Virus record (IMG/VR): IMGVR_UViG_3300012078_000128
Coordinates: 1-64,000 of that record
Source of the DNA: a virus
Direction: 5' to 3' (one strand)
Length of the DNA stretch: 64,000 nucleotides
The notes under the pieces were generated by a model. The model was not told the DNA's origin and ran no database searches. It saw nothing but the letters and a program-made list of their open reading frames with translations. Position numbers and translations under genes: made by a program. Positions within the stretch are counted from its first letter, which is position 1. Every line of letters begins with the position of its first letter. Shown one piece after another: positions 1 to 64,000 of the stretch.

Positions 1-891
1 ATTACTTTCTAATTCTCCACGTTGCTCCATTAATTGTGCTTCTAATTCACCTTGATCCAGATGTTGTACAATAGACTCAAAGAAACCACCTGTTTTTTCC
101 TTTAAATCTCCTGGTAAAAATCCAATCTCTTCACCAGTTCCAATAGGATTTCTAACAAAATACATTTTTGACTGATTTCCTTTTTCTTTTACATGGAAAA
201 GTCCCATACGAGTAGCTATATAGCTTTTCCCAGAGCCATAAGTGCCAGCAATGAACTTCACAGGAATATCTTTATTCATTAACATATCTAATGCACATTC
301 CTGTAGATCATTTTTTGCCTTAATGAATCTTCTAGGAGGGAGTGACAGATTAACGTGTGTGTCACCATTCCATCTAAACTTATCAAGTGTATTCTTATTC
401 ATATCTCTTAGTATTACATATTGATTAATTAATAAATCGAAATAATTTACGTACTTGTTCTCATAGAATTTTGCTAATTCCTCATTATTTACTTCAACAA
501 ATTTATAACCCTTGTAATCTAAATCAATAGTTTTATCATCCAGTTCGATAACTTGGATGCCATACCCTTTAGCTATATATTTCATATTCCTGTCATATGT
601 AAGTAGGATATAGTCATTTTCAATACAAGCAGAGATAATCTTATTATCTTCATAGCACGAATCTAGACGAACATCATGCACTTGATAGTCTTTGAAATCA
701 AATTCAATACGAGATATATTCTCATCAATATATCTAGAAGCTTTTCTAGCTTTGAATGCACGTTCATTATTTGAACAAATTTTATGCTTATCCAATTCTC
801 TAAGGACGCTATTCAGTAGTACAATGTTATCGTATTCATCTAATAGGTGAGGGTTTTGCATTAGTACGTTTGTGTCTGCAACAAACTTCAT
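1..891 (-). CDS. PIN-domain + PhoH-like P-loop ATPase (YlaK/PhoH family); C-terminus runs off the left edge
   Basis: Own minus-strand translation from ATG at 891. It is absent from the ORF track because the ORF is open at the window edge. MKFVADTNVLMQNPHLL (PIN-like N-terminus); Walker A AGTYGSGKS (codons around 249-223); GFLPGDLKEK motif typical of PhoH. Confidence 0.75.
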   Translation of the reverse strand, partial: MKFVADTNVLMQNPHLLDEYDNIVLLNSVLRELDKHKICSNNERAFKARKASRYIDENISRIEFDFKDYQVHDVRLDSCYEDNKIISACIENDYILLTYDRNMKYIAKGYGIQVIELDDKTIDLDYKGYKFVEVNNEELAKFYENKYVNYFDLLINQYVILRDMNKNTLDKFRWNGDTHVNLSLPPRRFIKAKNDLQECALDMLMNKDIPVKFIAGTYGSGKSYIATRMGLFHVKEKGNQSKMYFVRNPIGTGEEIGFLPGDLKEKTGGFFESIVQHLDQGELEAQLMEQRGELESN

Positions 892-935
892 GGAATGCAC
901 TCCTAGATATTCAATATGATTTTGTAAAAAATAGA

Positions 936-978
936 AGTCGTTACTAACTGATAACATCAAAATTAGTTAGTAACGACT
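936..978. terminator. Perfect 14-bp stem hairpin between convergent-end genes
   Basis: AGTCGTTACTAACT (936-949) pairs with AGTTAGTAACGACT (965-978). It lies just downstream of the HU-like gene stop on the minus strand. Confidence 0.55.
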
Positions 979-1006
979 ATGTATTATTGTTTATATTTTA
1001 AGAGGA

Positions 1007-1285
1007 TTATTTCCCGTTAACTTTATCTTTAATCTTCTGAGAAGGTTTAAACTTAACTGCTAAACTTGCTGCAATATCAAGTTCTTCACCAGTCTGTGGA
1101 TTGCGGCCTTTACGTGCTGAACGTTCTGTTACAGTAAACTTACCGATCTCACCAAGAGGAATGGATCTGCCTTCAACCAGAATGTCCTCAAATACTTTGA
1201 ATACGCTATCCAGAGTCGCGCGAGCATCTTTCTGTGTTACTTCCAATTTTTCTGCTACTGCTTTGATAAATTCTTGTTTTTTCAT
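1007..1285 (-). CDS. HU/IHF-family histone-like DNA-binding protein (SPbeta YonN-like position)
   Basis: 92 aa. MKKQEFIKAVAEK...GKFTVTERSARKGRNPQTGEEL...KFKPSQKIK is the classic HU fold signature. SD GGGAGAAA lies upstream of the ATG. Confidence 0.9.
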   Translation of the reverse strand: MKKQEFIKAVAEKLEVTQKDARATLDSVFKVFEDILVEGRSIPLGEIGKFTVTERSARKGRNPQTGEELDIAASLAVKFKPSQKIKDKVNGK

Positions 1286-1471
1286 AATTAATTTCTCCCT
1301 TGTTTTTCAATATATTTTTGTTTCCACATTCACAGCAAGTGGGACTGTCTTATATGTAGATTTTGTACATCACATGCATAAATTATTTATTATTTTATAG
1401 ATGTATTCTCTCTATATTGTAGACTTTAGAAACGTTGATGTATCAAGGCTTTTAATACTTTTTCGCAACTT

Positions 1472-4141
1472 TCAGCTTAAAATTTCACCTTTTTTGAAGA
1501 TTTCTAACAAACTTTTAGGATGCGTTTCATTTAAAACTGACAAAACTCTGAATAGCAATCCATGTTCTATCGCAATTAGATGCTTCACAAGCCTAAACAT
1601 TGTATCTTCTTTTATTTTCAAACTCTTTATATAATTGAGGTGCTCTCTGAAAGTGGAGTCAATTAATCTGTCTCTTTCTTTCTTATTGGAGTATTTTTTT
1701 GCATATAAACTCTGTGTTTCTCTATCTAATAGACTTATTCTTTTCATAATATTGTCAAATTGTTTCTCATTAGCTCTTTGTCGGGGTTTCTCTAGTAACA
1801 GGCTATCTATTAAAATAGAACTTTCTCTGGTACTATGAATATTTTCTTCAAGGTTTTTAATTAAATAATCCATAGGACAGTCACACATCTTAATGTTTCT
1901 TTCAATAGTTTTACTTTGACTCACATATCTCCAAAACAATGGTTTTTTCTTTCTTTCTTTTATAGACGGGATACTTTCAACATTTTTAATCTCTTTTGTG
2001 ATATCTATTTCATAAAATTTCTTTGCCATATCAATAGCAATTCCACTGAGAATTGTCATAACATCTACTTTTTTTAGTAGATTTTCAACTTTATGTTCAT
2101 CAACACACAAATTATTTTTCAAATCCCAGTAATAGGACATACATAACTGTCCTAAGTTAACGACTTTCCCTATGTCTGTTTGACTATTAGATAGTTGGTT
2201 GTCAATATCATACATATCTTTTGTAGTAAGTTTGTATTTCTTCTTCTGTCCTTCTATATGGTTAATGCATACTTTGTAATTACCAAAGCATTCTTTTGCT
2301 AATGCTAGCAATTTGTCATTATCAAATAGAAGTACAGTATCTGAATCATAATCAGCCCCTGAAAGTATGTCTTGTAATGCAAAGTTAATTGCGTTTACGC
2401 ACACTATGTTAGGTGTTAAGTTGAAGTATTTCTCAATTTCTTTCACTTGTTTATTCTTCACTACCAACACATTAGAAGGGGAGGTGTTAGGATTTCTAAA
2501 GCCGACATACTCTTTGTCAAAATCGAACAAATTAGTATAAACTTCATTATTCTTAAGTGTGTGCTTATTTTCACTTATATCAAATTTACCGATAGCATGT
2601 TTTAGAAATTCTAAAGGATTCCCTAGCATTACACAGTAGTCACCATTCAGTTTGATTTTACCTTTTTTAGCGTGGCTTCTTTGTGAGTATATAAATTGCC
2701 TTCTTACTTTTTTAAAGTTATTTGTTCTAATAAAATCCTTATTGTGTTCATACAAATCTACATAGACCTTATTATTATTGATGATAGTCGCAGATTCTCT
2801 TAGTTTTTGAATGAAAAACAAATCATCATTTTTAAGTCTATCTATATATTCGTATTCGGTTTCTACTAATTTTTTAATATCTTTTTGTTTGATCGGTAGA
2901 CAGTTGACCATTTGGTAAGAGGTTTGCTGTAGCAATCTTTTATCTAAATCTCTGCCTATTTTAGACTCTTTCTCATTTTTACAAACACCAAACAAACTTC
3001 CATCTTCTTTTACTTTAGACCTCCAATAGTTCCACATATCACTATCATTTTTTGTTTTTAAAACGTGTGTAAATTTGAAGACTTTCACACTATTGGGAGT
3101 TGTGATGAGCTCGATATCTTTTGCGAATAACTTATTCCCGAATTTATCGGTTATTTGCCAATCATCATAGTTTATTTCTTTAGGACAATTATTCTTAAAA
3201 AACTCTTGAATGTTACAATTGAAAGCTGCTGACTTGAACATGTGATTCCTTAAAAGCTTCATTGAAGTACCGTCTTCAAAGTGCTTGGAGTCCAATAAAG
3301 ATTGCCCATCAAATAATGAGTTGCTGACAGTTGTTTTTTCTTTGAAGCTGTCCAAGAAACCATCTTTACCTTTTTTTACAACATTGCACACCTGTTCAAA
3401 TTCACTATCTACGTCCTCAATTAGTAAAATTTTATCTGGATTTAAGGTCATAGTAGATTCAATAGATGAACCAACAAGAGATTCATATGCGAGTAAACCA
3501 GCTAAATCAATATTCATTCCTTTTCTTATGGGTAAATTCAATCTTGACCACTTAATCATTTTGTTATATAGCTCTTTTTTGATAAACAAACATTGTCCCG
3601 TTCTACTTTTAGAAGATGACCGTTTATACGCAACGTACTCTGTAGCCTTTGTTTTACCTGTTTTTTCATTTGTTCGGGTAATTTTAAATCCCTCGGTATA
3701 TAAAATCTTTCTTAGATCAGAAGCACTGATTGAATTCCACGATTCATTATTTTCTTCTATGGTGACAAGAAAATCATTAAGTCTTCCTAATGATTCTGGA
3801 TTATTTTCATTATTTATTTTCTTTTTATAGACAATATTGCTTAATTCTTTTGCGGATTTCACTTTCTGTTTGAACTTCACATTAATAATATCGTCACTAA
3901 TATCTTTTTCTCTGTTTTTTAAGTACTTTACATTTAATCCTGAATTTCTAAGCTTAATTAATTCTAGACTGTGCGGTATCATTCCAACGTAGTCATAATT
4001 TATGTAGGAGTCTCGATGCATATGGTTGTAAATATCATTCGCTTCAAGGCTTAAAATATAAACTGGCTTCTCTCTGATCTCTTTTTTCACTAGGTTTATC
4101 CTTTCTCCTATTTCTTTTGATAAGCCTAAAGATATTATCAC
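1472..4141 (-). CDS. yonO: YonO-like single-subunit RNA polymerase (RdRP/two-barrel family)
   Basis: 889 aa ORF next to the HU gene, as yonN-yonO in SPbeta. Motif block GFRNPNTSPSNVLVV...ILSGADYDSDTVLLFDND resembles the R-x-P...SGGDxDGD catalytic block of QDE-1-type RdRPs/YonO; DYDSD is encoded at 2339-2353. The GTG at 4090 with SD GGAGAAAGG is a more likely start than 4141. Confidence 0.7.
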   Translation of the reverse strand: MIISLGLSKEIGERINLVKKEIREKPVYILSLEANDIYNHMHRDSYINYDYVGMIPHSLELIKLRNSGLNVKYLKNREKDISDDIINVKFKQKVKSAKELSNIVYKKKINNENNPESLGRLNDFLVTIEENNESWNSISASDLRKILYTEGFKITRTNEKTGKTKATEYVAYKRSSSKSRTGQCLFIKKELYNKMIKWSRLNLPIRKGMNIDLAGLLAYESLVGSSIESTMTLNPDKILLIEDVDSEFEQVCNVVKKGKDGFLDSFKEKTTVSNSLFDGQSLLDSKHFEDGTSMKLLRNHMFKSAAFNCNIQEFFKNNCPKEINYDDWQITDKFGNKLFAKDIELITTPNSVKVFKFTHVLKTKNDSDMWNYWRSKVKEDGSLFGVCKNEKESKIGRDLDKRLLQQTSYQMVNCLPIKQKDIKKLVETEYEYIDRLKNDDLFFIQKLRESATIINNNKVYVDLYEHNKDFIRTNNFKKVRRQFIYSQRSHAKKGKIKLNGDYCVMLGNPLEFLKHAIGKFDISENKHTLKNNEVYTNLFDFDKEYVGFRNPNTSPSNVLVVKNKQVKEIEKYFNLTPNIVCVNAINFALQDILSGADYDSDTVLLFDNDKLLALAKECFGNYKVCINHIEGQKKKYKLTTKDMYDIDNQLSNSQTDIGKVVNLGQLCMSYYWDLKNNLCVDEHKVENLLKKVDVMTILSGIAIDMAKKFYEIDITKEIKNVESIPSIKERKKKPLFWRYVSQSKTIERNIKMCDCPMDYLIKNLEENIHSTRESSILIDSLLLEKPRQRANEKQFDNIMKRISLLDRETQSLYAKKYSNKKERDRLIDSTFREHLNYIKSLKIKEDTMFRLVKHLIAIEHGLLFRVLSVLNETHPKSLLEIFKKGEILS

Positions 4142-4247
4142 AATCTGATTAAAGGTATTGCAGTTGAAATATGCAATTGTCTAATATATTCCTTGATATC
4201 TTTAGAAATCGTAAATCTACTTTAGCAATAAGTCTATTGGGTTTATC

Positions 4248-4427
4248 TCAATACCCACGTTTCATAGTATTTCTAGCTTCTTGTTTCGTTTCCTTATATG
4301 TATCCCACTCTTTATTAAAATAACCATGTGTCTGATAATGGATGTACAAGTCCATTTCTTCTTGTGTATTTACTTCATGTTCAATCCTATCCTCTAGATA
4401 CCATATAATCTGTTCGTTACTAACCAT
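4248..4427 (-). CDS. Small hypothetical protein (59 aa)
   Basis: Own translation MVSNEQIIWYLEDRIEHEV...KRGY. SD GAGGAG lies 9 nt upstream of the ATG. Below the ORF-track size cutoff. Confidence 0.45.
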   Translation of the reverse strand: MVSNEQIIWYLEDRIEHEVNTQEEMDLYIHYQTHGYFNKEWDTYKETKQEARNTMKRGY

Positions 4428-4601
4428 TTGTCCATTCTCCTCATCATCTCCCTATAACTGAATATCACATCTAATGCCATCTTAGTTACAGATTTTATAA
4501 TTATTCTCTTTTGTGTGTATTCTGTGCATGAGTGCACCTTACACCTTTATATTAGATTTTATAAGAGTATATGTAAAGTTGTTTTTATTAATTATTACCT
4601 A

Positions 4602-4630
4602 TTGACTTGTAGATTTAGCTTATATAGAAT
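4602..4630 (+). promoter_or_regulatory. Sigma-A-type promoter for the helicase gene
   Basis: TTGACT (4602-4607), 17-nt spacer, TAGAAT (4625-4630). Confidence 0.5.
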
Positions 4631-4675
4631 AATAACCAGTGTCAGACATTACCACAAACAAAAGGGGAATGCGAA

Positions 4676-6961
4676 TTGAAAAAAGACGAAGTAATCAAAG
4701 TTAACGCTAAGGTGAAGAAGAAATTGTATCCGAAAGGTAACGAACACAACAATTTTTTCATATATTCAATTTCACCTAATTCAAGCTCTCAAGCTATTGC
4801 TACGCTAAATGAAGAGTATAATAATTTCATTGTAAGTGGAAAGATGCAAGAACTAATTGAAGGAAATACATATGATATTGAAATTATTCCTAGCTGGTCT
4901 AAGAAACATGGAGACGGATATTCTGTTGTAAGTGTAACAAGTGAACGTCCTTCTTCCATAAAAGATCAACAAGAATACGTTCAAAGAGTAATTACAGATA
5001 AACAATACAAAGCTCTCATCAATAAATATCCTGAGCATCCATTGTTAGATATGTTTGAGAACGATGACATCGACTACTCAGATATTAAAGGTATTGGTAA
5101 AACAGCATACCAAAAAATAAAAGATAATTTATTTAATAATATGATAACTAATGATTTGGCGGCAAAGCTAAAAAACATGGGCGTTACTTTCACATCTGCG
5201 AAAGCATTGCTTAACCACTTTGGTAGCTCCGACTTAGTTATACAATTATCCAAAGATAATATTTATCGGTTCTGCGAAATAAAAGGGTTTGGATTTAAAA
5301 AGGTGGACGAGTACGCAATTTTAAGAGGGGATGACCCTATGAGTAAAGGGCGTATCCTAGCTGCTACAAAATATCTACTTGATCAAGATGAGCAAAAGGG
5401 ACACTCTTGGATGTTTAAACAAGAGTTACTTGGACAATTACATGAGTTACTCAAAATTGATGTATTAAAAATAGAAACAATTGTGAATAGCATTCAGAAT
5501 AAGGAATACAATTTATACGTTGATGATAAAAGGGTTGCTTCATATCCTAATTATAAATATGAATTAGCAATAAAAAAGAAGCTGATTCAAATGATTAACA
5601 CGCCATGTAAGACTAAAGGTATTGATTCTGATGAAGTAATTAAAACTTTAGAATTGAAGAACGGCTTCGAATATACTGATGAACAAAAGAATGCAATTCG
5701 ATTAGCTACTAATAACAACATACTGATATTAAATGGGCGAGCCGGTTCAGGAAAAACGTTTACAGTAAAAGGAATTCTTGAAGCTCTCAGAGACTATTCT
5801 TATCATTGCAGTGCATTATCAGGGAAAGCAGCCAAGGTCCTTTCATCTAACGGTCTAACAGCTTCCACTATTCATCGTATGCTTGGTATTAATAAAGAAA
5901 CTGGTGGATTTGCTCATAACGAAAAAATGCAACTACAGCATGATATTGTAATCTTAGACGAATCATCAATGGCTAATATCTATTTAATTTATTCAATTGT
6001 AATTGCACTCAAAGATGACGCTAAAATTATATTTGTAGGAGATAATGGTCAATTACCTTCAATTGGAGTGGGTTCAGTATTCGATGACTTGTTGTCTACT
6101 GGTGTATTACCTCAACAAGAACTCACCAAAATACACAGGCAAGCACAAAAGTCAGGTATATTGTCTGTTGCCAATAGAATACGTACAGGTAATCAAATCA
6201 ATAAACCTTATGAATTTGAGACACAAGTTTATGGAGAGCTTAAAGATATGGTTCTAATCCCTGTGCGAGATAAATCATACATACAGAGCGTGATTCTGTC
6301 TATCTGCGAAAAATACAAGCACAACGACCTATTTGAGTTTCAAGTGTTAACTACAATGAGAGAACGTGGAGATATATCAGTTAAAACACTGAATAATCTC
6401 CTACAACCAATATTTAACCCAAACACAAAAGAGGGGATTAAAAGTGGTTGGTACGAATATAAAGAAGGGGATAAGATCATTCAAAACGGGAACAACTATG
6501 AAGCTAAAATTGAAATTGACGAGTTTAATGAAATGTTGAATGACTCTTTTGAACAAGTAGAAGACGTGGAAGAAAAAGAATCTACAGTAGAAGTATTTAA
6601 CGGTACAATGGGAAAAATTATAAAGATTAACAAAGATAAAGAAAATCAAAACCTTAAAGTCTACATACAATTTGAAGATATTGATGAAGTTGTTGTCTAT
6701 GAGAGAACTGACTTGATGCAAATTGAATTAGCATATGCAATTACCACGCATAAAAGTCAGGGATCAACCTTGAAACACGTTCTATTTGCACTTGATTACG
6801 GCGCATATAAGTTACTTAGCAGAGAAATGGTATATACAGCAATCACAAGAGCGAGTAAAGGTTGCGTAGTAGTTGCGGAAAACAGGGCATTCCATCACGC
6901 TATAGAAAATACAACGGGTGATAACAGAAGAACGTTTTTGAAAGAGTTGTTAAATAGTTAA
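4676..6961 (+). CDS. RecD2-like SF1B DNA helicase
   Basis: 761 aa. Walker A LNGRAGSGKTF, Walker B VILDESSM, C-terminal AITTHKSQGST and TAITRA motifs of the RecD/TraA family. TTG start 8 nt after GGGG. Confidence 0.85.
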   Translation: MKKDEVIKVNAKVKKKLYPKGNEHNNFFIYSISPNSSSQAIATLNEEYNNFIVSGKMQELIEGNTYDIEIIPSWSKKHGDGYSVVSVTSERPSSIKDQQEYVQRVITDKQYKALINKYPEHPLLDMFENDDIDYSDIKGIGKTAYQKIKDNLFNNMITNDLAAKLKNMGVTFTSAKALLNHFGSSDLVIQLSKDNIYRFCEIKGFGFKKVDEYAILRGDDPMSKGRILAATKYLLDQDEQKGHSWMFKQELLGQLHELLKIDVLKIETIVNSIQNKEYNLYVDDKRVASYPNYKYELAIKKKLIQMINTPCKTKGIDSDEVIKTLELKNGFEYTDEQKNAIRLATNNNILILNGRAGSGKTFTVKGILEALRDYSYHCSALSGKAAKVLSSNGLTASTIHRMLGINKETGGFAHNEKMQLQHDIVILDESSMANIYLIYSIVIALKDDAKIIFVGDNGQLPSIGVGSVFDDLLSTGVLPQQELTKIHRQAQKSGILSVANRIRTGNQINKPYEFETQVYGELKDMVLIPVRDKSYIQSVILSICEKYKHNDLFEFQVLTTMRERGDISVKTLNNLLQPIFNPNTKEGIKSGWYEYKEGDKIIQNGNNYEAKIEIDEFNEMLNDSFEQVEDVEEKESTVEVFNGTMGKIIKINKDKENQNLKVYIQFEDIDEVVVYERTDLMQIELAYAITTHKSQGSTLKHVLFALDYGAYKLLSREMVYTAITRASKGCVVVAENRAFHHAIENTTGDNRRTFLKELLNS

Positions 6962-6989
6962 AAGATAATAAGTAATATATTTTAATTTA

Positions 6990-7027
6990 TTTACAGACAG
7001 GGGTTGAAGTTCTAATATAGAAGAGTA
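6990..7027 (+). promoter_or_regulatory. Promoter, class TTTACA-N17-TAATAT with a conserved downstream 20-mer
   Basis: TTTACA 6990-6995, TAATAT 7013-7018. The 20-mer AGTTCTAATATAGAAGAGTA (7008-7027) is identical to 26285-26304. Confidence 0.5.
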
Positions 7028-7260
7028 GGTTCAAAAACTTGTCAAAAACATACATAAATGAACCTACTTGCTTATTCTTCTGATTTAGCTAGTATCAAAA
7101 AGTATCAAATATCAGTAACTTTTGAACCTACCTAGTGTCAAAAGTTATCATTTTTTTATACTTTTTGAACTGGGGGTAGGTTCAAAAGTTATCACTTTTT
7201 TATACTTTTTGACACAGATATATTAGAGATACTATTATACTAGAGATACTATACTATTAT
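7026..7260. repeat. Cluster of dyad and tandem repeats (candidate operator or origin)
   Basis: GTAGGTTCAAAA and its complement occur at 7026, 7062, 7120 and 7177. Two tandem ~38-bp imperfect palindromes (G/T)TCAAAAGTTATCAyTTTTTTATACTTTTTGA lie at 7133-7170 and 7177-7215. AGTATCAAA x2 at 7091 and 7101. TAGAGATACTAT x2 at 7223-7252. Confidence 0.6.
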
Positions 7261-7318
7261 TAAAGATATTGGAATGGTCGCGCGGTAGCAGCTTACCCAA
7301 AAAGAAAGGAGAGAAGTG

Positions 7319-8143
7319 ATGAAAGGATTTCAGAATGACTGGAAAGGGCTATATATCAAAGGTTTTAAATCCTTTGCAGATCTAGTAGAAAAGACGAAAG
7401 TAAAAACAGTAAATAAAGAGGGAGTAAAAACAAAAAAGAAGGTTAATGTTCTTGCTCCATATATTGAATATAGAGAGTTCTATACATATTGCCTTCTTGT
7501 TTTAAATGAGAGACGCAATCAAACTATCTCAGTAAATGTTAGTTTACTATTAGAACAATCCCCTATCAAATTCAGCACAACAAAGAAAAAGAATCGAGAA
7601 TTGTTAGTGGATAGCTTAATGTGTCTAAAAAAAGAAAACATTATTAATACAGCTAATGATTATTCCAAAGAGTATTTGCTTGGTGATAACCTCTTAGAAC
7701 TAAGAGTAAATTATAAAAAACTTTCGGGCAATAATAATACAGAAGATGATTGGAAAGGCTATGAACGAATCCCTTTCGATGCCTTTTTCAAAGCAAAGAA
7801 AATGCAACATCTATATATTTACTATTTGGTTAAACGATATGATCTCGATGGATTCAAATGTTCCTATAGTTATTGGGCAACACTTCTTGATTCTTCTTTG
7901 AGCACGGCTAAAAGGTATTTAGCAGAAGCTGTTGATGAAAAAGTTATATTTGTAAATATCGGAAAATATGAGAATAAATCAAGAGTTAGGCAACAGATGA
8001 ATACATATAAAACTTATTGCTTTAAGGATAAAGAGAAGACAATTCAAACAAAGATTAAAGAGGTTAAAAATGGAATCGATAAAGCGACTATTTGTTCTGA
8101 TGTTAGAAAAGTAGAAAGTTTATATTGCAGTAATCCATTTTAA
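7319..8143 (+). CDS. Hypothetical wHTH-like protein (possible initiator or regulator for the upstream repeats)
   Basis: ORF track 7316..8143. The ATG at 7319 follows SD AAAGGAGAG. The C-terminal segment SLSTAKRYLAEAVDEKVIFV looks like an HTH recognition region. Function inferred from context only. Confidence 0.45.
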   Translation: MKGFQNDWKGLYIKGFKSFADLVEKTKVKTVNKEGVKTKKKVNVLAPYIEYREFYTYCLLVLNERRNQTISVNVSLLLEQSPIKFSTTKKKNRELLVDSLMCLKKENIINTANDYSKEYLLGDNLLELRVNYKKLSGNNNTEDDWKGYERIPFDAFFKAKKMQHLYIYYLVKRYDLDGFKCSYSYWATLLDSSLSTAKRYLAEAVDEKVIFVNIGKYENKSRVRQQMNTYKTYCFKDKEKTIQTKIKEVKNGIDKATICSDVRKVESLYCSNPF

Positions 8144-8315
8144 ACAACAAAATCAAAGGTTGTGAGTCTAATCAGTTGCCTACATATTGTAATTTAAAAA
8201 AGAATAATTATAATATGTTATTTTAAATTTAATTTAAGGCGTTTTAGCAATAACTAATACAATGACACCTGAAATTAATTTAAACGTCACTATCGCTCTC
8301 TAATTAGCTCACAGG

Positions 8316-8362
8316 GACATGCTATAGATTCCGAACTCGGGAAAACTTTGCATGTCTTTTTT
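8316..8362 (+). terminator. Rho-independent terminator
   Basis: GACATGC (8316-8322) pairs with GCATGTC (8350-8356), followed by TTTTTT. Confidence 0.5.
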
Positions 8363-8364
8363 AT

Positions 8365-8453
8365 TTTACATTGAATGTAAATTCAATGTACTTATAAAGT
8401 AACTTACGCATAGGCTTATTTTAGAACAACATCAAATTTACATTCAATGTACA
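8365..8453. promoter_or_regulatory. parC-like palindrome cluster upstream of the actin-like gene
   Basis: 13-bp palindromes TACATT-N-AATGTA at 8367-8379 and 8439-8451, plus a degenerate copy at 8378-8391. Confidence 0.55.
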
Positions 8454-8470
8454 TGAAAGGTGGAGTTAAT

Positions 8471-9319
8471 GTGGAGATATTGGGGATTGACGCAGGTAAT
8501 AGCAACATAAAAGTCGTTGGTAATAAAGGAGAATTAACATTCCCATCAGCTTTAGGTGAGCATAGAGAAAGAAAACTGGTGCAAAAGTTCAGCGAAAATG
8601 ACATTGAATACGAATTTAGAGGAACGAAAGGCTTTGCAGGCACGTTGGCTAAATATGAAAGTCAATTTTCGGTTTCTAAAATGGGGGCTACTAAGGCTCA
8701 CAAGGAGATGTTAATTAGAGTTTTATTAGGAATCACACGTTATTCAAATGGAAACAACTTTAAGATTATCGTAGGCCAACCAATTAGCTACCACATTGAA
8801 GAAGAAAAAAACAAAATGAAGTCAATTTTAGTTGGCTCTCATGAAATTGAAGTAAATGGACAACATAGATTGATAAATATTGAAGATGTAGAAGTTGCAG
8901 CAGAATCGGGATCAGCATTCTGGTCTAATCCAACTAATGGTCTGGTTCGGATACTGGATATAGGAAGTGGAACCGTTAATGTCGCTACACTTATTGAAGG
9001 ACGTTATATAGATAAAGACAGTTTTACAATAACTGATGGTTTAGAAACACTTGTTAGCAACGATTTAAACGCTTTTGCTCGTAAAATTGCAATAGATACG
9101 CTTAAACGATGGGATGAAAACGATTTGGTTTTTTTATGTGGTGGCGGGGCAGAAAAGATGGAGAAATATATAAGAGACCACTATTTTAATACGAAGGTAT
9201 TAAAACCACAACTACAGTACAAAGACAATGATGGGGTAATACAAGGAAAACAATTATCACCGATATATGGGAATGCAGTTGGTTACTTCAACATTGCAAA
9301 GAAACAATGGTCTCAATGA
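8471..9319 (+). CDS. ParM/AlfA-like actin-family partition ATPase (copy 1)
   Basis: Phosphate-1 GIDAGNSNIKV, phosphate-2 ILDIGSGTVNV, adenosine motif LCGGGAE. The GTG at 8471 follows SD AAAGGTGGAG; the ORF track starts at 8447. Confidence 0.8.
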   Translation: MEILGIDAGNSNIKVVGNKGELTFPSALGEHRERKLVQKFSENDIEYEFRGTKGFAGTLAKYESQFSVSKMGATKAHKEMLIRVLLGITRYSNGNNFKIIVGQPISYHIEEEKNKMKSILVGSHEIEVNGQHRLINIEDVEVAAESGSAFWSNPTNGLVRILDIGSGTVNVATLIEGRYIDKDSFTITDGLETLVSNDLNAFARKIAIDTLKRWDENDLVFLCGGGAEKMEKYIRDHYFNTKVLKPQLQYKDNDGVIQGKQLSPIYGNAVGYFNIAKKQWSQ

Positions 9320-9543
9320 GCAAATTTGTAAATAAGGGAGTAAGTTTTAATTTGTCGGATATTGACCAAAAGAAGATGTATGAACATGCTATGAAACGCA
9401 CCAATTTTTCTTCATATGTTAAGCGACTTATTCAACGAGATATGGAAGGTTATAGCTTGTCTAATACCAATGAGCATAAGCCTGTCCAAAGCAAATTAGA
9501 ACCACTCAATTTCAACTCAGATGATATGAAAAGGCTACTCTAG
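9316..9543 (+). CDS. Ribbon-helix-helix adaptor (ParR/AlfB-like)
   Basis: ATGA overlap with the actin gene stop. KGVSFNLSDIDQKKMYEHAMKRTNFSSYVKRLIQRD fits a CopG/Arc-type RHH. Confidence 0.6.
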   Translation: MSKFVNKGVSFNLSDIDQKKMYEHAMKRTNFSSYVKRLIQRDMEGYSLSNTNEHKPVQSKLEPLNFNSDDMKRLL

Positions 9544-9661
9544 AATTTCATCTTTCCCTAATTCCTAAATTCCGTCTTTCCCAAGGTTAGATGAAATATA
9601 TCAAGGGTTTTATACGTTAATTGAAGTCTCGATTATGGGTGAGTAGGGTGCTGTACTATGT

Positions 9662-9695
9662 AAAAACGGGGTAGTTTTCAAACTTTTCACCCCTG
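9662..9695 (-). terminator. Terminator for the minus-strand small gene
   Basis: GGGGT (9668-9672) pairs with ACCCC (9689-9693), with a T-run on the minus strand (9661-9666). Confidence 0.5.
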
Positions 9696-9706
9696 CAAAT
9701 TTAACC

Positions 9707-9853
9707 TTAATCAATGACACGATACTCATATAAAACTTCTAAAGCCTTCTCTAATTGTTCAACTGAAATTCCAGCTTCATGTGCAATAATGTGTTCTTGA
9801 TTTCTTAGTCTTTGCTCATATAGTTTAGTCTTGTCGGAAATGTCGAATAGCAT
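9707..9853 (-). CDS. Small hypothetical protein (48 aa), divergent from the XRE gene
   Basis: Own translation MLFDISDKTKLYEQRLRNQEHIIAHEAGISVEQLEKALEVLYEYRVID. SD AAGGGGAG upstream. Confidence 0.4.
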   Translation of the reverse strand: MLFDISDKTKLYEQRLRNQEHIIAHEAGISVEQLEKALEVLYEYRVID

Positions 9854-9983
9854 ATTATTTTCTCCCCTTGTCCAAAGTATCTTCAATTTGTTTTACAATA
9901 TTTTCAAAATCCTTGTTCATATTAATTCCGTCCTTTGTTGTATGGTATTGATGGTAGTTTGTACAGAAAGGTGAGTGTTATAC

Positions 9984-10391
9984 ATGGTAAAAATTATAGT
10001 TGAATTGGATGAGAAGAAGTATCAGCAAATTAGCGACACAGTAAATATGATTAATCAAAGAAACAAACTTCTTAAGAAGGAAGATCGCTACACAATTGAG
10101 CATTTCATTATTGGTTCTACAATGGATAAATTAGACCTTCTTGATAATATTGTATCTAATCAGCAGCACAATATTGATGAAAAAGTACAATTATTGAACA
10201 GTTTTAAACAAATAGCACAAGAAAAAGGTATAAAACAGGTCGATATATGTAAGAAGTTGGGCATAAGTAAGGGTTTGTTGAGCCAAATCTTCAGTAATAA
10301 GGTAAATATGAGTATGGAAACTTTTTTTAAAATATGGATTGCTCTGGAATGCCCGCCAATACAAAGTTGTTTTACCTTCAAGGAAAAATAA
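9984..10391 (+). CDS. XRE-family HTH regulator
   Basis: C-terminal KGIKQVDICKKLGISKGLLSQIFSNKVNMSMETFFKI is a typical HTH_XRE. The ATG at 9984 follows SD AAAGGTGAG. Confidence 0.7.
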   Translation: MVKIIVELDEKKYQQISDTVNMINQRNKLLKKEDRYTIEHFIIGSTMDKLDLLDNIVSNQQHNIDEKVQLLNSFKQIAQEKGIKQVDICKKLGISKGLLSQIFSNKVNMSMETFFKIWIALECPPIQSCFTFKEK

Positions 10392-10472
10392 AGGTACTAG
10401 GACAAACATCCATAAGCGTAAATTAAACTATATTAAACTATACAGAAAGAAAGTTAGAGGGGGTGAAATAAC

Positions 10473-10676
10473 ATGATTGGATCATTAATAATACTAGGTA
10501 AGGTTGCTACAGTATGCGGGGCGGGATTTGGTATTGCAACAGCATTAGAATGGTTTACAGATATAAAGGTTAAACCTGCTAAGAGTATTGTTCAACTGGG
10601 TTCAAACAACAAAGGGGGAAACGAAAATGACAATAAAATTGAACATCTCAAGCAGAGAGTTAGACAACAAGGTTAA
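10473..10676 (+). CDS. Small membrane protein (1 TM + polar tail)
   Basis: SD AGAGGGGGTG. N-terminal MIGSLIILGKVATVCGAGFGIATALEWF is hydrophobic. Confidence 0.55.
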   Translation: MIGSLIILGKVATVCGAGFGIATALEWFTDIKVKPAKSIVQLGSNNKGGNENDNKIEHLKQRVRQQG

Positions 10677-11145
10677 ACACATTCCATTTAACACGATTCA
10701 TCTTAATGAAAAAAAGAAGAAAACTGAAACTTTTATGAAAGTGAATGTAGGGGAGGTGAAAAACAACAGATTTATAAAAGCAGGCGCGTTAGTATCAGGT
10801 TTAACTATGTCAATGTTACCCAAAGTTGCACATGGAGAAGCTATAGAGACAACAGAAAATGTACAACAAACAATAACTCCAGCAGAAGTATTAGAGTATG
10901 GATTAACAATAGGGAAAATGGGGGTTGGCATAGCAGTAGGAATGTCGATAGTAATGCTCACATTCACAGGAATATTAATGATGCTGAAACAGAAACAAAA
11001 AAGCAAAGAATGGACTTCAGACATTATAAAAGGACTTGTTCACTGTTTAGTTGCTATTCCAGTCGTATTCGCGATTTATTACATTTCAACAAGCCTTTTC
11101 GGAAGCATAGATTTCACAAATCCAACATTCTTAAATACACCCTAA
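10627..11145 (+). CDS. Membrane protein with long leader, signal-like segment and two TM helices (VirB2/TrbC-like topology only)
   Basis: The ATG at 10627 lies 7 nt after SD AAAGGGGGA. FIKAGALVSGLTMSMLPKVAHG-EA is signal-like, followed by two hydrophobic helices separated by KQKQKSKEW. Confidence 0.5.
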   Translation: MTIKLNISSRELDNKVKHIPFNTIHLNEKKKKTETFMKVNVGEVKNNRFIKAGALVSGLTMSMLPKVAHGEAIETTENVQQTITPAEVLEYGLTIGKMGVGIAVGMSIVMLTFTGILMMLKQKQKSKEWTSDIIKGLVHCLVAIPVVFAIYYISTSLFGSIDFTNPTFLNTP

Positions 11146-12260
11146 TCCCCTTCACAGCCATATCTTCATTTACCTTATCCTCTATAACTAATAACGCCTA
11201 TGCAGCATCAGAAAGAAAGTTTTTACAAAAGAATATTGATACTTATAAATCTGACAATAGCTTTATAAATGAGATGAAAAATATTTCAGTTAGCTTTAGA
11301 GAGATTGGAGACAAGTTAAATGGTCTAACAGAATGGTTCAAGCATTTACCAAAGACTATTGAGCAAGGAAGCATGGATCTGATATCTAGTATCTATTCTC
11401 TAGTTGGAAATTTAATACTTAAGACACCTTTGTGGATTTTCGACAATCAATGGTTCAACAATAATACTTATTTATTTAGCATGGTATCTGTAGGGATTGT
11501 TACAGTATTAACTACAATTGAAGGTATTAAGAGGATGCTAAATAAGAAACATGTAAATTTAAAAACAATAATGAAACGTTGGTTTTGGGTAGCTGGACTG
11601 AATACAATTATTCCATTTTTGTTCATTAATACTTTCAGATTATTAAATTGGTTATCAGACAAAATTATAAACTTGAATGGAAATATAATTAAGAACACTG
11701 CTCAGAATGCAACAGCACCTTTCGACTTATTTGTAATGGTTATATTTAGCTTAGTGTTAGTCGGAATTACAATTCCTACATTAATGACAAACAGCCGCAG
11801 ATTCTTCGATCTCATTACATTAGGTATCATAAGTCCGTTGGCGATGACAGCATACATTTTCGATCCATATAAACATTTGTTTACTCAATGGTGGTCAAGT
11901 GTGAAACACCTATCTATGGTTCAGGTTATATATGCTTTCTACTTAATGATTATAGGCTTATTAATTTATGGTATCCCTACACCTGATGACACAATGGGAG
12001 TAGTTTTTAAATTCCTTCTAGTTATTGGAGGCTTTATGAGGCTGATGAATCCTCCTCAGTTTATGAATAAACATCTAGACGGTAGTGGAAGTATTACTGA
12101 TGAATTTGGTAGAGCCAAAAAAACTAAAAAGAGTATCATTGGTAAATTTAGGGAGAGCGTGAAGGTTGTTAAAAATCCAATTAACGCTGTGAAATTCTTA
12201 TCTAAAGGAAAGCAACATAAAGTAGTAACAGGTAATACAAGGATGGACAGATATCATTAA
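11010..12260 (+). CDS. Polytopic membrane protein (VirB6/TrbL-like topology only); start unresolved
   Basis: Signal-peptide-like RKHRFHKSNILKYTLIPFTAISSFTLSSITNNAYA-AS, then at least 5 hydrophobic helices. The only canonical in-frame start (11010) has no SD and overlaps the upstream gene by 136 nt. Confidence 0.5.
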   Translation: MDFRHYKRTCSLFSCYSSRIRDLLHFNKPFRKHRFHKSNILKYTLIPFTAISSFTLSSITNNAYAASERKFLQKNIDTYKSDNSFINEMKNISVSFREIGDKLNGLTEWFKHLPKTIEQGSMDLISSIYSLVGNLILKTPLWIFDNQWFNNNTYLFSMVSVGIVTVLTTIEGIKRMLNKKHVNLKTIMKRWFWVAGLNTIIPFLFINTFRLLNWLSDKIINLNGNIIKNTAQNATAPFDLFVMVIFSLVLVGITIPTLMTNSRRFFDLITLGIISPLAMTAYIFDPYKHLFTQWWSSVKHLSMVQVIYAFYLMIIGLLIYGIPTPDDTMGVVFKFLLVIGGFMRLMNPPQFMNKHLDGSGSITDEFGRAKKTKKSIIGKFRESVKVVKNPINAVKFLSKGKQHKVVTGNTRMDRYH

Positions 12261-12272
12261 GGGGTGAAGAAT

Positions 12273-14450
12273 ATGCTTAACCTTACAATGGAGCACGAAG
12301 AAATAAGTATGGAAGAACGTATGTCAAAAGATTTTTTCGGCGTGCAATATGTGGTTACTAAAGATGGATTAAAAAGTTCAAATTATACCCCATCCCTTAT
12401 AGACAGGGGATGGTTAAGAATGGGATCAGAAGACAACGGATTCAAGTTTACTATGGCTGAAGCTAAATTAGTTAGACCGTATTTCATGCCAATTAGATGC
12501 GATGCTAAAGGATTCTTCATTGAGTACTTGGAAGAGTTGTCTAATGTGCTATATGAGGAAGATGAATACATTACATTTGCGTTCTCATTTCATAAAAAAA
12601 CAAAGTGGAGAGAACAAGCTATAGAGATGTATCAAAGCTATCTTAATGGTGTTGATTATCCGATGGGTAATAAGTATTTCAGACACCTACAGGAAAGTAT
12701 CTTAAATGTGAAGAACAACATACTTAGTAACACAAGTGAACGGGAGTACTCTCAAGATATTGAAGATAAGATTCTCGACAATGGATATAGTATGAATTTT
12801 ATCATCCAGATATATTCAGATAGATGTGATGAACTGATTGATTTGGTGCAATCTATATTTGATCAATATGCTTATTATAATGGGATTAAGATAGGAAATT
12901 GTCCAAAAAGAAACATCCACTACTTTGAGGATAAAAACCAAATCATGAGCAAACAAGAAATATTGTCTTTACTAAGTACTGATTCTGCAATTGCAAGTAC
13001 AGAAGTGAGTGAGAAGAAATCTTTGAGTATAGTTAGTAGTGGAAGCAAGCTTAACGTTGAAATATTGCCCGAAATTGAAGGGAACGTCCCAATTAAGATT
13101 GATGATACATTGGAATGTAAACTGGCTGAAGCGATGAAACGTGTAGGACTGATTAAACAAGCAAGATTATATAACAGTAGTATAAATAGTGGATCAAGAT
13201 TAGTTGTTGTTCAATGTGATGTACCTACTGGTAAGAATTATAGCGATGTAGAAAAGAAGAAGAAAGATATTAGAGTGGCTTTAGGAGTGAAATCATTAGG
13301 TATAGAACAAGGAGAAGCTGCCAACACAATTAAGTTTAGCATTCCACACAATGATCATAGAATTATCTCACTGAGAGAAATGGTGCTAATGGAAGAATGG
13401 GAGAAATTTAGAGAGAAAAATGCATTGAGTTTTGTTTGTGGCATGGATGAGTTAGATAGTCCCGTATTTCTAAGTCTAAGAAAGCTAGCGCATTTACTTG
13501 TAGCAGGAACAACTGGAAGTGGGAAAAGTGTATTCCTAAATCAGATGATATATACGCTGTTAAGTAACCATAGACCAGATGAATTACAGATGTTCTTGAT
13601 TGATCCTAAGAAGATTGAGTTTATGGATTATGAAGGTTTCCCACAAGTACAGAAGGTTGTAACTGACATGAATGAGGCAGGTAATATATGTACTTCGTTA
13701 GTTCTAGAGATGGAAGAAAGATACGATAAGATGAGTAAATTAAGTTGTAGAGAGATTGATGATTATAATACCAAGAGTAAAGATAAGATGCCTTATATTG
13801 TATTTGTAGTCGATGAATTTGCTGATTTAATGACTGTTGCGAGTAAAAGTATAGAAGAATCAATAATGAGACTGGGGCAGAAGGCAAGAGCCTGTGGTAT
13901 ACATTTAATTATTGCTACACAGAGACCAAGTGCTGATATATTAAGTGGAACAATTAAGGCTAATATACAAAATGCTATTAGCTTTAACTTGGGAAGCAAT
14001 AGAAATTATAGAACTGTATTTGATGAGAGTATTCCATTTGATTCACTTCTAGGCATGGGAGATGGTGTTGCGAGAATTGAAAGGTGGAAGAAAGATTTTC
14101 AACGTTTTCAAAGTCCTACTATTCATACTAATAATGATGTTGTATTGGATGCGATAGAAAAGCTAAAGGAATATTACAGTGGATTGGGTAGTGTTGAAAT
14201 GATTGATACACTAGATATAGTTGAAGAGGTTAGTTTAATTGATGAATTGAAGATGATTATTGCTGATACAGGAGAAACTAGAGTAGGCGAGTTAAGGAAG
14301 TTAATGGGGATTAAATCAGAGACAATCGGTGAGTTAATGAGTGAACTGACTAAAGAGGGATGGTTAATGAAGCATAAGAGTAGATCAAAAGGTTATGAGT
14401 TGATTATAAAACAAGATGAATTGGATAAGTGGAAAAATAAGCGTATATAA
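12273..14450 (+). CDS. FtsK/SpoIIIE-family DNA translocase-like ATPase, soluble, with C-terminal winged helix
   Basis: Walker A VAGTTGSGKSVF, Walker B VVDEFADL, ATQRPS motif, and a gamma-like wHTH (ETRVGELRKLMGIKSETIGELMSELTKEGWL). No N-terminal TM segments. The ATG at 12273 follows SD AAGGGG. Confidence 0.85.
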   Translation: MLNLTMEHEEISMEERMSKDFFGVQYVVTKDGLKSSNYTPSLIDRGWLRMGSEDNGFKFTMAEAKLVRPYFMPIRCDAKGFFIEYLEELSNVLYEEDEYITFAFSFHKKTKWREQAIEMYQSYLNGVDYPMGNKYFRHLQESILNVKNNILSNTSEREYSQDIEDKILDNGYSMNFIIQIYSDRCDELIDLVQSIFDQYAYYNGIKIGNCPKRNIHYFEDKNQIMSKQEILSLLSTDSAIASTEVSEKKSLSIVSSGSKLNVEILPEIEGNVPIKIDDTLECKLAEAMKRVGLIKQARLYNSSINSGSRLVVVQCDVPTGKNYSDVEKKKKDIRVALGVKSLGIEQGEAANTIKFSIPHNDHRIISLREMVLMEEWEKFREKNALSFVCGMDELDSPVFLSLRKLAHLLVAGTTGSGKSVFLNQMIYTLLSNHRPDELQMFLIDPKKIEFMDYEGFPQVQKVVTDMNEAGNICTSLVLEMEERYDKMSKLSCREIDDYNTKSKDKMPYIVFVVDEFADLMTVASKSIEESIMRLGQKARACGIHLIIATQRPSADILSGTIKANIQNAISFNLGSNRNYRTVFDESIPFDSLLGMGDGVARIERWKKDFQRFQSPTIHTNNDVVLDAIEKLKEYYSGLGSVEMIDTLDIVEEVSLIDELKMIIADTGETRVGELRKLMGIKSETIGELMSELTKEGWLMKHKSRSKGYELIIKQDELDKWKNKRI

Positions 14451-16086
14451 TATATAGAGTGTGGCTATAATGGAGATACAGCATTGGTATTATTCAAAAG
14501 AATCCCCCCCTCCTATATAGTTTATATAACTGATTAACATGTTGGATATCTGTGAAAGCAGACAATCCTATGTGTTATTTTTTTATCCATAAAACATCGA
14601 GAACGATTTTAAGAGGTTTCATGAGAAAATAAAAGAAATTGGATTATATATAGATGAAATATGGGTTAGAGTGACTTAAATTGGTTGCTTTGACCCATAT
14701 TTTTGTTGGGTTATCGTAAAAGTAGCATAACATTGAGATTTAAGAATGAAAAACAATAAAAGATAGAGAACATGATGAAAATATTTAAAGATGTGGAGTG
14801 TTAAAACGCAGGAGAAATAGTGGTTTGTATCGCAAGCACACGATACGGAAAACGATACAAATAAAGTGAAAAATGGTCTACTGCAAGATAGTCAGCTAGG
14901 CAGTATATCAACCTATAATATGGAAGTTGTTGATGTTTTTATGCCCCCCATAATGACCGAATAATATATGTTATACAGTCATTTATAAATATCTATCTAT
15001 ACAGGGCACACCTTTGCCAACTAACACAGATTTGTAAGAGTGGGGGGAATACGATGCAAGTGTTCGCTTGCATATAATAATCGCATGACAAGAAGGACTC
15101 TAGCTGAAAGTATTACATATCATTCATATCACCAACATCATCATACCTATCTAACTCACATCCTCATACCACCACATCAACATAATACAATATACGAATC
15201 TGTATATCGTATATCCATAATCTACATAACTCCTTTTCTCTATCATCATGTCTGCTATCCTTTGTATATCTAACATCACCTACACAAACACTTCACATAG
15301 TCTATATACTCAAATCTTCTCATATAACATACATAAGGAACTTTTCTTTCTCTCTATACAATCATACTAGGCAACCTGATATGAAGTCTCTAAGCGTCTC
15401 TAAGCAATCCATTTTTCAAATATCAAATATCAAAACTTCATAACAAAAGAATATATAATATATAAATCCAATAATATTCTCTAACACTAGACTGTGTTGT
15501 AAAAAAGTATACTCAAATATAAACAATGTGAAGGCTAACATAATATCATGACTAACCAATATGTAAACCAACGATCCGAATCAACTCAGAACTCAATTAA
15601 ACAAGCACTAACTATATCTTTAATTAATAAAGGAAACATCATCTGAACTTAGTGAAGCAGTACAGAACGCTACTGAATCCAAACTATCCGACATTACAGA
15701 CATAATAGACATCATGCCATATATCGAATATCCATAAAATAAATAATCAAAAATTAAAAATAGATAATGGTATATTCTTTTTTCATTTTCAAGTATTCCT
15801 TTAATTATCTAATGTAAATCTATATAGATCTGCATCATCGTCATAACTACACGTCACACACTAATCAACCACACAATATATACTAGACTAACACACACTA
15901 ATCAAAGCATGTGTCACACTATGCACATGTCATCAATGCATATGCTATACACACATCACATACAAACATATAAGCTATGCTATATACCATGCTAGGTCAT
16001 CTTACTATCATACATAAGCCACACTAATACTTTATACTAACAAACAAAATAACCAAAAGAAAATATATAATATATGAATATAATAC

Positions 16087-16115
16087 TTGTAATATGTTAC
16101 CAATCATGTTATACT
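16087..16115 (+). promoter_or_regulatory. Candidate promoter for the toxin-like peptide
   Basis: TTGTAA (16087-16092), 17-nt spacer, TATACT (16110-16115). Confidence 0.35.
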
Positions 16116-16252
16116 TAGTATAGAAAGTAAGGGGGTTAAGTACATAAGAAAGAAGCACTAGCAGTAATACATATGTTTAAAATAAGTAACAACAATGTAA
16201 CTAATACATAACTAGTGTGTACCGTATCACCTGAAAAGGAGGTGACAAAGTA

Positions 16253-16423
16253 ATGGGAACTGAAATGATTATGCAAATCCTTGTTCTTTCAACTGCTGTA
16301 ATCAATTTGATTGTTGCGATTATTACCTTAATCACAGCACTACAAAGTAAGCAGAAAAAGAAAAAACCTTCTTCTAAATCGTCACGCACGACGAAAAAGA
16401 AAAAGGCTAATCAAAAGAAATAA
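16253..16423 (+). CDS. Type-I-toxin-like small membrane peptide (56 aa: TM helix + Lys-rich tail)
   Basis: Own translation MGTEMIMQILVLSTAVINLIVAIITLITALQSKQKKKKPSSKSSRTTKKKKANQKK. Strong SD AAAAGGAGGTGA 8 nt upstream; terminator immediately downstream. Confidence 0.6.
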   Translation: MGTEMIMQILVLSTAVINLIVAIITLITALQSKQKKKKPSSKSSRTTKKKKANQKK

Positions 16424-16428
16424 ACGGT

Positions 16429-16450
16429 GAAAGGGAAGCAATTCCCTTTC
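16429..16450. terminator. Hairpin terminator
   Basis: GAAAGGGAA (16429-16437) pairs with TTCCCTTTC (16442-16450). Confidence 0.6.
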
Positions 16451-16513
16451 ATAATGTTATACTATGTATCATATCAGTTTAATTCAGAAAAAACAAGAGA
16501 GTAGGTGTTATGT

Positions 16514-16597
16514 ATGATGACAGCCACAATTATCATTTCAGTATTAGGTTTGATTATTTCTTTAGTAGCTTTAGGAATAACCTTGAAGAATAAGTAA
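16514..16597 (+). CDS. Small hydrophobic peptide (27 aa)
   Basis: Own translation MMTATIIISVLGLIISLVALGITLKNK, after AGAGAGTAGGTG. Confidence 0.4.
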   Translation: MMTATIIISVLGLIISLVALGITLKNK

Positions 16598-16668
16598 GCG
16601 AAAACAAAACGTTATGTTCAACACATAATAAAGCGAACTTAAAAGGAAATATTAATTTTAAAACATTA

Positions 16669-16911
16669 TTGCTAGCATTATCACTATTCACTCAACCCAC
16701 TGAATCGGAAACATTAACATGCAAGGTTCAGCCTCTATCGGATTACGGTTTCATACAGGTTAGTAATTGTCCTGAATATGTTTGTGCCAATCCACTCAAT
16801 AAAGCAGACTTCATTGTAATTGAAGACACTAACAACGATTATAAATTAAACGATACTCTTTTCGCTATGTTAAACGAACATGGAGAAGTTAACCACTTAA
16901 TCAAAAGGTAA
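16669..16911 (+). CDS. Hypothetical protein
   Basis: ORF track. TTG start with a weak, distant SD. Confidence 0.3.
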   Translation: MLALSLFTQPTESETLTCKVQPLSDYGFIQVSNCPEYVCANPLNKADFIVIEDTNNDYKLNDTLFAMLNEHGEVNHLIKR

Positions 16912-16948
16912 TTTTAAAATAAAAAATGCAAAAAGGAGATGATATAGT

Positions 16949-17311
16949 ATGCCTGTTAACCTAACTAAGCAATCAACACCAACAAACATTATTATCCATC
17001 ATTCAATCAATGGATCCCAAGACATAGCATATTCTGTGCGCTTGTCTAATTCTTTTCTATATCTCCACACTTCAAAAGGTTTTAATCTATATGAATCAAA
17101 TTACAATGCATCCATTAAAACGGTACTCGATTTACTTAATAATGATATTCTAACTGACAACACAACGAACATCATCATTAAACATTATGAGTACGACAGG
17201 TTGTATTACAAAGAATCATTCAGCATTTTAGAGTGGTTGTATAATAATAAAGAAAATATTAATAATATAATAATTTCGTTAAATACGAAAACTAAATTAA
17301 TTACTAATTAG
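16949..17311 (+). CDS. Hypothetical protein
   Basis: ORF track. SD AAAGGAGATG upstream. Confidence 0.6.
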   Translation: MPVNLTKQSTPTNIIIHHSINGSQDIAYSVRLSNSFLYLHTSKGFNLYESNYNASIKTVLDLLNNDILTDNTTNIIIKHYEYDRLYYKESFSILEWLYNNKENINNIIISLNTKTKLITN

Positions 17312-17322
17312 GGAGGCTTATT

Positions 17323-17439
17323 ATGTTGAGTAACATTCTGAATAAATTAGAACTCAAGTTGGATAGAGCCGATGTATTTTGGATTAGCTTTTTCGGAATA
17401 TCACTGGCACTTTTGTATCTTGTTTTAATTATAAGATAA
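17323..17439 (+). CDS. Small membrane peptide (38 aa)
   Basis: Own translation MLSNILNKLELKLDRADVFWISFFGISLALLYLVLIIR. SD GGGAGG 6 nt upstream. Confidence 0.5.
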   Translation: MLSNILNKLELKLDRADVFWISFFGISLALLYLVLIIR

Positions 17440-17579
17440 TAAATATTAGTTAATTTATATTAAATCTTACTTGTAAAGTTAATATGGTATAACAATCACA
17501 CATAAACAATAAGCAGAACTCTTTGGGTCAGTGTATTAATCTCAAACGTTAACTAAAATCATATTAAGGTCGTGACAAA

Positions 17580-18002
17580 TTGGATGCGTTAAAACTAAAA
17601 TATAAATATTTTATTTTGACACTCGGCAAAAGAGATTATAACGCAATTAGGGAATCATCCTTAAAAATTAAAAGTAATTTATCTTTTAGTAATATAAAAA
17701 TGCTTAAAAATGATAAAATGCTATTCAATGGGGAAATTGACGATAATACCATTATTCACTATGAATATGATTCAGACGGCTTATCGGGCAGAGTATACGT
17801 CAATGTAGATTTCAGATGGAATATTGAAGATTCAAAACTGGATGCGTGGTATACTCTACACGTAGAATATAACAATGAGTATATAAGAGACATACTGATT
17901 GAAATAGGACGGGAACAGTATTTAATTAGGTTAGTGGATAAGGTGCTTAAACAGGCTGCAATTGATTTTAAGGAGTATGACGAACAAGTAACAGTATTCT
18001 AA
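17580..18002 (+). CDS. Hypothetical protein
   Basis: ORF track. TTG start with a weak SD (AAGGT). Confidence 0.45.
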   Translation: MDALKLKYKYFILTLGKRDYNAIRESSLKIKSNLSFSNIKMLKNDKMLFNGEIDDNTIIHYEYDSDGLSGRVYVNVDFRWNIEDSKLDAWYTLHVEYNNEYIRDILIEIGREQYLIRLVDKVLKQAAIDFKEYDEQVTVF

Positions 18003-18080
18003 AAAGTGTTAATTTCTAAAAGAGTACTTTAAAATTGCTTTATATCGGTTATTTGGATGTAAGTTTAAGGAGGAATTGAA

Positions 18081-18488
18081 ATGAATAAAGATAAACAATA
18101 TGTTAAAAAGGTAGAAGGTATTCTTAATAAGGTTAATTTTGAAGAATTAAATCAAGAACCAAAGAAAGAACTGCTTAAAAATGAATTCCACAAGGCATTT
18201 TTAGAAATTTACAGGAAAGAATCTATTGAAGCTTCTGATTGCGTTAAAAACGAAGGGTTTGCTTTTATTCCTGCTCTAATTAAAGACTCAGAATGCAGGG
18301 AATATGTCGGTCTATTGGATGTATGTGTTCAAGATTCTGGAGAGCTGTATGGTGTTACGGTAGTTACAACAGACGGAGTTAAAACTCAAAACGAATCAGG
18401 AGACTTTAATAATTTCATCACTTTCCCATATCAGTATAAGCCACTGATTGAAATAATTGGAGACATTCATACTTCAGCATACTATTAA
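18081..18488 (+). CDS. Hypothetical protein
   Basis: ORF track. Strong SD TAAGGAGGA. Confidence 0.65.
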   Translation: MNKDKQYVKKVEGILNKVNFEELNQEPKKELLKNEFHKAFLEIYRKESIEASDCVKNEGFAFIPALIKDSECREYVGLLDVCVQDSGELYGVTVVTTDGVKTQNESGDFNNFITFPYQYKPLIEIIGDIHTSAYY

Positions 18489-18774
18489 GTTATCTACTAT
18501 ACGTACAGTATTTGTATCAGAACAGATGATTAACCTATCTTCTGAAGAAATACAAAGAATCAACCAAATGATCAAGGATTTTGATAATGAAAAAGATCGA
18601 AAACAATAAATTAAATTAAATGAATTTAAAATTATTTTTGGGATGCTCTACAAATTTTTAATATATACGTTAGAATATATTAAAAACACTATATGTAGTA
18701 TTTACTGAATTTAAAACGTCCGTATATCGGTCTTATTTGAGTTACCAAAAACAAGAATTAATTTTTCGGGATGA

Positions 18775-18804
18775 TTGACTTATGGTGTGGGTATACTTTA
18801 TAAT
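18775..18804 (+). promoter_or_regulatory. Near-consensus sigma-A promoter ahead of the recombinase operon
   Basis: TTGACT (18775-18780), 18-nt spacer, TATAAT (18799-18804). Confidence 0.55.
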
Positions 18805-18850
18805 AGAGATAATAAATCACACGGAAACACTATAAGGAGAGAAACGACAA

Positions 18851-19045
18851 ATGGAAAAGGTAATTAGCTTGGCAGAAGTAAGGCTACAAAAGAAATATAG
18901 TAATTTTTATATGAATGATGAATTTGCGTACCAAATTATGAGTAGTTATCCAGAAGTAGAAGAAAAAGAAGATGAAAGGAAGGATGTTGCTAAAGAAATG
19001 CAGAAGAATTATATGAAAATGCTCACAAAAGCTACTGAAAGATAA
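18851..19045 (+). CDS. Hypothetical acidic protein
   Basis: ORF track. SD AAGGAGAG. Confidence 0.55.
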   Translation: MEKVISLAEVRLQKKYSNFYMNDEFAYQIMSSYPEVEEKEDERKDVAKEMQKNYMKMLTKATER

Positions 19046-19174
19046 TTATTATTTAAAATTACATAAGTTGATAACAAACCAAGTCTAAATGTTAATTCAT
19101 TTGTTAGGATGCATAAAGAGGAATTTACCCAAAATGAGCGACACACGAATTAGATAAAAAGGGGATGAAAAAGT

Positions 19175-20257
19175 ATGCAAACCAATTTTGCTGATTTTAA
19201 ACAAGCCAAAGATAAGCCTAAAAGACGGATGAATGATGGCTTCAATACAGAAGTTTACAATCAAATTATGCGGTTTCTAAGAGATCACGAAGAAGAAAGT
19301 AAGAACACAGCTAAGAACTACGAGAGACATATACGCACTTTCTTTATCCAGACTAAAAATAAGAAAATAGAGCATCTAAAAAAAGAAGACTTATTATTTG
19401 AAACCGAAGAGTTCGAGGATTACAAATATTATATGTTACATGATTTAGGATTGAGCACATCAAGTGTTAGTGTAGCTTTAGCAGCAATAAAAGGTTGTTA
19501 TAAACATTTGCATAATAGAAAGTCCGCCAAAGACGATAAAAAAAGGTTGATTGAAGATATTTCTTTTTTAGATATTAAGCATACAAAAGTAATCAATAAA
19601 TCTTGGGATGGCTTAACATCACAAGAAGTAAAAAAGGTAGCTACTTATATGGGTACTAAAAACAGAACAGGTAAAATCAAACGTGCATTTTTATTATTTT
19701 CATTAGATACGTGTATGCGTGAGGATGAATGTTTAAATGTAACATGGGACGATTTTATTATTAAAAATAATGAAGTAATTGTCAAAACAATTGCAAAAGG
19801 AAAAAAAGACATGCAAAGAAGAATCAGCAGGACGGTTTATAATATCTTATTAGAAATAAAACAAGAAAACGCAAACAAAGTATTTAATATAAGTAGCTCA
19901 ACAGTACAAAGAATGCTACCTGAAATCAGAAAATATCTTAATATTGACCCTAAACAACGCAGAATAGTATTTCATTCAATCCGTAAAGCTGGTGCACAGC
20001 ATATATGGAAAAAGACTAGAGACATTAATCAAGTAAGACGTATGTTAGGTCATGAATCAATAGCTACTACAGAGCTGTATATTGATAAGAATGAAAACTA
20101 TGGAGTATTTGGTGCAGTCTCAGACGAGTTCGAAACAGACGATCAGTTATTCGAAAAGGTATCACACAGAGAATTGTTAAATGCAATTAGAGAGATGAAC
20201 AACGACACAAAATTATTCATAAATCTAAAACTAAAGGAAAGAATGAATCGAAAATAA
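19175..20257 (+). CDS. Tyrosine recombinase/integrase-family protein (SPbeta YopP-like position and size)
   Basis: C-terminal HSIRKAGAQHIW...MLGHESIATTELY carries the H-x-x-R ... H ... Y catalytic residues. Confidence 0.8.
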   Translation: MQTNFADFKQAKDKPKRRMNDGFNTEVYNQIMRFLRDHEEESKNTAKNYERHIRTFFIQTKNKKIEHLKKEDLLFETEEFEDYKYYMLHDLGLSTSSVSVALAAIKGCYKHLHNRKSAKDDKKRLIEDISFLDIKHTKVINKSWDGLTSQEVKKVATYMGTKNRTGKIKRAFLLFSLDTCMREDECLNVTWDDFIIKNNEVIVKTIAKGKKDMQRRISRTVYNILLEIKQENANKVFNISSSTVQRMLPEIRKYLNIDPKQRRIVFHSIRKAGAQHIWKKTRDINQVRRMLGHESIATTELYIDKNENYGVFGAVSDEFETDDQLFEKVSHRELLNAIREMNNDTKLFINLKLKERMNRK

Positions 20258-20263
20258 AATAAT

Positions 20264-20292
20264 TTGCACATAGGCTATATAACTTGTATAGT
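20264..20292 (+). promoter_or_regulatory. Candidate promoter
   Basis: TTGCAC (20264-20269), 17-nt spacer, TATAGT (20287-20292). Confidence 0.4.
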
Positions 20293-20335
20293 AATAATAT
20301 ATTATGATTATGATTGTGAAGGGTGAGAGCAAACT

Positions 20336-21673
20336 ATGAAGCCTAATATGACTAGAGAAATGTTAGAACAAGAATTAATTCAGCCTACTCTAAAATTAAA
20401 ACGTAGGAGAAAAGTAACAGATTCCATAAAAAAACATTTGTTTTCTGAACATGCTCTATTAGAGGGAAACGTACAAAGTTTAATTGCTGACCCAAGAAAT
20501 GAATTACCAAAAGTAGATAATAGAATTTTATTTTTGTTCGCTGAACAAATTTATAAACAAACTCTTGAGGATAAAGTTAATCCAGATCACTATTACAATG
20601 AACATGAAGTGAAATTAGCACGTAAATACTCAGGAAATATTATAAAAAAAGATGAAGTGAGATTACCCTTAACTTTGAACAATTTTATTGAAGTTAACTT
20701 TAATGAATATGTAGGTAAAATCACAATTGAAGATTTAGCAAAACTTAGTTCATCATTGTTGAATTATAATTTTGATATTCAACGTGAAGCAGTAAAAGTT
20801 AAACGTGGTAATAATATTGAGTTAGAAGCTAAATTAGTACAAAAGAATGTAAGAGAGATTAAAAACAATCTTAAAGCAGGAACACAGAAAACTACACAAA
20901 TTGTTATTAATGCATCTGCAGGAACTTCCGACGATGGAGAAGAACTACTTTATAATCCAGAAACATTACAACTTACTATTAATGAAGGTACAATTCTTGA
21001 TATTGTGGATGGTTATCACCGAAGTAAGGCAGCAGAATTAGCACATAACGAAGATCCTTCTATTACTCGTGAATTTACTGTTCTTATGCTTAACTGTACA
21101 GATGATGAAGCTAAAAAATATCAAGGGCAGCTTGCAGAAGCAACACCTATTTCTAGAACACGCCAAAAACAACTATCAAGCAAACGTATGGCTGATGAAG
21201 TTGTTAGAAATATTATGGCACAATCCGATCTTAAGGGACATGTCTCAAGTGACGTGGTAAATCTAAGTAATGCTGAATATGTAACATATGAAATGTTAGC
21301 GCAAAATATTGAAAATTATTTTGATATTAAGTTAAATATGGATGTTCGTAAAGTGAGCGCATATCTTAAAGATTATTTTGATATGTTAGTTGGATCATAT
21401 CCAGACGCTTTCTTAAACAATCCTTCTGAAGTACGAAAAACATCTGTAATTAATGAGAATACAATGTTTGCAGGGTATGTAAAATTAGCTTCAAGAATGT
21501 ATAAGGATAGCATTGACGTAATGAAAGTTATTGATTACATGGAGAAAATTGATTTCAGTCGTCTTAATCCTTTGTGGAAAGAAATCGGGTACTTACAAGA
21601 AGACGGAAAGTTAGGAAACACTGATAGAGCAAAGAAACAGATTGTGGAATATTTTAATAATTTAGAACTATAA
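20336..21673 (+). CDS. ParB/Srx-fold protein with DGxHR motif (DndB/DGQHR-like; YopQ-like position)
   Basis: ILDIVDGYHRSKAAE matches the DGQHR-type ParB-like nuclease-fold signature. 445 aa. Confidence 0.55.
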   Translation: MKPNMTREMLEQELIQPTLKLKRRRKVTDSIKKHLFSEHALLEGNVQSLIADPRNELPKVDNRILFLFAEQIYKQTLEDKVNPDHYYNEHEVKLARKYSGNIIKKDEVRLPLTLNNFIEVNFNEYVGKITIEDLAKLSSSLLNYNFDIQREAVKVKRGNNIELEAKLVQKNVREIKNNLKAGTQKTTQIVINASAGTSDDGEELLYNPETLQLTINEGTILDIVDGYHRSKAAELAHNEDPSITREFTVLMLNCTDDEAKKYQGQLAEATPISRTRQKQLSSKRMADEVVRNIMAQSDLKGHVSSDVVNLSNAEYVTYEMLAQNIENYFDIKLNMDVRKVSAYLKDYFDMLVGSYPDAFLNNPSEVRKTSVINENTMFAGYVKLASRMYKDSIDVMKVIDYMEKIDFSRLNPLWKEIGYLQEDGKLGNTDRAKKQIVEYFNNLEL

Positions 21674-21716
21674 TAGTGTATAATATCACCAAATTAGAGA
21701 GAAGGGAATTCGAGAA

Positions 21717-22700
21717 ATGATGGCAACGGACACAATGTATTACAATCAAGATATAAAAGAAGCTTATATTGAAAACGAATTTGATAATGAAGATACAATA
21801 AAACTTCAAGAAACTCTTTTTAAGAAAACAAAGTCCACGGAAGAATTTTTCGGGAGAGATTTAGCTACTTTTACATTAGATGAAATTGCTATTGCCTTCA
21901 GAAACTTTAACCCTGCAACTATGAACAGCGCAAGTAATCTAAAAAGCAGAATCAAAAGTTATATTAGATGGGCAATAGAACACGGATATAGACAGAATAA
22001 TATGAATCCCTTAGATGGTGTAGTTGGTTGGGAAAGACAATTTGTAGATGAAGTTACAGAAAGACATTTATCATCAGAAAGAATAGCTAATATTCAAGAG
22101 GAATTACCTAATTTTCAAGATGTTGCCTTAATTCAATGTATTTTTGAAGGGGTTTCAGGAGTAGGCCTTTCAGAATTAATTAATATGAACTATTCTGACA
22201 TTAATTTTACGAAAAAAGAGATACACCTTAGAAATGATAAAGGTGAAGACAGAGTTGTCAAAGTCTCTAACGACTGTCTGAACTATTTAAATAGAGCTTA
22301 TAATGAAAGTAATTACGTTAATATTATCAGTGGATCAGAAACCTCATTGATTGAGTGTGGGGAACGCATTTTTAAAAATACTCGCTCTAAAAATACTCAA
22401 TACAAGGAAATATCTAAATTAACTTTACCTAAACGATTAGCTAGAATTAAAGATCTTTATGAATTAGATGAGTTTTCTACAAATTCTTTAACTGAATCAG
22501 GACAAATTAAAATGGCTGTTGATTTATACAAAGAAAATGGAAAACTAGATAAGGAAGAGTTCGAATTAATTTCAGATCAATTTAAAACTAGTAGAATAAA
22601 GTATGATGGATATGATTATGTAAACATTCATAAAATGCGTCATTATATTACTAGAGAGAACATTAAAGAGCTATATAACATAGACATAGAAACACTTTAG
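21717..22700 (+). CDS. Tyrosine-recombinase-like protein with degenerate active site (candidate MrpR/YopR-type repressor)
   Basis: Core-binding-like N-terminus (NLKSRIKSYIRWAIEHGY). The block FEGVSGVGLSELINMNYSDI aligns to the TG-L-R-x-S-E-L box, but the Arg is replaced. Size and position match SPbeta yopR. Confidence 0.5.
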   Translation: MMATDTMYYNQDIKEAYIENEFDNEDTIKLQETLFKKTKSTEEFFGRDLATFTLDEIAIAFRNFNPATMNSASNLKSRIKSYIRWAIEHGYRQNNMNPLDGVVGWERQFVDEVTERHLSSERIANIQEELPNFQDVALIQCIFEGVSGVGLSELINMNYSDINFTKKEIHLRNDKGEDRVVKVSNDCLNYLNRAYNESNYVNIISGSETSLIECGERIFKNTRSKNTQYKEISKLTLPKRLARIKDLYELDEFSTNSLTESGQIKMAVDLYKENGKLDKEEFELISDQFKTSRIKYDGYDYVNIHKMRHYITRENIKELYNIDIETL

Positions 22701-22707
22701 GGGAATA

Positions 22708-22729
22708 CCTTGCATTGGCATTTGCAAGG
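22708..22729 (+). terminator. Hairpin after the repressor-like gene
   Basis: CCTTGCA (22708-22714) pairs with TGCAAGG (22723-22729). Confidence 0.45.
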
Positions 22730-22926
22730 CTACATAAAGAAAGAAATTAATAAAAAATGTTAGAATTATGCAATTTGACTATTAATAATTTTTCAAAATT
22801 AATGGAATATAATATTTAAATTGGATAATTTTAAGTTTTATAGTTCAAATGTACTTGTCTTTTAATAGTAACAATGTTATATTATTAACAAACTACAAAC
22901 AAATGTTCGCATTTCGTTCGTAGCAA

Positions 22927-23187
22927 ATGATTAAAAAGGGGTACAAGTCTTTGAAAAATATAGAATTAGACATTAGAAAACTACCACTAGAAAAAGTTGA
23001 GAAGTATTATGGAGAGATTACACTTGGATTTTCAATGAAATCTAAAATGGAATTTTATGAGTTATGTCAGTTATTAAATGGACAAGGTATGCGAGCTGAA
23101 ATGAACTTTAAAATGCTTAATGGCGATAAACATGAAACTGAAGTACTTGAAATATATGATATTGAATGGGAAAAAGATGATGAATAA
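22927..23187 (+). CDS. Hypothetical protein
   Basis: ORF track. An alternative TTG start near 22957 follows AAAAGGGG. Confidence 0.45.
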   Translation: MIKKGYKSLKNIELDIRKLPLEKVEKYYGEITLGFSMKSKMEFYELCQLLNGQGMRAEMNFKMLNGDKHETEVLEIYDIEWEKDDE

Positions 23188-23477
23188 ACGGTTAGGAAGA
23201 TAAAATTGAATATGCAGCTTTACATACAAACACCTCAGAAGCCATTACAGAACTTATCTAATTATTCTACTTTTACTTCATCTGAGGTGTTTACTTTTAG
23301 AAACAAGAGATTATAGTTAATATAAAAATCTTATTTTTACGAGTCAAAAATAGTATGGATTAACTCCATAATTAAAAGGGGACAGTCGTATGATTGAAAA
23401 ATTGGTATAATTCTTGATTATCAAATATAATTACATTAATATAATAATTTTCTCAATAGATGTAAAGGAGTACCATA

Positions 23478-24071
23478 GTGAAATTAGAAGTAATGTTTAC
23501 TCAACTTGCAATAGCAATTATTCCTGCTACATTATCTTATTTCATAGCAGTTAATACAAACAAAAAAGACCTCAGATTATTAAAAGAACAAAGTGAAATT
23601 GAATTGAAAAAGATTAAACTAGAAGCACAGTTAGAATTAGAAAAAATGAATCGTCAAAAAGAGTTAGAAGTAAAAGAATTCAGAATAAATAAAGATCAAT
23701 CCGTTCTACAATCTATGTTTGATAAATATTCGATTAGCAAAATCAATCTTTTCATTAATAGTCTTGATAGAAATATTGGTATACCTACAGAAGAATTTGT
23801 AGTATTGAATGAATTTATCTCAAGTATAAGGCAACCACAGTATTTGTTGCATAATGAACATATAGAGTTATTAAAGCAAGAGTTTCTATCACATCTGAAT
23901 AGAATGATTGGCTATGGACAATTCCAATCAGAGGAGAAAATAACTACCATCTCTTCTTCAGAAAGAAATTCAATAGATTTCAAATCGAGATTAAGGGATT
24001 TGATGTATAGTTGGGAAGCTTTCATTAAAATAATCCGTACAAAATTACCAGAATTTGATCTGTTGGTTTAG
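23478..24071 (+). CDS. Membrane-anchored coiled-coil protein
   Basis: SD AAAGGAG. N-terminal TM FTQLAIAIIPATLSYFIAV, then a KE-rich coiled coil. Confidence 0.55.
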   Translation: MKLEVMFTQLAIAIIPATLSYFIAVNTNKKDLRLLKEQSEIELKKIKLEAQLELEKMNRQKELEVKEFRINKDQSVLQSMFDKYSISKINLFINSLDRNIGIPTEEFVVLNEFISSIRQPQYLLHNEHIELLKQEFLSHLNRMIGYGQFQSEEKITTISSSERNSIDFKSRLRDLMYSWEAFIKIIRTKLPEFDLLV

Positions 24072-24288
24072 GTTAATTGTGATATTTATAAAGGGGGATA
24101 GATAAGATTAAAGATATCAGCATGGCAATTGCTAAAGGGGCAGTAGGATCAGTACCGTTAATTGCAAACAAACACTGCAACAACGTCAAGCATTGGTGCG
24201 AAAGTAAGTAAGGAACTTAATGGAGTTTTATAGTAAAATAAAGGGCATATACACAGTATTTTCTTTAAAACGATTGGGAGGTTTTTTC

Positions 24289-25008
24289 ATGTGGATTGGA
24301 GAGAAACTAAATAAGTTAAGGAATGATATAGAAAACTCAGAAGGGAACAGAATACAGACAAAAATTAGAGTGTTTAAAATAAGCGAGTACACTTTTAAAA
24401 AGAATTACGATGAATTAAATCAAATATTGACCCGATTTTCTACGGATTGGAATTATGCCCTAGAGATTATGTCAACAGACAATCGTGATAAATTTATTGA
24501 GTTTGGGATGGAAGTGACAAGACTTCTTCATAATTATGTAGCTTCTGCTAAAGCTTTGGTAGATCATACAAGAAAATTCGTTCAAGATGAATATGAAGAT
24601 ACTGATTTTAAAACCGAATATGATGAAAAGATTGAGAATGAATTCGCAAATTCTCAAATTGCTGCATTTATACAAAATCTAAGAAATTTTTGTTTGCATC
24701 GAACTCTGCCCATAACTGGAGCATCAATGAATTTTGACCATGAAAAAGGAATGTCAAACACTGTTGAGTTATTAAAAGCAGATTTAATGCAGTGGAATAA
24801 CTGGAGAAGACTTGGTAACGAATTTTTAGATAGCAAGGATGATCGCTTCAGTTTACTGGAAGTTGTTGACGAGTATTTTAGGAAGGTAGAAGAATTTCAA
24901 GGTTGGTTCGAGATAAAGCAAAGAGAAGTGCACAAAAAGGAACTTGAAGAATTAGAAAAACTACAAGAGGAATGTAATAGCTTATTAGCGCAGTTAACTA
25001 ATAGATAA
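24289..25008 (+). CDS. HEPN-motif protein (Abi-like candidate RNase)
   Basis: The ATG at 24289 follows SD GGGAGG. R-N-x3-H motif (NLRNFCLHR, codons 24682-24699) in a helical context. Confidence 0.4.
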   Translation: MWIGEKLNKLRNDIENSEGNRIQTKIRVFKISEYTFKKNYDELNQILTRFSTDWNYALEIMSTDNRDKFIEFGMEVTRLLHNYVASAKALVDHTRKFVQDEYEDTDFKTEYDEKIENEFANSQIAAFIQNLRNFCLHRTLPITGASMNFDHEKGMSNTVELLKADLMQWNNWRRLGNEFLDSKDDRFSLLEVVDEYFRKVEEFQGWFEIKQREVHKKELEELEKLQEECNSLLAQLTNR

Positions 25009-25139
25009 TTAGATAAAATGTAATTCGAAGAAATTTTATAAGATAGGTTGGGGGCAATTGACATTGACTTGCTATTTAATGGTAATATTTAACAAATCAT
25101 TCATATTTGTTAAATCACTTTAATTAGGGAGGCTTAAAT

Positions 25140-25706
25140 ATGATTACAAAAGAAAAATTAGTAGACTTATACACCAACCAAAAATACACAGATGCAGATA
25201 TTGCAAAACAATATAATTTAGATAGAACTTCAATAGTTCGCCTTCGCCAGAAATTCGATATTCAACCTAATAATTCACTGCTAGAGCAGTCTCTAACAAC
25301 TGTAATCACCAAACTCGAATCTTTAGGGTATCACTGTTTGAATTTAAAATTAAAAGACAAAACTGCCAGTTGTGACTTACTTGTTAACAACAAAATTAAA
25401 GTAGAAGTGACTGCTGCATCCAATTTGAATGGTGATGGAACTTTCAAATTTTCTTTCACTTATCCAGAAAATAAAAATTATATAGAGTCAGACTTCAGAA
25501 TTCAATTACCGAATAAAAAATTCAAAAAACTATATCGCTTGACTTGTGACTATATAATCTGCATTGGAAATCACAACAGTGAAATCTTTTACTGGATAGT
25601 TCCTTCAAATGATTTACCCGATACTTTACAAACTTTATCTTTGACTCCATATGCAAAGAAAAGTAAATACAAGAAATATGAAAATGCGTGGAATTTATTG
25701 AAATAG
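25140..25706 (+). CDS. HTH protein with possible nuclease-like C-terminal domain
   Basis: SD GGGAGG. N-terminal DADIAKQYNLDRTSIVRLRQKF is an HTH. The C-terminus is unassigned. Confidence 0.5.
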   Translation: MITKEKLVDLYTNQKYTDADIAKQYNLDRTSIVRLRQKFDIQPNNSLLEQSLTTVITKLESLGYHCLNLKLKDKTASCDLLVNNKIKVEVTAASNLNGDGTFKFSFTYPENKNYIESDFRIQLPNKKFKKLYRLTCDYIICIGNHNSEIFYWIVPSNDLPDTLQTLSLTPYAKKSKYKKYENAWNLLK

Positions 25707-25906
25707 CTAGTTCATTAATATTGTAATTAATATTAAAGGGGGTTATTACACTGTTCATAAAAGGTGTAAGAGAAGATTATTCAAATAAATATAACAATGA
25801 AAAATATGAGGTTGGCAAAGAATATAAAGGATACACCTATTATTTTACAAATGAAAAATCTATAGGAAGAATTCCTGATGTATTTGATGGTAATGGAACA
25901 GACATC

Positions 25907-26149
25907 TTGAAAATTAGATTTTTGGAGATTGAGTCAATATCTTCACCTTCCAATGGTAGGCAAGGTGATTTCACTAGTAATCATATAAGAGTGTTAAGGG
26001 AAATTCCAATTGAAGAAGTTAAAGCTATATTTAAAGAACACTATAAGGTTGATCGGTTCGATTATGCAGAAAAAGAAGTACGAAAAAATAAGGAGCAAAA
26101 ACGCAAAAGCTTTTATCAGTCTTTAATTTCATTTTTCATACGTAAATAA
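25907..26149 (+). CDS. Hypothetical protein; the reading frame is open upstream to about 25750
   Basis: ORF track TTG start. The upstream in-frame sequence (LFIKGVREDYSNKY...) follows AAAGGGGG but has no canonical start. Confidence 0.3.
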   Translation: MKIRFLEIESISSPSNGRQGDFTSNHIRVLREIPIEEVKAIFKEHYKVDRFDYAEKEVRKNKEQKRKSFYQSLISFFIRK

Positions 26150-26266
26150 AGGTAACAATTCAATTAATGACGTGAACTTAAATGTTAATGTGTAAACATC
26201 ATCATACAGATTTCTTATATGATGATGAAAAACAACAAAAGGAAATAAATAATTTATAATAAATTA

Positions 26267-26304
26267 TTTACATTTCAATTCCAGAGTTCTAATATAGAAG
26301 AGTA
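26267..26304 (+). promoter_or_regulatory. Promoter, same class as 6990-7027
   Basis: TTTACA 26267-26272, TAATAT 26290-26295. The 20-mer at 26285-26304 is identical to 7008-7027. Confidence 0.5.
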
Positions 26305-26454
26305 AAGTTATTAAACATTATATAAAAGGATGTGGTTATGAAAGAGTATTCAGTGCATTAGACGTTCAATAGGGAGAGTAATACATAAGTATTAAGAAGC
26401 ACACAACGCAGTAAATTAAATAAAATATATTGAATAAAAAGGGAGAAATTATTT

Positions 26455-27408
26455 ATGACGACACAACAAATCAACAATACAACTTTAAGACAAGCAGAGA
26501 ATCGAGTAAGTTTAACTGGAGTATTACTTGAAAAAGAAATTAGAGAAAGTAAGCCCAACGCAGCTAAACCGTTTAAAACTGCACGTTTGACTATTGCTAC
26601 TGGAGATACAGAACAACATCAAATAGAAATGTTTGCTATGAAATATAAAAATGATGGCACAGAGAATGGCATGTATAAAGGCATTGAGACAATTGAGAAC
26701 GATTTTAAAAGTGTTGCTGAAGTAGGGGAAGAAAATGCTGACAAAGTGACTACAAATGCAGGTCGTATTCAATTAAACGATTATGTAGGTGGAGATGGAC
26801 AACTAAAATCCTTCCCTCAACTTTCTACTCCTTTTATCAATCGTGTAGAAACATCTGAGACTTATGAGCCTGAAGCAACTTTCTCAGTTGAATGTGTAGT
26901 TGATCGAGTGGTATCAGAAATGGATAAGGAAGGAAACGAAACAGGTAGAGTTAAACTTTTCACGTTCATTCCATTGTACGGTGGGCAAGTAATTCCATTT
27001 GAATTCCTAGTACACAAAGATGGCTCACCTTATGTAGAAGATAATTACACTAAAGGTGATACGGTATCAGTACACGGTCAAATTATCAATAAGAAGTTGA
27101 CTGTTGAATCAGAGAAAGAAATGGGATTCGGACAACCACAAAAAGTAATCAAATATGAAACAACTCGTGAATACTTGGTTCTAGGTGGAACTCCTGTTTA
27201 TGAAGAAGATAGCACCAATACATATAATACAGATGCTATTAGACAAGCCTTAACTGAACGTGAAGTCTATCTTGAAGGACTAAAGAAAAAGAAACAAGAT
27301 AGCGTTAATAATAAACCTACTGGTGGATTTGATGTAGGAAGTAAGCCAAAGGCAGCTAATCCATTTGGTGAATCAGATGTTGGAACAGAAATGGAACTTC
27401 CTTTTTAA
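26455..27408 (+). CDS. Single-stranded DNA-binding protein-like (OB fold, acidic C-terminal tip)
   Basis: N-terminal NRVSLTGVLLEKEIRE...ARLTIATGD is OB-strand-like. C-terminal ...ESDVGTEMELPF mimics the SSB D-I-P-F tip. Confidence 0.6.
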   Translation: MTTQQINNTTLRQAENRVSLTGVLLEKEIRESKPNAAKPFKTARLTIATGDTEQHQIEMFAMKYKNDGTENGMYKGIETIENDFKSVAEVGEENADKVTTNAGRIQLNDYVGGDGQLKSFPQLSTPFINRVETSETYEPEATFSVECVVDRVVSEMDKEGNETGRVKLFTFIPLYGGQVIPFEFLVHKDGSPYVEDNYTKGDTVSVHGQIINKKLTVESEKEMGFGQPQKVIKYETTREYLVLGGTPVYEEDSTNTYNTDAIRQALTEREVYLEGLKKKKQDSVNNKPTGGFDVGSKPKAANPFGESDVGTEMELPF

Positions 27409-27465
27409 TAGGTGATAAAAAGAAAATAAATATTAAAATTAATATTAAAAGGAGATATGTTTTTT

Positions 27466-28434
27466 ATGGCTATTGATTTATTAAATCTTCAACCAACTGT
27501 TGTTTCTAAGGATTTAAGAGGTAAAATTGTTACTTTTTATGGGGAGAAAAAAAGCGGGAAAACTTCTACTGCTGTTAATTTCCCTAAGCATCTGTTACTT
27601 GCGACAGAAAAGGGATACAATGCCCTAAACAATGTTATAGCTCAGCCAATTAATAAATGGTCAGACTTAAAGGCTGTTGTGAAACAACTATCAAAAGATG
27701 AGATTAAAGGTAAATTTCAAACTATTATTCTAGACACAGTTGATATCGCATGGGATTTGTGTGAGAAGTATATCTGTAATCGTGAAGGGGTAGATGAGAT
27801 TGGTAAAATCCCTTTCGGTCAGGGCTACAATTTCATAAAAAAGGAATTTGATGAGGTTTTAAGATCTATTCCTCTTATGGATTTAGGGCTTGTAATGATA
27901 TCACATGCGCAAGATAAGCAATTTACTGATGAGCAAGGGAATGCATACCAAAAAATCGTTACTACATTACCTAAAAATGCTGACAATATTGTTTCACGAA
28001 TGAGTGACATTATTGGATACAGTCGTAATGTAACTAATGAACAAGGTGTAAGTGAAGTTCGACTATTCATGAGAGGAACAACAAGATTCGAAGCAGGTTC
28101 CCGTTGGAAGTACACTCCTGAATCAATTCAATTCACTTATGATAACCTTGTAAAAGCAATTTCCGAAGCTATAGAGAAGCAGGAACAAGAAGATGGGGTA
28201 AAAGCTACGAATGTACATGTTAACGTATATAAAGAACAATCTACAGTAACTTACGAAGAAGTAAAGTCAGAAATTGATTCTATTATTCAAAAATTAGTCA
28301 AAGAACAAAATAACATCCCAAAAATTCAAAAGATCATTGAAACTCATCTAGGTAAAGATCGTAAGCTTCAAGATACAACTGATGAACAGTTAGACATGCT
28401 TACACTTATTTTAGATGATATTAAAGATATTTAG
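27466..28434 (+). CDS. AAA_24/Sak4-like RecA-fold ATPase (YorG-like)
   Basis: Walker A FYGEKKSGKTS, Walker B-like TIILDTVD. The ATG at 27466 is better spaced from GGAG than 27457. Confidence 0.65.
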   Translation: MAIDLLNLQPTVVSKDLRGKIVTFYGEKKSGKTSTAVNFPKHLLLATEKGYNALNNVIAQPINKWSDLKAVVKQLSKDEIKGKFQTIILDTVDIAWDLCEKYICNREGVDEIGKIPFGQGYNFIKKEFDEVLRSIPLMDLGLVMISHAQDKQFTDEQGNAYQKIVTTLPKNADNIVSRMSDIIGYSRNVTNEQGVSEVRLFMRGTTRFEAGSRWKYTPESIQFTYDNLVKAISEAIEKQEQEDGVKATNVHVNVYKEQSTVTYEEVKSEIDSIIQKLVKEQNNIPKIQKIIETHLGKDRKLQDTTDEQLDMLTLILDDIKDI

Positions 28435-28440
28435 AAATAA

Positions 28441-28473
28441 ATAAGGGAAGTGATAATCAATCTTCCCTTATTT
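28441..28473 (+). terminator. Rho-independent terminator
   Basis: ATAAGGGAAG (28441-28450) pairs with CTTCCCTTAT (28462-28471), followed by a T-rich tail. Confidence 0.7.
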
Positions 28474-28499
28474 ATAAATAATATAAAATGAGGTATGTC

Positions 28500-29201
28500 A
28501 TGAGTAAAGAAATTTTAGGTAGTCTACAACTGAACAAAGTTTATCAATTGGATGTTTTAGAGGGAATGAAACTGCTTCCAGATGAATCAATTGATCTGGT
28601 ACTTACAGATCCACCATACCTTATGAATTATAGAAGCAATAGGCGATTAAAAAAACCAAAGTTTGATTACATAAAAAACGACAAAGATTCACATCAATTA
28701 ATTAGCGACTTTGTAGAACTTGTTCACAGTAAAATGAAGAATGATACTGCAATCTATATGTTCTGTAGTTGGCATCATATAGATTTTTTCAAACAGGAAT
28801 TTGAGAAATATTTTAAACTGAAAAATATAATTGTATGGAATAAAAACAATCATGGTTCAGGAGATTTAAAAGCAGCATATGCACCTAAACATGAATTTAT
28901 CCTCTATGGACACAAAGGGCGCTCATTATTTAGAAATAAACGTGTTCCTGACGTGATTGACTGTGCTAAAATATCAAGTTCAAAGCTTACACACCCAACA
29001 GAAAAACCAGTTGAATTACTTAATACATTTATCCTAAACAATTCTGATGAAGGTGATTTAGTTTTTGATGGGTTTGCTGGTACTGGCTCAACTTGTGTAT
29101 CAGCAAAAATAAATAATAGGAAGTTTTTAGCTTTTGAATGTGAAAGTGAATTTGTGGAAGTGGCTAACATTAAATTGGATAACTTAAAGGATGCTAATTA
29201 A
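28500..29201 (+). CDS. Orphan beta-class N6-adenine/N4-cytosine DNA methyltransferase
   Basis: DPPY (VLTDPPYLMNY) precedes HPTEKPVELL and FDGFAGTGST (motif I). This is the N6_N4_Mtase order. No adjacent nuclease. Confidence 0.85.
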   Translation: MSKEILGSLQLNKVYQLDVLEGMKLLPDESIDLVLTDPPYLMNYRSNRRLKKPKFDYIKNDKDSHQLISDFVELVHSKMKNDTAIYMFCSWHHIDFFKQEFEKYFKLKNIIVWNKNNHGSGDLKAAYAPKHEFILYGHKGRSLFRNKRVPDVIDCAKISSSKLTHPTEKPVELLNTFILNNSDEGDLVFDGFAGTGSTCVSAKINNRKFLAFECESEFVEVANIKLDNLKDAN

Positions 29202-29263
29202 AGTATGTCGTAATAAACTAATGAAATAGTACGACATTAAACTGTACTAAAAAGGTGGCCATA

Positions 29264-29830
29264 ATGACAAAGCAATTACTTAGACAAAATACAAGACTAG
29301 TTAAGTGCCCAAAGTGTGAAATAAAACTACCTAAGAATGAAGCTATCCTACATAAGAAAAGATATTATCATGCTGAATGCTATGACCAATTGCTAGTAAA
29401 AGAACGCAAGAAAACAGAAGAAAAGAAGCTTAAACAGCAAGGAAAAGTGCAGAATCAGCACGGATCAAGTTCAGATTATAAATCATTAGTCGAATACATA
29501 TGTAAGGATTTATATGGATGGAATAGACCAAGTGGAATGATTCTTAAACAGATTAAACAGTTCCATGAAGAATACGACTATACATACAAAGGAATGGAGC
29601 TTACACTTAGATACTTCTTCAACATATTGGATAATAAAGTTGATAAAGATAAAGGGATTGGGATTATTCCGTTTGTCTATGAGGATGCTACAAAACAATA
29701 TGCCCAAAAGATAAAAATAGCTAGGGCAACCATGAATGAGGATTTACATAAAATTAATAAGAGAATTGTTAAAGTGTCACCAAAATCAATGAGTAGAGAA
29801 ATAAAACAGATCGATATTGAATCAATTTAG
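29264..29830 (+). CDS. Zinc-ribbon protein upstream of the helicase (possible loader, by position only)
   Basis: CPKCEIKL...YYHAECY. The ATG at 29264 follows SD AAGGTGG. Confidence 0.5.
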   Translation: MTKQLLRQNTRLVKCPKCEIKLPKNEAILHKKRYYHAECYDQLLVKERKKTEEKKLKQQGKVQNQHGSSSDYKSLVEYICKDLYGWNRPSGMILKQIKQFHEEYDYTYKGMELTLRYFFNILDNKVDKDKGIGIIPFVYEDATKQYAQKIKIARATMNEDLHKINKRIVKVSPKSMSREIKQIDIESI

Positions 29831-29846
29831 AAGGAGGAATTGTTTA

Positions 29847-31448
29847 TTGGTACTACAGGATAAAGCAACAATAGCCCAAGTACTAGGAAGTCTTATAAAG
29901 AATCCTTCACTACTTGCTGAAACAGACAAGTATAAGTTAGATAAAAGCGATTTTCCAGAGAAGTTTCATCAAATGATTTTTGCATCAATCTTTAATATCT
30001 TTAACAGGGGTGGTGACTCTATTAGTGTCGTAGATATTGATGGTTTTCTTAGTCAGTATGCAGTACAGTATGAAATTTTTAATCAAAATAGTGGTATTGA
30101 ATACATAGAAAAAATTCAAGAGTTGTCCAACGAGGAAAATTTCCAATACTATTATAATAGGCTCAAGAAGTTTTCATTGATTCGTGAAATGGTTGGAATT
30201 GGCTTCAATATTAGTGATATATATGATGATACGATTCTCAATCCAGTAGAGAAAGATAAGCTCATGAAACAGTTTGATGAGATGTCTTTAAATAGCATTC
30301 TTGAAATATATAAAAATAAAGTAATTGAAATTGAGGAAAAGTTTCAATCAAATGAGGATGCTAAAGGAAGACGTGCAGGTGATGGTGTAATTAAGTTACT
30401 TGACAGAATTACAATAACACCTGAGATTGGAATGCCTATGAATAGTGAGTATCTTAGTTCAATATTCCGAGGGTCTAGAAAACAGAAATTCTATCTACGT
30501 AGCTCAATTACAGGTGGGGGTAAGAGCCGCCATATGATTGGGGACGCGTTGAGATTATCAGCTTTAGGATGGTATGATTCAGATAAAGGTGAATGGATAA
30601 AGAATGAGTTTAGTGAAAGTTGCCTCCTGATTTCGACAGAAATGTTAATTGAAGAACTCCAAACACCTGCATTAGCTTATATTGCAGACGTTGAAGAGCA
30701 CAAGATACTTAGGGGAACAATGAATGAAGAGGAAACAAAACGAGTATATCAAGCTGCTGATATCCTTGAACGTTCAGAACTGTACTTTGAGGAATTACCA
30801 AACTTTAATGTACGCGACATTGAAAGAGTAATTGAGAAAAATATTATAAAAAACAAGGTAGATTATGTGTGGTTTGACTATATGCATTCAAGTGTGGAAA
30901 TGCTTAGTCAATTGTCTAAAAGCAGTGGCATCTCACTTAGAGAAGATCAGATTTTATATCTCATGTCCGATAAACTTAAAGGATTAGCTAACAAACATAA
31001 AATATATCTCATGAGTGCTACACAGCTTAACGGTGATTGGAAAGAAGCCTGGCGTAAAGGTGAAGCAATGGACTCAAATTACCTTCAAGGTAGTAAGGCT
31101 ATCTCTCAAAAGACTGACTGCGCGATGATTGTACTTCCTATTAGCAAAAAAGAACGAGAAGACGTTAAACCTATTATAGAAAAAATGGGGTTTCCCATCA
31201 TTGAGCCAACCCATGTAACCCATGTGTTTAAGAACCGAGGAAATCCAGAGGATTCAGTAAAAGTGTTTGCTAAAATTAATATGGGAACGATGAGAATACA
31301 CGATTTGTTCTGTTGTAATTCAGAGAATGAATATTATCCCATTGAACTAATGGAATTTATCAATCAAGATCTAGAAGAAGAAAATGAGACTGCCACTCAA
31401 GATGAAAAAAAAACTGATTCACAAACTATAAAAAGAGCTGTAAATTAG
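29847..31448 (+). CDS. DnaB-like replicative helicase (YorI-like)
   Basis: N-terminal ATIAQVLGSLIKNPSLL (DnaB N-domain-like), Walker A SSITGGGKSRHM. The TTG at 29847 lies 8 nt after AAGGAGGA. Confidence 0.75.
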   Translation: MVLQDKATIAQVLGSLIKNPSLLAETDKYKLDKSDFPEKFHQMIFASIFNIFNRGGDSISVVDIDGFLSQYAVQYEIFNQNSGIEYIEKIQELSNEENFQYYYNRLKKFSLIREMVGIGFNISDIYDDTILNPVEKDKLMKQFDEMSLNSILEIYKNKVIEIEEKFQSNEDAKGRRAGDGVIKLLDRITITPEIGMPMNSEYLSSIFRGSRKQKFYLRSSITGGGKSRHMIGDALRLSALGWYDSDKGEWIKNEFSESCLLISTEMLIEELQTPALAYIADVEEHKILRGTMNEEETKRVYQAADILERSELYFEELPNFNVRDIERVIEKNIIKNKVDYVWFDYMHSSVEMLSQLSKSSGISLREDQILYLMSDKLKGLANKHKIYLMSATQLNGDWKEAWRKGEAMDSNYLQGSKAISQKTDCAMIVLPISKKEREDVKPIIEKMGFPIIEPTHVTHVFKNRGNPEDSVKVFAKINMGTMRIHDLFCCNSENEYYPIELMEFINQDLEEENETATQDEKKTDSQTIKRAVN

Positions 31449-31465
31449 GGGGTCGCATATACCCT

Positions 31466-32581
31466 ATGGCTATCGACAAAGACGCACTAAAAGAGTCTCT
31501 CACTACTGAGGATATCAATAAAATAGTCATTTCAATGCAAGGTGAAGTTGGTTCTCCAGATCGTTACGGCAATCCTACATATTCTACATGCTGCCACAAT
31601 GGAGATTCCCATAAGCTTTACTATTATTCAAACAGTAAAACATTAAATTGCTATACTAATTGTGGGCATATGGATATATTTGAACTCGTGATTAAAACGC
31701 AAGAGCAAAGAGGGTATACATATAGCTTTCCTGAAGCAATAAAATATATATCAGAAATATCGAACAAATCACCGATCAGCAACAATCTAAAAGAAAAAAA
31801 TAAAAATATAAGTAATGATTTTGATTGGCTAAATCGTTTCAAGCCTAAAGCTAAAATGGATAGTGAATTGAAAGTGTTTGACGAATGTGTGTTAGATGTG
31901 TTTATGCCATATCCACATGAAGAATGGCTCAAAGAAATATCTTATGAAACACAAATGAAGTATGAAATAAAATATCTATTTAGAGATAATGCAATCGTAC
32001 TTCCACACAGAGATCAGAACGGCAATTTGATCGGTATTAGACAGCGCAATTTGAATAAAGAAGACGTTGATAATGGACGTAAATACATTCCCACTACTTA
32101 CAATGGACAGATGTATAACTATGCTACTATGTTCAATCTTTATGGCTTATATCAAAACAAAGAGAACATTAAAAAGTATGGAAAATGCATGATCGTTGAG
32201 GGCGAGAAATCGGTTATGAGACTAGACGATTTCTATAAAGATAGCAACTTCTCTGTTGCAGCTTCAGGTTCTGCACTAAGTAGTTTTCAAAGGGATTTAA
32301 TACTTAGTTGTGGTGTCAATGAAGTGTTCATAGCCTTCGATAAGTTTAGAGCAAAAAAAGAAATAGAAGATGAATATACATATGCTAATAGAGTAATTGA
32401 ATATCAACAAAAACTAATTAAACTTGCACAGATGTTCACACCATTTGTGCAGACTTATATTTTATATGATATGGAAGATAGACTGGCCTACAAAGAGAGC
32501 CCTGTCGATGTGGATCAGGAAACATTTGAATACATAATGAAAAATAAAATTGAAATAAATACTAAGGAGGAAGTTATTTGA
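31466..32581 (+). CDS. DNA primase (zinc finger + TOPRIM; YorJ-like)
   Basis: CCHNGDSHKLYY...NCYTNCG zinc-binding region; TOPRIM-like MIVEGEKSV. Confidence 0.7.
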   Translation: MAIDKDALKESLTTEDINKIVISMQGEVGSPDRYGNPTYSTCCHNGDSHKLYYYSNSKTLNCYTNCGHMDIFELVIKTQEQRGYTYSFPEAIKYISEISNKSPISNNLKEKNKNISNDFDWLNRFKPKAKMDSELKVFDECVLDVFMPYPHEEWLKEISYETQMKYEIKYLFRDNAIVLPHRDQNGNLIGIRQRNLNKEDVDNGRKYIPTTYNGQMYNYATMFNLYGLYQNKENIKKYGKCMIVEGEKSVMRLDDFYKDSNFSVAASGSALSSFQRDLILSCGVNEVFIAFDKFRAKKEIEDEYTYANRVIEYQQKLIKLAQMFTPFVQTYILYDMEDRLAYKESPVDVDQETFEYIMKNKIEINTKEEVI

Positions 32582-32802
32582 AGTATAAGCTTAAAGGTGA
32601 TAATAATTATCTTCAACCATTAGAAACGGTACTTCATAATCGTGGAATTGTTGATGTAGGCACATTTCTTAACTCACGAGAAAACAGTTCAGTAGTAACA
32701 CATTATTCTACAATGAAAAACATTATAAAAGCTGTAGATACTCTACTTAAGCATATTGGGGGTGGTAGTAATATCTGGATCAAAGTCGATCCAGATACGT
32801 GA
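32578..32802 (+). CDS. DHH/RecJ-like exonuclease, N-terminal fragment (YorK-like)
   Basis: TTG start after AAGGAGGA. Ends ...IWIKVDPDT-stop, in the middle of the DHH motif. Confidence 0.6.
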   Translation: MKYKLKGDNNYLQPLETVLHNRGIVDVGTFLNSRENSSVVTHYSTMKNIIKAVDTLLKHIGGGSNIWIKVDPDT

Positions 32803-34313
32803 CTGATGGTATAACTTCGAATGGGCTATTTATCATGTACTTACAAAGAGCATTCCCTAACGTTAAAATTACATATGGTATACCTAAAGGTAAAGAACAT
32901 GGAATCAGAGTTGGAGAAGTACCTGAAGGAACTGATTTAGTTGTTCTTATTGATTCATCTACAAATGACCACAATGTACATAAAGAATTACATAACAAAG
33001 GTATTACTACTATTGTACTTGACCACCATGAGACAGATAAAGAAGAATCACCTTATGCAATTGTAGTGAACAATCAAATGTCACCAAATGCAAATCTTGA
33101 ACACGCAGCAGTAGGAGTAGTATTTAAATTCATACAAGCATTAGATGACAAGCTTAACCTTAATTATGCTGATGATTATCTCGATTTAGTTGCCATCGGA
33201 AACATTGGTGATTCTCGTGATATGAGAGATAAGGAGTTGCGTTATTACGTTACTCAAGGCTTAAATAATATCAAGAACCTATTCATTAAAGCTATACTTG
33301 ATGATGCTTCATATCAAACTCAAGGAATCATTAACATTAGAGCAATCAATTACAATTTGAACCCATATCTAAATGCTTGTATTAGAGTAGGATCACAAGA
33401 TGAGAAAGAATTATTATTCAAAGCTTTATTATCTGATGGAACTGAACAAGTAAAATATAAAGATAAGATGGAATCAATACATAAGAATGCTATTCGTATG
33501 CTTAAGCGTGTAAGGAGACAACAAAACAAGCTCAGAGATAAAAGTGTTGAACTAATTGAACAAAAAATAAAAGATAAAAATCTATTAGACAATAAAATCC
33601 TCATTGTAGATGTATCAGAAATATTAGATAAGAATTTAAGTGGTTTAGTTGCAGGTAATTTGGCTAACTCTAATCATATTAAACGTCCTGTTATGCTACT
33701 TAGATATACAGAGGATAACAAAAAGCTTGGTGGTAGTGCTAGAGGGTTAAACAATAGTTCGATCACAGATTTCAGGAAATTTGTAAGTGAATCAGGTTGC
33801 TTTGAATGGGCAACTGGTCATGATAACGCATTCGGAGCTTTGGTCACACCTGAAAAACTTATTGAGTTCAATAATTATGCTAATGAAAAACTCAAAGATG
33901 TGGAAATATCAGCTAATGTTTACGATGTAGACTTTATACTTTCTGCTAAAGAATTAAATTATTCTCTTTTAAATACATTGCATCAATACGATGATTTATG
34001 GGGGAAAAATATTGAGCAACCTTTGATAGCAATAACTAATATTGAAGTTGAAAAGAGAAATATCCAGTTGCTTGGTAAGTATAAGAATACAATCAAATGG
34101 ACAGTCAATGGTATAGATTACATTAAGTTTTTCACCAATGAAGACGAATGGAAAAGTATTGTTGAGTACGGGGAAGATGGACTTACAGGCACGCTTATAA
34201 TGAATGTATGTGGTAAAGCTAGCGTGAATGAATTTAATGGAGTAAAAACTGGCCAATTAATTATTGAAGATTACCAATTGATTAAAGAGAAAACAAACAA
34301 TTTAGTATTTTAG
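32799..34313 (+). CDS. DHH/RecJ-like exonuclease, main part (YorK-like), in the -1 frame relative to the N-terminal fragment
   Basis: Begins (V)TDGITS, completing a D-x-D...DG-x-TS motif. Also LDHHETD (DHH motif) and GNIGDS. Confidence 0.7.
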   Translation: MTDGITSNGLFIMYLQRAFPNVKITYGIPKGKEHGIRVGEVPEGTDLVVLIDSSTNDHNVHKELHNKGITTIVLDHHETDKEESPYAIVVNNQMSPNANLEHAAVGVVFKFIQALDDKLNLNYADDYLDLVAIGNIGDSRDMRDKELRYYVTQGLNNIKNLFIKAILDDASYQTQGIINIRAINYNLNPYLNACIRVGSQDEKELLFKALLSDGTEQVKYKDKMESIHKNAIRMLKRVRRQQNKLRDKSVELIEQKIKDKNLLDNKILIVDVSEILDKNLSGLVAGNLANSNHIKRPVMLLRYTEDNKKLGGSARGLNNSSITDFRKFVSESGCFEWATGHDNAFGALVTPEKLIEFNNYANEKLKDVEISANVYDVDFILSAKELNYSLLNTLHQYDDLWGKNIEQPLIAITNIEVEKRNIQLLGKYKNTIKWTVNGIDYIKFFTNEDEWKSIVEYGEDGLTGTLIMNVCGKASVNEFNGVKTGQLIIEDYQLIKEKTNNLVF

Positions 34314-34499
34314 CTTTACGCAATAAAAGATAAATGTTAATATAATATTAGTTTATTAAAACGTATGTTGTTTCAGCATACACTTTAATCATAGATGTAA
34401 ATGATTTTCTATATTAAATAGGCAAAAAGGAGAAGTTTAATATTGATATTTAAATGAAATATTTCTAGATTTTAATTTACAGAGCAGAAGAATTGATGA

Positions 34500-35189
34500 T
34501 CACTTCTTCTTGTAATGTGTTAATGATATTGGTTTTTCATTTGGAATATCTATAAATGTTCTATTTTTCATATTAAATTTCTTTGCTTGGTTCACATGGC
34601 TGCCTATTGGTGACAGATGATATGACAAGTTCTCAACACTGAAGAAATTTTTATTTCGATCTCCCTTACAAAGATAAACCGATTCTGTAGCTTTCTCTAA
34701 TTCGTCATGAACCTTCATAATCGTTTGTTCATATAGAGGTTTATCAGTTATATTTTTAGGAATTAATCCTGTACATAAGAAAATACACCCGTTTGACTCT
34801 TGATTTGTACGAATTGCTCTTTCAATCGCAAGGCTATTTGATTTCATTGTCATTAGGTGTGTATTATTATGATTGGCATTAAGATCATCTAGAATTAGAT
34901 ATAGATCAGAAGACGTAGCTTCATAATAAGGATGAACGTTAACAACAGTAAAAGAACCAATTTTAAGATGCTTTAAATCATGATAAGCGATATAAGCACA
35001 ACTATTAACAGTTTTATCTGATTCATTTTCAGTGGCATGACTCGGATTCATTAAGATGAACAATGCGTTAGCTGTATAGTTATTGTCTAACTTACCAGTG
35101 AGGACTGACCTGAAGAAGTACGATGTGCGAGGAATTTTTCTATAATCACATTTGGTAATGTTTGATACATATGAAGGATATTTAACCAA
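34500..35189 (-). CDS. DUF1643-like protein (UDG-superfamily fold suspected)
   Basis: Strong SD GAGGAGGTG with TTG start. FILMNPSHATENESDKTVNSC resembles the DUF1643 MLNPS-x-AD...D-x-T block. Confidence 0.45.
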   Translation of the reverse strand: MVKYPSYVSNITKCDYRKIPRTSYFFRSVLTGKLDNNYTANALFILMNPSHATENESDKTVNSCAYIAYHDLKHLKIGSFTVVNVHPYYEATSSDLYLILDDLNANHNNTHLMTMKSNSLAIERAIRTNQESNGCIFLCTGLIPKNITDKPLYEQTIMKVHDELEKATESVYLCKGDRNKNFFSVENLSYHLSPIGSHVNQAKKFNMKNRTFIDIPNEKPISLTHYKKK

Positions 35190-35290
35190 GATGACACCTC
35201 CTCAAAAATAAAAGTTAATAATATTATAGTTGGACTGTAAGATAATTGGAAGTGAAGTGCTTATTGATAAATAAATTCAATTAACTGGAC

Positions 35291-35707
35291 GTGAGAGTAT
35301 TGATTGAAGCATACAGAGAATTCTTACAGAAGCAAGACGTACTTCCAATGGAAAACTGGAATGTATTTATATCTGAACATCAAATACCTATGCAGCCTAA
35401 TGTGAAAAATCATCCTCACACTATGATAATGAGGCAACAAGGCAAAGATACTGATGGTGGAGTATACGTTTATTTTGATAATGAAACTTGTTTATATATT
35501 GGGGAATCTAAAGTTTTAGGTAGCAGATTTAAGGATCATTATAATGCTTCTTGGAAAACAAACCATAAGTTACATCAATTCTTTAGTCGATATAGAAAGC
35601 CGTTAACAGTAAGATGGATAAAAATTGAAAACGTCTTTGACAGGCGAACAATAGAAGCAATGTTGACTAGGATTTATAAACCAACCTATATTGACTTTAA
35701 AACATAA
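35291..35707 (+). CDS. GIY-YIG nuclease-domain protein
   Basis: GGVYVYFDNETCLYIGESKVLGSRFKDHY fits the GIY...YIG...R...H pattern. Start uncertain (no clear SD). Confidence 0.5.
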   Translation: MRVLIEAYREFLQKQDVLPMENWNVFISEHQIPMQPNVKNHPHTMIMRQQGKDTDGGVYVYFDNETCLYIGESKVLGSRFKDHYNASWKTNHKLHQFFSRYRKPLTVRWIKIENVFDRRTIEAMLTRIYKPTYIDFKT

Positions 35708-35867
35708 GATTTTTCTTGAAGGCAATTAAACTATGGATACACTTTTGGTTATAGGTTTACAGGAGCTATTGTAGCACCTTACAAAGATGAATGTTACCTT
35801 TGTAATGGCACATTAAAAGATAAATATTATAATTTAACTTTGATTTTATTGGGAGGCAAAATTAACA

Positions 35868-36038
35868 ATGTCATTAATGAGGATTTCGGGTACTGATATA
35901 TTCACAAAAGAGTATGGGTCTATTATGTTTGACCCACGTAAGGATGTAGTAAGTATTCATCAAAGGGAAGAATCAATCAAAGTATGTGTTAATGAGGAAT
36001 GTGCAAATATCAGTCGTGAGGATTTAAAAATTAGGTAG
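35868..36038 (+). CDS. Small hypothetical protein (56 aa)
   Basis: Own translation MSLMRISGTDIFTKEYGSIMFDPRKD... GGGAGG lies 11 nt upstream. Confidence 0.35.
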   Translation: MSLMRISGTDIFTKEYGSIMFDPRKDVVSIHQREESIKVCVNEECANISREDLKIR

Positions 36039-36051
36039 GAGGATTTATATT

Positions 36052-36852
36052 ATGATAAATTGCCATTGTCATACTGACTATTCTAACATCAGACTTTTAG
36101 ATGCTTTGCAATCTGTAGAAGAATTAATTATAACATCACATGAAATGGGCATGAAAGGCGTGGCGATTACGGAGCACGAAAGCGTTAGCTCTCATCCGAA
36201 AGCTTTAAGGACGGTAAGAGAACTGAAGAAAAAGAAAATAATCCCCGAAGATTTCACTCTTATTCTTGGAAACGAGCTATACTTATGCCCCGATTTAGAA
36301 TCAGTAAAAGATAATTATAAATCAGGAGAGACTAAGTTTCCCCACTTCTTAGTTTTAAGCAAAGACCTAATCGGACACGAACAGTTACGAACTTTGAGTA
36401 GTCGTGCATGGTCAAGAAGTTTTTACACAGGTCTTATGGAAAGAGTCCCTACACTTTATTCAGACTTAGAGGAAGTAGTTAAACCAAACAAAGGACATCT
36501 TATTGCCTCGTCTGCTTGCTTAGGAAGTGCAGTCAATATTCACTTGTTAGCAATAAAAGAAGCAGAAAAAACCAGTAACCACCCTAAAGCTAATTACCAT
36601 AAACAAGAATTACATAAATTCATTCTATGGTGCATTGATATATTTGGTCAAGATCACTTCTTTATTGAGTTGCAACCTGCATTAAGCGAAGAGCAAGTTT
36701 ACTGTAATAAGAAGCTTGTTGATATTGCTGACCATTATGGACTAAAACGAATAGTAACAACAGATGCTCACTATGGACGACCAGAAGACAGAGACATCCA
36801 TGAAGCTTTTCTTAATGCCAAGCAAGGCGAGAGAGAGGTAGCGCAATTTTAT
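36052..36852 (+). CDS. DNA polymerase III alpha (DnaE-type, YorL-like), exon 1 (PHP domain)
   Basis: INCHCHTDYSNIRLLDA, AITEHES and VTTDAHY are PHP motifs. Polymerase-like sequence ends at ...GEREVAQFY. The ORF-track tail to 36906 reads into the intron. Boundary is +/- about 10 nt. Confidence 0.8.
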
Positions 36853-37310
36853 AGGTTTTGTGAGCGAGAAAACCCACTATTTTTATGGTGGGATGTTAGC
36901 CCATAAATAGACTGTAAGAATGTAGGGAAACTTGCATTTAGCGACTATGTAATTACTCATATAGTCCAACTAAGAAACTGAATTGCTGGAAACTCGTAAA
37001 GCTAGCTAAACTACAACATAGGGATATTTAAACCCAAGTGTGAATGTTGCGAAAGCAGAAAAAATTAGTTAGATGACATAAGGTTAAATCCTACGTGTTG
37101 AACAATCGAAAATCAGCAGCCAAGCCTAGAAATAGGAAGGTTCAACGACTATTCCTCGTGAAGGAAGTACACACAAGCGTGTGGAAGTGGTTTCGCCGTA
37201 CTGGGTAAGGCCAACGGATAAGATATAGTCTGTGCTTGTGCGAAAGCACAAGAAGTTCATAAGAGAACTGCATAGGGATTAGCGAACTTATGTGAACATA
37301 CTCTACATGA
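36853..37310 (+). ncRNA. Group I intron catalytic core (candidate)
   Basis: AAGATATAGTC (37220-37230) matches the J8/7-P7 signature, and AGACT at 36909-36913 can pair with it. GAAA-capped stems at 37048-37057, 37125-37136 and 37235-37252. Further hairpins at 36873-36892 and 36942-36965. No ORF. Confidence 0.6.
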
Positions 37311-37383
37311 TAAAGTCTAAAAAGTTTTAATATTTGTGTATCAAAGTATTGATTTCATACACAACTTGATGTACAATAAGTAT

Positions 37384-37785
37384 ATGAGTAACGAATACAG
37401 ATATTCAAAAACAACTGTATCGTTAATCAATTACCACTTTGTTTTTTGCCCAAGATATCGTCGGAAAATATTTGAGAATTCCGAAGTTGATACTAGATTT
37501 AAAGCCATTGTTTCAGAAATATGTTCTGATAACGAGTGGACAATCCTAGCAATAGAAACAGATAAAGATCACTGTCATCTTTTTGTGAATGTGCAACCTA
37601 CATTTTCGCCCTCTGACATAATGAAGACGATAAAAGGTATATCTTCACGAGAATTAAGACAAGAATTTGAACATCTAAGTAAAATGCCTAGTGTTTGGAC
37701 GCGATCATTCTTTGTTTCAACTGCTGGAAATGTATCTAGTGAAACCATCAAGCGATATGTTGAGAATCAAAGAACAAGATATTGA
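37384..37785 (+). CDS. tnpA: IS200/IS605 Y1 (HUH) transposase TnpA
   Basis: MSNEYRYSKTTVSLINYHFVFCPRYRRKIF, HUH motif HCHLFV, catalytic-Tyr region SSETIKRYVENQ. Confidence 0.9.
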   Translation: MSNEYRYSKTTVSLINYHFVFCPRYRRKIFENSEVDTRFKAIVSEICSDNEWTILAIETDKDHCHLFVNVQPTFSPSDIMKTIKGISSRELRQEFEHLSKMPSVWTRSFFVSTAGNVSSETIKRYVENQRTRY

Positions 37786-37807
37786 TTACGTTAAGGAGGT
37801 GACAGAA

Positions 37808-38926
37808 ATGAAGAAAGCTCATAAAATCAGAATTTATCCGAATACAAGACAGCAAATTCAAATTCAAAAAACATTTGGATGTGTAAGATTCTACTGGAAT
37901 TTTCTATTGGATCAACGAATGACAAACTACAAAAACAAACAAGAAAACAAAAACTATCAAGAAGATAAAACGACATATGCAGCTTTAAAGAAACAAGAAA
38001 CTTATTCTTGGCTAAAAGAAGTGGAAGCTCAACCATTAAGTCAAATTACAATGGATTTGAGAAAAGCATATAAAAATACGTTCACATCTGGATTCGGATT
38101 CCCTAAGTTTAAGAGTAAAAAACACTCGAAAAAAGCATATAGAACAGCTGTGGGGATGAAGGTAAATGGTAGGTATTGTTATGTTTCAAAAGTAGGTTGG
38201 ATAAAAATGGCTGAAACATTACGCTTCAATGGTAAATTGATGAATGTAACAATCAGTCAAACGAAATCCAGAAAATATTTCGCTACTTTGTTAGTAGACA
38301 CAGAGAATTTAACAAAAGAAAAAGTTGAAAATACAATCGGATTAGATTTAGGGCTAACTCATTTCTGTATAACTTCCACAGGAGAAAAGATTGATAATAA
38401 AAAATTCTATCGTTCTCTTGAAAAACGTTTGGTAATTGAACAACGTAAACTATCTAAACGTTTAGAAGTAGCTAAAAAACATAATCGTAAGCTAGATGAT
38501 TGTAAAAACTACCAAAAACAAAGAGTTAAAGTTGCTCGTATACATGAACAGATTGCTAACCAAAGAAACAACTTTTTACACCAACTATCTTCAAAAATAA
38601 CTGACGAGAACCAAGTCATTTGTATTGAAGATTTGATTGTAAAAGAAATGGTTAAAAATTGTACACTATCGAAATCAATTTCTGATGTATCTTGGAGTGA
38701 ATTTGTTAGACAATTACAATACAAGTCAGACTGGAAAGGTCGCACCTTAATTAAGGTAGATAGATTCTTCCCTAGTTCACAAAAATGTTCTTCATGTGGC
38801 CAGATTGATGGCAAGAAAGCATTAGACATTCGTGAATGGATTTGTTCAAATTGTGGCATAGTTCATGATAGAGATATTAATGCAAGTATAAATATTAAAA
38901 CCGAAGGACTTTCGGGGATAGCTTAG
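37808..38926 (+). CDS. tnpB: TnpB (OrfB_IS605) RNA-guided RuvC nuclease
   Basis: The ATG at 37808 follows AAGGAGGTG. RuvC-I IGLDLGLTHF, RuvC-II ICIEDL, zinc finger CSSCG...CSNCG, RuvC-III DRDINASINI. Confidence 0.9.
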   Translation: MKKAHKIRIYPNTRQQIQIQKTFGCVRFYWNFLLDQRMTNYKNKQENKNYQEDKTTYAALKKQETYSWLKEVEAQPLSQITMDLRKAYKNTFTSGFGFPKFKSKKHSKKAYRTAVGMKVNGRYCYVSKVGWIKMAETLRFNGKLMNVTISQTKSRKYFATLLVDTENLTKEKVENTIGLDLGLTHFCITSTGEKIDNKKFYRSLEKRLVIEQRKLSKRLEVAKKHNRKLDDCKNYQKQRVKVARIHEQIANQRNNFLHQLSSKITDENQVICIEDLIVKEMVKNCTLSKSISDVSWSEFVRQLQYKSDWKGRTLIKVDRFFPSSQKCSSCGQIDGKKALDIREWICSNCGIVHDRDINASINIKTEGLSGIA

Positions 38927-38962
38927 TAAATTTAGTGCCGTTAGGTGCTATTACCTAAGAAC

Positions 38963-38983
38963 CCCACGACTTTAGTCGTGTGG
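38963..38983 (+). repeat. IS right-end subterminal hairpin (also the 3' end of the predicted omega-RNA scaffold)
   Basis: CCACGAC-TTTA-GTCGTG(T)GG. A related CCCAC...GTGGG hairpin sits about 20 nt inside the left end (36873-36892). Confidence 0.55.
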
Positions 38984-38991
38984 AGTGTCAG

Positions 38992-41900
38992 GAAGCTTGC
39001 TTTATTCAAAAGGAAGAAGAAATTTATGAACGCATGAATTATCTACCTAAAGAAATTATCATGGAAGCTATTGAAAACACGCTGCTTATTGGCAAGATGT
39101 GCGAAGATTACACTATTGAGCAGCCAACTATTATTCCAAAGATTGAACTTCCTGAATTCGAAATAGAACATCTATTCAAACCTGCTTACGAGAAATATGA
39201 ATACATTGAGAAAACGGCTAATAGTAAATATAAGCAAGATAGGTACGCTATGTATCTCATTGAAAAAGGTTTTCGGGACAAATTAATGAAGCCAGAATTA
39301 ACACATGAAAAATTCCATCAAATTCTTGCTCGAATTAATGTTGAATTAGGTGAGCTTTGGCAACTTAGCGAAGAGCTTAATCAACGGATGACTGACTACT
39401 ACATTTCAGTCAGGCAATTAATATCCATAATTTGGAAAGATGACTGTGGGAATAGTATCGTTCCAGCAGGTAGAGGAAGTTCTTCAGGATTTATTTTGAA
39501 TTTTTTATGGGACATAACTCAGATTAATCCTTTGGAGTATGGTGTAGAAATTCCACATTGGCGACACTTGCACCATAGTCGCCCTGATATTGGTGCATTA
39601 GATATTGACATTGATACTGAATCGAACAAAAGACAAAGAATACTTAAATCACTAAAAAGAAAGTTTGGCGAAGAAAGAATTCTACAGGTTGCTACGTTTG
39701 GCACACAAGGCTCACGTTCTGCCATCCTAACAGCTTGCAGGGGGCTTGGGTTAGATAGTGATATTGGTCTTCATCTTAGTGGCTTAATCCCATTTGAACG
39801 TGGACAAAACTGGAGCATTAAAGATTGTCTGTATGGGAATACAGAAAAAAATAGAAAGCCAGTTAAGGAATTCATAAATGAAATAGATAAATATCCTAAG
39901 CTACAGTCCATGATTGAAAAAGTTGAGGGTAAGATTGATAAACGAAGCATCCATGCAGGTGGAATTATTCTTTTCCCTGAAAACTATGTAAAGTCTAATG
40001 CTATGATGAAAGCACCGAATGGTACACCTATTACTCAATTTTCATTAGATGACTGCCAAAGTGTAGGAAATATAAAATATGATCTCTTAACAATTGAGGG
40101 AGCAGATCGAATAAGAGCTACTTTCGATTTGTTACTAAAACATGGTGAAATTGAATGGAAAGGTTCTTTGAAAGCAACTTATGATTATTACCTACATCCA
40201 GATAACATTGATATGGAAAATCCTGAGCTTTACAAAATGCTCGGTAGTGGCGAAGTAGCTTCACTTTTTCAGTTCAGCACGGAACAGGGTATCCAAGCAG
40301 CGACAAAAACAAAGCCTACTAATCTAATTGAGACAGCAGCAGCTAACAGTCTTATGCGCTTAATGTCTGATTCAGGTGGAGAACAACCAATAGACACATT
40401 CGTAAGATATAAAAATGATATTAGCTTGTGGTATGAAGAAATGAAGAGGCATGGATTAAATGAAAATGAAATTTTAGTCATGGAAGAATACTTATTACCA
40501 CTTTCAGGAATTTCCGATACACAGGAAGTTGTTATGCGACTTGCTATGGATAATCGGATAGCTGGTTTTGATATAATTGAGTCCAATAAATTGCGGAAAT
40601 TAATCGCTAAGCGAGATGAAAAACTCTTAGAAGTAATGGAAAATGAATTTTATTCTAAAGGGCTCTCTCTAGGAAATAGAAAAGAAATTCTTTCGTATGT
40701 TTGGGATGTTCAAATCAAAAGAATGCTTGGTTATGCGTTTAGTATCTGTCACACCATTTCATATTCGATAATTGCTTTACAAGAACTTACTCTTAACTAT
40801 AACTATAATCCTATCTATTGGCAGACTGCATGTTTGTCAGTTAACTCTGGTAGCCTAGAAGTTGATGAAGATACTAAATCATCCACAGGAGCTTACGGGA
40901 AGGTGGCTTCAGCTATTTCTGAAATACAGCAATCGGGAGTTACAGTTTCTTTGCCTGACATCAATAAAGCAGAGTACAGCTTCACTCCAGATGTTGAAAA
41001 CAATAAAATTATATTTGGTTTACGCGGTTTAATTGGTGTCGGAGACTCCGTTGTTGATACTATAATCCAAAACAGGCCGTACACATCATTTGAGGACTTT
41101 TATTCACGTCTATATACTACCAAACTAGTTACCAATTCACATATGGTACAGCTAATTAAAGCTGGCTGCTTTGACGAATTTGATGACCGTACGACAACTA
41201 TGCAGAAATATGTTAATCTCACATTTTCACCAAATAAGAAACTTTCTACTGCTAACCTAAAGAATTTAATCAATCTGAATCTTATTCCAAATAAATATGC
41301 CCTACATATTAGATATTATAAATTTAAAGAACATATTTATTCCCGTTCAATTGGCAAATTGAATGATCGCAAAACTAAAAACCGACTATTCCTTTTAGAT
41401 AATGTATCAACTGAATTTCTAATTGAACATTTCTCAGAGGATTCTATTGTAGATTATCGTGATGGGCAACCTATTATTCTTGAAGCATTGTTTGATAAAG
41501 AATACGACAAGAAAATGGAAGTTATTAAGGAGTGGTTAAAAGAAGATTCAACTCTACACATATATAACAATAAACTTAGAGAACAACATTGGATTGATAC
41601 AACTAAAGGTATTGATAATGTTTCTGCTTGGGAAATGTCGAGTTTATCCTATTATAATTCACCGCATGAATTAGCTAATGTAGATAAAGTTAAATATGGT
41701 ATCAAAGACTTCTACTCACTTCCTGAAAATCCTCTAGTAGTTAATGAATACGAATGGGGCAATCGTAAAATGAAGGAGTTTGATATTTGTCGCATTGCTG
41801 GAACTGTATTGGACAAGGATAAAAATAAACATACTGTTACAATATTGACTACAGATGGAGTTGTCACATGCAAATTTTATGGTAATCAATACAGTAGCTT

Positions 41901-42123
41901 GGACAGACAATTATCAGTAAAAGGCTCAGATGGGAAGAAGCAAGTAATTGAAAAAGGCTGGTTTGTACGTGGCAACCTTGTAATTCTTACAGGTTATAGA
42001 CGTGGCAATCAATTTATACCTAAACGTTACAAAAATTCCGTATATAATACTACAATTGCTTTGATTGACAACGTATTAGACAATGGAGAACTTAGCCTTA
42101 TAACTGAACGAGCAGAAATATAA
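38992..42123 (+). CDS. DNA polymerase III alpha (YorL-like), exon 2
   Basis: Polymerase-like sequence resumes at EACFIQKEEEIY and continues for more than 1000 aa (fingers/palm regions, C-terminal OB-like). The ORF-track GTG at 38980 lies inside the IS right-end hairpin. Confidence 0.8.
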   Translation, partial: EACFIQKEEEIYERMNYLPKEIIMEAIENTLLIGKMCEDYTIEQPTIIPKIELPEFEIEHLFKPAYEKYEYIEKTANSKYKQDRYAMYLIEKGFRDKLMKPELTHEKFHQILARINVELGELWQLSEELNQRMTDYYISVRQLISIIWKDDCGNSIVPAGRGSSSGFILNFLWDITQINPLEYGVEIPHWRHLHHSRPDIGALDIDIDTESNKRQRILKSLKRKFGEERILQVATFGTQGSRSAILTACRGLGLDSDIGLHLSGLIPFERGQNWSIKDCLYGNTEKNRKPVKEFINEIDKYPKLQSMIEKVEGKIDKRSIHAGGIILFPENYVKSNAMMKAPNGTPITQFSLDDCQSVGNIKYDLLTIEGADRIRATFDLLLKHGEIEWKGSLKATYDYYLHPDNIDMENPELYKMLGSGEVASLFQFSTEQGIQAATKTKPTNLIETAAANSLMRLMSDSGGEQPIDTFVRYKNDISLWYEEMKRHGLNENEILVMEEYLLPLSGISDTQEVVMRLAMDNRIAGFDIIESNKLRKLIAKRDEKLLEVMENEFYSKGLSLGNRKEILSYVWDVQIKRMLGYAFSICHTISYSIIALQELTLNYNYNPIYWQTACLSVNSGSLEVDEDTKSSTGAYGKVASAISEIQQSGVTVSLPDINKAEYSFTPDVENNKIIFGLRGLIGVGDSVVDTIIQNRPYTSFEDFYSRLYTTKLVTNSHMVQLIKAGCFDEFDDRTTTMQKYVNLTFSPNKKLSTANLKNLINLNLIPNKYALHIRYYKFKEHIYSRSIGKLNDRKTKNRLFLLDNVSTEFLIEHFSEDSIVDYRDGQPIILEALFDKEYDKKMEVIKEWLKEDSTLHIYNNKLREQHWIDTTKGIDNVSAWEMSSLSYYNSPHELANVDKVKYGIKDFYSLPENPLVVNEYEWGNRKMKEFDICRIAGTVLDKDKNKHTVTILTTDGVVTCKFYGNQYSSLDRQLSVKGSDGKKQVIEKGWFVRGNLVILTGYRRGNQFIPKRYKNSVYNTTIALIDNVLDNGELSLITERAEI

Positions 42124-42150
42124 ATTAAGTTATATATTTCTATAAATATC

Positions 42151-42179
42151 TTTACATATCCGTTGCATAAATCTAATAT
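42151..42179 (+). promoter_or_regulatory. Promoter of the TTTACA-N17-TAATAT class
   Basis: TTTACA 42151-42156, TAATAT 42174-42179. Confidence 0.45.
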
Positions 42180-42389
42180 ATAGATATAAACAAAAAGATA
42201 ATAATTAATATAATTTATGGCGAAAGGTGGTGGTTGCTTTCTTTGTCTAATCTGTCCATCCCATAGTCGTCCGTCACTGTCACAAATAAGCAGCAAGTAA
42301 TTTATTGTTGAGAAGAAGAAAGGGTTTCGTTATTTATTAAATTATCAAAGAAAATTAAAGCAATCATTTCGGCAGTTTCAGTTGTCGTT

Positions 42390-43100
42390 GTGGTACTAGG
42401 TATCATTGCAGGAGTTAATCTACATAGTCTATCACAAGAAAACGAAGAACTAAGAAAGACGAAAGCTACACTGGAGAGTGATGTAGTTAACCAAAAGAAG
42501 AAGATGAGTGAGATTGAAGATCAAGTTGTAGCATTGAATAATTCATTGGAGAAGCAACAAGCAGAAATCAAAAGAGATAAGTTAATAAAAAATGAATACA
42601 GAGAAATGGTTAAGCATCGTGACAAGAAAATTAAAGAGTTACGTAAGCTGAATAATGAGTTATACAACAAGAATCAAAAAGTGAAACAAATAGCTCGGAA
42701 GAATACGTATACGCCTAAGATTCAAACGTCAAATACAACTGTAAGTAACAATAAAAACAACGTAAGTACAAGTACTAGTGTGAGCAAATCTAACAGTGGT
42801 GGAAGTGGTCGCACTATGGTAGTGACCGCATACACGGCAGGAGTAGAAAGCACAGGTAAGAGTTTATCACATCCGAATTATGGTCTAACAGCAAGTGGCA
42901 AAAGGGTTCAAGAAGGCGTGACTTTAGCTTGTCCACGCAGTATGCCATTCGGAACTCAGATACATATTGAAGGCATTGGAACAAGAACATGTTTTGATCG
43001 CGGAGGCGCAATTGGTGAAGGACGTTTAGATGTATATATGAACAGTCTTAGTCAAGCACAATCCTTTGGACGACAAACAAAGAACGTAAAAATTTATTGA
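42390..43100 (+). CDS. 3D-domain (MltA/RlpA-like barrel) cell-wall hydrolase with coiled coil (YorM-like)
   Basis: C-terminal VVTAYTAG...GLTASGKRV...GTQIHIEGIG...DRGGAI...LDVYM is the 3D domain. The frame is open from 42312 and encodes a TM anchor (KAIISAVSVVVVVLGIIAGV), so the real start is probably upstream and non-canonical. Confidence 0.7.
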   Translation: MVLGIIAGVNLHSLSQENEELRKTKATLESDVVNQKKKMSEIEDQVVALNNSLEKQQAEIKRDKLIKNEYREMVKHRDKKIKELRKLNNELYNKNQKVKQIARKNTYTPKIQTSNTTVSNNKNNVSTSTSVSKSNSGGSGRTMVVTAYTAGVESTGKSLSHPNYGLTASGKRVQEGVTLACPRSMPFGTQIHIEGIGTRTCFDRGGAIGEGRLDVYMNSLSQAQSFGRQTKNVKIY

Positions 43101-43161
43101 GCTAAATACTTGTTGATGGACTCATTCCATCAGCAAGTATCAATTACTAAGGAGAAATTAA

Positions 43162-43698
43162 ATGAAAATTGGAATTGACTTAGATAATGTACTTAACAAC
43201 CTTACAAGGGAATGGATTAATACATATAACCTAAATGAAGGCTCTAATATAGCTCTAGAGGATGTCACAGACTATAACATGACCTCTAATGAAGGTATTA
43301 CAACTAATATTTTCAAATACTTCAATGATGAGTTAATGGAACGACTTGTACCACTTCCTGATTCAATTAAAGTTACAGAACAGCTTGGACAGGATCACGA
43401 GCTATTCATCATTACAGCAACTTATCCTGAGAATATGAAGATTAAAATGGAGTGGCTGGCAGAACATTTCCCACATATCCCTAAACGAAATATCATTGTC
43501 ACTTCTCGAAAAGAAATGATTAATATTGATGTTCTAATTGACGATGCACCAGAGAACGTCTATAACTTCAATCAATGGGATCGAGTAATTGTCTTTGATT
43601 ATGCTTGGAATAGGCAAGTAGACGAGAATACCCCACGAGTAAAAGATTGGTCAGAGGTAATGGATAAAATAAATGAGCTTGGAATATACGTACAATGA
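43162..43698 (+). CDS. 5'(3')-deoxyribonucleotidase (NT5C family, YorS-like)
   Basis: MKIGIDLDNVL (HAD DxD motif) and the overall NT5C-like layout. Confidence 0.65.
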   Translation: MKIGIDLDNVLNNLTREWINTYNLNEGSNIALEDVTDYNMTSNEGITTNIFKYFNDELMERLVPLPDSIKVTEQLGQDHELFIITATYPENMKIKMEWLAEHFPHIPKRNIIVTSRKEMINIDVLIDDAPENVYNFNQWDRVIVFDYAWNRQVDENTPRVKDWSEVMDKINELGIYVQ

Positions 43699-43841
43699 GA
43701 TTAATTAAGTATATAAAATATATAAATGAAACTATGAAGTTTAATGAGATACAACGATTCTTATATGGAGCTAAGGATATTAAACTGTTTAGAGATTGTA
43801 GCTATAAACGATTCAAAGAGTTAACAAAAGGAGATAAGTAA
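43695..43841 (+). CDS. Small hypothetical protein (48 aa), translationally coupled
   Basis: ATGA overlap with the upstream stop and TAATG overlap with the downstream start. Confidence 0.35.
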   Translation: MRLIKYIKYINETMKFNEIQRFLYGAKDIKLFRDCSYKRFKELTKGDK

Positions 43842-44344
43842 TGAAACCTAAAACAATTATGACTGTTGAGTTAGTTCTTGAAAATGCTGAATCAATTATA
43901 TTCTTGCAAGATGATATTGGTATGTTTGAAGTAAGTAAACTTGGACGTAAGATTAAACGTTTCACAATGGATAATATTCAAGATACTTATACAGCCCAAG
44001 AAGTGCACATGCAGATTCGTTCTATTGCTAATACAAAGAATTCTTATACATATGAAACCAATGAAGAAAAATTGCCATTCCAACGCATTCTAGAGTCTAA
44101 TGACATTACTCAAGTCATCCTATGGTACGAAGACAAAACGGTAGACACTTTCTATATTGAGTGGCTCAGTGGCTCAGAACACATGAATCCTAAACAAACT
44201 TCTAAAATAAATGAATCAACAGGGGATTTGTATTTATCAATCAGTGATAAAACTACTGTTTTACAATATTTTGGTGAAGCTACAAGTATGAAGGAACAAC
44301 ATCCAATCTGGAAGAAGATTTTTAGATTTGAGGATGAAGAATGA
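43841..44344 (+). CDS. Hypothetical protein
   Basis: ORF track. SD AAAGGAG. Confidence 0.6.
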   Translation: MKPKTIMTVELVLENAESIIFLQDDIGMFEVSKLGRKIKRFTMDNIQDTYTAQEVHMQIRSIANTKNSYTYETNEEKLPFQRILESNDITQVILWYEDKTVDTFYIEWLSGSEHMNPKQTSKINESTGDLYLSISDKTTVLQYFGEATSMKEQHPIWKKIFRFEDEE

Positions 44345-44811
44345 TGAGCTATACAGTAGAAGATATTAAACTAGCTACACATGTAAAGATAAGAGAAACA
44401 ACAGGTGAGTATAAGACATATCCTCTAGAACATCACGAAAATGGCACAATAAAACACACAGGGAAGACACGTGATTATTACCATGTTGATACAGACAACC
44501 TACCTGAACCCACTATATTAGCTGATATTTTCACTGGGCAGATTGAGTATATTATTCCTGAAGAAGAAGTTCCAAGTGAATTCATTATTGATAAGTTAGA
44601 AAATGGCTTTAAGAATTTATATGCAGTCAAGATTCATACGGATGAAATAGGTATGAATCTAATTCAATCCATTGCAGAAAAACTAGACAATATGCGTAAG
44701 CTACAGAGTCTAAAAGAACAAAAAAGATTATTAGAACAGCAAATTAAAGAGGTTTCGAAAGCCAATAAAGATCTTAATAGGAAGTATGAAATATATGACC
44801 AAAAAACTTAA
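44341..44811 (+). CDS. Hypothetical protein
   Basis: ORF track. ATGA-type coupling. Confidence 0.6.
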   Translation: MMSYTVEDIKLATHVKIRETTGEYKTYPLEHHENGTIKHTGKTRDYYHVDTDNLPEPTILADIFTGQIEYIIPEEEVPSEFIIDKLENGFKNLYAVKIHTDEIGMNLIQSIAEKLDNMRKLQSLKEQKRLLEQQIKEVSKANKDLNRKYEIYDQKT

Positions 44812-45202
44812 CCTATTCATTGATTTACCAGAGAAATTTGATGAAGGACACTTATTGCAACTCAAAGTTTTTGAGTATCTGGATATGCGACCAACGAAAT
44901 ACATCAAAGATTATCATATTATTTATCGTCAAGACAAGCTATCTAGCGTTCATATTGAAAAACTAATTAAGGATTGGGCATTGGACGCTAGTGGGTTTCT
45001 CCCATTGAATGATAAGAATATCAGTGTTAATAAAGCTAAATATGCCTGTATAAAGGAATTGGCAGGTGAAGCTGATGAAGCTTTAGTGTTTTTTAACTAT
45101 AAGCTTAACGATTTGGGAAGTAAGATAACAATTGATGTGTGTGATATGCAACATAGGTTGTATTACAGGGTATATAGAGTTGACTATGACAAATTTATAT
45201 GA
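44786..45202 (+). CDS. Hypothetical protein
   Basis: ORF track. Alternative ATG at 44795. Confidence 0.55.
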   Translation: MKYMTKKLNLFIDLPEKFDEGHLLQLKVFEYLDMRPTKYIKDYHIIYRQDKLSSVHIEKLIKDWALDASGFLPLNDKNISVNKAKYACIKELAGEADEALVFFNYKLNDLGSKITIDVCDMQHRLYYRVYRVDYDKFI

Positions 45203-45232
45203 ATATAGAGGGAGAGTAATAGTTGAATTATC

Positions 45233-45520
45233 ATGAAAATTTCATATACAAAACATGCCTTCGAGCGCATGAAACTAAGACAAATTAACAAGCATAATGT
45301 AGTAGATGCATTGCTAACAGGAGCATTTCACTACCAGTCACCTAATACCTATAAAGTCCACTGTGGTGCAGTAGTATTAATCGTTAATGAAAGTAAACGA
45401 GACAACTTCACTATAGTTACTGTGCTACATGGAAAGAAAACAAGTAAGGAAATACAGAAGAAAAAAAAGAAATTTGATTTTGGATATAAAAAAGCCTGTA
45501 AGTTGGCACTTAGTCTTTAA
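45233..45520 (+). CDS. DUF4258-like small protein (toxin-fold candidate)
   Basis: YTKHAFERMKLRQINKHNVVDALLTG resembles the H-A-x-x-R-M-x-x-R-x-I block of DUF4258. Confidence 0.4.
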   Translation: MKISYTKHAFERMKLRQINKHNVVDALLTGAFHYQSPNTYKVHCGAVVLIVNESKRDNFTIVTVLHGKKTSKEIQKKKKKFDFGYKKACKLALSL

Positions 45521-45549
45521 AACCCACTATTAAAAGGAGATGAGTCATA

Positions 45550-45825
45550 ATGGAAACAATTGAAGTATCCATAACAGATAAAGGAATTGTAAAAGAGAAT
45601 GTGGCTATCTATGTAATTGAGCAAGTCCATAATATATATGATGTTGAAAAAGATAGAACTGGATTGCTGAAGGATAATACAACATCATTAGAACTTTTTA
45701 ATCTACTAGGCAAATATCGTTCTATTGCTATCGAAAAAGTTGACACAATTAAAATTGTTGCTTCAGCGACACAACTAAAACATATTGATGATTTAATTCA
45801 TGACATTAAAAGTGAAAAAGTCTAA
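45550..45825 (+). CDS. Hypothetical protein
   Basis: ORF track. SD AAAGGAGATG. Confidence 0.6.
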   Translation: METIEVSITDKGIVKENVAIYVIEQVHNIYDVEKDRTGLLKDNTTSLELFNLLGKYRSIAIEKVDTIKIVASATQLKHIDDLIHDIKSEKV

Positions 45826-46109
45826 TGTTCTATGTGTGCCAAGTTTGCCATAATGCAGTAAACGAAATATATGATAGGTGGGTTTTAGCATTAAAAGACG
45901 ATAAGAAACGTTCAGAGATACGTGGTCATAAAGCATGTATAGATAGTTTTGAAAAGCAGGTACAACACATTAGAAATGAACATAAGGGTAAGCGTAATAT
46001 AACCTTAGAATCCATTTTCAAGGCATTAAATATAGATTTGAGTGATTATCCAGCATTGCCTGATATGAAACTAGATGAATGGAAAAGCCTAAAGCGAGAA
46101 TATCTTTGA
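45825..46109 (+). CDS. Hypothetical Cys/His-containing protein
   Basis: TAATG coupling. CQVCH...HKAC. Confidence 0.55.
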   Translation: MFYVCQVCHNAVNEIYDRWVLALKDDKKRSEIRGHKACIDSFEKQVQHIRNEHKGKRNITLESIFKALNIDLSDYPALPDMKLDEWKSLKREYL

Positions 46110-46134
46110 ATTGATAGAAAATAAATAATAAATG

Positions 46135-46163
46135 TTTACATTAAATGATAAATGTTCTATTAT
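46135..46163 (+). promoter_or_regulatory. Promoter of the nucleotide-metabolism operon
   Basis: TTTACA (46135-46140), 17-nt spacer, TATTAT (46158-46163). Confidence 0.5.
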
Positions 46164-46174
46164 AAATAATATAG

Positions 46175-46188
46175 CGAACATTTGTTCG
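46175..46188. promoter_or_regulatory. LexA (Cheo/SOS) box
   Basis: CGAACATTTGTTCG is a perfect match to the Bacillus consensus CGAAC-N4-GTTCG, 12 nt downstream of the -10 element. Confidence 0.6.
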
Positions 46189-46385
46189 TAATTGTGGTGT
46201 GAATATTGGATACAGTAAAATTAATTGATGATGTTTTATTTAATGCTGATGGTGCAAACAGAGATAATAGATTGCGTAGAATGCTTAGTATTTCAGATAT
46301 AGAATCCATTATTGAGGAGCAATTAATCACACATGTAAAGATAAATAATAATTAAAATATAAGTATATAGATACGAGGTGAGGAA

Positions 46386-46577
46386 TTGGAAATTGAAGAA
46401 TTTATAGAATTCAGTTCAAAAGCTAAAAAGTCTGCTGAAGAACATAACAAAAAAATTGCTTATATAGCCAACGTAGAAGAATTATATGGAAGTATGACTG
46501 AATGGTTACCTGATGACGAAGAAGATCGAAGTTACATAAACGGGGAAAACAATGGTTGGAGTGGTGACGGGCAGTAA
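46386..46577 (+). CDS. Hypothetical acidic protein
   Basis: ORF track. TTG start after GAGGTGAGGA. Confidence 0.5.
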   Translation: MEIEEFIEFSSKAKKSAEEHNKKIAYIANVEELYGSMTEWLPDDEEDRSYINGENNGWSGDGQ

Positions 46578-46646
46578 GCTTAGATGAAATTAAGGGTGTG
46601 GGTGGGCGAATGGGATGGAAGAAGAATAGGGAGAGGATATATACAG

Positions 46647-48968
46647 ATGACAATTATTACAAAAGATCGTGGAAGTTACGTACAAGAAACAGAATTTAGC
46701 GAGGAACGATTCGATAAGTTTTTTGATTGGATTGTTCAAGACTCAGGACAAGAATACGATACAGAAATCCTCAAATCAATTAGAGATAACGTAGTGGAGT
46801 ATGTGAAGACGAGAGAAAAAATTGATGCAACAAAGCTACTTGATCTTATTGTCAGATATTCTAATGACAATATTTCAGCCAAGAATCCACATTTCACTTA
46901 CCTTAGTGCATCTGCATTAAGGCGACATATCTATAAGCAAGCATCTAAGAATCGCGGCTTTGATTATAAACAAGGGTATGGCGACTATTATTCCTTTGTT
47001 GTACAAATGATTGAACAAGGGATTTACGATGAAAGTCTTGTTAAACAGTATAGTGAATCTGAGCTAAAAAAAGCAGGGAAGTTTATAGATAAAACTAAAG
47101 ACAAAAAATTTAGCTATGCAGGACTATATATGCTTAACAATACGTATCTAAAAAAAGGTTATAACAAAGAAATTCTAGAATTGATGCAAGAACGTTTCCT
47201 CACTTGTGCTTTGTATTTGATGAAAGATGAGAAGAAATCGAAACGCCTAGATATGGTTAAAGAAGCTTATTGGGCACTGTCTAACCATTATGTAGGTCTA
47301 GCAACACCAACACTCCTTTCATCTGGTGCACCGCATGGAACACTGTCTTCATGTCATATTGTAACTCCTGATGACAATTTAATCAGTATCATGGATACTA
47401 TGAAACAAGTTGCTCTCTTTAGCCAAAACGGTGCGGGGATTGGCTTGTATGGTGGATTCTTAAGAGCAAGTGGTTCATGGATTAGAGGTTATAAGGGACG
47501 AGCTACAGGTATCTTACACCCATCTAGGTTGCTAAGTGTACTTGCAGAGTATGTAAACCAGCTTGGTAGCAGAGTAGCTGGAATTAGCGTTTATTTACCT
47601 GTATGGCACTATGACATTTTTGACTTTCTTGATTTGCGGCTTAAAACAGGTTCACAAGAAACACGAGCACACTCAATTAAAACAGCAGTCACACTTCCCG
47701 ATGAGTTTATGAGGCGTTTAGAAGACAAGCAAAATTGGACTGTGTTTGATCCTTATGAGTTTAAAAAGAAAATGAGCGTCGATCTTAACCGTCTTTATGA
47801 TAAGAAGAAACTGCTTTCAAATGAAGAACCGAATGAAGAAGACCATGCGTTTACATTTTGGTATCGTAAAGCAGAACAAGATATGTCCTTTGAATTGAAA
47901 AAAGTTGTTAAAACAACTGATATTTATAAATCAATCTTCACTTCAAGAAAAACTGGAGGAACTCCTTATCTATACTTCCATGATACTTCTGCCAGAATGA
48001 ATCCTAATGGACATACTGGAATGCCATTTGGTAGTAATTTGTGCTCAGAAATTATTCAGAACATGGAAGTCGATAAACACATCTCAGAAGACTTAGATGA
48101 AACTGGAATGGTAGTAACTAAAGTAATGGGCGAAGGGCTTGTTACATGTAATTTATCTTCTTTAGTGCTTAATAATGTGTTTGATAAAGAACAAGATGTT
48201 GATTTACAGAGAGTGGTAGACATTCAATTCCGTATGTTGGACAATGTTATTTCATTAAATAGGACAGTCGTACCACAAGCCACGCATACCAATAGCTTGT
48301 ATCGTGCTGTAGGATCAGGCTCTATGGGATTAGTAACATTGATGACATCAAAGGGCATTAAATGGGAATCTCCTGAAGCATCTGAATTTACAGCTGAAGT
48401 GTTTAAGAGCATTCTTAAAGCACAAATTAAGGCATCTGCCAAATTGGCTCAAGAAAAAGGATCTTATCCTTTGTATGAAGGATCTGATTGGGAAACAGGA
48501 GATTTCTTTGATAAACGAGGGTTTGTTTCTGACGAATGGAATGAAGTAAAAAATCTTGCTCGGCAAGGTATGAGGAATGGATATTTAGGAGCCATCGCAC
48601 CAACGTCAAGTAATAGTTTAATTATGAATTCATCACCTTCAATTGATCCTCCATACTCTGTTATTTATAAAGAAGAAAAGTCTGGACTTAACGTTATCGT
48701 TGTCCCTTCAAACTATAACAATCAGACTAAATGGTTCTATAAGTCTGGATTTGAAATGGATGAAATGTGGGCTGTTAACGTTATCTCTGCTGCACAAAAA
48801 TATGTTGATCAAGGCATTAGCCATAACATGCATGTTCCTAAGACAATTAAAGGTTCAGAACTGTTGCGACTTGATATTGGTGCATGGAAAAAACAACTTA
48901 AAACAATTTATTATACGTACACAGAAGACTTCGAACGTGGAGAAGACTGTGTAATGTGTGAAGCATAA
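46647..48968 (+). CDS. nrdE: Ribonucleotide reductase class Ib alpha subunit
   Basis: Active-site GSNLCSEI, C-terminal redox pair CVMCEA, overall NrdE layout. The ATG at 46647 follows GGGAGAGGA; the ORF track starts at 46584. Confidence 0.9.
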   Translation: MTIITKDRGSYVQETEFSEERFDKFFDWIVQDSGQEYDTEILKSIRDNVVEYVKTREKIDATKLLDLIVRYSNDNISAKNPHFTYLSASALRRHIYKQASKNRGFDYKQGYGDYYSFVVQMIEQGIYDESLVKQYSESELKKAGKFIDKTKDKKFSYAGLYMLNNTYLKKGYNKEILELMQERFLTCALYLMKDEKKSKRLDMVKEAYWALSNHYVGLATPTLLSSGAPHGTLSSCHIVTPDDNLISIMDTMKQVALFSQNGAGIGLYGGFLRASGSWIRGYKGRATGILHPSRLLSVLAEYVNQLGSRVAGISVYLPVWHYDIFDFLDLRLKTGSQETRAHSIKTAVTLPDEFMRRLEDKQNWTVFDPYEFKKKMSVDLNRLYDKKKLLSNEEPNEEDHAFTFWYRKAEQDMSFELKKVVKTTDIYKSIFTSRKTGGTPYLYFHDTSARMNPNGHTGMPFGSNLCSEIIQNMEVDKHISEDLDETGMVVTKVMGEGLVTCNLSSLVLNNVFDKEQDVDLQRVVDIQFRMLDNVISLNRTVVPQATHTNSLYRAVGSGSMGLVTLMTSKGIKWESPEASEFTAEVFKSILKAQIKASAKLAQEKGSYPLYEGSDWETGDFFDKRGFVSDEWNEVKNLARQGMRNGYLGAIAPTSSNSLIMNSSPSIDPPYSVIYKEEKSGLNVIVVPSNYNNQTKWFYKSGFEMDEMWAVNVISAAQKYVDQGISHNMHVPKTIKGSELLRLDIGAWKKQLKTIYYTYTEDFERGEDCVMCEA

Positions 48969-48977
48969 TAAAGGAGA

Positions 48978-50072
48978 ATGTCTTTGTCTAATTTCAGAGT
49001 CTATGATGGTGACGCTAATAATAAAGCAACGAAAGTATTTGGTGGTAGATCTAGTGGGATACGAGATTGGGATGATGTTAAATATCCTCAAATGCTAGAC
49101 ATGAACAAGGCATTGTTTGCGGAATATTGGATTGAAGATGAAGTAAAACTTGCAAAGGATATTGAAGAATACAGAAACAAACTTAATCCTTCAGAAAGAA
49201 ATGTGTACAATATTATTTCGGGTAAGTTAAATTGGTTGGATTCTATAGCAACTGACTTCAACTTCATTCTTGGTTATCTATGCACCGATTCCTCTGTTCG
49301 TTCAGTGATATCAATGATTGCGTCCTTTGAACAGTTACACAATAGAAGTTACCAGTACCTAACATCAACGGTACTTAATGACCAAGAAAAGAAACAAGCG
49401 TTTAAAGAAACTCGTGAGATTCCTGAACTTGTGAAGAGAAACAAGCATGTTATCAAACCTATTCAAGACATGGTAGATTCAGCTAAGCTTCACTTACTAA
49501 ACAATGAAGAAACACTTTCTGAAGACCTCTTACAACTTATTTTCAAAGGTCTTGTTGCAAACATGGTTTTAGAAGCCATTTACTTCTCAGGTGGATTTGT
49601 TTACTTCCATTCTTTGGCTAGAGATAACAAGATGATTGGCTCTAACTCCATTATCAGCATGATTAGAGAAGACGAGAATATGCATTCAACATTCTATGGT
49701 ATGCTGGTTCAAATTCTTATGAAGGAAGAACCTCAACTTAACACAAAAGATAACTTTGAATATGCCATAAATTATATTAAAGAAGCAGTTAAGCTTGAAA
49801 AAGAATGGTCGGCTCATATCTTTAAAGATATCGACACGATGTCCATTAAGGAATATCATGACTATGTAGAATATCTAGCTAATCTTCTCTGTCGGAATGC
49901 AGGATTGGAAGAACCATTTGAAGAGAATCTTGAATTAAAATCTAAATGGATTGTTACATATGGGAGTAAGAAACGCAGAGGGAATGAAGACGAAATTGTA
50001 ACACGTACAGATTTCCTTCAAGGTAATGCCATAAACTATGCCCATGAAAGTGGCGAGGATTTTGACTTGTAA
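48978..50072 (+). CDS. nrdF: Ribonucleotide reductase class Ib beta subunit
   Basis: Di-metal ligand region REDENMHSTFY, acidic C-terminal tail. The TTG at 48984 is better spaced from AAGGAG. Confidence 0.9.
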   Translation: MSLSNFRVYDGDANNKATKVFGGRSSGIRDWDDVKYPQMLDMNKALFAEYWIEDEVKLAKDIEEYRNKLNPSERNVYNIISGKLNWLDSIATDFNFILGYLCTDSSVRSVISMIASFEQLHNRSYQYLTSTVLNDQEKKQAFKETREIPELVKRNKHVIKPIQDMVDSAKLHLLNNEETLSEDLLQLIFKGLVANMVLEAIYFSGGFVYFHSLARDNKMIGSNSIISMIREDENMHSTFYGMLVQILMKEEPQLNTKDNFEYAINYIKEAVKLEKEWSAHIFKDIDTMSIKEYHDYVEYLANLLCRNAGLEEPFEENLELKSKWIVTYGSKKRRGNEDEIVTRTDFLQGNAINYAHESGEDFDL

Positions 50073-50469
50073 GAAGCTTGTTTTGTATTATTCAATGACA
50101 GGTAATACAAAGGCACTGTTAGAATACTTTAATCCAAATACATACGACATTAAAGATATTAAATACAATAAAGATATTAAATTAGATGAATATAACACAA
50201 TCATAATTGGCACATCTACTTGGGGAAGGGGTCTTCCCCCAAAGCCATTCTTTGAAATTAGAGATAGTTTGGATCAACTCAAAGATAAGAATATTGCAAT
50301 TTATGGAAGTGGAAGGCAAGAGTTTGTTTACTTCTGTGGTGCAGTAGACTTGTTGAATGAAATGTTGAGTAAAAAGAACAATGTGTTATTTACATTTAAG
50401 TATGAAGGATATCCGCAAGAGAAAAGTAAAATTCAATTCAAACAACTACTGGAGGAATATAAGTTATGA
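50038..50469 (+). CDS. Flavodoxin/NrdI-like protein
   Basis: LVLYYSMTGNTK and GTSTWGRG flavodoxin signatures. The start is uncertain (several in-frame candidates between 50038 and 50062). Confidence 0.7.
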   Translation: MPMKVARILTCKKLVLYYSMTGNTKALLEYFNPNTYDIKDIKYNKDIKLDEYNTIIIGTSTWGRGLPPKPFFEIRDSLDQLKDKNIAIYGSGRQEFVYFCGAVDLLNEMLSKKNNVLFTFKYEGYPQEKSKIQFKQLLEEYKL

Positions 50470-50717
50470 GTGAAATAATCAAGTTTTATAAAGATGGATG
50501 TGCACCATGTAAAATGGTAGATAACTTCCTTAATGACAACAATGTAGAATATAAAAACATTGACGTGTTCGAACAGCCTGAAATTGCAAGTGCATTCGAT
50601 ATTAGTACTGTACCCACTGTTGTGCTAGTAGAAGTTAAGAGCGATTCCTCTACAGAATTAAAACGAACTGTTGGTTATAAGCCTGATGAATTAACAGAAA
50701 TTCTTAGCTTACTCTAA
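50466..50717 (+). CDS. Glutaredoxin/NrdH-like thiol-disulfide redoxin
   Basis: KDGCAPCKMV contains a CxxC. 83 aa thioredoxin-fold size, coupled to the RNR genes. Confidence 0.75.
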   Translation: MSEIIKFYKDGCAPCKMVDNFLNDNNVEYKNIDVFEQPEIASAFDISTVPTVVLVEVKSDSSTELKRTVGYKPDELTEILSLL

Positions 50718-50720
50718 AAA

Positions 50721-51425
50721 ATGAATACAAGGGAGAAACACAAACACATGAAAAATTTAAATGAAGAAAAACAACTTAAATCCACACGTAAGTTCCGTAC
50801 TGGTCAATCTGTATTTGATACAATTGCTAATAAAAAGGTACGCTTCCTAACTTACATTAACTCTGAAACAGCTAAGGTCTCTGTGCTTGTTGATCATGAT
50901 AAAAATACAGGTGTTGTATCGACTAAGAACTATGACGTACTTGTATCTCAATTGGTTGTTGATCGTTCTAAGCGCAAATCGAACAAACCTAGATACCGCA
51001 AGACACCATACCAACAAGTTAGAGAATTTCAAAAGGTGTTCGGTCACCCAGTAGGCGATGTTCCTCAAATGCTTAATCCTGAACGCGAAGCTAAACGTCT
51101 AGCATGGAAAGAAGAAGAAATCCAAGAACAAAAAGATGCTACGACTCTAGTAGATAAAGTCGATGCTCTTATTGACCAATTGTACTTTATCTATGGTGAT
51201 TTTGTTGAAATGGGTGTTGATCCACAACCTTTGTTTGATATTGTGCAGCGAGCAAATATGGGCAAAATTTGGGACGATGGAGTACCTCGATTCCGCGAAT
51301 CAGACAATAAGATTATGAAACCACCTCATTGGGAAGAAAAATTCGCGCCTGAAAAACTTATTGAAAAAGAGTTAGAAAAACAAAAGTATTTTGCACAAAA
51401 GAGATTGACAAAAGAAAATAGTTAA
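50721..51425 (+). CDS. MazG-like all-alpha NTP pyrophosphohydrolase with N-terminal extension
   Basis: YQQVREFQKVFGHP...EEEIQEQKDA...DALIDQLYFIYG fits the MazG/HisE-type helices. Confidence 0.55.
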   Translation: MNTREKHKHMKNLNEEKQLKSTRKFRTGQSVFDTIANKKVRFLTYINSETAKVSVLVDHDKNTGVVSTKNYDVLVSQLVVDRSKRKSNKPRYRKTPYQQVREFQKVFGHPVGDVPQMLNPEREAKRLAWKEEEIQEQKDATTLVDKVDALIDQLYFIYGDFVEMGVDPQPLFDIVQRANMGKIWDDGVPRFRESDNKIMKPPHWEEKFAPEKLIEKELEKQKYFAQKRLTKENS

Positions 51426-51437
51426 TATAATATTATA

Positions 51438-51476
51438 TACAGAGGTTGATATTCAGTTATCTTCCTCTGTATTTTT
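51438..51476 (+). terminator. Rho-independent terminator
   Basis: TACAGAGG (51438-51445) pairs with CCTCTGTA (51464-51471), followed by TTTTT. Confidence 0.7.
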
Positions 51477-51499
51477 AAATTAAAGGAGAATATTATTTT

Positions 51500-52144
51500 A
51501 TGAATTCAGAAGAAAATGTTTATCATTCGTCAGAATTAACCTTACCTTACAATTACAACTACACACCTGAGCAACACTTTTACGACCCTAAGCATAAACG
51601 TTTAGTGCATAAAGCACTACGCACATTAGGTAGTGATCCATATGCATTAGCAAAAAAACATGGCATGGAATATGAAGATTTCGTACAATATGGTAATGAA
51701 ACATTCTGGAAAGCTTGCCATAGCTATTCTTCAACTCACAAGTATAAATTTTCTACATATGCTATAAAAGCTGTTAGATGGCGCATAATGGACTTAATTA
51801 ATTCAGGGTGTGGAATCATTACATATACTAAAAAAGTAAGTGAAGAAGAACGTATTGGACTTTCTAGCTTGGACGAACCTTATGAAGGTAAAGATGGTGG
51901 TGAAACTAGCCTACATGATGTAATACCAGATAATAATACATATGTAGTTGATAGTTTAATTGAGGATTTGAAACATAATGATTACATAAAAGGTTTAAAT
52001 GAAACTCAAAAGAAAGTAGTTAATTTAAAAATAGATAAATATTTAGATACAGAAATCGCGGATATTCTTGGGCTTACTCGACAAAGAATTGGACAAATCG
52101 TAAAAGAAATAAGATTTATGCTTAAAGGAGAAATTGCTGTATGA
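51500..52144 (+). CDS. Sigma-70-family (group 4-like) sigma factor
   Basis: Region 2-like YGNETFWKACHSY...FSTYAIKAVRWRIMDLI; region 4 HTH LDTEIADILGLTRQRIGQIVKEI. Confidence 0.75.
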   Translation: MNSEENVYHSSELTLPYNYNYTPEQHFYDPKHKRLVHKALRTLGSDPYALAKKHGMEYEDFVQYGNETFWKACHSYSSTHKYKFSTYAIKAVRWRIMDLINSGCGIITYTKKVSEEERIGLSSLDEPYEGKDGGETSLHDVIPDNNTYVVDSLIEDLKHNDYIKGLNETQKKVVNLKIDKYLDTEIADILGLTRQRIGQIVKEIRFMLKGEIAV

Positions 52145-52926
52145 GTAGCTTTGATAAGCAGTATCAAAGACTTGTCAAAAACATATTGAATAATGGCTTT
52201 CTAGCTTCAAACAGGACAGTAGATCGCACAAAAAAGGTATTCGGTGAAGTTTTGTACGTAGACTTACAAAAAGAATTTCCCTTGCTAACTGTAAAACATA
52301 CACCAATTAGAACACTTGTTAAAGAAATGTTGTGGATTTACCAACAACAATCAAACGATGTTACTTGGCTTCAAAATAGAAACGTCCGTATTTGGAATGA
52401 ATGGGTAGACGAGAATAATACTATAGGTGAGGCATATGGTGCTCAAATAAAGAAACACAATCAAATGGACAATCTCATCTATGATTTGAAGAACAAAAAT
52501 CAATCAAGACGCATGATGATTAATTTGTGGCAGAATGCTGACTTACATAAAATGCAACTTACACCGTGTATGTTTAATTCAATATGGGATGTTAATAACG
52601 GTTTTCTAAACACTCATGTAACAATTCGTAGCTCTGATGTAGCATTAGGTTTACCTTTTAATGTGGCTCAAATGGCTGTGTTAAACCTTATGTTGGCACA
52701 GGTTAGTAATCTTAAAGCAGGCAAGATGATTTTTGCTATTACGAATGCCCACTTATACGAGCATCATCTTGAACCAATTAGTACTATCTTAAATAGGGAG
52801 CCTTATAAAGCACCAACTGTTAAATTAAATAAGAAGGTTACAGATTTTTACTCATTCGCAGATCAAGATGTAATTCTAGAAAACTATCAATCTCATCCTA
52901 AAATTTCAATGAGGGTGAGTATATAG
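52141..52926 (+). CDS. thyA: Thymidylate synthase
   Basis: SRRMMINLWQ...LTPCMFNSIW (catalytic Cys), RSSDVALGLPFNVAQ, NAHLYEHH. Confidence 0.9.
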   Translation: MSSFDKQYQRLVKNILNNGFLASNRTVDRTKKVFGEVLYVDLQKEFPLLTVKHTPIRTLVKEMLWIYQQQSNDVTWLQNRNVRIWNEWVDENNTIGEAYGAQIKKHNQMDNLIYDLKNKNQSRRMMINLWQNADLHKMQLTPCMFNSIWDVNNGFLNTHVTIRSSDVALGLPFNVAQMAVLNLMLAQVSNLKAGKMIFAITNAHLYEHHLEPISTILNREPYKAPTVKLNKKVTDFYSFADQDVILENYQSHPKISMRVSI

Positions 52927-52934
52927 GGAAAGGA

Positions 52935-53465
52935 TTGTTCAACATAAGTATCTCATTAATCGCATGTGTAGATGAAAACTTAGGGCTTGGTCATGAAAAT
53001 AAACTTCTTACTCATCTACCTAAAGACTTGGCTCACTTTAAGCGACTAACTAAGGGTAATATTTGCATTCAAGGGCGCAATACATATGAATCAATCATGG
53101 CTTACAACAATAAGCCTTTGCCAAATAGAACGAACATGCTACTTACGACACAAGAGAATTACAAAGCTCATCCGTCTGTGTTTGTATACAATTCAATGAG
53201 CGATATTCAACACGAGTATTATAGCTACTGTGACAAGGATACAGAAGTATTCGTGATAGGCGGTGGGGAGCTTTATCGTCAATTCCTCCCAATAGCCGAT
53301 TACATCTATCTGACAGTCATACATCACAAGTTTGAAAATGTTGATACGCATTTCCCACAGTTCCTTCAAGATTCTCGTTGGATGCTACAATGGGAACAGC
53401 GTCACATGAAAGATGATAAACACAGATATGATTATTCTTTTAGAAAATACTCACTTAAACACTAA
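52935..53465 (+). CDS. dfrA: Dihydrofolate reductase
   Basis: ISLIACVDENLGLGHENKLLTHLPKDLAHFKRLT...GRNTYESI and VIGGGELY. Confidence 0.85.
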   Translation: MFNISISLIACVDENLGLGHENKLLTHLPKDLAHFKRLTKGNICIQGRNTYESIMAYNNKPLPNRTNMLLTTQENYKAHPSVFVYNSMSDIQHEYYSYCDKDTEVFVIGGGELYRQFLPIADYIYLTVIHHKFENVDTHFPQFLQDSRWMLQWEQRHMKDDKHRYDYSFRKYSLKH

Positions 53466-53483
53466 ACTAAAGGAGATGTATAT

Positions 53484-54008
53484 ATGACTAATGTTAATGT
53501 AATAGCAATTGAGGGCTGTGACGCAACAGGGAAAACTACTTTGGCCAAACAACTTAGCGATAAACTTAATATGCTTATTGTGAAAGGATCTTCATTTGAG
53601 AATGCTGAATGTGATAACACTCAACTATTCAAACACTTCAACAAAGTAGCTAATGCTTCAAATGTAATCATTGACCGTACTATATACTCTAATAGAGTTT
53701 ACGCCACACTATATGATGATTACGCTATCCTAACAGATGAACAACGTATGCAAATAGAAGACAAATTTAAAAATAAGACACTTGTTTTATATCTTACAGC
53801 AGACGTAGACACAATTATTGATCGTATTAACGTACGTGGGGATGACTATGTTACACCTGATAAAATTCAATCTATTGTAAGCAATTATAATAGTGTAATG
53901 TCTGATGCGATGAACAATGATGTAATTGTACTTACATATAATACAACTGAATGGACTACAAATGGAATTGTAGATGATGTGCAACGATATATGGAATACG
54001 GAGTCTAG
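53484..54008 (+). CDS. Thymidylate/dNMP kinase-like P-loop kinase
   Basis: IAIEGCDATGKTTLAKQL P-loop; DRTIYSN. Confidence 0.7.
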   Translation: MTNVNVIAIEGCDATGKTTLAKQLSDKLNMLIVKGSSFENAECDNTQLFKHFNKVANASNVIIDRTIYSNRVYATLYDDYAILTDEQRMQIEDKFKNKTLVLYLTADVDTIIDRINVRGDDYVTPDKIQSIVSNYNSVMSDAMNNDVIVLTYNTTEWTTNGIVDDVQRYMEYGV

Positions 54009-54009
54009 T

Positions 54010-54231
54010 ATGAACTCAATTATCAATAATGTTCGCACGTTACTTGATAGATACCCAAATAAGTTAACAACTAATAATAAACTTGTGTTGATGTATTGGA
54101 AGGAGTTTGATGATGTATTCATTGACTCTGACCACATTAGCACCAAAGATTTTCTTACCAAAGTAACAATATATGATGATATCATTAACGCCTTAGCCAT
54201 TATCGTATTACAAGGAGAACAGAAATGGTAG
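54010..54231 (+). CDS. Hypothetical protein
   Basis: The ATG at 54010 lies 6 nt after GGAG. The ORF-track start 53974 overlaps the kinase gene. Confidence 0.5.
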   Translation: MNSIINNVRTLLDRYPNKLTTNNKLVLMYWKEFDDVFIDSDHISTKDFLTKVTIYDDIINALAIIVLQGEQKW

Positions 54232-54386
54232 ATAAATGTTCCTTATGCGATATTCCATTAACTGATTCAGATCAATATTTCCAATCCAATACTAAAGCTA
54301 AAGTATGTTCATTTTGCATGGAAGAAATGTGTAATCACAATAAGAAATTGAGTCAATTCAAAGGGGATAGAAATAATGAAAAATAA
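54225..54386 (+). CDS. Small zinc-ribbon protein (53 aa)
   Basis: Own translation MVDKCSLCD...KVCSFCMEEMCNH. SD AAGGAG 7 nt upstream. Confidence 0.45.
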   Translation: MVDKCSLCDIPLTDSDQYFQSNTKAKVCSFCMEEMCNHNKKLSQFKGDRNNEK

Positions 54387-54834
54387 AGAATATGTGACTA
54401 ACCATAATGAAGATGTAGACTTCATTTATAATAAAGTGGACAGGCTGCCAATCAACGGTGATGTTCTATATATTCATACTGTTACTGGTCAGCAAATTGG
54501 CGAGCACGACACAGTAGTTTCATGCGATTATGAAAAAAATACATATAAAACACAGTTCTACACAGTTACAATGCAAGATAAGTTTGATGTTCTTGAGTTT
54601 GATAATAGGGTAAATGTAAATGGTATTACATATGTTAAGGAAAATAACCGCAACTTACTCACATTAATTAATTCACTACAAGATCAATTGGATGCTGTTA
54701 GTGGCAACGTAGTCATGATTGGTGAAGAGTTGAAACAACATAAGCATAATACACATGAAGCATTTAATGATATAGGTGAAGAATTGTCTAGATTTGATGA
54801 AGCATTAGAATCCACAATAAAAGTAATTAAATAA
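54376..54834 (+). CDS. Hypothetical protein
   Basis: ORF track. SD AAAGGGGA. Confidence 0.6.
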   Translation: MKNKEYVTNHNEDVDFIYNKVDRLPINGDVLYIHTVTGQQIGEHDTVVSCDYEKNTYKTQFYTVTMQDKFDVLEFDNRVNVNGITYVKENNRNLLTLINSLQDQLDAVSGNVVMIGEELKQHKHNTHEAFNDIGEELSRFDEALESTIKVIK

Positions 54835-54885
54835 TATACAATAAAACGATAATATAATTACAAAAAGGTTTTTTGGGGGATGTTA

Positions 54886-55047
54886 ATGGAATTCTTAGTA
54901 CTAGGGGTTTTAATATTAGCTTATATAATAGGGATATATAACAACAATAATAAACTTGATTCAGGAAACGTCATTCGTCTCATTGCAGTTGCTTTTGTAA
55001 TGTTATGTACAGCTAGCCTCTATGTGCTCTTAGAAGGGTTAAAATGA
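54886..55047 (+). CDS. Small two-TM membrane protein (53 aa)
   Basis: Own translation MEFLVLGVLILAYIIGIY...IRLIAVAFVMLCTASLYVLLEGLK, after GGGGGA. Confidence 0.45.
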   Translation: MEFLVLGVLILAYIIGIYNNNNKLDSGNVIRLIAVAFVMLCTASLYVLLEGLK

Positions 55048-55175
55048 ATATCACACGTCACGATTATCAAATTGCATTAGCAAATGGTTTAACATTAGAT
55101 CAGTTTCACCGTCTTATCTTTGTACATAGGCTAACAGTAGAAGAGGCTATTTCTATCGTTAAAGAAAATAAGTGA
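55044..55175 (+). CDS. Small hypothetical protein (43 aa)
   Basis: ATGA overlap with the previous gene. Confidence 0.3.
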   Translation: MNITRHDYQIALANGLTLDQFHRLIFVHRLTVEEAISIVKENK

Positions 55176-55318
55176 TATATCAATTAAAAAAAGATGATTT
55201 TAATACAACCAATTAAGCACTCCACAGCAATCACACTGGTTATCGTGATTACGTTCATCTTAATTAAATTATTTAATTGATAATAAATTTAATATGAAAA
55301 GGGGATCTATATGTAAGT

Positions 55319-55876
55319 ATGGCTAAAATCAATCACGGAGCAAGGTTTCAAGAAGACATTCAAAATAGCGCAAACAAGCAAGATGTATGGTTTATGAGAA
55401 TAAAGGATGTACACATACCCTTTAAGCTACGTGGCCAGATTAAAGTAAGTAGAAATGAATACGATAATCTTATGTTCTATGATGGAGTACTCTTTCCAAT
55501 GGAACTTAAAAGTACACAGTCAAAAAGTGTAAGCTTTGATGAAGCTATTATAAAACAACATCAAATAGAAAATTTACAGAAGGCTCATACATATAAAGGT
55601 GTAATTGCTGGCTTTTTAATGAATTTTAGAACATATGACAACGCAACATTTTTCATCCCTGTAGATAGATTTGTAGAATATATGTTAGTCGCACAAAACG
55701 GATTAGAACATAACTATACAGCTAAAGTTAACAAGTCTAGTATTCCATTAGATATTTGTAAGGAAATTGGATACGAATTATTTGGAATTAAGAAACGTAC
55801 ACGTTATCAGTACTATATAAAAGATTTACTTAGCACGTTATCCAGTACATATAATATCAACAAAACACCTCTTTAA
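55319..55876 (+). CDS. RecU-like Holliday-junction resolvase (PD-(D/E)xK)
   Basis: GARFQEDIQNS..., YDNLMFYDGVLFPMELKSTQSKSVSF (D...E-x-K) and IIKQHQIENL match the RecU core blocks. Confidence 0.65.
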   Translation: MAKINHGARFQEDIQNSANKQDVWFMRIKDVHIPFKLRGQIKVSRNEYDNLMFYDGVLFPMELKSTQSKSVSFDEAIIKQHQIENLQKAHTYKGVIAGFLMNFRTYDNATFFIPVDRFVEYMLVAQNGLEHNYTAKVNKSSIPLDICKEIGYELFGIKKRTRYQYYIKDLLSTLSSTYNINKTPL

Positions 55877-55892
55877 TACTGGAGGTGTTTTT
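55863..55892 (+). terminator. Rho-independent terminator
   Basis: AAACACCTC (55863-55871) pairs with GAGGTGTTT (55882-55890), followed by a T-run. Confidence 0.7.
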
Positions 55893-55955
55893 ATTATTTT
55901 TACCCTTTTAAATTTTTTCTTCCTATAGTATAATTAGTATTAACAAAATGGGACG

Positions 55956-57188
55956 GTGAAGTTAATGAAAAAAGTGGTTGTAGACCTAGCAAACATCGTT
56001 ACTGATAAAGTGAAATCATTGATACAAGAAAATCCTTATGGCTATGCAGAAGGAATCAGTTCTGTGGCTCAAGAATTAGAAAGTGTTCGCAAATACAGAA
56101 TGAAAGATTTTGATAATGTTATTGGCTATTTAATTGAAGAAGAATTGAATTTGTTTAAATCTAATACTTCAAATGAAGAAAAAACACAAGGGTCGTTAGT
56201 ATTTGATACAAGCAAAAAGATTCTTGAGGAAGTTAAAGCATTAAGAAGAACACGTAATCGTAAAACAAATAGAGTGGATACAAACATATTGACTCACGCA
56301 CCTTACTTTGCTGGAGGCAGTAAGACACGTAAACAAAAAGCAAAACAGGATGGCTATATAGCACTGGATAAGCAAGGCATTAGAAAATTAACCTATGAAA
56401 ATGATATGGGTATGATGCTAACAATGGTAGATGCTAAGGTATTATTTTCTTTATTCTCTATATGGGAAGATCAGCAATTTTCAGATTGGCTATCCTTTAG
56501 CGAATATCAACTGTTAGATAAAATGGGATCAGGTATTGGTGGAAAGCAATATGCGTTACTCAGAGAATCATTAGAAAAACTCCGAAACACTTCTGTAGTT
56601 TTTAATGAGGCATACAATCATGAAAAAGGAACTCGATATTCTACTGAACGCTTCAAGCTGATCATTGCTGATAAGTTTGTTGTTGAAGAAGATAAAAAAG
56701 GCAAGGTTCTCTCCAAAGAATACTCAATTCAATTTTCAAAACACATTAATACATCAATCCGTAGTGGTTATTATTCATTAGTTAGTTTAGCTATACTTAA
56801 TGAGCTAGAATTAGCAACTGCCCAAGGAATATATTTATTATTAGCTGGAATTGCTGATATGGATCGGAAGGAAAGTTACATTAAACAAAATGAAGAGTAT
56901 GTATTTGACCTGTCTGAATTGTATGAGTCTCTTTTCTTAGAAAATGAAAGCAAACACAATCGGAAGACTGTAGAAAGAGGCTGTGAAGAACTAAAAGAAA
57001 GTGGTGTTATTCAAGATTTCTATTTTAAGAAAGAGGGAAAAAAATATAGCAGTCTTGTGATAACTCTTTCTGATTGGAGTCAGGACATTATTAACAGAAG
57101 AGAAAATACAACTTTAGAAACTGAACAGCTTAGTTTCTTGGAAACTGGTAACTTAAGCAATCAACATAAAAATACTTCAGACAAATAA
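55956..57188 (+). CDS. Plasmid RepA-like replication initiator candidate
   Basis: 410 aa directly upstream of the iteron array. The segment GGKQYALLRESLEKLRNTSVVF resembles the wHTH region of iteron-binding Rep proteins. Alternative ATG at 55965. Confidence 0.5.
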   Translation: MKLMKKVVVDLANIVTDKVKSLIQENPYGYAEGISSVAQELESVRKYRMKDFDNVIGYLIEEELNLFKSNTSNEEKTQGSLVFDTSKKILEEVKALRRTRNRKTNRVDTNILTHAPYFAGGSKTRKQKAKQDGYIALDKQGIRKLTYENDMGMMLTMVDAKVLFSLFSIWEDQQFSDWLSFSEYQLLDKMGSGIGGKQYALLRESLEKLRNTSVVFNEAYNHEKGTRYSTERFKLIIADKFVVEEDKKGKVLSKEYSIQFSKHINTSIRSGYYSLVSLAILNELELATAQGIYLLLAGIADMDRKESYIKQNEEYVFDLSELYESLFLENESKHNRKTVERGCEELKESGVIQDFYFKKEGKKYSSLVITLSDWSQDIINRRENTTLETEQLSFLETGNLSNQHKNTSDK

Positions 57189-57193
57189 ATTTA

Positions 57194-57613
57194 GGGTATG
57201 TTAGGGTACAGTAGAACATAAGTTTACCTTATATTCTTACTATTTCTCCGAAGGGATGTTAGGGTACAGTAGTAATGTTATTTATATTTGTAATAATCTC
57301 ATTTCAAAGGGATGTTAAGGTACAGTATTAGAAATTTTAACGTTTTAATAAAAATATTTTTGCTTCCGTTAAAAACCCTTGATATACAAGGGTTTTTTGT
57401 TTTGTAGCTAAACAAATCAACTTTTTTCTCATGTAAAAGGTACGTTAGGGTACAGTAGTGTTAATTTTAAACCTTTATTGTTGAATTTTATAAAGGGATG
57501 TTAAGGTACAGTAGAACATAAGATCCCCATTTTACAAAAGCAATTCCTAAAGGGATGTTAGGGTACAGCATTTTTTAGCAAATTTGAGGCAAAGGGACGC
57601 TAAGGTACAGTAT
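57194..57613 (+). repeat. Iteron array: seven direct 21-22 bp repeats, consensus AAGGGATGTTARGGTACAGTA
   Basis: Copies at about 57194-57222, 57251-57272, 57307-57328, 57436-57458, 57493-57522, 57549-57569 and 57592-57613, all in the same orientation. Copies 1 and 5 share the extension GAACATAAG. Confidence 0.85.
57371..57397. terminator. Bidirectional hairpin in the middle of the iteron array
   Basis: AAAAACCCTTG-ATATA-CAAGGGTTTTT. Confidence 0.6.
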
Positions 57614-57671
57614 TCACAACTCTATCAAGGTGATGTATATTGGTGAAAATTGATAGAAGGAGGTGTTTGCT

Positions 57672-58994
57672 GTGATATATGAGGATGTTTACCAATTCTT
57701 AATGCGACAAGCTTCATCCAAAGAGTTTGATATTATTCTGAACCTGATTTTACATTCCGATTGGAATTCTAATGTTCGTATAGACTTAGATGATTTGGCT
57801 AAGAAGTCTGGTACTACAAAGCGCTATGTCAAAGATGTAATGCAAAAATTCCAATCTGCACAAAAAAACAAATTCGTTATCAAAAGAAATTCTCACGATC
57901 AATACTGTCCATTTACAATGAATATTGGTAAGTCTTCTCTCTTTTACTCGAAAGGAGACAACTATTGCAAAAAGTTCTCATATCTTTACAGTAAAACTTT
58001 CCAACCACTATCAATTTACGAAAAGCGAATCATGCTTGCAATTGGTAAAATGGTTTCTAAAACAAACCAGACTTCTGTTTTCTTAAAGGTGTCCGATTTT
58101 ATTTATCGAGATGAACTTTCTAGTGGTTTAATTCCAAGCCGCAAAACACTTATATCATCCATATCTAATCTTAATCAAACTTTTAACAATAAGTTAAAGG
58201 TCTCTTTAGTATCCTCTACATTAACAAAAACTGAACTAATTCAAGTTAACTTATCTGAAGACATGATCGAAAATACTGAAAACAATTTTACTGAGCGTTT
58301 CTATTTGCGGAAAACGCTTTTTGAGCATGGATTCGCTAATGTACTTGAGGATGAATACTGCATCGAGATTGAAAAGACTGCAAAGTATATCTTCAACTCA
58401 TTTATTAAGAAAGCTAAAAAGCTTAACATTTCTGGCTTAGTGGATCAGTTAATGTTTATCGCCAGAGACATCTATACTACTTCATTGAAGAAACTAGCTA
58501 ACAATTTAAATTCGCTTGTACAAGATATTGCAGATCCTAAAGAAGTATCTGCTTATTTCAGCGCGGTTGTATTCTCTGTGGTTGCTGAAGAAATGGCTAA
58601 ATACAAGCACCAAGAACAAACTGTTAGCAGCCTTTACAATTCTTTAGCTGTTAATGAAGGTTATGAAGAGATTCAAAAACGAATTGAACTCCTTAATTCT
58701 ATATCAAGTATATTGGAAGAATTTGAAACTGAATGGATCATGTCTCGTGCTAAGACTAATGCTGAACGTAAAACTGATCAGGAACAAGCTATTGAAGCAA
58801 ATGAAAATCTTCGTGAATATATTGCTACATTCCTCACTCCTATAGAATCATTGGTTGGAGAGTGGGGGAACAAAGCTATTGCTTTAGCTGATCGTATCAA
58901 TCCCATGAAAACATTTAGGCAGCAAATTGTAGATTTCTTAACTGTTCATACGGATAGGCTAAAAAATCAAACTGTGGTCTTGCCTCAATTTTAA
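57672..58994 (+). CDS. Second initiator-like wHTH protein downstream of the iterons
   Basis: The GTG at 57672 lies 7 nt after GAAGGAGGTG. N-terminal IDLDDLAKKSGTTKRYVKDVMQKF is HTH-like. Function inferred from context. Confidence 0.45.
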   Translation: MIYEDVYQFLMRQASSKEFDIILNLILHSDWNSNVRIDLDDLAKKSGTTKRYVKDVMQKFQSAQKNKFVIKRNSHDQYCPFTMNIGKSSLFYSKGDNYCKKFSYLYSKTFQPLSIYEKRIMLAIGKMVSKTNQTSVFLKVSDFIYRDELSSGLIPSRKTLISSISNLNQTFNNKLKVSLVSSTLTKTELIQVNLSEDMIENTENNFTERFYLRKTLFEHGFANVLEDEYCIEIEKTAKYIFNSFIKKAKKLNISGLVDQLMFIARDIYTTSLKKLANNLNSLVQDIADPKEVSAYFSAVVFSVVAEEMAKYKHQEQTVSSLYNSLAVNEGYEEIQKRIELLNSISSILEEFETEWIMSRAKTNAERKTDQEQAIEANENLREYIATFLTPIESLVGEWGNKAIALADRINPMKTFRQQIVDFLTVHTDRLKNQTVVLPQF

Positions 58995-59090
58995 GCGGTG
59001 GTTTTCCCATCGCTATTTGTCGTGGCTTAATATATAAAACAGCATAATCCAACCAGCAATTTAACGCTAAACTATTAAATCCATCTTTAA

Positions 59091-59123
59091 AAGACATATC
59101 CAATTTGAGAGATATGTCTTTTT
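59091..59123 (+). terminator. Rho-independent terminator
   Basis: AAGACATATC (59091-59100) pairs with GATATGTCTT (59111-59120), followed by TTT. Confidence 0.75.
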
Positions 59124-59646
59124 GTTTAGTTTTTTACATTAAATTACACTGTGAATATAACTTATTTAGTTGTTATAACAGTTATTGAAGCTGTTTTTCA
59201 TACATTAAGGTTTGTAGATATATAGGAAATATCTGTAATTAGGTTTATTGGAATGTGGTTTAGTAAATACGAGTCTAAATTTATATTCAGGTTGTTGCCA
59301 GATCAAGCTTCATTACATATTTATATGCATAGTACTAAATTATAGAACTTAATCTTTGTACTAAAGATGATTTTGAATTGTTACTAAAAAAGATTCTGAT
59401 GATTATATTGAATGAACAGAAAATGCAACCAGTGAATTATACTTCAAGGAATCAGTAAAAAATTCAAATAAAAATTAAAAAATGTAAAAACTACGTTTTT
59501 AGTAACTTCTCAAAACTATAAATAAATATCTCAATATCACTAGTATTCTCTATTATGAGATACAATAAAAGGTTCATTCAATAACTTCCGATAATTAGCA
59601 TTATGACTATTGATATAATAGAACAAAAATACGAACATAAAATTCA

Positions 59647-60033
59647 CTACTCACCTTCTTTTATAATACGAAATCTCCTACTTTTATTAGACACCTGTTC
59701 TGGATTAATAAAATCTATAGAATATTCAATTACATCATTTATTCTAAGTCCATTTTTCATTGCAAAGGTTTCTACAATATCTAAGAGTTGATCATTATAT
59801 GTTGTTCCAAATGTTTTTCTATCTTTGGGACGTGACTTCTTACTATAGAAAATTTCCCCACGGTTCAGAATATTCATCAATCCATTTTCAATAAGGTAGT
59901 TGTTGTGAGTATTGTATTCATGAGCCATTTGTTCAACCTTATCTAATAATGCTTTACTGATAGTTGTCTTAAATGTAATTCTAGTTTCATCTGTAACATG
60001 GTGCAATTCACCATTTATATTTAACCACATCAA
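59647..60033 (-). CDS. Tandem ribbon-helix-helix DNA-binding protein
   Basis: Two RHH-like units: ITFKTTISKALLDKVEQMAHEYNTHNNYLIENGL and KTFGTTYNDQLLDIVETFAMKNGLRINDVIEYSI. SD GAGGTGA. Confidence 0.55.
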   Translation of the reverse strand: MMWLNINGELHHVTDETRITFKTTISKALLDKVEQMAHEYNTHNNYLIENGLMNILNRGEIFYSKKSRPKDRKTFGTTYNDQLLDIVETFAMKNGLRINDVIEYSIDFINPEQVSNKSRRFRIIKEGE

Positions 60034-60210
60034 AAATCACCTCAAATTTAAAGCCATACAAGCTACTTAACTTGCATGGCTAATACTAATTATCATCTTG
60101 ATATATTAAAACGCTTAGAACAGCTCTATGGACTTCATAATTAAACTCGCTTAAAACACATAAGAAATAACGAATATAACCAACTTTAATTTAAACATTG
60201 ATAATTATTC

Positions 60211-60492
60211 TCATTTATCTTCAGCGTTTTTAATCTTATCTCCTAGTCCTATAATTGGCTTCTTTTTTACAGCAGGTTTTGTCTTTACACTTTTCGTATC
60301 GTTCTCTCCCCTGCTGTTTTGTGCAGAAGGCATTACAAAAAATGTATCGCTCTCTCCTAAGTGAGCTTGATAAAATCTAATCGCATGTCTTATGACTTCA
60401 GCTTTTTTGCTTCTTGGAATTGAATCAATCCACTCAATAATGTCTTTATCTCCAACACCATCTAATGGCAGCCTATACATCATATCCTTCAT
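60211..60492 (-). CDS. Alp7R/ParR-like adaptor of the second actin system
   Basis: Immediately downstream of the actin gene, with its SD inside the actin gene's 3' end. RSKKAEVIRHAIRFYQAH is RHH/HTH-like. Confidence 0.5.
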   Translation of the reverse strand: MKDMMYRLPLDGVGDKDIIEWIDSIPRSKKAEVIRHAIRFYQAHLGESDTFFVMPSAQNSRGENDTKSVKTKPAVKKKPIIGLGDKIKNAEDK

Positions 60493-60494
60493 TC

Positions 60495-61589
60495 TTATTC
60501 ATCACTCTCCAATAGATACACACCGTATCTATAATAACCTTCCACATTACTATTTCCGTTATTGGGAGGAATTGTAACACCTTCTGCAATCTTATCTATA
60601 TAGTCTATAAATAATTCAGCACTTCCCCCTACTAACAATATTTCATCTAAGTCAGTTTGATTTTTCCACTTGCTCATAATGGCTTGTTGAGTCTCTAATG
60701 CAAGCTCACCTACACCTTCATGTAAAGCAGTAGTTAAATCTACAGCATCTCTTAATTTAGATGGTTTATATTCGTACTTAGCAGCGCCTTTATGGAGAGA
60801 TTTATTCTTTAATGTAGCCTCTATTACATCTAACAACTCATAATCATTTACAGGGTGAGATGGATACTTTTTAGTGATAACAGATCTCATATTATCATAC
60901 ACGTCTCTGAACCCTTTAGCTACACTATGGAAGCCCTTCTGTCTTCTTAAAGCATGTACAATATCTAAGTCAATTGTTCCTCCACCTATATCAATGACAG
61001 CGACTTTCATACTTTCATAATCTTCGTTCTCTACCCCACCCTCTTCATCTAAATATCGACCTATAACAGTTGATAGAGCCTGTGGCATCACCTCAACATG
61101 AGCTACTTTGAAGATTCTTAAATCGTCATTGATTCCGACCTCGTGTATACCTTTATTATCTCCTAGAAACACATTAGCGATTTCAGTTTCTGTTGCTGTT
61201 CCAGTTTCAATTGAAGGTACTCCAGTTACAATCAATATCTTTTCTGTTGGTTCTATTTCAAGGTCTACAACCATCTTAGCTAAAATGATTTTTGACATAA
61301 TCTTATATGCTTCAGTGCGGTATCTATTTTCATGGCCATGAGTCTGTTTGATGTCCATTACTTTAGTTATATCATTGCCCCATACATACTGGACATCATC
61401 TATTGTATATACATCAAGATCCATTGAATGGTCATTGATTGACTCACCCACGTTCTTCAAATAAGTAAAAGCACTTGGTTGTGTAAAACTGTATTCTTTA
61501 CCACGTTTGTCTACACTTCTTACTTTAACTAGTCCATTACCTAGATCAATACCTAGAACTCTATCGTATTTTACGTTATTTGAAGACAT
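60495..61589 (-). CDS. Alp7A/ParM-like actin-family ATPase (copy 2)
   Basis: VLGIDLGNGLVKV, AVIDIGGGTIDLD and LLVGGSAE are actin-fold motifs. SD AGGAGGG. Confidence 0.8.
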   Translation of the reverse strand: MSSNNVKYDRVLGIDLGNGLVKVRSVDKRGKEYSFTQPSAFTYLKNVGESINDHSMDLDVYTIDDVQYVWGNDITKVMDIKQTHGHENRYRTEAYKIMSKIILAKMVVDLEIEPTEKILIVTGVPSIETGTATETEIANVFLGDNKGIHEVGINDDLRIFKVAHVEVMPQALSTVIGRYLDEEGGVENEDYESMKVAVIDIGGGTIDLDIVHALRRQKGFHSVAKGFRDVYDNMRSVITKKYPSHPVNDYELLDVIEATLKNKSLHKGAAKYEYKPSKLRDAVDLTTALHEGVGELALETQQAIMSKWKNQTDLDEILLVGGSAELFIDYIDKIAEGVTIPPNNGNSNVEGYYRYGVYLLESDE

Positions 61590-61613
61590 TGAAAACCCTC
61601 CTATTTAACTATC

Positions 61614-61750
61614 TAGCTATATTAAACCATATTCATTAATTATTAGCAACAAAATAGCATTATCATGTCTAATTATTAGCCATAAAATCTAAAAATAGGA
61701 CTCTCTCCTAGTCTATCAATTTCATACTAGCTATTATTCTGCTATATTAA
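61614..61750. repeat. Short direct repeats upstream of actin copy 2 (candidate centromere or operator)
   Basis: TAATTATTAGC at 61638 and 61670. GCTATATTAA at 61616 and 61741. TAGCTAT at 61614 and 61728. Confidence 0.4.
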
Positions 61751-62155
61751 TGTCTAAAATTATGGCTCATTACTTTATACATACTCTATTTTATTAAGCC
61801 TTATTGTATAGTGACCAACAATTATAACCTGAACATTGAATTATAATGTAGAACAGTAATTAATATAGACTAAATTAACACTTAAGTTTAAGAAGTAATG
61901 AAGGACAACATAAACTATAACCTAAATATAGACCTTATTAGATAATGAAATATGATAGTTAATGTATGGCGATGAATAATACGAGCTTGAACTTCTCATA
62001 TATAATTTAGGGCAGTATATATCATGGTGTTTACTTTATGACATCTATTGTATGGTGATAAGTTGATGTAGGTGCGATGTGCGAGTTGTAATGTAGATTG
62101 AAATGGTGTTATAGGTTATAATTGACGTATTATAAAACGTGAAAGGGTGCTTCTA

Positions 62156-62788
62156 ATGGAAGAAGAAGTAAAATTTGAAGTTGATTTTGTCACAATAGGT
62201 GATGCAGCAGAAAAATTAGATGTGCCAGCAGCAACTTTAAGATCATGGACTGAACAGCTAGAAGATTTGAATGTTCATTATGTAAAGAGAAATCAGCGAA
62301 AAGAAAGAATTTATTACGCAAGTGATTTAAAAGTATTTCAATTCTTTAAATCTTTAAAAGCTGAACATGGAAGAAAAACGACAACTAAAGATTTAGCAGC
62401 AATGATAATTTATGAAACTGAAAAAAACGGAACTTATGAATTAAGAACTAGAGAAGATGCACCTGTACCAGAATCTACATTTGATGTTAATGAACTATTA
62501 AATCAAGATAATATGAAAGAGTTAATGGGTTCTAGTAGAGTTCAACAGTTTATGCATGTTATTACTGAAAAATTGAGAGATGAAGTAATTGAAGAAATGC
62601 GTGAAGAACGAAACCAAATGATATTGGAAATGAAAGAAGAGTTTAACGAACAATATAAAGCATTAGACAATCTTAAAGAGCACTTAGATGAGAAAATTGA
62701 AGCCAGAGATCAACAAGTGTTAGAACAGATGAATAAAGCTATAGAAGAAAGCAAAAGAGGGTTCTGGAGTAAGCTGTTTGGTAAATAA
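62156..62788 (+). CDS. MerR-type HTH + long coiled-coil protein
   Basis: VTIGDAAEKLDVPAATLRSWTEQLE...IYYASDLKVFQFF is a MerR-like wHTH. The C-terminal half is heptad-rich. The ATG at 62156 follows AAAGGGTG. Confidence 0.65.
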   Translation: MEEEVKFEVDFVTIGDAAEKLDVPAATLRSWTEQLEDLNVHYVKRNQRKERIYYASDLKVFQFFKSLKAEHGRKTTTKDLAAMIIYETEKNGTYELRTREDAPVPESTFDVNELLNQDNMKELMGSSRVQQFMHVITEKLRDEVIEEMREERNQMILEMKEEFNEQYKALDNLKEHLDEKIEARDQQVLEQMNKAIEESKRGFWSKLFGK

Positions 62789-62803
62789 GAAAGAAGGGCG
62801 ATC

Positions 62804-63112
62804 ATGGCTTTATTTTCACGTAAAATTGAGTGCTTAAATTGTGGTAAGAATTTCAAGGCAAAACGAGAATCTAAAAGGGTAGTTTATTGTTGTTCAACAT
62901 ACGATAATTTAGGTCGAGAACATTGTGAAAGAAACGCTATTAGCGAAGAAGATATAGTAGAACTAGTCAATAAGAGATTTGATAGAGAATTATCTATTGA
63001 GGAAATTGAAGAAGTGGTGGAACACATAGAAATACAAAATAGGTGGCAGTTCAAGATTCGCATAAAAAATGACATTCCCATCATTTTTGGTGATAATTTC
63101 ATCCAGTTTTAG
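62804..63112 (+). CDS. Stand-alone recombinase zinc-beta-ribbon-like fragment
   Basis: IECLNCGKNFKAKR...VYCCSTYDNLGREHCERNAISEEDIVELV resembles the zinc ribbon of large serine recombinases. There is no resolvase catalytic domain. Confidence 0.4.
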   Translation: MALFSRKIECLNCGKNFKAKRESKRVVYCCSTYDNLGREHCERNAISEEDIVELVNKRFDRELSIEEIEEVVEHIEIQNRWQFKIRIKNDIPIIFGDNFIQF

Positions 63113-63342
63113 CTAGGGTGGAATTATTCAACTTGAAATATATGCTTGAGGGAGTCTGATCGTTGATTTATTAGGGTTTATGAGCTTTGTTTAGGGTGGA
63201 AATATAAGGTATAATTTACACAAATTAAGGGGTGGATAGGGGAGGGCGACGTTATAAGAATTGGGATTCTTATAAACTTTTATATGCTTGTTGTTTGTAT
63301 TAAAGAGGGGGAGTTATGATGCTCCACCTCTCATTTTTGTGC

Positions 63343-64000
63343 TTATTTCTTCAAAAGGTCATAAAAACGCTTCAAAATAGTGGCGAATTGTTCACGAGTT
63401 AAATCTTCATGTGGACGTTGACCATTAGTCAATCCAACTTCTTTTAACCATTTCCAAGACTCTGCATGAGAAGGATCTGGTGTATCACCTGATACAATAT
63501 TTTGCTTAGTTTTTACAACTTTATTCAATTCGTCAATTTGTGTTTGTAGCTTTTTAGCTTCACTCACGGATAATTCCTCCTTAGTTTTAACGGGGTCTTT
63601 AGGTTTCGTTGTTGTATTAGATGCTTGTAACTTAGTTAGCAATAATGCGTTTTGTTCAGCAGTTCCTTTGTAATTTTTAATTCCATATTGAGTAGCCAAT
63701 TTAGCACGATTAGCAAAGCTTGAATCCATTTTTTTAGATGCCATATAGTCAACCAAACCAAGGTTTGTTACTGGTTTTGATGTCTGTGTAGGCTTAGAAG
63801 AAGTCTTAACACTGTTAAGTTTATTCAACTCTTGCTGTATATCTTGTAGAGTTGCATTCCATCTGTTCTCGCTCAAAATACGATGGGGACAGAATTTACC
63901 ACTCCAATGTTGGTGAGGTTTGACGCGATCAGTACTCCAACCACGTTTATGAAGCAACTGAGCAACAAATATATTGGCTAGTTTCTCAGCTTTGTGATAA
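63343..64000 (-). CDS. N-acetylmuramoyl-L-alanine amidase (Amidase_2/PGRP) endolysin; N-terminus beyond the right edge
   Basis: HQHWSGKFCPHRIL is the end of Amidase_2. The frame stays open to position 64000 (…YHKAEKLANIFVAQL). Followed by wall-binding-like repeats. Confidence 0.8.
   Translation of the reverse strand, partial: YHKAEKLANIFVAQLLHKRGWSTDRVKPHQHWSGKFCPHRILSENRWNATLQDIQQELNKLNSVKTSSKPTQTSKPVTNLGLVDYMASKKMDSSFANRAKLATQYGIKNYKGTAEQNALLLTKLQASNTTTKPKDPVKTKEELSVSEAKKLQTQIDELNKVVKTKQNIVSGDTPDPSHAESWKWLKEVGLTNGQRPHEDLTREQFATILKRFYDLLKK

Follow-up and report, generated by a model that had tools for sequence, protein, structure and literature searches.

Two actin-like segregation cassettes lie in one 64,000-nt stretch of phage DNA (hereafter the window), which raises the question of why a single phage should carry both. 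The reading favored here, with a probability of roughly 0.55, is that the window is part of a complete, temperate SPbeta-like siphovirus genome of ~117–118 kb from a low-GC Bacillaceae host, that this phage is most likely inherited as a low-copy plasmid prophage, and that the two cassettes have separate roles. The sequences support both cassettes as complete type II (actin-type) loci. All of the parts are of known kinds, and only their combination is new or unusual.

The cassette 1 ATPase (ATPase 1; 8471–9319, plus strand) is an AlfA-like actin-fold protein of 282 aa with a much reduced IIB region. Its ORF spans 8447–9319, and the GTG start at 8471 is backed by a ribosome-binding site and by the gene calls of relatives; the initial annotation was right about the actin fold, but its length of 283 aa is that of a protein begun at 8468. 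Matches of ATPase 1 include Pfam ALP_N (6e-22) and phrog_691, “partition protein” (1.6e-47). The best Foldseek matches of its AlphaFold2 model (pLDDT 94.5) are the AlfA structures 6bqw and 6f95 (E 1e-18, TM 0.73–0.76), with ParM also matched, and a profile of its family finds AlfA in the PDB at 2.6e-14. Residues D7, G9, E145, G165, T168, G224, and G225 are invariant among 64 homologues, as befits an actin fold. Identity to AlfA is only 23–24%, so that ATPase 1, although closest to AlfA by these comparisons, is better regarded as a distant relative than as an orthologue.

Upstream, cassette 1 is bounded by a terminator-like hairpin (8313–8365, plus strand; GGGACATGC...GCATGTC, then a T-run), in a region (8215–8366) with an RNA fold z of -3.0. 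The hairpin is kept in the related metagenomic element L008, with two base pairs maintained by changes on both sides; its conservation refers to this comparison, since the 3' arm is cut off in the alignment with L017. A conserved box just before it (TTAATTTAAACGTCAC, 8275–8290) was considered as a dispersed repressor operator and rejected, being single-copy. An Rfam scan found no family across the window or the cassette 1 leader region; the weak leader matches are microRNA-precursor models meeting inverted repeats by chance.

Between hairpin and gene are three TACATT-N-AATGTA palindromes (8367–8451), a candidate centromere and operator. The initial annotation had already listed palindromes of this form over the same span; two of the copies are perfect 13-bp palindromes (8367–8379, TACATTGAATGTA; 8439–8451, TACATTCAATGTA) and the third, at 8378–8390, has one mismatch. 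The motif has three matches in the whole window, all of them here, with ~0.97 expected. The perfect copies are also the window's only perfect 6-N-6 pair with a common half-site within 100 bp, and a pair like this arises in only two of 2000 shuffles of the intergenic region. Both are kept in position and sequence in L008 and L017 despite diverged flanks. The palindromes stand on both sides of a promoter-like core read by eye (TTGAAT-16-TATAAA) and lie within the 85 bp before the ribosome-binding site, the repeated upstream sites of a type II locus. In layout the cassette resembles AlfA/AlfB-parN of the Bacillus subtilis plasmids pLS32 and pBS32, which likewise combines a short ATPase with a small adaptor encoded downstream and with repeats that overlap the promoter upstream. 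The likeness lies in the ATPase and the layout: parN consists of short tandem repeats, whereas those of cassette 1 are 13-bp palindromes, and the replicon here is an SPbeta-like phage.

Adaptor 1 (9316–9543, plus strand; 75 aa) is translationally coupled to ATPase 1, its ATG overlapping the TGA of the ATPase gene as ATGA, and an adaptor gene directly 3' of the ATPase gene is found in 24 of 27 genome loci of the cassette 1 family. In an alignment of 37 homologues the N-terminus is conserved as strand-helix-helix (VsFNL...NFSxY[IV]KRLIQRDMEG), followed by a linker that varies and by a hydrophobic tail at the C-terminus. The initial annotation had proposed an ATGA-coupled RHH protein. The coupling holds; the conserved pattern would fit a DNA-binding RHH protein, but no significant match to this fold came from phmmer or a profile against the PDB, from Pfam scans of the 37 family members, or from hhalign against the adaptor 2 family or against Arc and CopG. 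Profile evidence for the RHH fold is thus limited to adaptor 2.

Cassette 2 is on the minus strand, where a 364-aa ATPase, a 93-aa adaptor, and upstream repeats are found much as first described (60211–61750). ATPase 2 (60495–61589) is a pSK41-ParM-like actin-fold protein with Pfam matches to ALP_N (1.6e-17) and Alp7A_like_C (2e-8). The best Foldseek match of its predicted model (pLDDT 93.4) is 3js6, pSK41 ParM (E 8e-23, TM normalised to target 0.79). A parallel had been drawn with Alp7A/Alp7R, but the family profile finds 3js6 at 4.9e-39, over residues 12–358, and Alp7A (5ec0) at only 3.9e-4, so that the full-length relation, and the closest one, is to pSK41 ParM. Adaptor 2 (60211–60492, minus strand) starts 2 nt past the ATPase 2 stop codon and is 47–55% identical to the adaptors of related loci. 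Against the PDB its family profile finds 2q2k at 2e-4, which we take to be the N-terminal domain of pSK41 ParR, then CopG-family RHH proteins at 6e-3, with NikR far weaker (E 1), which places it among ParR-related RHH adaptors.

The candidate centromere and operator of cassette 2 consists of two 19-nt direct repeats (ATTTTRTKGCTAATAATTA in gene sense; 61637–61688, minus strand). The copies, at 61637–61655 and 61670–61688, are 33 bp apart and ~50–100 bp upstream of ATPase 2; they agree at 17 of 19 positions, which was equalled in none of 500 shuffles, and the gene-proximal one overlaps a -35-like TTGCTA. The corresponding repeats in L011, another related metagenomic element, are different. An iteron-like motif from L008 (TGTTCTACATT) was rejected as a cassette 2 repeat, as the window has no iterated copies of it upstream of this cassette. 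Overall, cassette 2 resembles ParM/ParR-parC of Staphylococcus aureus pSK41 in its ATPase and its adaptor matches, and possibly in the direct repeats upstream of the ATPase gene, of which only two are seen here; the structural-alignment identity is 21%. It differs from that system in having a divergent TubY-like MerR gene and an adjoining RepA gene and iterons, and in being part of a phage genome.

The two ATPases have little in common beyond their motifs, as the initial annotation had judged by eye. BLASTP aligns just 62 residues around the phosphate-2 motif (26% identity), HMM scores are 23–28 bits across the two families vs. >420 bits within each, and the phosphate-2 and adenosine motifs are 55 residues apart in ATPase 1 and 117 in ATPase 2. 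The structural and profile comparisons it had suggested lead to AlfA in one case and to pSK41 ParM in the other. The catalytic nucleotide-binding motifs are invariant in both families. Finished relatives manage with a single cassette, so one of the two could conceivably be a decaying relic without current function; this is improbable, given that neither ATPase has lost any nucleotide-binding motif (models at pLDDT 93–94), that each ATPase is closely coupled to an intact adaptor, and that the operator sites of cassette 1 are conserved across three elements amid diverging flanks.

The backbone that carries both cassettes is SPbeta-like, as first proposed: 19 ORFs of the window match SPbeta in the same order, with YorI at 57% and YorL at 53–65%. 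Homologues include YonN, YopQ, YopR (MrpR), YorF–YorL (33–65%), YorM, YorR, YorS, ribonucleotide reductase, YosR, and YotM, and the YonG and YonJ Pfam families occur in the window flanks. SPbeta (SPBc2), the model for large temperate Bacillus phages, is known as a prophage that integrates, via SprA and SprB at att; unlike the present element, it has no actin-like gene, no RepA homologue, and no FtsK-like gene. An MrpR/YopR-type master repressor is encoded, and the phage is therefore taken to be temperate. YonG, YonJ, a terminase-like gene, a tail fibre, a holin, an amidase, and MrpR thus share one molecule with RepA, iterons, and two par cassettes, which is the gene content of a phage-plasmid.

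The plasmid genes are concentrated in one place. A RepA-family replication initiator (55956–57188, plus strand) matches Pfam PF10134 RPA at 1.7e-9 (38.1 bits; cut-off 27) and is followed by seven direct iterons (ATGTTARGGTACAGTA; 57198–57612, plus strand), a candidate plasmid-type origin. The iteron motif has seven matches in the window, all within this array, where 0.07 would be expected window-wide. Spacings are mostly 56–58 bp, with one of 42 bp and one 130-bp gap spanning a hairpin terminator in mid-array (about 57367–57400). Two other proteins, of 443 aa (57663–58994) and 275 aa (7316–8143), were considered as Rep and rejected, as they match no family and do not resemble the RepA proteins of relatives. 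Beyond cassette 2, and divergent from it, is a gene for a TubY-like MerR-type protein (62147–62788, plus strand; Pfam MerR_1 at 5.6e-7), with a helix-turn-helix, a coiled coil, and an amphipathic basic tail (KRGFWSKLFGK) invariant in five homologues. [quoted passage not shown] This gene is kept beside actin-like cassettes in L008 and in the records NZ_CP032366, NZ_CP097785, and NZ_CP069392, and a similar protein occurs in the element L009. Next to it is a 102-aa ORF (62804–63112, plus strand) with a precomputed match to Pfam PF13408 (Zn_ribbon_recom), possibly the remnant of a large serine recombinase; a tblastn search at 1e-5 does not match it to SPbeta YokA.

The slot filled by the module of RepA, iterons, cassette 2, and MerR, flanked by a YotM-like resolvase on one side and the lysis genes on the other, is the one taken up in SPbeta by sprB-att-sprA and accessory genes. 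This arrangement bears on whether the phage might instead integrate as prophages conventionally do, or exist as a lytic population only, with both actin systems doing no more than position replicating DNA during the lytic cycle and with no plasmid lysogeny. In favor of this, AlpC/AlpA of CGP3, an integrated prophage, sets a precedent (PMC4446434), the cassette 1 family occurs mostly in integrated elements, and the 33 kb of the contig beyond the 84 kb examined could hold an integrase. Such an explanation is nevertheless unlikely, as it is a RepA-family initiator and seven iterons that occupy the SPbeta integration-module slot, the only trace of a serine recombinase seen there is the 102-aa Zn-ribbon fragment, cassette 2 homologues with the same neighbors are found on finished circular plasmid records, and the master repressor argues against a purely lytic phage.

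The phage-plasmid reading, one of two put forward in the initial annotation, is well supported by comparison of gene content and layout, because RepA and the iterons occupy the integration slot, the relatives are circular, and the late operon apparently wraps the contig ends. Indirect evidence for a circular state in lysogens is that late genes run off one end of the ~117 kb contig and resume at the other with orientation unchanged, that the 84 kb examined contain no host genes, and that three assemblies of the element measure 117.0–118.0 kb. Against this reading it should be said that a metagenome assembly would look no different if it came from virions or from replicating phage DNA. A scan of metagenome contigs with the portal-like protein, aimed at the contig ends and at circularity, gave no match; scans of IMG/VR contigs with single ATPase queries gave none either, the source contig included, and megablast searches with 2.3 kb and 25 kb of the window found no close relative in phage and plasmid collections.

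At the level of proteins and gene order there are relatives. The MerR-ParM-ParR-RepA module is found in the circular records NZ_CP032366 (137.6 kb), NZ_CP097785 (129.7 kb), and NZ_CP069392, which also carry a terminase, a tape measure protein, a holin, ribonucleotide reductase, and a PHP polymerase; that is, in circular Bacillus “plasmids” of 130–138 kb with phage genes. ATPase 2 is 56–57% identical to genes of circular Bacillus phage-plasmids, and its homologues are concentrated on contigs of 123–148 kb. No second actin-like cassette was found among the finished phage-plasmids examined; the one from Bacillus wiedmannii has neither a second actin-like gene nor a homologue of cassette 1. The metagenomic elements L008 and L011 each have two actin-like cassettes.

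Cassette 1 has a different distribution. Its family was found in 59 phage records and 31 plasmid records and on at least four complete chromosomes. A second actin-like gene within 10 kb was seen at none of 27 genome loci. In the window it sits at the yonP|yonR junction, and the same position is occupied likewise in the integrated SPbeta-like prophages L014, L028, and L030, the L014 gene being present also on a 1.28-Mb Lederbergia lenta contig. Cassette 1 had been described as a plasmid hallmark, which does not fit a family common in phages and chromosomally integrated elements. Because integrated relatives have it at yonP|yonR too, it appears to have been inherited with the phage lineage.

It is this distribution, and only this, that would suggest a division of roles, with the cassette 1 family in phages and chromosomes and the cassette 2 family in plasmids. 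The two could instead be ordinary redundant partition systems, in a mosaic that retained two par loci after phage-plasmid recombination, the second adding stability, host range, or exclusion by centromere incompatibility. Among type I systems, cases of two partition loci on a single replicon are known (PMC13245405). The Bacillus wiedmannii plasmid matches ATPase 2, adaptor 2, and MerR at 56%, 53%, and 45%, vs. 22–32% for the backbone, a difference that suggests module exchange, and the MerR slot of L008 holds a different ATPase-adaptor pair (ATPase 23% identical, adaptor unrelated, MerR 42%). On the other hand, the position of cassette 1 is conserved in integrated SPbeta-like prophages, where partition of a lysogenic plasmid is unneeded, and its family is rarer on plasmids (31) than in phages (59), the opposite of cassette 2. 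Redundancy is therefore considered rather doubtful, if a good deal less so than a relic or an integrating phage.

If roles are indeed divided in a plasmid prophage, a working scheme can be proposed. Adaptor 1 dimers would bind the TACATT-N-AATGTA palindromes around the cassette 1 promoter, both repressing the operon and building a centromere complex, which the conserved C-terminal tail would couple to ATP-dependent filaments of ATPase 1. These filaments could then push or position copies of the element. The other possibility raised in the initial annotation, that filaments position phage DNA as it replicates, may still hold for cassette 1. Cassette 1 would be active whenever the genome is episomal, which might mean after induction in the integrated relatives and always here, and cassette 2 with RepA and the iterons would be devoted to partition of the plasmid in lysogens. 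For loci of the cassette 1 type in integrated SPbeta-like prophages, the closest parallel in function is AlpC/AlpA-alpS of the integrated Corynebacterium glutamicum prophage CGP3, which positions and replicates phage DNA after induction (PMC4446434, PMC5539076); host phylum and phage type differ, and the comparison is one of function alone.

A fuller history is offered more tentatively. An SPbeta-like sub-lineage may have exchanged sprB-att-sprA for a RepA/iteron/ParM-ParR/TubY-like module, and with it adopted plasmid lysogeny, while keeping an ancestral AlfA-like cassette for positioning episomal or induced DNA, so that the two actins would divide lysogenic partition from lytic replication and the MerR protein would be a membrane-tethering third component. 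To our knowledge, such a component has so far been described only for tubulin-type (TubZRY) partition systems. The MerR protein appears to share TubY architecture and a place beside a motor-adaptor operon with TubZ/TubR/TubY of pBc10987, pBtoxis, and the Clostridium botulinum phage c-st (PMC7762940), where the motor is tubulin-like rather than actin-like. Its tail has a MinD-like GFxxKLFGK motif, whereas that of TubY is a lysine cluster. If confirmed, the presence of such a TubY-like protein next to cassettes of the actin type would connect type II with type III systems through a common accessory factor. The element and its relatives would likewise represent an SPbeta backbone converted to plasmid lysogeny by a clean module swap. 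With two unrelated actin-like segregation machines on one replicon, the element offers a natural system for studying how filaments coexist without cross-talk, and for asking whether phage actins serve prophage inheritance, organization of lytic replication, or both.

Plasmid phages with one such cassette have been described before. Plasmid prophages of the Bacillus cereus group (IEBH, vB_BtS_B83, and pBtic235-like) and large Clostridioides difficile plasmid phages are temperate tailed phages maintained as circular plasmids, each encoding a ParM-like ATPase together with a small adaptor of the RHH type; pBtic235-like members encode, in addition, the alpha subunit of DNA polymerase III and a tape measure protein of great length (PMC8026635, PMC6669507, PMC5786514). 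As described they have one cassette each, whereas there are two heterologous ones here, together with an explicit RepA, iterons, and a backbone clearly of the SPbeta type; between pBtic235 ParM and ATPase 1, identity is only 29%. The circular Bacillus “plasmids” of 130–148 kb with the present RepA/ParM/ParR/MerR module should be re-annotated as phage-plasmids. One of them, NZ_CP069392, at first seemed to be a finished dual-cassette plasmid, with ATPase 2 in two places, and was rejected as such: the second place belongs to a terminal duplication of ~18 kb left untrimmed, the protein accessions at 0–18 kb being the same as those at 130–148 kb.

The window is collinear with the integrating temperate Bacillus phage SPbeta, and the SPbeta-like backbone proposed in the initial annotation is borne out by homologues running from YonN (HU, 46% identical) to YotM (RecU-like, 45%). 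These include YopQ and YopR (the MrpR master repressor), YorF through YorL (33–65% identity, with YorI at 57% and YorL at 53–65%), YorM, YorR, YorS, ribonucleotide reductase, and YosR. PhoH, YonJ, YonG, and terminase- and portal-sized genes are found on the left flank, and tail-fibre genes, XkdX, a holin, and an amidase on the right. No close nucleotide relatives of the window were found among known phages or plasmids. The source contig was assembled at 117,007, 118,024, and 118,042 bp in three sources. Both flanks are transcribed alike in contig coordinates, one entering the high contig end and the other emerging from the low end, so the late operon appears to wrap the contig ends. The 84 kb examined contained no host gene. 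Both observations point to a genome that is complete and either circular or circularly permuted. Two other regions of the backbone may be mentioned. The cluster at 19175–22700, encoding a tyrosine-recombinase-like protein, a DndB-like protein, and an MrpR-type master repressor, is homologous to the lysogeny-management genes yopP, yopQ, and yopR of SPbeta. The YorL-like DNA polymerase (36052–42123), a single protein in SPbeta and the Bacillus phage-plasmids, is split here into a PHP-domain ORF (36052–36906) and a core ORF (38980–42123), with an IS200/IS605-type insertion between the halves (a 149-aa ORF at 37336–37785 and TnpB/OrfB at 37691–38926).

The order departs from that of SPbeta after the YotM homologue (55319–55876). 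In SPbeta, yotM is followed by the integration module (sprB, att, and sprA, or yokA), accessory genes, holin, endolysin, and tail genes. In the window the next gene encodes a RepA-family initiator (55956–57188; PF10134, 1.7e-9), and between it and an ORF for a 443-aa protein without a family match are seven direct iterons, ATGTTARGGTACAGTA, at 57198–57612, where 0.07 would be expected in the window; there is no copy elsewhere in it. A hairpin terminator at about 57367–57400 splits the iterons, three before and four after. This array, absent from the initial annotation, is a candidate plasmid-type origin. Beyond the 443-aa protein the order is an Arc-like protein, adaptor 2, ATPase 2, a divergent MerR-type gene, a 102-aa zinc-ribbon ORF, amidase, holin, and tail genes. 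The 102-aa ORF (62804–63112), in which the Zn_ribbon_recom domain is the only part of a large serine recombinase, stands at the position of sprA in SPbeta and may have been left behind by an integrase since lost. From this comparison of gene orders, the slot of the SPbeta integration module is here occupied by an iteron/RepA replicon and a partition locus.

That partition locus, cassette 2, is on the minus strand and comprises ATPase 2 (60495–61589, 364 aa) and adaptor 2 (60211–60492, 93 aa), which starts 2 nt past the ATPase 2 stop. Upstream, on the same strand, are two 19-nt direct repeats (61637–61655 and 61670–61688) identical at 17 of 19 positions, a match equalled in none of 500 shuffles. 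The ATPase 2 family profile matches pSK41 ParM (3js6) over its full length at 4.9e-39, and 3js6 is again the best match of the ATPase 2 model (pLDDT 93.4; E 8e-23). The profile of the adaptor 2 family (56 representatives) matches 2q2k, a structure of the DNA-bound N-terminal domain of pSK41 ParR, at 2e-4, and CopG-family ribbon-helix-helix (RHH) proteins at 6e-3 and 0.03, with a weak match to NikR (E 1). On these profile matches adaptor 2 is classed as a ParR-type RHH protein. The 128-aa protein encoded just downstream of it (59647–60033, minus strand) has weak Arc-like repressor matches over most of its length and is possibly a tandem RHH; a homologue is present in the Bacillus wiedmannii phage-plasmid, away from that element's par locus.

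The same arrangement of MerR, ParM, and ParR genes with nearby Rep and helicase genes is found in three finished circular Bacillus records, NZ_CP032366 (B. wiedmannii, 137.6 kb), NZ_CP097785 (B. velezensis, 129.7 kb), and NZ_CP069392. All three also encode terminase, tape measure, tail fibre, holin, ribonucleotide reductase, and PHP-polymerase, and are phage-plasmids catalogued as plasmids. The last is listed in PLSDB (NZ_CP069392.1) as a "148-kb circular plasmid," with some 18 kb repeated at its ends (1–18 kb and 130–148 kb) under identical protein accessions, giving a true size of about 130 kb; an apparent second copy of an ATPase 2-type gene in this record was rejected as a product of the untrimmed terminal duplication. 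ATPase 2 homologues are concentrated on contigs of 123–148 kb from Bacillus, Peribacillus, and Viridibacillus, and in Peribacillus frigoritolerans a RepA_N protein is encoded downstream of the cassette. Cassette 2 matches the B. wiedmannii element at 56%, 53%, and 45%, while the backbone does so at only 22–32%; this difference suggests that the module moves between elements. With a RepA gene and iterons in the integration slot and finished relatives carrying the same module, the proposal that this is a phage-plasmid is well supported, both for the element and for cassette 2.

Divergent from cassette 2 is the MerR-type gene (62147–62788), whose product has a helix-turn-helix (residues 16–75), a long coiled coil, and a C-terminal tail. 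The tail, (K/R)GF(F/W)xKLFGK, is MinD-like and amphipathic (KRGFWSKLFGK in the window) and is conserved in five homologues beside actin-like cassettes, with G, F, L, F, and the final K invariant. A protein of similar build in the Peribacillus locus ends in GRFLGRFL. The architecture is that of TubY, a protein that joins tubulin-type TubZRC systems as a third component and whose amphipathic tail binds membranes and DNA (PMC7762940); the relevant TubY papers found concern type III systems only. The TubY C-terminal domain (7C7Y) was the top match in the whole PDB for a five-sequence profile of the MerR-type protein, but the match is weak (E 0.006 over 71 residues) and within the coiled coil, so a relationship to TubY is put forward as a lead, short of a finding.

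Cassette 1 is on the plus strand. The ORF of ATPase 1 spans 8447–9319; a start at GTG 8471 is supported by a strong ribosome-binding site, AAAGGTGGAG (8456–8465), and by the way the gene is called in two relatives, giving an actin-fold ATPase as first described, of 282 rather than 283 aa. The start of adaptor 1 (9316–9543, 75 aa) overlaps the ATPase 1 stop codon as ATGA. More than 534 homologues of ATPase 1 were found at E ≤1e-10, mostly of 270–290 aa. The family profile matches AlfA at 2.6e-14 over nearly its full length, followed by Clostridium botulinum ParMs, and the AlphaFold2 model (pLDDT 94.5) has the AlfA filament structures 6bqw and 6f95 as its best Foldseek matches (E 1e-18, TM 0.73–0.76, identity 23–24%). 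Of the plasmid systems initially offered for comparison, AlfA is the nearest to ATPase 1, as a distant relative, and Alp7A is matched by the ATPase 2 profile at only 3.9e-4, far behind pSK41 ParM. The phosphate-2 motif (D163–N170) and adenosine motif (G224, G225) of ATPase 1 are separated by 55 residues, against 117 in ATPase 2, a short spacing that agrees with a subdomain IIB reduced as in AlfA. An alignment of 37 adaptor 1 homologues has a conserved core, V(s/a)FNL-DPDQ--LY-HAMKRTNFS-Y(I/V)KRLIQRDMEG, with a strand, helix, helix pattern; the linker after it varies, and the proteins end in a hydrophobic tail. An RHH adaptor that binds the motor through its tail would fit this layout. No comparison with PDB, Pfam, or hhalign confirmed the fold, so that of the earlier description, an ATGA-coupled RHH protein, the coupling stands and the RHH label is one we infer from the alignment pattern.

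Both cassettes have the ATPase, adaptor, and upstream repeats originally described. Both ATPases match Pfam ALP_N and PHROG phrog_691 ("partition protein"), and as noted by eye they share little other sequence: BLASTP gives 26% identity over 62 residues, leaving them nearly unalignable, and HMM scores between the families are 23–28 bits, vs. more than 420 inside either family. No actin-like gene is present in SPbeta, which gave no match to the HMM of either family at E ≤10.

The intergenic stretch ahead of ATPase 1 (8144–8470) holds two perfect 13-bp palindromes, TACATTGAATGTA (8367–8379) and TACATTCAATGTA (8439–8451), and a copy with one mismatch (8378–8390). These are the only three matches to the motif in the 64-kb window, where about 0.97 would be expected. 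Among 33 perfect 6-N-6 palindromes in the window, the 8367/8439 pair is the sole one with a common half-site within 100 bp, and shuffling the intergenic region yielded such a pair in only 2 of 2000 shuffles. In the metagenomic relatives L008 and L017, with ATPases 69% and 65% and adaptors 75% and 79% identical to those of cassette 1, both perfect palindromes are retained at equal positions despite diverged flanks, the distal one in L008 embedded in a perfect 31-bp palindrome. The pair brackets a promoter-like core, with a -35-like TTGAAT inside the distal palindrome 16 nt ahead of TATAAA (by eye), and the proximal palindrome abuts the ribosome-binding site. This is the layout that would be expected of a joint operator and centromere, with binding predicted from sequence. 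A conserved terminator-like hairpin (8313–8365), in which two base pairs persist although both partners have changed, closes the unit upstream. The leader it ends (8144–8365) has a promoter-like site at 8187–8214, about 130 nt conserved in L008 and L017, whose upstream genes differ, and an RNA fold with z = -3.0; it has no match in Rfam and may be a small RNA.

The distribution of cassette 1 does not bear out its reading as a plasmid hallmark. By tblastn, ATPase 1 matched 59 phage records (including Flasso, 47.5%, D6E, Basilisk, and Tsamsa) and only 31 plasmid records; ATPase 2 matched 70 plasmid records and none in the phage collection. With one genome scanned per species, 27 cassette-1-type loci were identified across Bacillales, 24 of them with an adaptor-1-family gene directly after the ATPase and at least four on complete chromosomes (Salipaludibacillus HK11 and three Sporosarcina strains). 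On a 786-kb Metabacillus contig (L028) and a 406-kb Bacillus contig (L030) the gene order is that of the window: YonG, YonJ, PhoH, HU, ATPase-adaptor, helix-turn-helix regulator, multi-pass membrane protein, and FtsK-like. A third locus, L014, has this order too, and its ATPase gene is found on a 1.28-Mb Lederbergia lenta contig as well. From this shared order, cassette 1 is a feature of an SPbeta-like sub-lineage, at the yonP|yonR junction, integrated members included. It is a real type II-like locus that has been conserved, and its distribution speaks for a role beyond plasmid partition. An integrated prophage has no use for partition during lysogeny, which favours a function at the episomal stage, as shown for AlpC/AlpA of prophage CGP3 (PMC4446434). 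The membrane protein (416 aa) and FtsK/SpoIIIE-family ATPase (728 aa) at 11010–14450, 1.5–5 kb downstream of cassette 1, have no homologue in SPbeta; the block also trails cassette-1-type loci in L008, L017, L014, L028, and L030, while L015/L024 and L027 have an FtsK-like gene beside the cassette.

Taken singly, each cassette is of a known kind, as cassettes pairing a ParM-like ATPase with an RHH protein are established in the Bacillus plasmid prophages IEBH, B83, and the pBtic235-like group, and in large Clostridioides difficile plasmid phages (PMC8026635, PMC6669507, PMC11526630, PMC5786514). Dual partition systems on a single replicon are known for type I (PMC13245405). Within the literature searched, three features appear to be new: an SPbeta-like backbone carrying two heterologous actin-type cassettes, a RepA and iteron replicon cleanly substituted for the integration module, and the possible TubY-like accessory protein. 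The finished phage-plasmids have one cassette apiece, and no second actin-like gene lies within 10 kb at any of the 27 genome loci. Two related elements do carry a second ATPase. In L008, a MerR homologue (42%) lies 6 kb beyond the cassette 1 homologue, followed by a different pair, a 308-aa ATPase 23% identical to ATPase 2 and an unrelated 93-aa adaptor. L011, which is SPbeta-like (YonK, YonG, HU), has a cassette 2 homologue (69%) and a second, divergent Alp7A_like_C ATPase, the two flanking a RecD2-like helicase. L008 also encodes, at 997–8806, a RecD2-like helicase and an extra UvrD-like helicase, both with inteins (Intein_splicing and LAGLIDADG domains), and an AP2-like 251-aa gene lies between these and its cassette 1.

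What the first reader, a model, noticed from the sequence alone, without database searches (positions are those of the whole stretch)
10473..14450. Membrane-protein plus soluble FtsK-like translocase operon with no VirB4, relaxase or packaging context
Seen: one operon encodes four proteins.
- A 67-aa single-TM protein.
- A protein with a long leader, a signal-like segment and two TM helices (VirB2/TrbC-like topology).
- A signal-peptide-bearing polytopic protein (VirB6/TrbL-like topology).
- A 726-aa FtsK/SpoIIIE-family ATPase with alpha/beta motor motifs, a gamma-like winged helix and a roughly 280-aa unknown N-terminal domain, but no TM anchor.

This does not match a full Gram-positive conjugation set (no VirB4-like ATPase, relaxase or adjacent hydrolase). 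It is also not a terminase.

Hypotheses:
- A minimal dsDNA transfer module, as in Streptomyces TraB systems.
- A septal DNA pump or dimer-resolution helper working with the nearby tyrosine recombinase for an episomal prophage.
- A superinfection-exclusion or DNA-entry device.
Basis: partly seen in the sequence, partly recalled or inferred. Interest (0 to 1): 0.7.

Follow-up and report, generated by a model that had tools for sequence, protein, structure and literature searches.

The report
Phage DNA pump with conjugation-like membrane parts
A four-gene cassette found in about 160 large Bacillus phages and a dozen Bacillus megaplasmids couples a soluble FtsK/SpoIIIE-type DNA motor to distant relatives of the pilin (VirB2) and channel (VirB6) proteins of conjugation machines, and the channel protein seems to be made by a conserved ribosomal frameshift out of the pilin gene; this gives a testable idea of what the long-noticed "phage SpoIIIE" gene does.

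Summary
The four co-oriented genes are real. ORF1 is a 67-aa bitopic protein. ORF2 is a 172-aa pre-pilin-like protein. ORF3 is a polytopic membrane protein. ORF4 is a 725/728-aa FtsK-type ATPase with no TM segment.

The ATPase gene is already known as the "FtsK/SpoIIIE" hallmark of Bastille-like Bacillus phages, function unknown. Three things appear to be new:
- ORF2-ORF3-ORF4 are collinear in 36 of 36 loci examined, from Bastillevirinae, SPbeta-like phages, 0305phi8-36 and Bacillus-type megaplasmids.
- ORF3 is a remote TrbL/VirB6 homologue. ORF2 belongs to a family whose plasmid member passes Pfam TrbC/VirB2.
- ORF3's reading frame is the -1 frame of ORF2. It stays stop-free for 403-496 nt in every locus and opens just before an invariant NNT TTT. 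This suggests a programmed -1 frameshift.

No VirB4, relaxase or VirB8 is present, so it is not a canonical T4SS.

Best reading: a VirB4-less, T4SS-derived membrane platform docks a TraB/SpoIIIE-like dsDNA pump. The pump moves the element's own genome across a septal membrane, most plausibly into the forespore. The homology is shown; the function is inferred.

The window itself belongs to a 117-kb SPbeta-like temperate phage.

The parts
9975..10391 (+). HTH (Xre-type) regulator gene directly upstream. It accompanies the cassette only in this window and in the plasmid versions.
   Evidence: PHROG transcriptional-regulator hits. Pfam HTH_3 in the public gene call, start 9984. Homologues (E 1e-13 to 1e-15) lie directly upstream of the cassette in the Niallia, pBFI_1 and pBFR_2 plasmids but not in the 30 IMG/VR phage loci.
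10473..10676 (+). ORF1: 67-aa bitopic membrane protein (DUF7394) with N-terminal TM and a KWFH-like motif (here LEWFTD).
   Evidence: A 59-78-aa protein of the same design lies just upstream of ORF2 in 18 of 20 distinct loci, with a shorter 39-aa candidate in Niallia L002 and none in L093.
10627..11145 (+). ORF2: 172-aa pre-pilin-like protein. It has a conserved cytoplasmic leader, a basic n-region, a hydrophobic signal ending VAHG/EA, and a mature helix-loop-helix with the invariant W-[ST]-x-D-I-I-K-G loop.
   Evidence: Start and SD. phrog_3528 E=2e-35. Family alignment A4. The Niallia orthologue passes Pfam TrbC/VirB2 at 31 bits against a cut-off of 27.9. Weak T4SS_pilin and Mbov_0395 pilin-like hits for the window protein. 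AF2 gives two helices, 85-123 and 129-158, at low confidence.
10731..10737 (+). Candidate -1 recoding site T TTT ATG (zero-frame ACT TTT ATG). The last stop of the -1 frame (TGA 10725-10727) lies just upstream.
   Evidence: NNT TTT at the invariant Phe in 24 of 24 distinct loci, against 12.5% of Phe codons in the neighbouring ORF4 genes. Canonical heptamers occur at the same place in some loci: T TTT TTA, T TTT TTT, C CCT TTT. That this is the shift site is inference.
10750..10758 (+). Conserved Shine-Dalgarno-like GGGGAGGTG, 16-22 nt downstream of the T-run. Role unknown.
   Evidence: A GGAGG-type SD-like element (GGAGGTG or a close variant) is present in about 17 of 23 loci at fixed spacing. 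No conserved RNA structure around it.
10728..12260 (+). Open -1 frame ending as ORF3, the TrbL/VirB6-like polytopic protein. The region homologous to other members is 11127-12260. 10728-11145 overlaps ORF2 and encodes a basic S/R/N-rich linker. The predicted trans-frame product (ORF2 codons 1-36 plus this frame) is 544 aa.
   Evidence: phrog_3750 E=6e-112. Family alignments A1 and A2. AF2 pLDDT 69, with Foldseek top hits TrwI/VirB6 7o3v_F E=0.038, prob 1.0. TrwI profile hit. P0179 bridge to Pfam TrbL. Stop-free -1 frame in all loci. Linker net charge +8 to +23.
12264..14450 (+). ORF4: soluble FtsK/SpoIIIE-type ATPase. Unknown N-terminal domain of about 300 aa, partial alpha plus beta motor (Walker A GTTGSGKS 415-422, Walker B VVDEFAD, TQRPS), and a C-terminal winged-helix-like domain (about 660-720).
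   Evidence: (phrog_3551 E=2e-232, full length). The public gene call starts at ATG 12273, giving 725 aa.
8447..9543 (+). Neighbouring ParM-type actin-like segregation ATPase (8447-9319) and a 78-aa partner (9307-9543). This linkage recurs in other phage lineages.
   Evidence: phrog_691 partition protein, Pfam ALP_N. A ParM-like gene lies within about 3 kb upstream of the cassette in SIOphi, in several IMG/VR loci and in 0305phi8-36 gp207.
14657..14702 (+). Hairpin followed by a T-rich run, about 200 nt after the ORF4 stop. Possible operon terminator.
   Evidence: Inverted repeat I5 and sequence. The strict terminator scan did not call it. Inference.

Best explanation
The cassette encodes a self-contained, membrane-docked double-stranded-DNA translocation device. 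It is derived from type IV secretion/conjugation parts but runs without VirB4.

**Shown by homology**
- ORF4 is a genuine FtsK/SpoIIIE-type alpha/beta motor with a C-terminal winged-helix-like domain and no membrane anchor.
- ORF3 is a distant TrbL/VirB6-type polytopic channel protein.
- ORF2 has the pre-pilin design of VirB2/TrbC. Its family includes a member that passes the TrbC model.
- ORF1 is a conserved small bitopic partner.

**Shown by comparative sequence analysis**
- ORF3 has no usable start of its own.
- Its frame is kept open across about 140 codons of ORF2 in every lineage.
- That frame opens at an invariant T TTT.

**Inferred from this**
- Ribosomes that begin on ORF2 mostly make the pilin-like protein.
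- A fraction slip -1 at T TTT and make a fusion: ORF2 leader, then a basic disordered linker, then the VirB6-like protein. This would set a fixed pilin:channel ratio.

**Inferred mechanism**
- The ORF1-3 membrane platform recruits the soluble ORF4 hexamer, possibly through ORF4's unique N-terminal domain and the conserved basic C-tail of ORF3 ending TRMxRxH.
- The wHTH selects the element's own DNA.
- The motor pumps that dsDNA through the membrane platform. In many relatives an M23 peptidoglycan hydrolase would help.

**Most likely biological setting (inferred, about 0.25-0.3 on its own)**
The device carries a large extrachromosomal genome (phage or megaplasmid) across a division or sporulation septum of a Bacillus-type host. 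It would work together with the adjacent ParM segregation system, so that the element is inherited or trapped in the forespore as a 'virospore'.
For: - **Motor identity:** Pfam FtsK_SpoIIIE E=5e-48. PDB FtsK 2ius E=4e-91 with the family profile, and closer to FtsK than to TcpA (5e-36) or EssC/EccC.
- **VirB6 link, four independent lines:** Foldseek ranks 1-4 are all TrwI/VirB6. The TrwI profile hit falls on the SPLALTAWIFD..F.QWW core. P0179 is hit at E=2.9e-5 in a 1.84-billion-protein library, and its matched stretch lies inside a Pfam TrbL domain scoring 34 bits; hhalign gives 96.7%. There are weak TraJ and Mbov_0396 ICE hits.
- **Pilin link:** the Niallia orthologue passes Pfam TrbC. The leader + AxA + helix-loop-helix design is conserved. 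The distant relative P0185 is a natural T4SS_pilin + ORF3-like fusion.
- **Cell-wall link:** an M23 peptidase lies directly upstream in 16 of 30 phage loci. P0113 is an M23 + ORF3-like fusion.
- **Functional linkage of the genes:** ORF2-3-4 are collinear in 34 of 34 loci plus two remote ones. ORF1 is present in 18 of 20, plus a 39-aa candidate in L002.
- **Frameshift:**
  - There are 0 stops in the -1 frame over about 140-160 codons in all loci. This compares with 2-8 stops in the first 30 codons and about 0.15 stops per codon in ORF4.
  - Synonymous shuffles expect 1.9-7.5 stops, with P(0) = 0-0.11 per locus.
  - The stretch upstream of the only possible internal start is also stop-free.
  - NNT TTT is found in 24 of 24 loci.
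- **Setting:**
  - ORF3 homologues occur in 162 phage records, 160 of them Bacillus phages, all 125-220 kb.
  - They occur in 12 plasmids, all Bacillus-type and all typed non-mobilizable.
  - ParM is adjacent in three unrelated phage lineages.
  - Sporulation-type sigma factors lie near the gene in Bastille-like phages (PMC3601020, PMC4528723).
  - A SASP gene and an sdp operon lie near the plasmid copies.
  - Entrapment of virulent phage genomes in spores is documented (PMC12991052).
- **Precedents:** TraB moves dsDNA without other T4SS parts, together with Spd membrane proteins (PMC4447253, PMC12857230). The archaeal Ced/Ted systems work as a pilin-VirB6-ATPase trio (PMC9905601).
Against: - No experiment exists for any member.
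- The window's own ORF2 and ORF3 do not pass any curated TrbC or TrbL model directly. The VirB6 Foldseek E-values are modest (0.04-0.1) on a model of pLDDT 69. The ORF2 model was too poor to search.
- VirB4, which a recent review calls the signature of every T4SS (PMC12857230), is absent.
- No canonical X XXY YYZ heptamer occurs in the window or in L093. No conserved downstream RNA structure exists, so the frameshift lacks a recognisable stimulator. No trans-frame peptide has been observed.
- No DNA recognition site or clt-like repeat cluster was found. FtsK-gamma identity of the C-terminus is not established.
- The sporulation link is circumstantial. TGTCGAA boxes are not enriched: 3 found against 6 expected. 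The host of this contig is unknown; its YonO-like gene is nearest to phages of Enterocloster and Thomasclavelia.
Confidence: 0.45

Rival explanations
1. Conjugation-like horizontal transfer. The cassette is a minimal mating apparatus (pilin, channel, TraB-like pump, sometimes a wall hydrolase). It exports the whole phage or plasmid dsDNA into a neighbouring cell, as Streptomyces TraB does, rather than across an internal septum.
For: VirB2- and VirB6-like parts are mating-pair-formation components. The M23 hydrolase link. The TraB precedent needs no relaxase or VirB4 (PMC4447253, PMC12857230). The carrier plasmids lack relaxases yet persist in many B. cereus-group strains. In 0305phi8-36 a 'replication initiation by nicking' gene directly follows the ATPase.
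Against: Most carriers are strictly virulent myoviruses that kill the donor within one cycle (PMC4528723). There is no VirB4 or VirB8, no adhesin and no clt-like repeat. All 12 plasmids are typed non-mobilizable. The NCBIfam plasmid_TraB model scores 61 bits against a cut-off of 800.
Confidence: 0.2
2. Host take-over or exclusion device. The membrane proteins and the ATPase interfere with host FtsK/SftA/SpoIIIE or with incoming DNA (superinfection exclusion, a block of sporulation or of chromosome segregation) instead of moving the element's own DNA.
For: PHROGs files the ATPase under 'moron, auxiliary metabolic gene and host takeover'. Phages of this group carry other sporulation-manipulating genes such as sigma factors (PMC9429907, PMC3601020). 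The HTH regulator has weak matches to candidate defence-system HTH components.
Against: No membrane component matches any PADLOC model, and the ATPase matches only through the generic motor. Intact Walker A/B motifs, the arginine finger and a DNA-binding-type wHTH are conserved across phages and plasmids. A conserved pilin/VirB6 pair with a recoding link is elaborate for a decoy. Presence on megaplasmids argues for a maintenance function.
Confidence: 0.12
3. Cytoplasmic segregation or dimer-resolution helper. ORF4 acts like soluble SftA/FtsK with the nearby tyrosine recombinases and ParM to unlink and partition replicated genomes. ORF1-3 only tether it to the membrane or are functionally unrelated.
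For: ORF4 is soluble like B. subtilis SftA (PMC9320952). ParM/ParR are adjacent. Two tyrosine-recombinase-fold genes lie 5-8 kb downstream. FtsK-gamma activates XerD in E. coli (PMC3130261).
Against: The recombinase-fold genes match Pfam Phage_integrase and MrpR master-repressor domains (from my own knowledge: YopP- and YopR-like lysogeny control), and are absent near the cassette in other loci. FtsK_gamma is not detected. Strict collinearity and the frame coupling of ORF2/ORF3 with ORF4 in 36 loci argue that the membrane proteins are integral.
Confidence: 0.08
4. Protein (not DNA) export. The FtsK-like ATPase energises secretion of a protein substrate through the ORF1-3 membrane complex, as EssC/EccC do in type VII secretion.
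For: The motor matches EssC/EccC models (TIGR03928 E=7e-28; PDB EccC5 and YukB).
Against: Similarity to FtsK proper is much stronger: 4e-91 against 1e-31 to 1e-34. There is a single ATPase domain, not the three in EssC, plus a C-terminal wHTH. No WXG100-like small substrate gene is in the cassette.
Confidence: 0.04
5. Genome-packaging ATPase of the virion.
For: FtsK/HerA-type ATPases package DNA in membrane-containing phages. There is a weak phrog_2666 terminase hit, E=2e-8.
Against: The carriers are tailed phages, which package with terminase and portal (own knowledge); this contig's flank carries SPbeta-type yonG/yonJ-like genes and two large unannotated genes. The cassette also sits on plasmids. 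It lies among replication and segregation genes, not head genes.
Confidence: 0.01

Closest known systems
'FtsK/SpoIIIE homologue' of Bastille-like (Bastillevirinae) Bacillus phages (pham 473; PHROG 3551)
   Same: Same protein family over the full length: 44% identity, 99% coverage to SIOphi, 000TH008 and others, and phrog_3551 E=2e-232. It has been reported as a group-specific gene placed among sigma-factor and segregation genes (PMC4528723, PMC3853049, PMC3601020).
   Different: The papers treat it as a lone gene of unknown or 'sporulation-related' function. The upstream genes are annotated hypothetical or membrane protein. The T4SS ancestry of the partners and the ORF2/ORF3 frame coupling are not mentioned in anything I could find. 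This window's copy sits in an SPbeta-like temperate phage with a plasmid-style HTH regulator instead of the M23 gene.
Streptomyces TraB plus Spd proteins (dsDNA conjugation and intramycelial spreading)
   Same: An FtsK-like hexameric dsDNA motor with a C-terminal wHTH works without relaxase and without VirB4, together with small integral membrane proteins, to move a whole double-stranded replicon across septal cross-walls (PMC4447253, PMC12857230).
   Different: TraB carries its own TM segments (own knowledge); ORF4 has none. The NCBIfam plasmid_TraB score is 61 against a cut-off of 800. Spd proteins are not known to be VirB2/VirB6 relatives (own knowledge). The hosts are Actinomycetes, not Bacillota. 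No clt/TRS-like repeat was found here.
Monoderm conjugative T4SS with FtsK-like coupling protein (pCW3 Tcp: TcpA + TcpH; ICEBs1 Con; Tn916)
   Same: A VirB6-like polytopic protein plus an FtsK-family ATPase plus (in relatives) a wall hydrolase. The TcpA structure is the best non-FtsK PDB match of the motor, 6o1w E=5e-36.
   Different: No VirB4 (TcpF/ConE), no VirB8-like protein, no VirB3 and no relaxase. The ATPase is soluble with a novel N-terminal domain. A VirB2-type pilin is present; among monoderms the review describes the potential to make conjugative pili only for Patescibacteria (PMC12857230, PMC9905601).
Archaeal Ced/Ted DNA-import systems
   Same: A minimal set of VirB2-like pilin(s), a VirB6-like channel and one FtsK/HerA-superfamily ATPase moves dsDNA. 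The Ced paper also notes that the N-terminus of the channel protein resembles the pilin (PMC9905601), which echoes the shared N-terminus predicted here.
   Different: There the ATPase is VirB4/CedB-like; the CedB model gives no significant hit. The systems are archaeal and chromosomal, and import DNA after UV damage. No sequence similarity was detected.
Host SpoIIIE / SftA / FtsK
   Same: The same alpha/beta motor fold and catalytic motifs. Like SftA it is soluble and must be recruited to the membrane or septum (PMC9320952).
   Different: No 4-TM anchor, no detectable FtsK_gamma and a unique 300-aa N-terminal domain. It is encoded with its own membrane partners on mobile elements.

Membership tests
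FtsK/SpoIIIE family (Pfam PF01580) | Motor (beta) domain with Walker A, Walker B and arginine finger, above the Pfam gathering score | tested here: met
   163.9 bits against a cut-off of 24. 19 of 19 family members match. GTTGSGKS, VVDEFAD and TQRPS are conserved.
FtsK/SpoIIIE family (cellular type) | N-terminal multi-pass membrane anchor | tested here: not met
   No hydrophobic segment in 728 aa.
FtsK/SpoIIIE family (cellular type) | Gamma domain (PF09397) that reads KOPS/SRS | tested here: not met
   No FtsK_gamma hit in any of 19 members. Only weak MarR/HTH_27 wHTH hits at the same position.
Type IV secretion / conjugation system | VirB4-family ATPase (called the signature of all T4SSs, PMC12857230) | tested here: not met
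   No VirB4/AAA_10-type protein among the window ORFs scanned or in the flanks of 36 related loci. The rest of the 117-kb contig was only partly seen.
Type IV secretion / conjugation system | TrbL/VirB6-type polytopic channel protein (PF04610) | tested here: inconclusive
   The window ORF3 has no direct Pfam hit. Support is indirect but convergent: Foldseek top four are TrwI, the TrwI profile hit has E=2.7, and the bridge protein P0179 carries PF04610 at 34 bits with hhalign 96.7%.
Type IV secretion / conjugation system | TrbC/VirB2 pilin (PF04956 or PF18895) | tested here: inconclusive
   The window ORF2 scores only 14.6 bits on PF18895. One of 23 family members (Niallia plasmid) passes PF04956. 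The design (leader, AxA, two helices, basic loop) fits. The structure model was too poor to test.
Type IV secretion / conjugation system | Relaxase (MOB) and oriT | tested here: not met
   No relaxase-type hit in the window ORFs scanned. All 12 carrier plasmids are typed non-mobilizable. oriT is not testable.
Type IV secretion / conjugation system (monoderm) | Cell-wall hydrolase encoded with the system | tested here: not met
   None adjacent in the window; a 3D-domain protein lies 28 kb away. An M23 peptidase is directly upstream in 16 of 30 phage loci, and an M23 fusion exists in P0113.
Streptomyces TraB (NCBIfam NF041214) | Score above the equivalog cut-off | tested here: not met
   61.4 bits against a cut-off of 800.
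Ced/Ted DNA import | CedB/VirB4-like ATPase | tested here: not met
   NF041017 CedB gives no hit for the window protein and E=0.019 for the Niallia protein, P-loop only.
PHROG families 3796 / 3528 / 3750 / 3551 (Bacillus-phage cassette) | Full-length profile match of each of the four proteins | tested here: met
   E = 1e-6, 2e-35, 6e-112 and 2e-232, with near-complete profile coverage.
Known anti-phage defence systems (PADLOC) | Match of the non-ATPase components to a system model | tested here: not met
   ORF1-3 have no hit. ORF4 matches only through the generic motor (SspH, mad8, HerA).
Programmed -1 ribosomal frameshift | Overlapping downstream ORF in the -1 frame kept open and lacking its own start | tested here: met
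Programmed -1 ribosomal frameshift | Canonical slippery heptamer X XXY YYZ plus downstream structure | tested here: inconclusive
   Only T TTT is universal. Canonical heptamers appear in some loci (L002, L003, L004, L095, L102, L119) but none in the window. No conserved structure.
Programmed -1 ribosomal frameshift | Trans-frame protein detected | not testable with these tools
   Needs proteomics or ribosome profiling.

The most novel reading that the evidence does not exclude
Large Bacillus phages (virulent and temperate) and megaplasmids share a VirB4-less offshoot of the conjugation machinery. An FtsK-type motor threads the whole double-stranded genome through a VirB6/VirB2-type conduit across the sporulation (or division) septum. 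This would be the missing active mechanism behind 'virospores' and plasmid inheritance in spores. The conduit protein would be produced by a family-wide programmed -1 frameshift out of the pilin gene, a way of fixing pilin:channel stoichiometry not described for any T4SS.
Probability: 0.3. Interest if true: 0.85.

Novelty: new variant of a known kind. Interest (0 to 1): 0.66.

Why it matters
**An old open question.** The FtsK/SpoIIIE gene of Bacillus phages has been flagged for over a decade as 'interesting, function unknown', and even as a biosafety concern (PMC4528723).

**What this changes.**
- The gene is the motor of a conserved four-gene membrane module with conjugation ancestry. That turns a vague 'sporulation-related' label into concrete experiments: localisation, spore-entrapment and plasmid-in-spore assays on existing, genetically tractable phages.
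- It would add a third kind of FtsK-driven DNA conduit beside SpoIIIE and TraB.
- It would extend VirB2/VirB6 relatives to viruses and to Bacillus-type monoderms.
- It would provide a new, deeply conserved recoding event.

**Annotation.** ORF3 is mis-started in public records, for example SIOphi gp123, 0305phi8-36 gp203, and the 328-aa call on this contig.

Tried and rejected
- **Nucleotide searches.** Megablast of the operon and of 25-kb blocks against phages and plasmids found no near relatives.
- **The search for related loci.** The single ATPase as query found nothing. With the ATPase alignment on genome contigs it returned only generic chromosomal FtsK genes, so that scan was wasted.
- **Protein searches.** The search for homologous proteins with the ATPase N-terminal third returned nothing. 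The N-terminal domain therefore remains unexplained.
- **ORF2 structure and profile.** The AF2 model was poor (pLDDT 49.5) and Foldseek gave nothing. The ORF2 family profile against PDB sequences gave no pilin hit.
- **Frameshift stimulator.** Single-sequence folds have z-scores around 0, and RNAalifold predicts 0 pairs.
- **Single-ORF 'fusions'.** P0063, P0141 and P0142 looked like natural fusions, but their junctions differ. They are probably indel errors and I do not count them as evidence.
- **Downstream non-coding gap.** No clt-like or KOPS-like repeat cluster in the 1.8-kb gap, only short two-copy repeats. No Rfam family and no tRNA in the window.
- **Spo0A boxes.** Not enriched, 3 against 6 expected. 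One lies 130 nt upstream of the HTH gene; this is a weak lead only.
- **My own early reading.** I first took the window for a Herelleviridae genome, because the best ATPase hits are Bastillevirinae. I rejected this once the contig flanks showed YonO, YonG, YonJ and MrpR-type genes and an SPP1-type holin.
- **Other rejected functions.** The packaging-enzyme and known-defence-system readings were rejected.

Full report
**1. What is in the sequence**

Window 10473-14450 carries four co-oriented, tightly packed genes.
- **ORF1** (10473-10676, 67 aa) has a strong SD and one N-terminal hydrophobic helix.
- **ORF2** most plausibly starts at ATG 10627 (SD aaaggggga), 50 nt inside ORF1, and ends at 11145, giving 172 aa. 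This is also the public gene call on the same contig.
- **ORF3** ends at 12260.
- **ORF4** runs from GTG 12264 or ATG 12273 to 14450, giving 728 or 725 aa with no hydrophobic segment.

ORF4 matches Pfam FtsK_SpoIIIE over residues 372-556 (E=5e-48). It aligns with the alpha/beta motor of Pseudomonas FtsK over residues 305-600 (E=6e-56). Its first 300 residues or so match nothing. Its last 60 or so give only weak winged-helix hits, and Pfam FtsK_gamma is not matched in any of 19 family members.

**2. Where the window comes from**

The window is 100% identical to part of a 117-kb metagenomic contig, Logan SRR6448759_198.

Genes in the window and its flanks:
- A YonO-like single-subunit RNA polymerase gene (1472-4141, minus strand). 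Its nearest phage relatives are annotated 'RNA-dependent RNA polymerase' in Enterocloster and Thomasclavelia phages.
- HU, proteins with YonJ and YonG domains, an Amidase_2 endolysin with an SPP1-type holin, XkdX and tail-fibre genes.
- A Phage_integrase-type recombinase / DndB-like / MrpR-domain block at 19175-22700. From my own knowledge this corresponds to yopP-yopQ-yopR of SPbeta, where YopR (MrpR) is the master repressor.
- DnaB, primase, RecJ, a split PolA, RNR, ThyA/DHFR and a sigma factor.
- An RPA-type replication initiator and a second ParM/Alp7A.

It is thus an SPbeta-like large temperate siphophage, possibly with plasmid-like maintenance. It is not a Herelleviridae genome, as I first assumed. 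The 'nearby tyrosine recombinases' are, on that reading, lysogeny-control genes.

**3. The ATPase is a known gene; the cassette is not**

tblastn finds full-length relatives of ORF4 (43-45% identity, 97-99% coverage) in about 160 Bacillus phages of 125-165 kb. The literature already lists this 'FtsK/SpoIIIE homologue' as specific to Bastille-like phages. It notes its position among sigma-factor and segregation genes and calls its function unknown (PMC4528723, PMC3853049, PMC3601020, PMC4113786).

All four window proteins match PHROG families over their full lengths (3796, 3528, 3750, 3551). The three small ones are labelled 'unknown function'.

I fetched SIOphi, three plasmids and 30 IMG/VR loci and searched them with the window proteins.
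- ORF2, ORF3 and ORF4 are adjacent, in that order and on one strand, in 34 of 34 loci.
- The same holds in two remote members: 0305phi8-36 gp204-203-201, and a 250-kb plasmid filed as 'Arthrobacter citreus' that carries a spore SASP gene.
- An ORF1-like 59-78-aa bitopic protein precedes ORF2 in 18 of 20 distinct loci; Niallia L002 has only a 39-aa candidate and L093 none.
- An M23 peptidase lies directly upstream in 16 of 30 phage loci.
- The HTH regulator seen here (9975-10391) is shared only with the plasmid versions.
- A ParM-type gene sits a few kb upstream in SIOphi, in this window and in 0305phi8-36.

The membrane protein ORF3 is the specific marker of the cassette.
- It has homologues in 162 phage records, 160 of them Bacillus phages.
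- It has homologues in 12 plasmids, all Bacillus-type and all typed non-mobilizable.
- Only 171 clusters match it in a library of 1.84 billion proteins.

**4. The membrane proteins are distant T4SS parts**

*ORF3.*
- An AlphaFold2 model built on 32 homologues (pLDDT 69) gives TrwI/VirB6 of the R388 T4SS as Foldseek ranks 1-4. The best is 7o3v_F: E=0.038, probability 1.00, TM 0.45 normalised to the target. Everything below is noise.
- Independently, the family HMM's only relevant PDB hit is the same TrwI. It aligns the family's most conserved stretch, SPLALTAWIFD..hlF.QWW, to TrwI 174-221 (E=2.7).
- In the exhaustive library search, the profile reaches a 700-aa protein, P0179, at E=2.9e-5 over exactly this stretch. 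P0179 carries a Pfam TrbL/VirB6 domain (34 bits, cut-off 25.9) spanning it. hhalign gives 96.7% probability, E=3e-10.
- Weak NCBIfam hits point the same way: TraJ of Bacteroides conjugative transposons, and the Mbov_0396 ICE membrane protein.

*ORF2.* The family alignment shows the classical pre-pilin layout:
- a conserved leader of about 45 aa;
- a lysine-rich n-region;
- a hydrophobic core ending in AxA;
- a mature part of about 100 aa made of two hydrophobic helices joined by a basic loop with an invariant W-[ST]-x-D-I-I-K-G.

The Niallia plasmid orthologue passes Pfam TrbC/VirB2 (31 bits against 27.9) and is so named by PGAP. The other 22 members do not pass, and the window protein has only sub-threshold T4SS_pilin and Mbov_0395 hits.

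*Natural fusions among distant relatives tie the parts together.*
- P0185 is T4SS_pilin (PF18895, above cut-off) fused to an ORF3-like domain.
- P0113 is an M23 peptidase fused to an ORF3-like domain.

*What is missing.* No VirB4, VirB8, VirB3 or relaxase appears in the window ORFs I scanned or in any flank (10, 11, 29, 30, 91, 92). A recent review calls VirB4 the signature subunit of every T4SS (PMC12857230). By that criterion the cassette is not a T4SS, although it is built from T4SS-type parts.

**5. An unexpected feature: ORF3 appears to be reached by a -1 frameshift from ORF2**

*No usable start.* ORF3's conserved signal-like segment (...IPF[AT]VxSS...AYA) is not preceded by a usable start codon, either in the window or in most homologues. 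Gene callers either begin inside or after it (328 aa here; SIOphi gp123; 0305phi8-36 gp203) or run far upstream.

*The frame is kept open.* In every locus ORF3's frame is the -1 frame of ORF2 and is free of stops for 403-496 nt upstream of the ORF2 stop. By contrast:
- the first 30 or so codons of ORF2 contain 1-8 stops in that frame;
- the +1 frame contains 16-35 stops;
- ORF4 has 112 -1-frame stops in 729 codons.

*Statistics.*
- Shuffling synonymous codons within each ORF2 predicts 1.9-7.5 stops in the open stretch, with P(none) from <0.0005 to 0.11 per locus. All 31 loci have none.
- The only start-like codon shared by all loci is an NTG, forced by the invariant Trp codon of ORF2.
- The roughly 100 codons upstream of that NTG are also stop-free in all 19 distinct loci tested, with P(none) of 0.003-0.24 each. 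Initiation there therefore cannot explain the pattern.

*Where the frame opens.* The open frame always begins 1-8 codons before the invariant Phe of the ORF2 leader.
- That Phe is TTT and is preceded by a T-ending codon in 24 of 24 distinct loci.
- Only 12.5% of Phe codons in the neighbouring ORF4 genes are NNT TTT.
- In some lineages the site is a textbook heptamer: T TTT TTA, T TTT TTT or C CCT TTT. In the window it is ACT TTT ATG (10729-10737).

*Other features.*
- An SD-like GGAGGTG-type element follows 16-22 nt downstream in about 17 of 23 loci.
- I found no conserved RNA structure.
- The trans-frame stretch is S/R/N/G/K-rich with net charge +8 to +23, as expected for a cytoplasmic linker ahead of a first TM helix.
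- The predicted window product is 544 aa.

*What is shown and what is inferred.* The conserved dual coding, the lack of an own start and the conserved T-run are shown. That ribosomes actually slip there is inferred. Three database proteins that read straight from ORF2 into ORF3 have different junctions and are probably indel artefacts.

**6. How it most likely works**

The motor is a bona fide FtsK-type dsDNA translocase. It is closer to FtsK (4e-91) than to TcpA (5e-36) or EssC/EccC (1e-31 to 1e-34). Because it is soluble, it needs a membrane partner. The only conserved candidates are ORF1-3, two of which descend from the inner-membrane channel and pilin of conjugation machines.

I therefore read the cassette as a VirB4-less DNA conduit:
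- ORF1-3 form the membrane platform. The pilin:channel ratio may be set by the frameshift.
- ORF4 docks on the platform. The unique N-domain and the conserved ORF3 C-tail TRMxRxH are the obvious candidate surfaces.
- The wHTH picks the element's DNA.
- ATP hydrolysis drives the DNA through, with an M23 hydrolase helping in many relatives.

Precedents exist for both halves. TraB moves whole dsDNA replicons across hyphal cross-walls with Spd membrane proteins and no other T4SS subunit (PMC4447253, PMC12857230). The archaeal Ced/Ted systems work with just pilin, VirB6-like channel and one ATPase (PMC9905601).

**7. Which membrane?**

All carriers are large (over 115 kb) replicons of Bacillus-type hosts. 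They are either extrachromosomal or have an extrachromosomal phase.
- The cassette is linked to ParM in three unrelated phage lineages.
- In Bastille-like phages it lies near sporulation-type sigma factors (PMC3601020, PMC4528723).
- Plasmid copies lie near a SASP gene and an sdp operon.
- Entrapment of virulent phage genomes in spores is a documented phenomenon whose mechanism is open (PMC12991052).

I therefore favour transport across the sporulation or division septum, at roughly 0.25-0.3. Conjugation-like export comes next at about 0.2. This rests on circumstantial evidence. TGTCGAA boxes are not enriched, and the host of this particular contig is unknown.

**8. Verdict**

- The topology-based VirB2/VirB6 guess is substantiated.
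- The dimer-resolution and packaging ideas are weakened or refuted.
- The gene set belongs to a known, widespread but functionally uncharacterised phage/plasmid cassette.
- What is new is the recognition of its T4SS-derived membrane partners, its strict four-gene conservation across phages and megaplasmids, and a family-wide candidate -1 frameshift.

I rate it a new variant of a known kind, with interest about 0.66.

Noticed in passing
window 36052-42123: The PolA-type DNA polymerase gene is split. The N-terminal part is at 36052-36906 and the main part at 38980-42123. Between them lie a 149-aa ORF (37336-37785) and a TnpB/IS200-605-type 'transposase' (37691-38926, phrog_506). About 2.1 kb of this stretch (roughly window 36850-38993) is 78% identical at nucleotide level to short 'Listeria phage LM 4-11-1 / 4-14-1' records.
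   Followed up: partly
window 1472-4141 (-): An 889-aa protein with no Pfam hit (phrog_8308). Its nearest phage relatives are annotated 'RNA-dependent RNA polymerase' in Enterocloster and Thomasclavelia phages and in human-gut phage contigs. It lies next to an HU gene, as yonO-yonN do in SPbeta, so it is probably a YonO-type single-subunit RNA polymerase.
   Followed up: partly
window 19175-22700: An SPbeta-type lysogeny block: a tyrosine recombinase (Phage_integrase; YopP-like), a DndB-like protein (YopQ-like) and a protein with MrpR_N_CB/MrpR_C_cat domains (master-repressor type; YopR-like). The YopP/Q/R equivalences are from my own knowledge.
   Followed up: partly
window 55956-57188 and 60495-61589 (-): An RPA-type plasmid replication initiator (PF10134) and a second ParM/Alp7A-like actin, in addition to ParM at 8447-9319. 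A 102-aa Zn_ribbon_recom fragment lies at 62804-63112. The phage may be maintained as a plasmid, i.e. a phage-plasmid.
   Followed up: no
window 14451-16250: A 1.8-kb stretch with no credible ORF, no Rfam family and no tRNA. It is A/C-rich on the + strand (runs of CACA/CATA) and has only short two-copy repeats. Its function is unknown; it could be an origin, regulatory RNA or recognition region.
   Followed up: partly
window 10750-10758, and the same place in about 17 of 23 related loci: A Shine-Dalgarno-like GGAGGTG-type element is conserved at nucleotide level inside ORF2, at fixed distance after the T-run. In many phages it is followed by an in-frame ATG that would start a short, classical signal peptide. 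It may drive internal initiation of a leaderless pre-pilin or modulate the frameshift.
   Followed up: partly
proteins P0185 and P0113 (distant relatives of ORF3): Natural domain fusions: T4SS_pilin + ORF3-like (P0185, 620 aa) and M23 peptidase + ORF3-like (P0113, 536 aa). These are Rosetta-stone support that pilin, channel and wall hydrolase act together.
   Followed up: partly
L118 (Bacillus phage 0305phi8-36) 8277-9128: In this remote member a gene annotated 'replication initiation by nicking' (gp200) directly follows the FtsK-like gene. The ORF3-like protein there has a lipoprotein-type signal (..MFLSGC) upstream of its annotated start.
   Followed up: no
window 12180-12257 (C-terminus of ORF3), alignment A1: The extreme C-terminus of ORF3-family proteins carries a conserved basic tail ending in TRM-x-R-x-H(G). 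This is a candidate docking motif for the soluble ATPase.
   Followed up: no
window 9841-9847: One exact Spo0A-box heptamer (TGTCGAA) lies about 130 nt upstream of the HTH regulator gene, inside a small antisense ORF (9707-9886). The motif is not enriched in the window, 3 found against 6 expected, so this is only a lead.
   Followed up: partly
L119 (CP053689.1, filed as Arthrobacter citreus plasmid): This 250-kb 'Arthrobacter' plasmid carries the cassette and an alpha/beta-type small acid-soluble spore protein gene. The record is probably from a Bacillus-type organism and mislabelled.
   Followed up: no

What the first reader, a model, noticed from the sequence alone, without database searches (positions are those of the whole stretch)
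14451..16252. 1.8 kb ORF-free region with extreme C>G strand skew inside an otherwise gap-free phage genome
Seen:
- There is no credible ORF on either strand between the FtsK-like gene stop (14450) and the toxin-like peptide (16253).
- From about 15110 to 16060 the plus strand is nearly G-free. By hand count, 15121-15180 has 0 G in 60 nt, and 15121-15420 has 17 G in 300 nt.
- C is abundant in the same stretch (for example 20 C in 15841-15900).
- Embedded motifs include a perfect tandem GTCTCTAAGC x2 (15385-15404) and CACACTAAT x3 (about 15857, 15895 and 16022).
- There are also two ~25-bp related A/T boxes (AAAAGAATATATAATATAT at about 15447 and 16057) and three DnaA-box-like TATCCATA sites (14584, 15212, 15729).

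Candidate explanations:
- A plus-strand transcript would be a long, unstructured, C-rich/G-poor RNA, which is ideal Rho (rut) loading substrate.
- A minus-strand transcript would be G-rich and R-loop prone, which suggests origin priming.
- It could also be a long ncRNA or a protein-binding platform.

None of the annotated features explains this region.
Basis: seen in the sequence. Interest (0 to 1): 0.75.

Follow-up and report, generated by a model that had tools for sequence, protein, structure and literature searches.

The report
Skewed flanks of phage packaging junction
The G-poor, gene-free stretch is one of two mirror-image, strand-lopsided arms flanking the short DNA block where SPbeta-type phages cut their genome for packaging; this layout is conserved across the phage family but has not been described.

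Summary
Window 15110-16060 has 73 G against 212 C, the lowest GC skew in the 64 kb. It is not a decayed gene, a known RNA or a DnaA-box origin.

The window is a distant SPbeta-like phage. The region matches, in layout and in short anchor motifs, the SPbeta yonP-yonT interval, where the literature places the pac site or "genome opening point".

In 44 distinct SPbeta-type junctions:
- A core block of fixed length (249-253 bp in most) lies between a G-rich, C-poor left arm and a G-free right arm.
- In 36 of 40 distinct loci the right arm runs to the promoter of the type I toxin yonT.
- Two GenBank records (BUCT083, BUCT082) are broken exactly at the two block edges.

The window has the same three parts: left arm 14585-14894, predicted block 14895-15087, right arm 15088-16060. 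Its right arm is three times longer and holds a decaying small-gene cassette. A toxin gene with a weak SR6-like antisense match follows.

Right-arm alleles cannot be aligned between close relatives yet all lack G, so composition, not sequence, is conserved.

How the arms work is not settled. I favour a role at the DNA ends or at single-strand level. Rho loading and promoter-upstream activation remain live rivals.

The parts
14442..14455 (.). Near copy (CGTATATAATATAT) of the palindromic A/T box, at the outer boundary of the left arm and overlapping the FtsK-like stop codon.
   Evidence: In position it is analogous to the SPBRE operator at the outer end of the SPbeta left arm. This analogy is an inference.
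14536..14590 (+). Intrinsic terminator of the FtsK-like operon: a hairpin at 14536-14576 followed by a U-run.
   Evidence: -14.2 kcal/mol, z = -3.1, 0 of 200 shuffles fold as well. L002 has a terminator at the equivalent place.
14585..14894 (.). Left arm. The plus strand is G>C (67/30) and purine-rich, and it carries ATCG/ACGAT words, including the conserved pair ACGATAC-N5-ACGATACA at about 14838.
   Evidence: The alignment shows the ACGATA..ACGAT anchor shared with L002, SPbeta, phi3T, Goe11 and SPbetaL5.
14895..15087 (.). Predicted core block (193 bp), the counterpart of the 251-bp SPbeta block whose two edges are record ends or physical ends. It contains the left-edge motif GCTAGG (14895-14900), a C6 run (14944-14949), the palindrome TGACCGAATAATATATGTTATACAGTCA (14954-14981) and the right-edge motif AATCGCATG (15079-15087).
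   Evidence: block 193 bp here, 195 bp in L002. The palindrome folds with z = -2.5. That these edges are cut sites in this phage is inferred by homology and was not measured.
15088..15440 (.). Right arm, part 1 (R1). The plus strand is almost G-free (G 6.5%, C 26%), with an 85-nt G-free run from 15111.
   Evidence: The sequence is not conserved with L002 but the composition is.
15445..15473 (.). A/T box copy 1 (core AATATATAATATAT, 15450-15463), ahead of the small-ORF cassette.
15548..15738 (+). Small ORF inserted within the arm. It is frameshifted by one extra A at AAAGGAAACA, and both halves align at the amino-acid level with the intact 59-aa ORF of L002 (16182-16361). Its terminator is strong in L002 and decayed here.
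   Evidence: No PHROG family matches it.
15800..16056 (.). Right arm, part 2 (R2). The plus strand is G-poor (G20/C63) and contains CACACTAAT x3.
   Evidence: Positional counterpart of the G-free tract just upstream of PyonT in SPbeta-type phages.
16057..16115 (+). A/T box copy 2 (16057-16085), followed by a sigma-A-like promoter: TTGTAA-17-TATACT with an upstream TG (16087-16115).
   Evidence: Weak blastn similarity to the SPbeta yonT promoter/SPBRE region (E = 0.03).
16253..16423 (+). Type I toxin-like peptide (56 aa: a transmembrane helix followed by a Lys-rich tail), the first gene after the arm.
   Evidence: The layout is as for yonT in SPbeta. There is no detectable sequence similarity to YonT.
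16355..16455 (-). Possible SR6-like antisense antitoxin RNA, ending at the terminator hairpin at 16428-16451.
   Evidence: Rfam SR6_antitoxin, 27.7 bits against a gathering score of 55, E = 0.05, full model length. Terminator-like site. This is a weak hit, supported mainly by its position and strand.

Best explanation
WHAT IT IS

The interval is the packaging/terminal junction of a distant SPbeta-like phage. It has three parts:
- A core block predicted at 14895-15087 (about 193 bp). It corresponds to the block whose two edges are the DNA ends (terminase cut sites) in SPbeta-type phages.
- A left arm (14585-14894) whose plus strand is G-rich and C-poor.
- A right arm (15088-16060) whose plus strand is almost G-free.

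On both sides, therefore, the strand that runs 5'->3' towards the block is G-rich and C-poor, and in Spbetavirus also purine-rich. The flagged kilobase is the right, early-gene-side arm. It is about three times longer than in Spbetavirus and is interrupted by a decaying small-gene cassette. It ends at an A/T box plus promoter that drives a type I toxin-like gene.

HOW IT MOST LIKELY WORKS (inferred, not shown)

- The left arm carries sequence-specific words (ACGAT) and is probably the terminase or small-terminase recognition side.
- The right arm is selected for composition only. I favour a role at the level of DNA ends or single strands next to the cut sites. This could be in end processing, in duplication or annealing of the terminal block, or in circularisation.
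- A duplex with no G on one strand has three built-in properties. It cannot fold through G-C pairs when single-stranded. It cannot contain a consensus -35 box, a Shine-Dalgarno sequence or a start codon in the early-gene direction. It cannot contain a palindromic G/C restriction site.
- It would therefore also serve as an inert spacer between the DNA end and a dangerous toxin promoter.
For: The phage is SPbeta-like:
- The YorL-type polymerase is 53% identical to those of SPbeta and phi3T.
- YopP/Q/R-like genes, a DnaB-like helicase, a RecJ-like nuclease and ribonucleotide reductase lie in SPbeta order.

The literature places the pac site here:
- The SPbeta pac site or 'genome opening point' lies between yonP and yonR, followed by a sharp block of about 250 bp of extra read coverage that is the same size in all isolates (bioRxiv 10.1101/2021.11.22.469490; PMC8270828).

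The block edges coincide with record ends:
- In SPbeta the stretch from GT^GCTATGGG to AATCGAAG^ is exactly 251 bp.
- The BUCT083 record is broken at the first site.
- The linear BUCT082 record is broken at the second.

The arms are a family-wide feature:
- In 44 distinct YonO-linked junctions from IMG/VR the block is 249-253 bp. One subgroup has 280-282 bp and one locus has 391 bp.
- The 150 nt before the left edge have a median of G43/C7. The 150 nt after the right edge have a median of G4/C44.
- In the 129 kb of SPbeta scanned, these arms are the strongest positive skew window and the only 150-nt window at or below -0.6.

The window and its closest relative fit the same plan:
- The window and L002 (FtsK-like protein 57% identical) share the anchors ACGATA..ACGAT, GCTAnGG, ATGT..C5-7, a palindrome and AATCG.ATGACA with the SPbeta-type phages.
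- Their predicted blocks are nearly equal, 193 and 195 bp.
- L002 shows the arms in extreme form: skew up to +0.97, then down to -0.79.

Composition rather than sequence is conserved:
- Right-arm alleles cannot be aligned between phages whose flanks are nearly identical, yet all of them are G-free.

The arms do not depend on flanking promoters:
- In the window and in L002 the left arm has no leftward gene or promoter beyond it, yet the arm persists. This argues for a link to the block rather than to a promoter.

An independent parallel exists:
- In T7, a G-poor tract (skew -0.6) lies directly between the left terminal repeat and the first early promoters.
Against: - No reads or end-mapping exist for this phage. 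The block edges in the window are inferred from short motifs, and overall DNA identity to SPbeta is too low for blastn.
- That the BUCT082 and BUCT083 record breaks are physical ends is an inference. It rests on their agreement with the reported coverage block of about 250 bp.
- In the window the left arm is only moderately skewed (+0.38).
- In Spbetavirus the arms are also the upstream regions of the divergent promoters PyonP and PyonT, so a promoter-linked role cannot be separated there.
- In SPbeta itself, the strongest G-free piece stays with PyonT after the yonR-yonS insertion.
- No known end-processing mechanism is documented to require such a composition.
Confidence: 0.6

Rival explanations
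1. Rho-loading (rut) tract or insulator. Rightward transcripts crossing the right arm, and leftward transcripts crossing the left arm, would be C-rich, G-poor, unstructured and untranslatable. Rho would terminate them before they reach the toxin gene or the late RNA-polymerase operon.
For: - The predicted plus-sense RNA is among the least structured in the window over 20 consecutive 150-nt windows.
- C/G is about 3-10 over hundreds of nt.
- A G-free RNA has no AUG, GUG or UUG start codon and no Shine-Dalgarno sequence. This follows directly from the sequence.
- The tract precedes a toxin gene that needs tight control.
- In the window it lies downstream of the FtsK-like operon.
Against: - There is no evidence of transcription into the arm.
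- In most Spbetavirus loci nothing obvious reads rightwards into it.
- This idea gives no reason for the composition switch to sit at the block edges.
- The arms are 250-950 nt, far longer than a rut site.
- An intrinsic terminator already closes the upstream operon.
Confidence: 0.17
2. Promoter-upstream activating or operator-flanking DNA. The G-free tract would boost or tune the adjacent early or toxin promoter, or support looping or spreading of the YopR/MrpR-type repressor bound at flanking operators.
For: - PyonT-lacZ fusions with 500 bp of upstream DNA are 4-5 times more active than fusions with 100 bp (PMC5848175, section 2.4).
- MrpR binds SPBRE operators at PyonP and PyonT, which bracket the junction (PMC10516654).
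- In the window, A/T boxes sit at the outer ends of the arms.
- In 36 of 40 distinct loci the tract runs exactly up to the yonT-type promoter.
Against: - Double-stranded DNA binding or bending does not by itself explain one-strand G-exclusion.
- There is no helical periodicity.
- Other SPBRE promoters in SPbeta have no such tract.
- The left arm persists in the window and in L002 without a promoter.
- The lacZ difference could equally come from an extra upstream promoter.
Confidence: 0.12
3. Mutational footprint only. The strands next to the DNA ends would be repeatedly single-stranded and lose C by deamination, with no selected function.
For: - The skew is mirror-symmetric about the DNA ends.
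- The right-arm sequence is hypervariable.
Against: - The C-poor strand is A-rich, not T-rich: left arms have A 0.38 against T 0.26, and the complement of the right arms has A 0.36 against T 0.32. This is the opposite of what C->T deamination predicts.
- The block itself, which would be single-stranded most often, is not skewed.
- Alleles differ by length and are unalignable, not merely changed by transitions.
- Skew values down to -1.0 over 150-170 nt are hard to reach by mutational bias alone.
Confidence: 0.06
4. Replication origin primed by an R-loop or by DnaA, or a structured long non-coding RNA.
For: - Transcripts converging on the block would be G-rich (and purine-rich in Spbetavirus) and so prone to R-loops.
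- The SPbeta origin is unknown.
Against: - DnaA-like boxes are not enriched.
- There are no iterons here.
- The region is far from the replication genes at 24-42 kb.
- An iteron array lies elsewhere, at 57195-57614.
- No Rfam family matches.
- The right-arm sequence is not conserved, which argues against a structured RNA.
Confidence: 0.04
5. Decayed gene (pseudogene remnant).
For: A small ORF inside the arm is frameshifted.
Against: - That ORF covers only about 190 nt.
- The arms have no protein-like reading frames.
- Skew of -0.66 to -1.0 exceeds that of any coding region in the window or in SPbeta.
- The same ORF-free arms occur in dozens of relatives.
Confidence: 0.01

Closest known systems
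SPbeta pac site / 'genome opening point' region between yonP and yonR (Fink & Zahler 1982; Kohm et al., bioRxiv 10.1101/2021.11.22.469490; review PMC8270828)
   Same: - It lies between the late side and the early genes of an SPbeta-type genome.
- It shares the anchor motifs ACGATA..ACGAT, GCTAnGG, ATGT..C-run, a palindrome and AATCG.A.GACA.
- A fixed-length core block is flanked by a G-rich arm and a G-free arm.
- The next gene is a type I toxin with an antisense RNA.
   Different: - The block is predicted to be 193 bp rather than 251 bp.
- A 10-kb RecD2-Alp-FtsK module lies between the RNA-polymerase gene and the junction.
- The right arm is about 950 nt rather than 250-366 nt, and it holds a small-gene cassette.
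- The SPBRE operator is absent and a different A/T box sits in its place.
- The skewed arms themselves are not mentioned in the SPbeta papers I read.
T7 left-end non-coding region between the terminal repeat and the early promoters (the short-repeat region of the concatemer junction, named from my own knowledge)
   Same: A non-coding tract with a G-poor plus strand (skew -0.6) starts right after the 160-bp terminal repeat and precedes the first early promoters.
   Different: - The T7 tract is about 180 bp and is built of CCTAAAG-type repeats.
- It has no mirrored G-rich arm on the other side of the repeat.
- It belongs to an unrelated phage family.
SPP1 pac (pacL-pacC-pacR), named from my own knowledge and from review PMC8270828
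   Same: A tripartite packaging signal in which a cleavage core lies between two flanking recognition regions.
   Different: - The SPbeta review reports no sequence similarity.
- The SPP1 flanks are about 100-200 bp of specific boxes, not compositionally skewed arms.
- I did not test this here.
Rho utilisation (rut) sites
   Same: C-rich, G-poor RNA that is unstructured and untranslated in the sense direction.
   Different: - The arm is 3-10 times longer than typical rut sites.
- Transcription and Rho dependence are not shown.
- The composition switch coincides with DNA-end positions.
yonT/SR6 type I toxin-antitoxin locus of SPbeta (PMC5848175)
   Same: - A small membrane-type toxin ORF follows directly after the G-poor tract.
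- A weak SR6-like antisense match overlaps the 3' end of the toxin ORF.
- A second small hydrophobic ORF lies downstream.
   Different: - The toxin has no detectable similarity to YonT.
- The SR6 match is below Rfam's gathering score.

Membership tests
SPbeta-type packaging/terminal junction | The host genome is SPbeta-like (core replication and lysogeny genes in SPbeta order). | tested here: met
   The RNA-polymerase gene, however, belongs to a different two-barrel lineage.
SPbeta-type packaging/terminal junction | Conserved left-edge and core motifs: ACGATA..ACGAT, (GAAGT)^GCTAnGG, ATGT..C5-7, a palindrome. | tested here: met
   an alignment of the window, L002, SPbeta, phi3T, Goe11 and SPbetaL5. 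The GAAGT part is not conserved in the window.
SPbeta-type packaging/terminal junction | A right-edge motif (AATCGAAG^) at a fixed distance from the left edge. | tested here: inconclusive
   The window has AATCGCATG and L002 has AATCGAATG, 193 and 195 bp from GCTAGG. The match is short.
SPbeta-type packaging/terminal junction | A G-rich, C-poor arm abuts the left edge and a G-free arm abuts the right edge. | tested here: met
   Window: G33/C16 in the 150 nt before the block and G9/C40 in the 150 nt after it. Family medians: G43/C7 and G4/C44.
SPbeta-type packaging/terminal junction | The physical DNA ends (terminase cuts) lie at the block edges. | not testable with these tools
   This needs virion read or end mapping. 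For Spbetavirus it is supported by the BUCT082 and BUCT083 record breaks and by the published coverage block of about 250 bp.
SPbeta-type packaging/terminal junction | The right arm ends at an operator plus promoter of a type I toxin gene. | tested here: met
   Layout. Toxin homology is not detectable.
Rho-dependent terminator (rut) | C>G, unstructured, untranslated RNA of at least about 80 nt. | tested here: met
Rho-dependent terminator (rut) | The tract is transcribed in the C-rich sense, and termination depends on Rho. | not testable with these tools
   No expression data are available here.
Replication origin (DnaA boxes or iterons plus an unwinding element) | A cluster of DnaA boxes or iterons above chance. 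| tested here: not met
   15 matches against 23.5 expected; no tandem or periodic repeats.
Known RNA families (Rfam 15) | A covariance-model match at the gathering score. | tested here: not met
   The only weak hit is SR6_antitoxin, which lies outside the arm.
Type II (actin-like) partition centromere | An array of iterons next to the Alp gene. | tested here: not met
   No array lies in the arm. Palindromic repeats lie directly upstream of the Alp gene at 8360-8458 instead.

The most novel reading that the evidence does not exclude
SPbeta-type phages carry a previously undescribed kind of end element: telomere-like, strand-asymmetric arms next to the terminal block. The strand running 5'->3' towards the block would be kept C-free (and its partner G-free) by selection on composition alone. 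This property would be needed for packaging initiation or for processing of the DNA ends into circles or concatemers. If so, the signature predicts genome termini from sequence alone.
Probability: 0.3. Interest if true: 0.8.

Novelty: new variant of a known kind. Interest (0 to 1): 0.6.

Why it matters
- It locates the probable packaging junction of an uncharacterised 117-kb SPbeta-like phage from sequence alone.
- It shows that the oddity is not a one-off. A fixed-length block flanked by mirror-image G-/C-depleted arms recurs in at least 44 distinct SPbeta-type junctions and in two distant relatives. I found no mention of this in the SPbeta papers I read.
- The packaging and replication mechanisms of SPbeta are stated to be unresolved (PMC8270828). 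The block edges and arms give precise, mutable targets in a genetically tractable model, B. subtilis 168.
- The signature could be used to predict termini in SPbeta-like prophages.
- Conservation of composition without conservation of sequence is an unusual constraint that calls for a single-strand-level explanation.

Tried and rejected
Searches that found nothing useful:
- blastn and megablast of the region and of the first 25 kb against phages and plasmids gave no match.
- Exact-pattern scans for the centre box found nothing in viral, genome or metagenome collections.
- A protein search with the FtsK-like gene in viral contigs found no relatives.
- A profile scan with FtsK-like proteins in genome contigs returned only chromosomal FtsK. 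The patterns chosen were the generic motor motifs, so that scan was wasted.
- YopQ-based loci in IMG/VR did not reach the junction.
- The 80-aa right-flank protein only found the source contig itself.

Ideas rejected:
- Tandem repeats or iterons: none.
- A giant hairpin between the arms: the inverted matches are short and not collinear.
- Helical periodicity or curvature: no robust peak.
- Motif arrays: a few words are enriched (CATCACAT, CACACTAA), but weakly and not shared evenly between loci.
- The SPBRE operator of SPbeta is not enriched in the window or in L002.
- A DnaA-box cluster is not enriched.
- A centromere for the Alp system: the repeats are at the Alp gene itself.
- A generic property of MrpR-regulated promoters or of type I toxins: no other SPbeta site has such a tract.
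- A deamination footprint: the A/T asymmetry has the wrong sign.
- Pseudogene: rejected on the grounds given under the rival explanations.
Full report
OBSERVATION

The compositional claim is correct.
- Window 15110-16060 has A385, C212, G73, T281. The hand counts for 15121-15180 (0 G) and 15121-15420 (17 G) are exact.
- The stretch is the skew minimum of the whole 64 kb at both the 300-nt and the 950-nt scale.
- P = 7e-24 against the window's own G/(G+C).
- It contains the longest G-free run in the window, 85 nt from 15111.
- All other strongly negative stretches are minus-strand genes.
- The listed small motifs are present.
- DnaA-like boxes are not enriched: 15 found against 23.5 expected.
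- 14451-16252 is the largest ORF-poor stretch in the window.

- The left third (14585-14894) is skewed the other way, G67/C30.
- A small ORF at 15548-15738 is conserved at the amino-acid level with a 59-aa ORF in a related contig, but is broken by one extra A.

WHAT KIND OF GENOME THIS IS

- The window has no nucleotide match in the phage or plasmid collections.
- Its source is a 117-kb Logan/ENA contig.
- Gene content is SPbeta-like. YopP/Q/R-type integrase-fold proteins, a DnaB-like helicase, a RecJ-like nuclease, a YorL-type polymerase (53% identical to SPbeta and phi3T) and ribonucleotide reductase lie in SPbeta order.
- Upstream of the region lies a RecD2-Alp-HTH-FtsK module that is otherwise seen in Bastillevirinae.
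- A two-barrel RNA-polymerase-like gene sits on the minus strand.

THE CLOSEST RELATIVE HAS THE SAME FEATURE IN EXTREME FORM

- Contig L002 (Logan) carries an FtsK-like protein that is 57% identical.
- It has an ORF-free 2.5 kb in which about 800 nt are almost C-free (skew up to +0.97), followed after about 200 nt by about 900 nt that are almost G-free (skew down to -0.79).
- Only short blocks are conserved between the window and L002:
  - a 90-nt centre: CAGCTAGG..., a C-run and a palindrome;
  - an ACGATA..ACGAT pair in the G-rich arm;
  - AATCG.ATGACAAGA;
  - the small ORF.
- The arms themselves share composition but not sequence.
- They are not tandem repeats, not a long hairpin and not helically phased.

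LINK TO SPBETA

SPbeta has the same layout in miniature.
- Between yonP and yonR a G-rich stretch (skew up to +0.77) is followed by GCTATGGG, a C5 run and a palindrome. A G-poor stretch lies beyond.
- A G-free tract (skew -0.69) lies directly upstream of the SPBRE operator and the promoter of the type I toxin yonT.
- In the 129 kb of SPbeta scanned, these are the strongest positive window and the only 150-nt window at or below -0.6.

What the literature says:
- It places the pac site or 'genome opening point' between yonP and yonR.
- It reports a sharp coverage block of about 250 bp of identical size in all isolates.
- Packaging proceeds towards yonP.
- MrpR (YopR) binds the SPBRE at PyonP and PyonT. 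I located those sites as AATATGTATATAA.

THE ARMS ABUT THE DNA ENDS

- A blastn of the SPbeta intergenic region showed two GenBank records broken inside it.
- BUCT083 is broken at GT^GCTATGGG.
- The linear BUCT082 record is broken at AATCGAAG^ACATA. That is the first base of the G-free tract.
- The two points are exactly 251 bp apart in both SPbeta and BUCT082, which matches the published block.
- phi3T, Goe11, SPbetaL5 and BUCT083 all show: G-rich arm, GCTAnGGG, about 250 bp, G-free arm (skew down to -1.0), yonT-type toxin.

Using SPbeta YonO as a handle, I fetched 79 IMG/VR loci.
- 44 distinct junctions carry both edge motifs. The block is 249-253 bp in most, 280-282 bp in a subgroup and 391 bp in one.
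- Median G43/C7 in the 150 nt before the left edge, and G4/C44 in the 150 nt after the right edge.
- The pattern persists in several loci whose YonO is only about 50% identical, with the same GAAGT^GCTA and ATGTAAAC-C-run motifs. One of these has an 800-nt G-poor arm.
- In 36 of 40 distinct loci the G-poor spacer (248-366 nt) runs from the right edge to the -10 box of the yonT-type promoter. In the other four, yonR-yonS is inserted.
- Right-arm alleles cannot be aligned between phages whose flanks are nearly identical, yet all are G-free.

MAPPING ONTO THE WINDOW

A six-way alignment anchors the window and L002 to the SPbeta-type left edge and core. By homology the parts are:
- Terminator of the FtsK-like operon: 14536-14590.
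- Left arm: 14585-14894.
- Block: 14895-15087, 193 bp. In L002 it is 195 bp, and this near-equality mirrors the tight length conservation in Spbetavirus.
- Right arm R1: 15088-15440.
- A/T box, then the frameshifted small ORF. Its terminator has decayed here but is strong in L002.
- Right arm R2: 15800-16056.
- A/T box and a sigma-A-like promoter.
- A 56-aa toxin-like ORF.
- A weak full-length match to Rfam SR6_antitoxin on the opposite strand over the toxin's 3' end (27.7 bits, E = 0.05).

The toxin has no detectable similarity to YonT, so that assignment rests on layout.

MECHANISM

Shown:
- The arms are a conserved, composition-level feature.
- They are positioned to the nucleotide against the two edges of the terminal block in Spbetavirus.
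- They are mirror-symmetric. The strand running 5'->3' towards the block is G-rich and C-poor on both sides. In Spbetavirus it is also purine-rich: left arms A .38, G .29, C .06; right arms on the plus strand C .28, T .36, G .04.

Inferred:
- One-strand exclusion of a base, together with free sequence turnover, points to a constraint on a single strand (DNA or RNA) rather than to a double-strand binding site.
- The arms track the block edges even where no promoter lies beyond the left arm, as in the window and L002. I therefore favour a role tied to the DNA ends.
- The left arm, which is sequence-conserved and carries ACGAT words, would be the terminase recognition side.
- The right arm would be a structure-free and signal-free flank of the cut or terminal block.
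- A G-free strand also cannot carry a consensus -35 box (TTGACA needs both G and C), a Shine-Dalgarno sequence, any AUG/GUG/UUG start codon, or a palindromic G/C restriction site. That suits a spacer placed before a toxin promoter.
- T7 offers a parallel: a tract with skew -0.6 lies directly between its left terminal repeat and its early promoters. T7 has no mirrored arm.

RIVALS

- Rho loading fits the RNA properties. It does not explain the coincidence with the edges, and it lacks a demonstrated transcript.
- A promoter-upstream role is supported by the 4-5-fold higher PyonT activity with 500 bp than with 100 bp of upstream DNA. It does not explain the strand asymmetry, and no other SPBRE promoter has such a tract.
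- A pure deamination footprint predicts T-enrichment of the C-poor strand. The strand is A-rich.
- The origin, structured-RNA and pseudogene readings are poorly supported.

VERDICT

- The region is best read as an expanded variant of the SPbeta-family packaging junction with strand-skewed arms.
- I put its identity as such at about 0.8. A DNA-end or single-strand mechanism for the G-poor arm is the leading guess but unproven, at about 0.35-0.4 on its own.
- The stated 0.6 for the best explanation is an overall score that weights the identity claim more heavily than the mechanism.
- The arms appear to be undescribed in the SPbeta papers I could read.

Noticed in passing
window 57195-57614: Six to seven copies of a 25-nt repeat (AAAGGGATGTTAAGGTACAGTAGT) spaced about 56 nt apart, in the gap between two genes. 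It looks like an iteron array and is a better candidate for an origin or a regulator-binding array than the flagged region.
   Followed up: no
window 8360-8458 and 7092-7215: Palindromic and direct repeats lie immediately upstream of the actin-like (Alp) gene at 8447. They are probably its centromere or operator. A second set of 36-41-nt repeats lies upstream of the gene at 7316.
   Followed up: no
window 4676-14450: A 10-kb RecD2-Alp-HTH-FtsK module, otherwise typical of Bastillevirinae such as SIOphi, sits inside an SPbeta-like genome. Together with the iteron array, this raises the possibility of a plasmid-like (phage-plasmid) lifestyle.
   Followed up: partly
window 15548-15738; L002 16182-16361: The small acidic ORF inside the G-poor arm is itself G-poor. 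It is intact in L002 (with a ribosome-binding site and a strong terminator) but frameshifted in the window, where its terminator has also decayed. It could be a gene born from the stop-poor G-free tract, or a cassette that is now decaying.
   Followed up: partly
window 14504-14521; L002 14640-14660: A conserved C-run box (CCCCCCCCTCCTATATAG in the window, CCCCTCCCTATATAT in L002) lies in the 3' UTR just before the operon terminator. It resembles an anti-Shine-Dalgarno, C-rich seed and might belong to a 3'-UTR-derived small RNA.
   Followed up: no
window 16505-16597 and 16428-16451: A second small hydrophobic ORF (30 aa) and a terminator-like hairpin (called on the minus strand) follow the toxin-like gene. 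This echoes the yonT-yoyJ/SR6 arrangement.
   Followed up: partly
L006 4154-5834 (SPbeta record NC_001884, 59153-60833): A 1.7-kb ORF-free stretch between yonK and yonN has unusually high G+C (33-47.5%, mostly 38-47%) and no skew. [quoted passage not shown]
   Followed up: no
L002 1-5001: In the related contig, both the RecD2-like and the UvrD-like helicase genes carry intein and LAGLIDADG domains.
   Followed up: no
L006 11139-11220 (SPbeta): A sigma-A-like promoter (TTGTTG-17-TATCAT, identified by eye) lies between the yonS terminator and the G-free tract. It could transcribe the tract and might explain the 4-5-fold higher activity of the 500-bp PyonT fusion.
   Followed up: no
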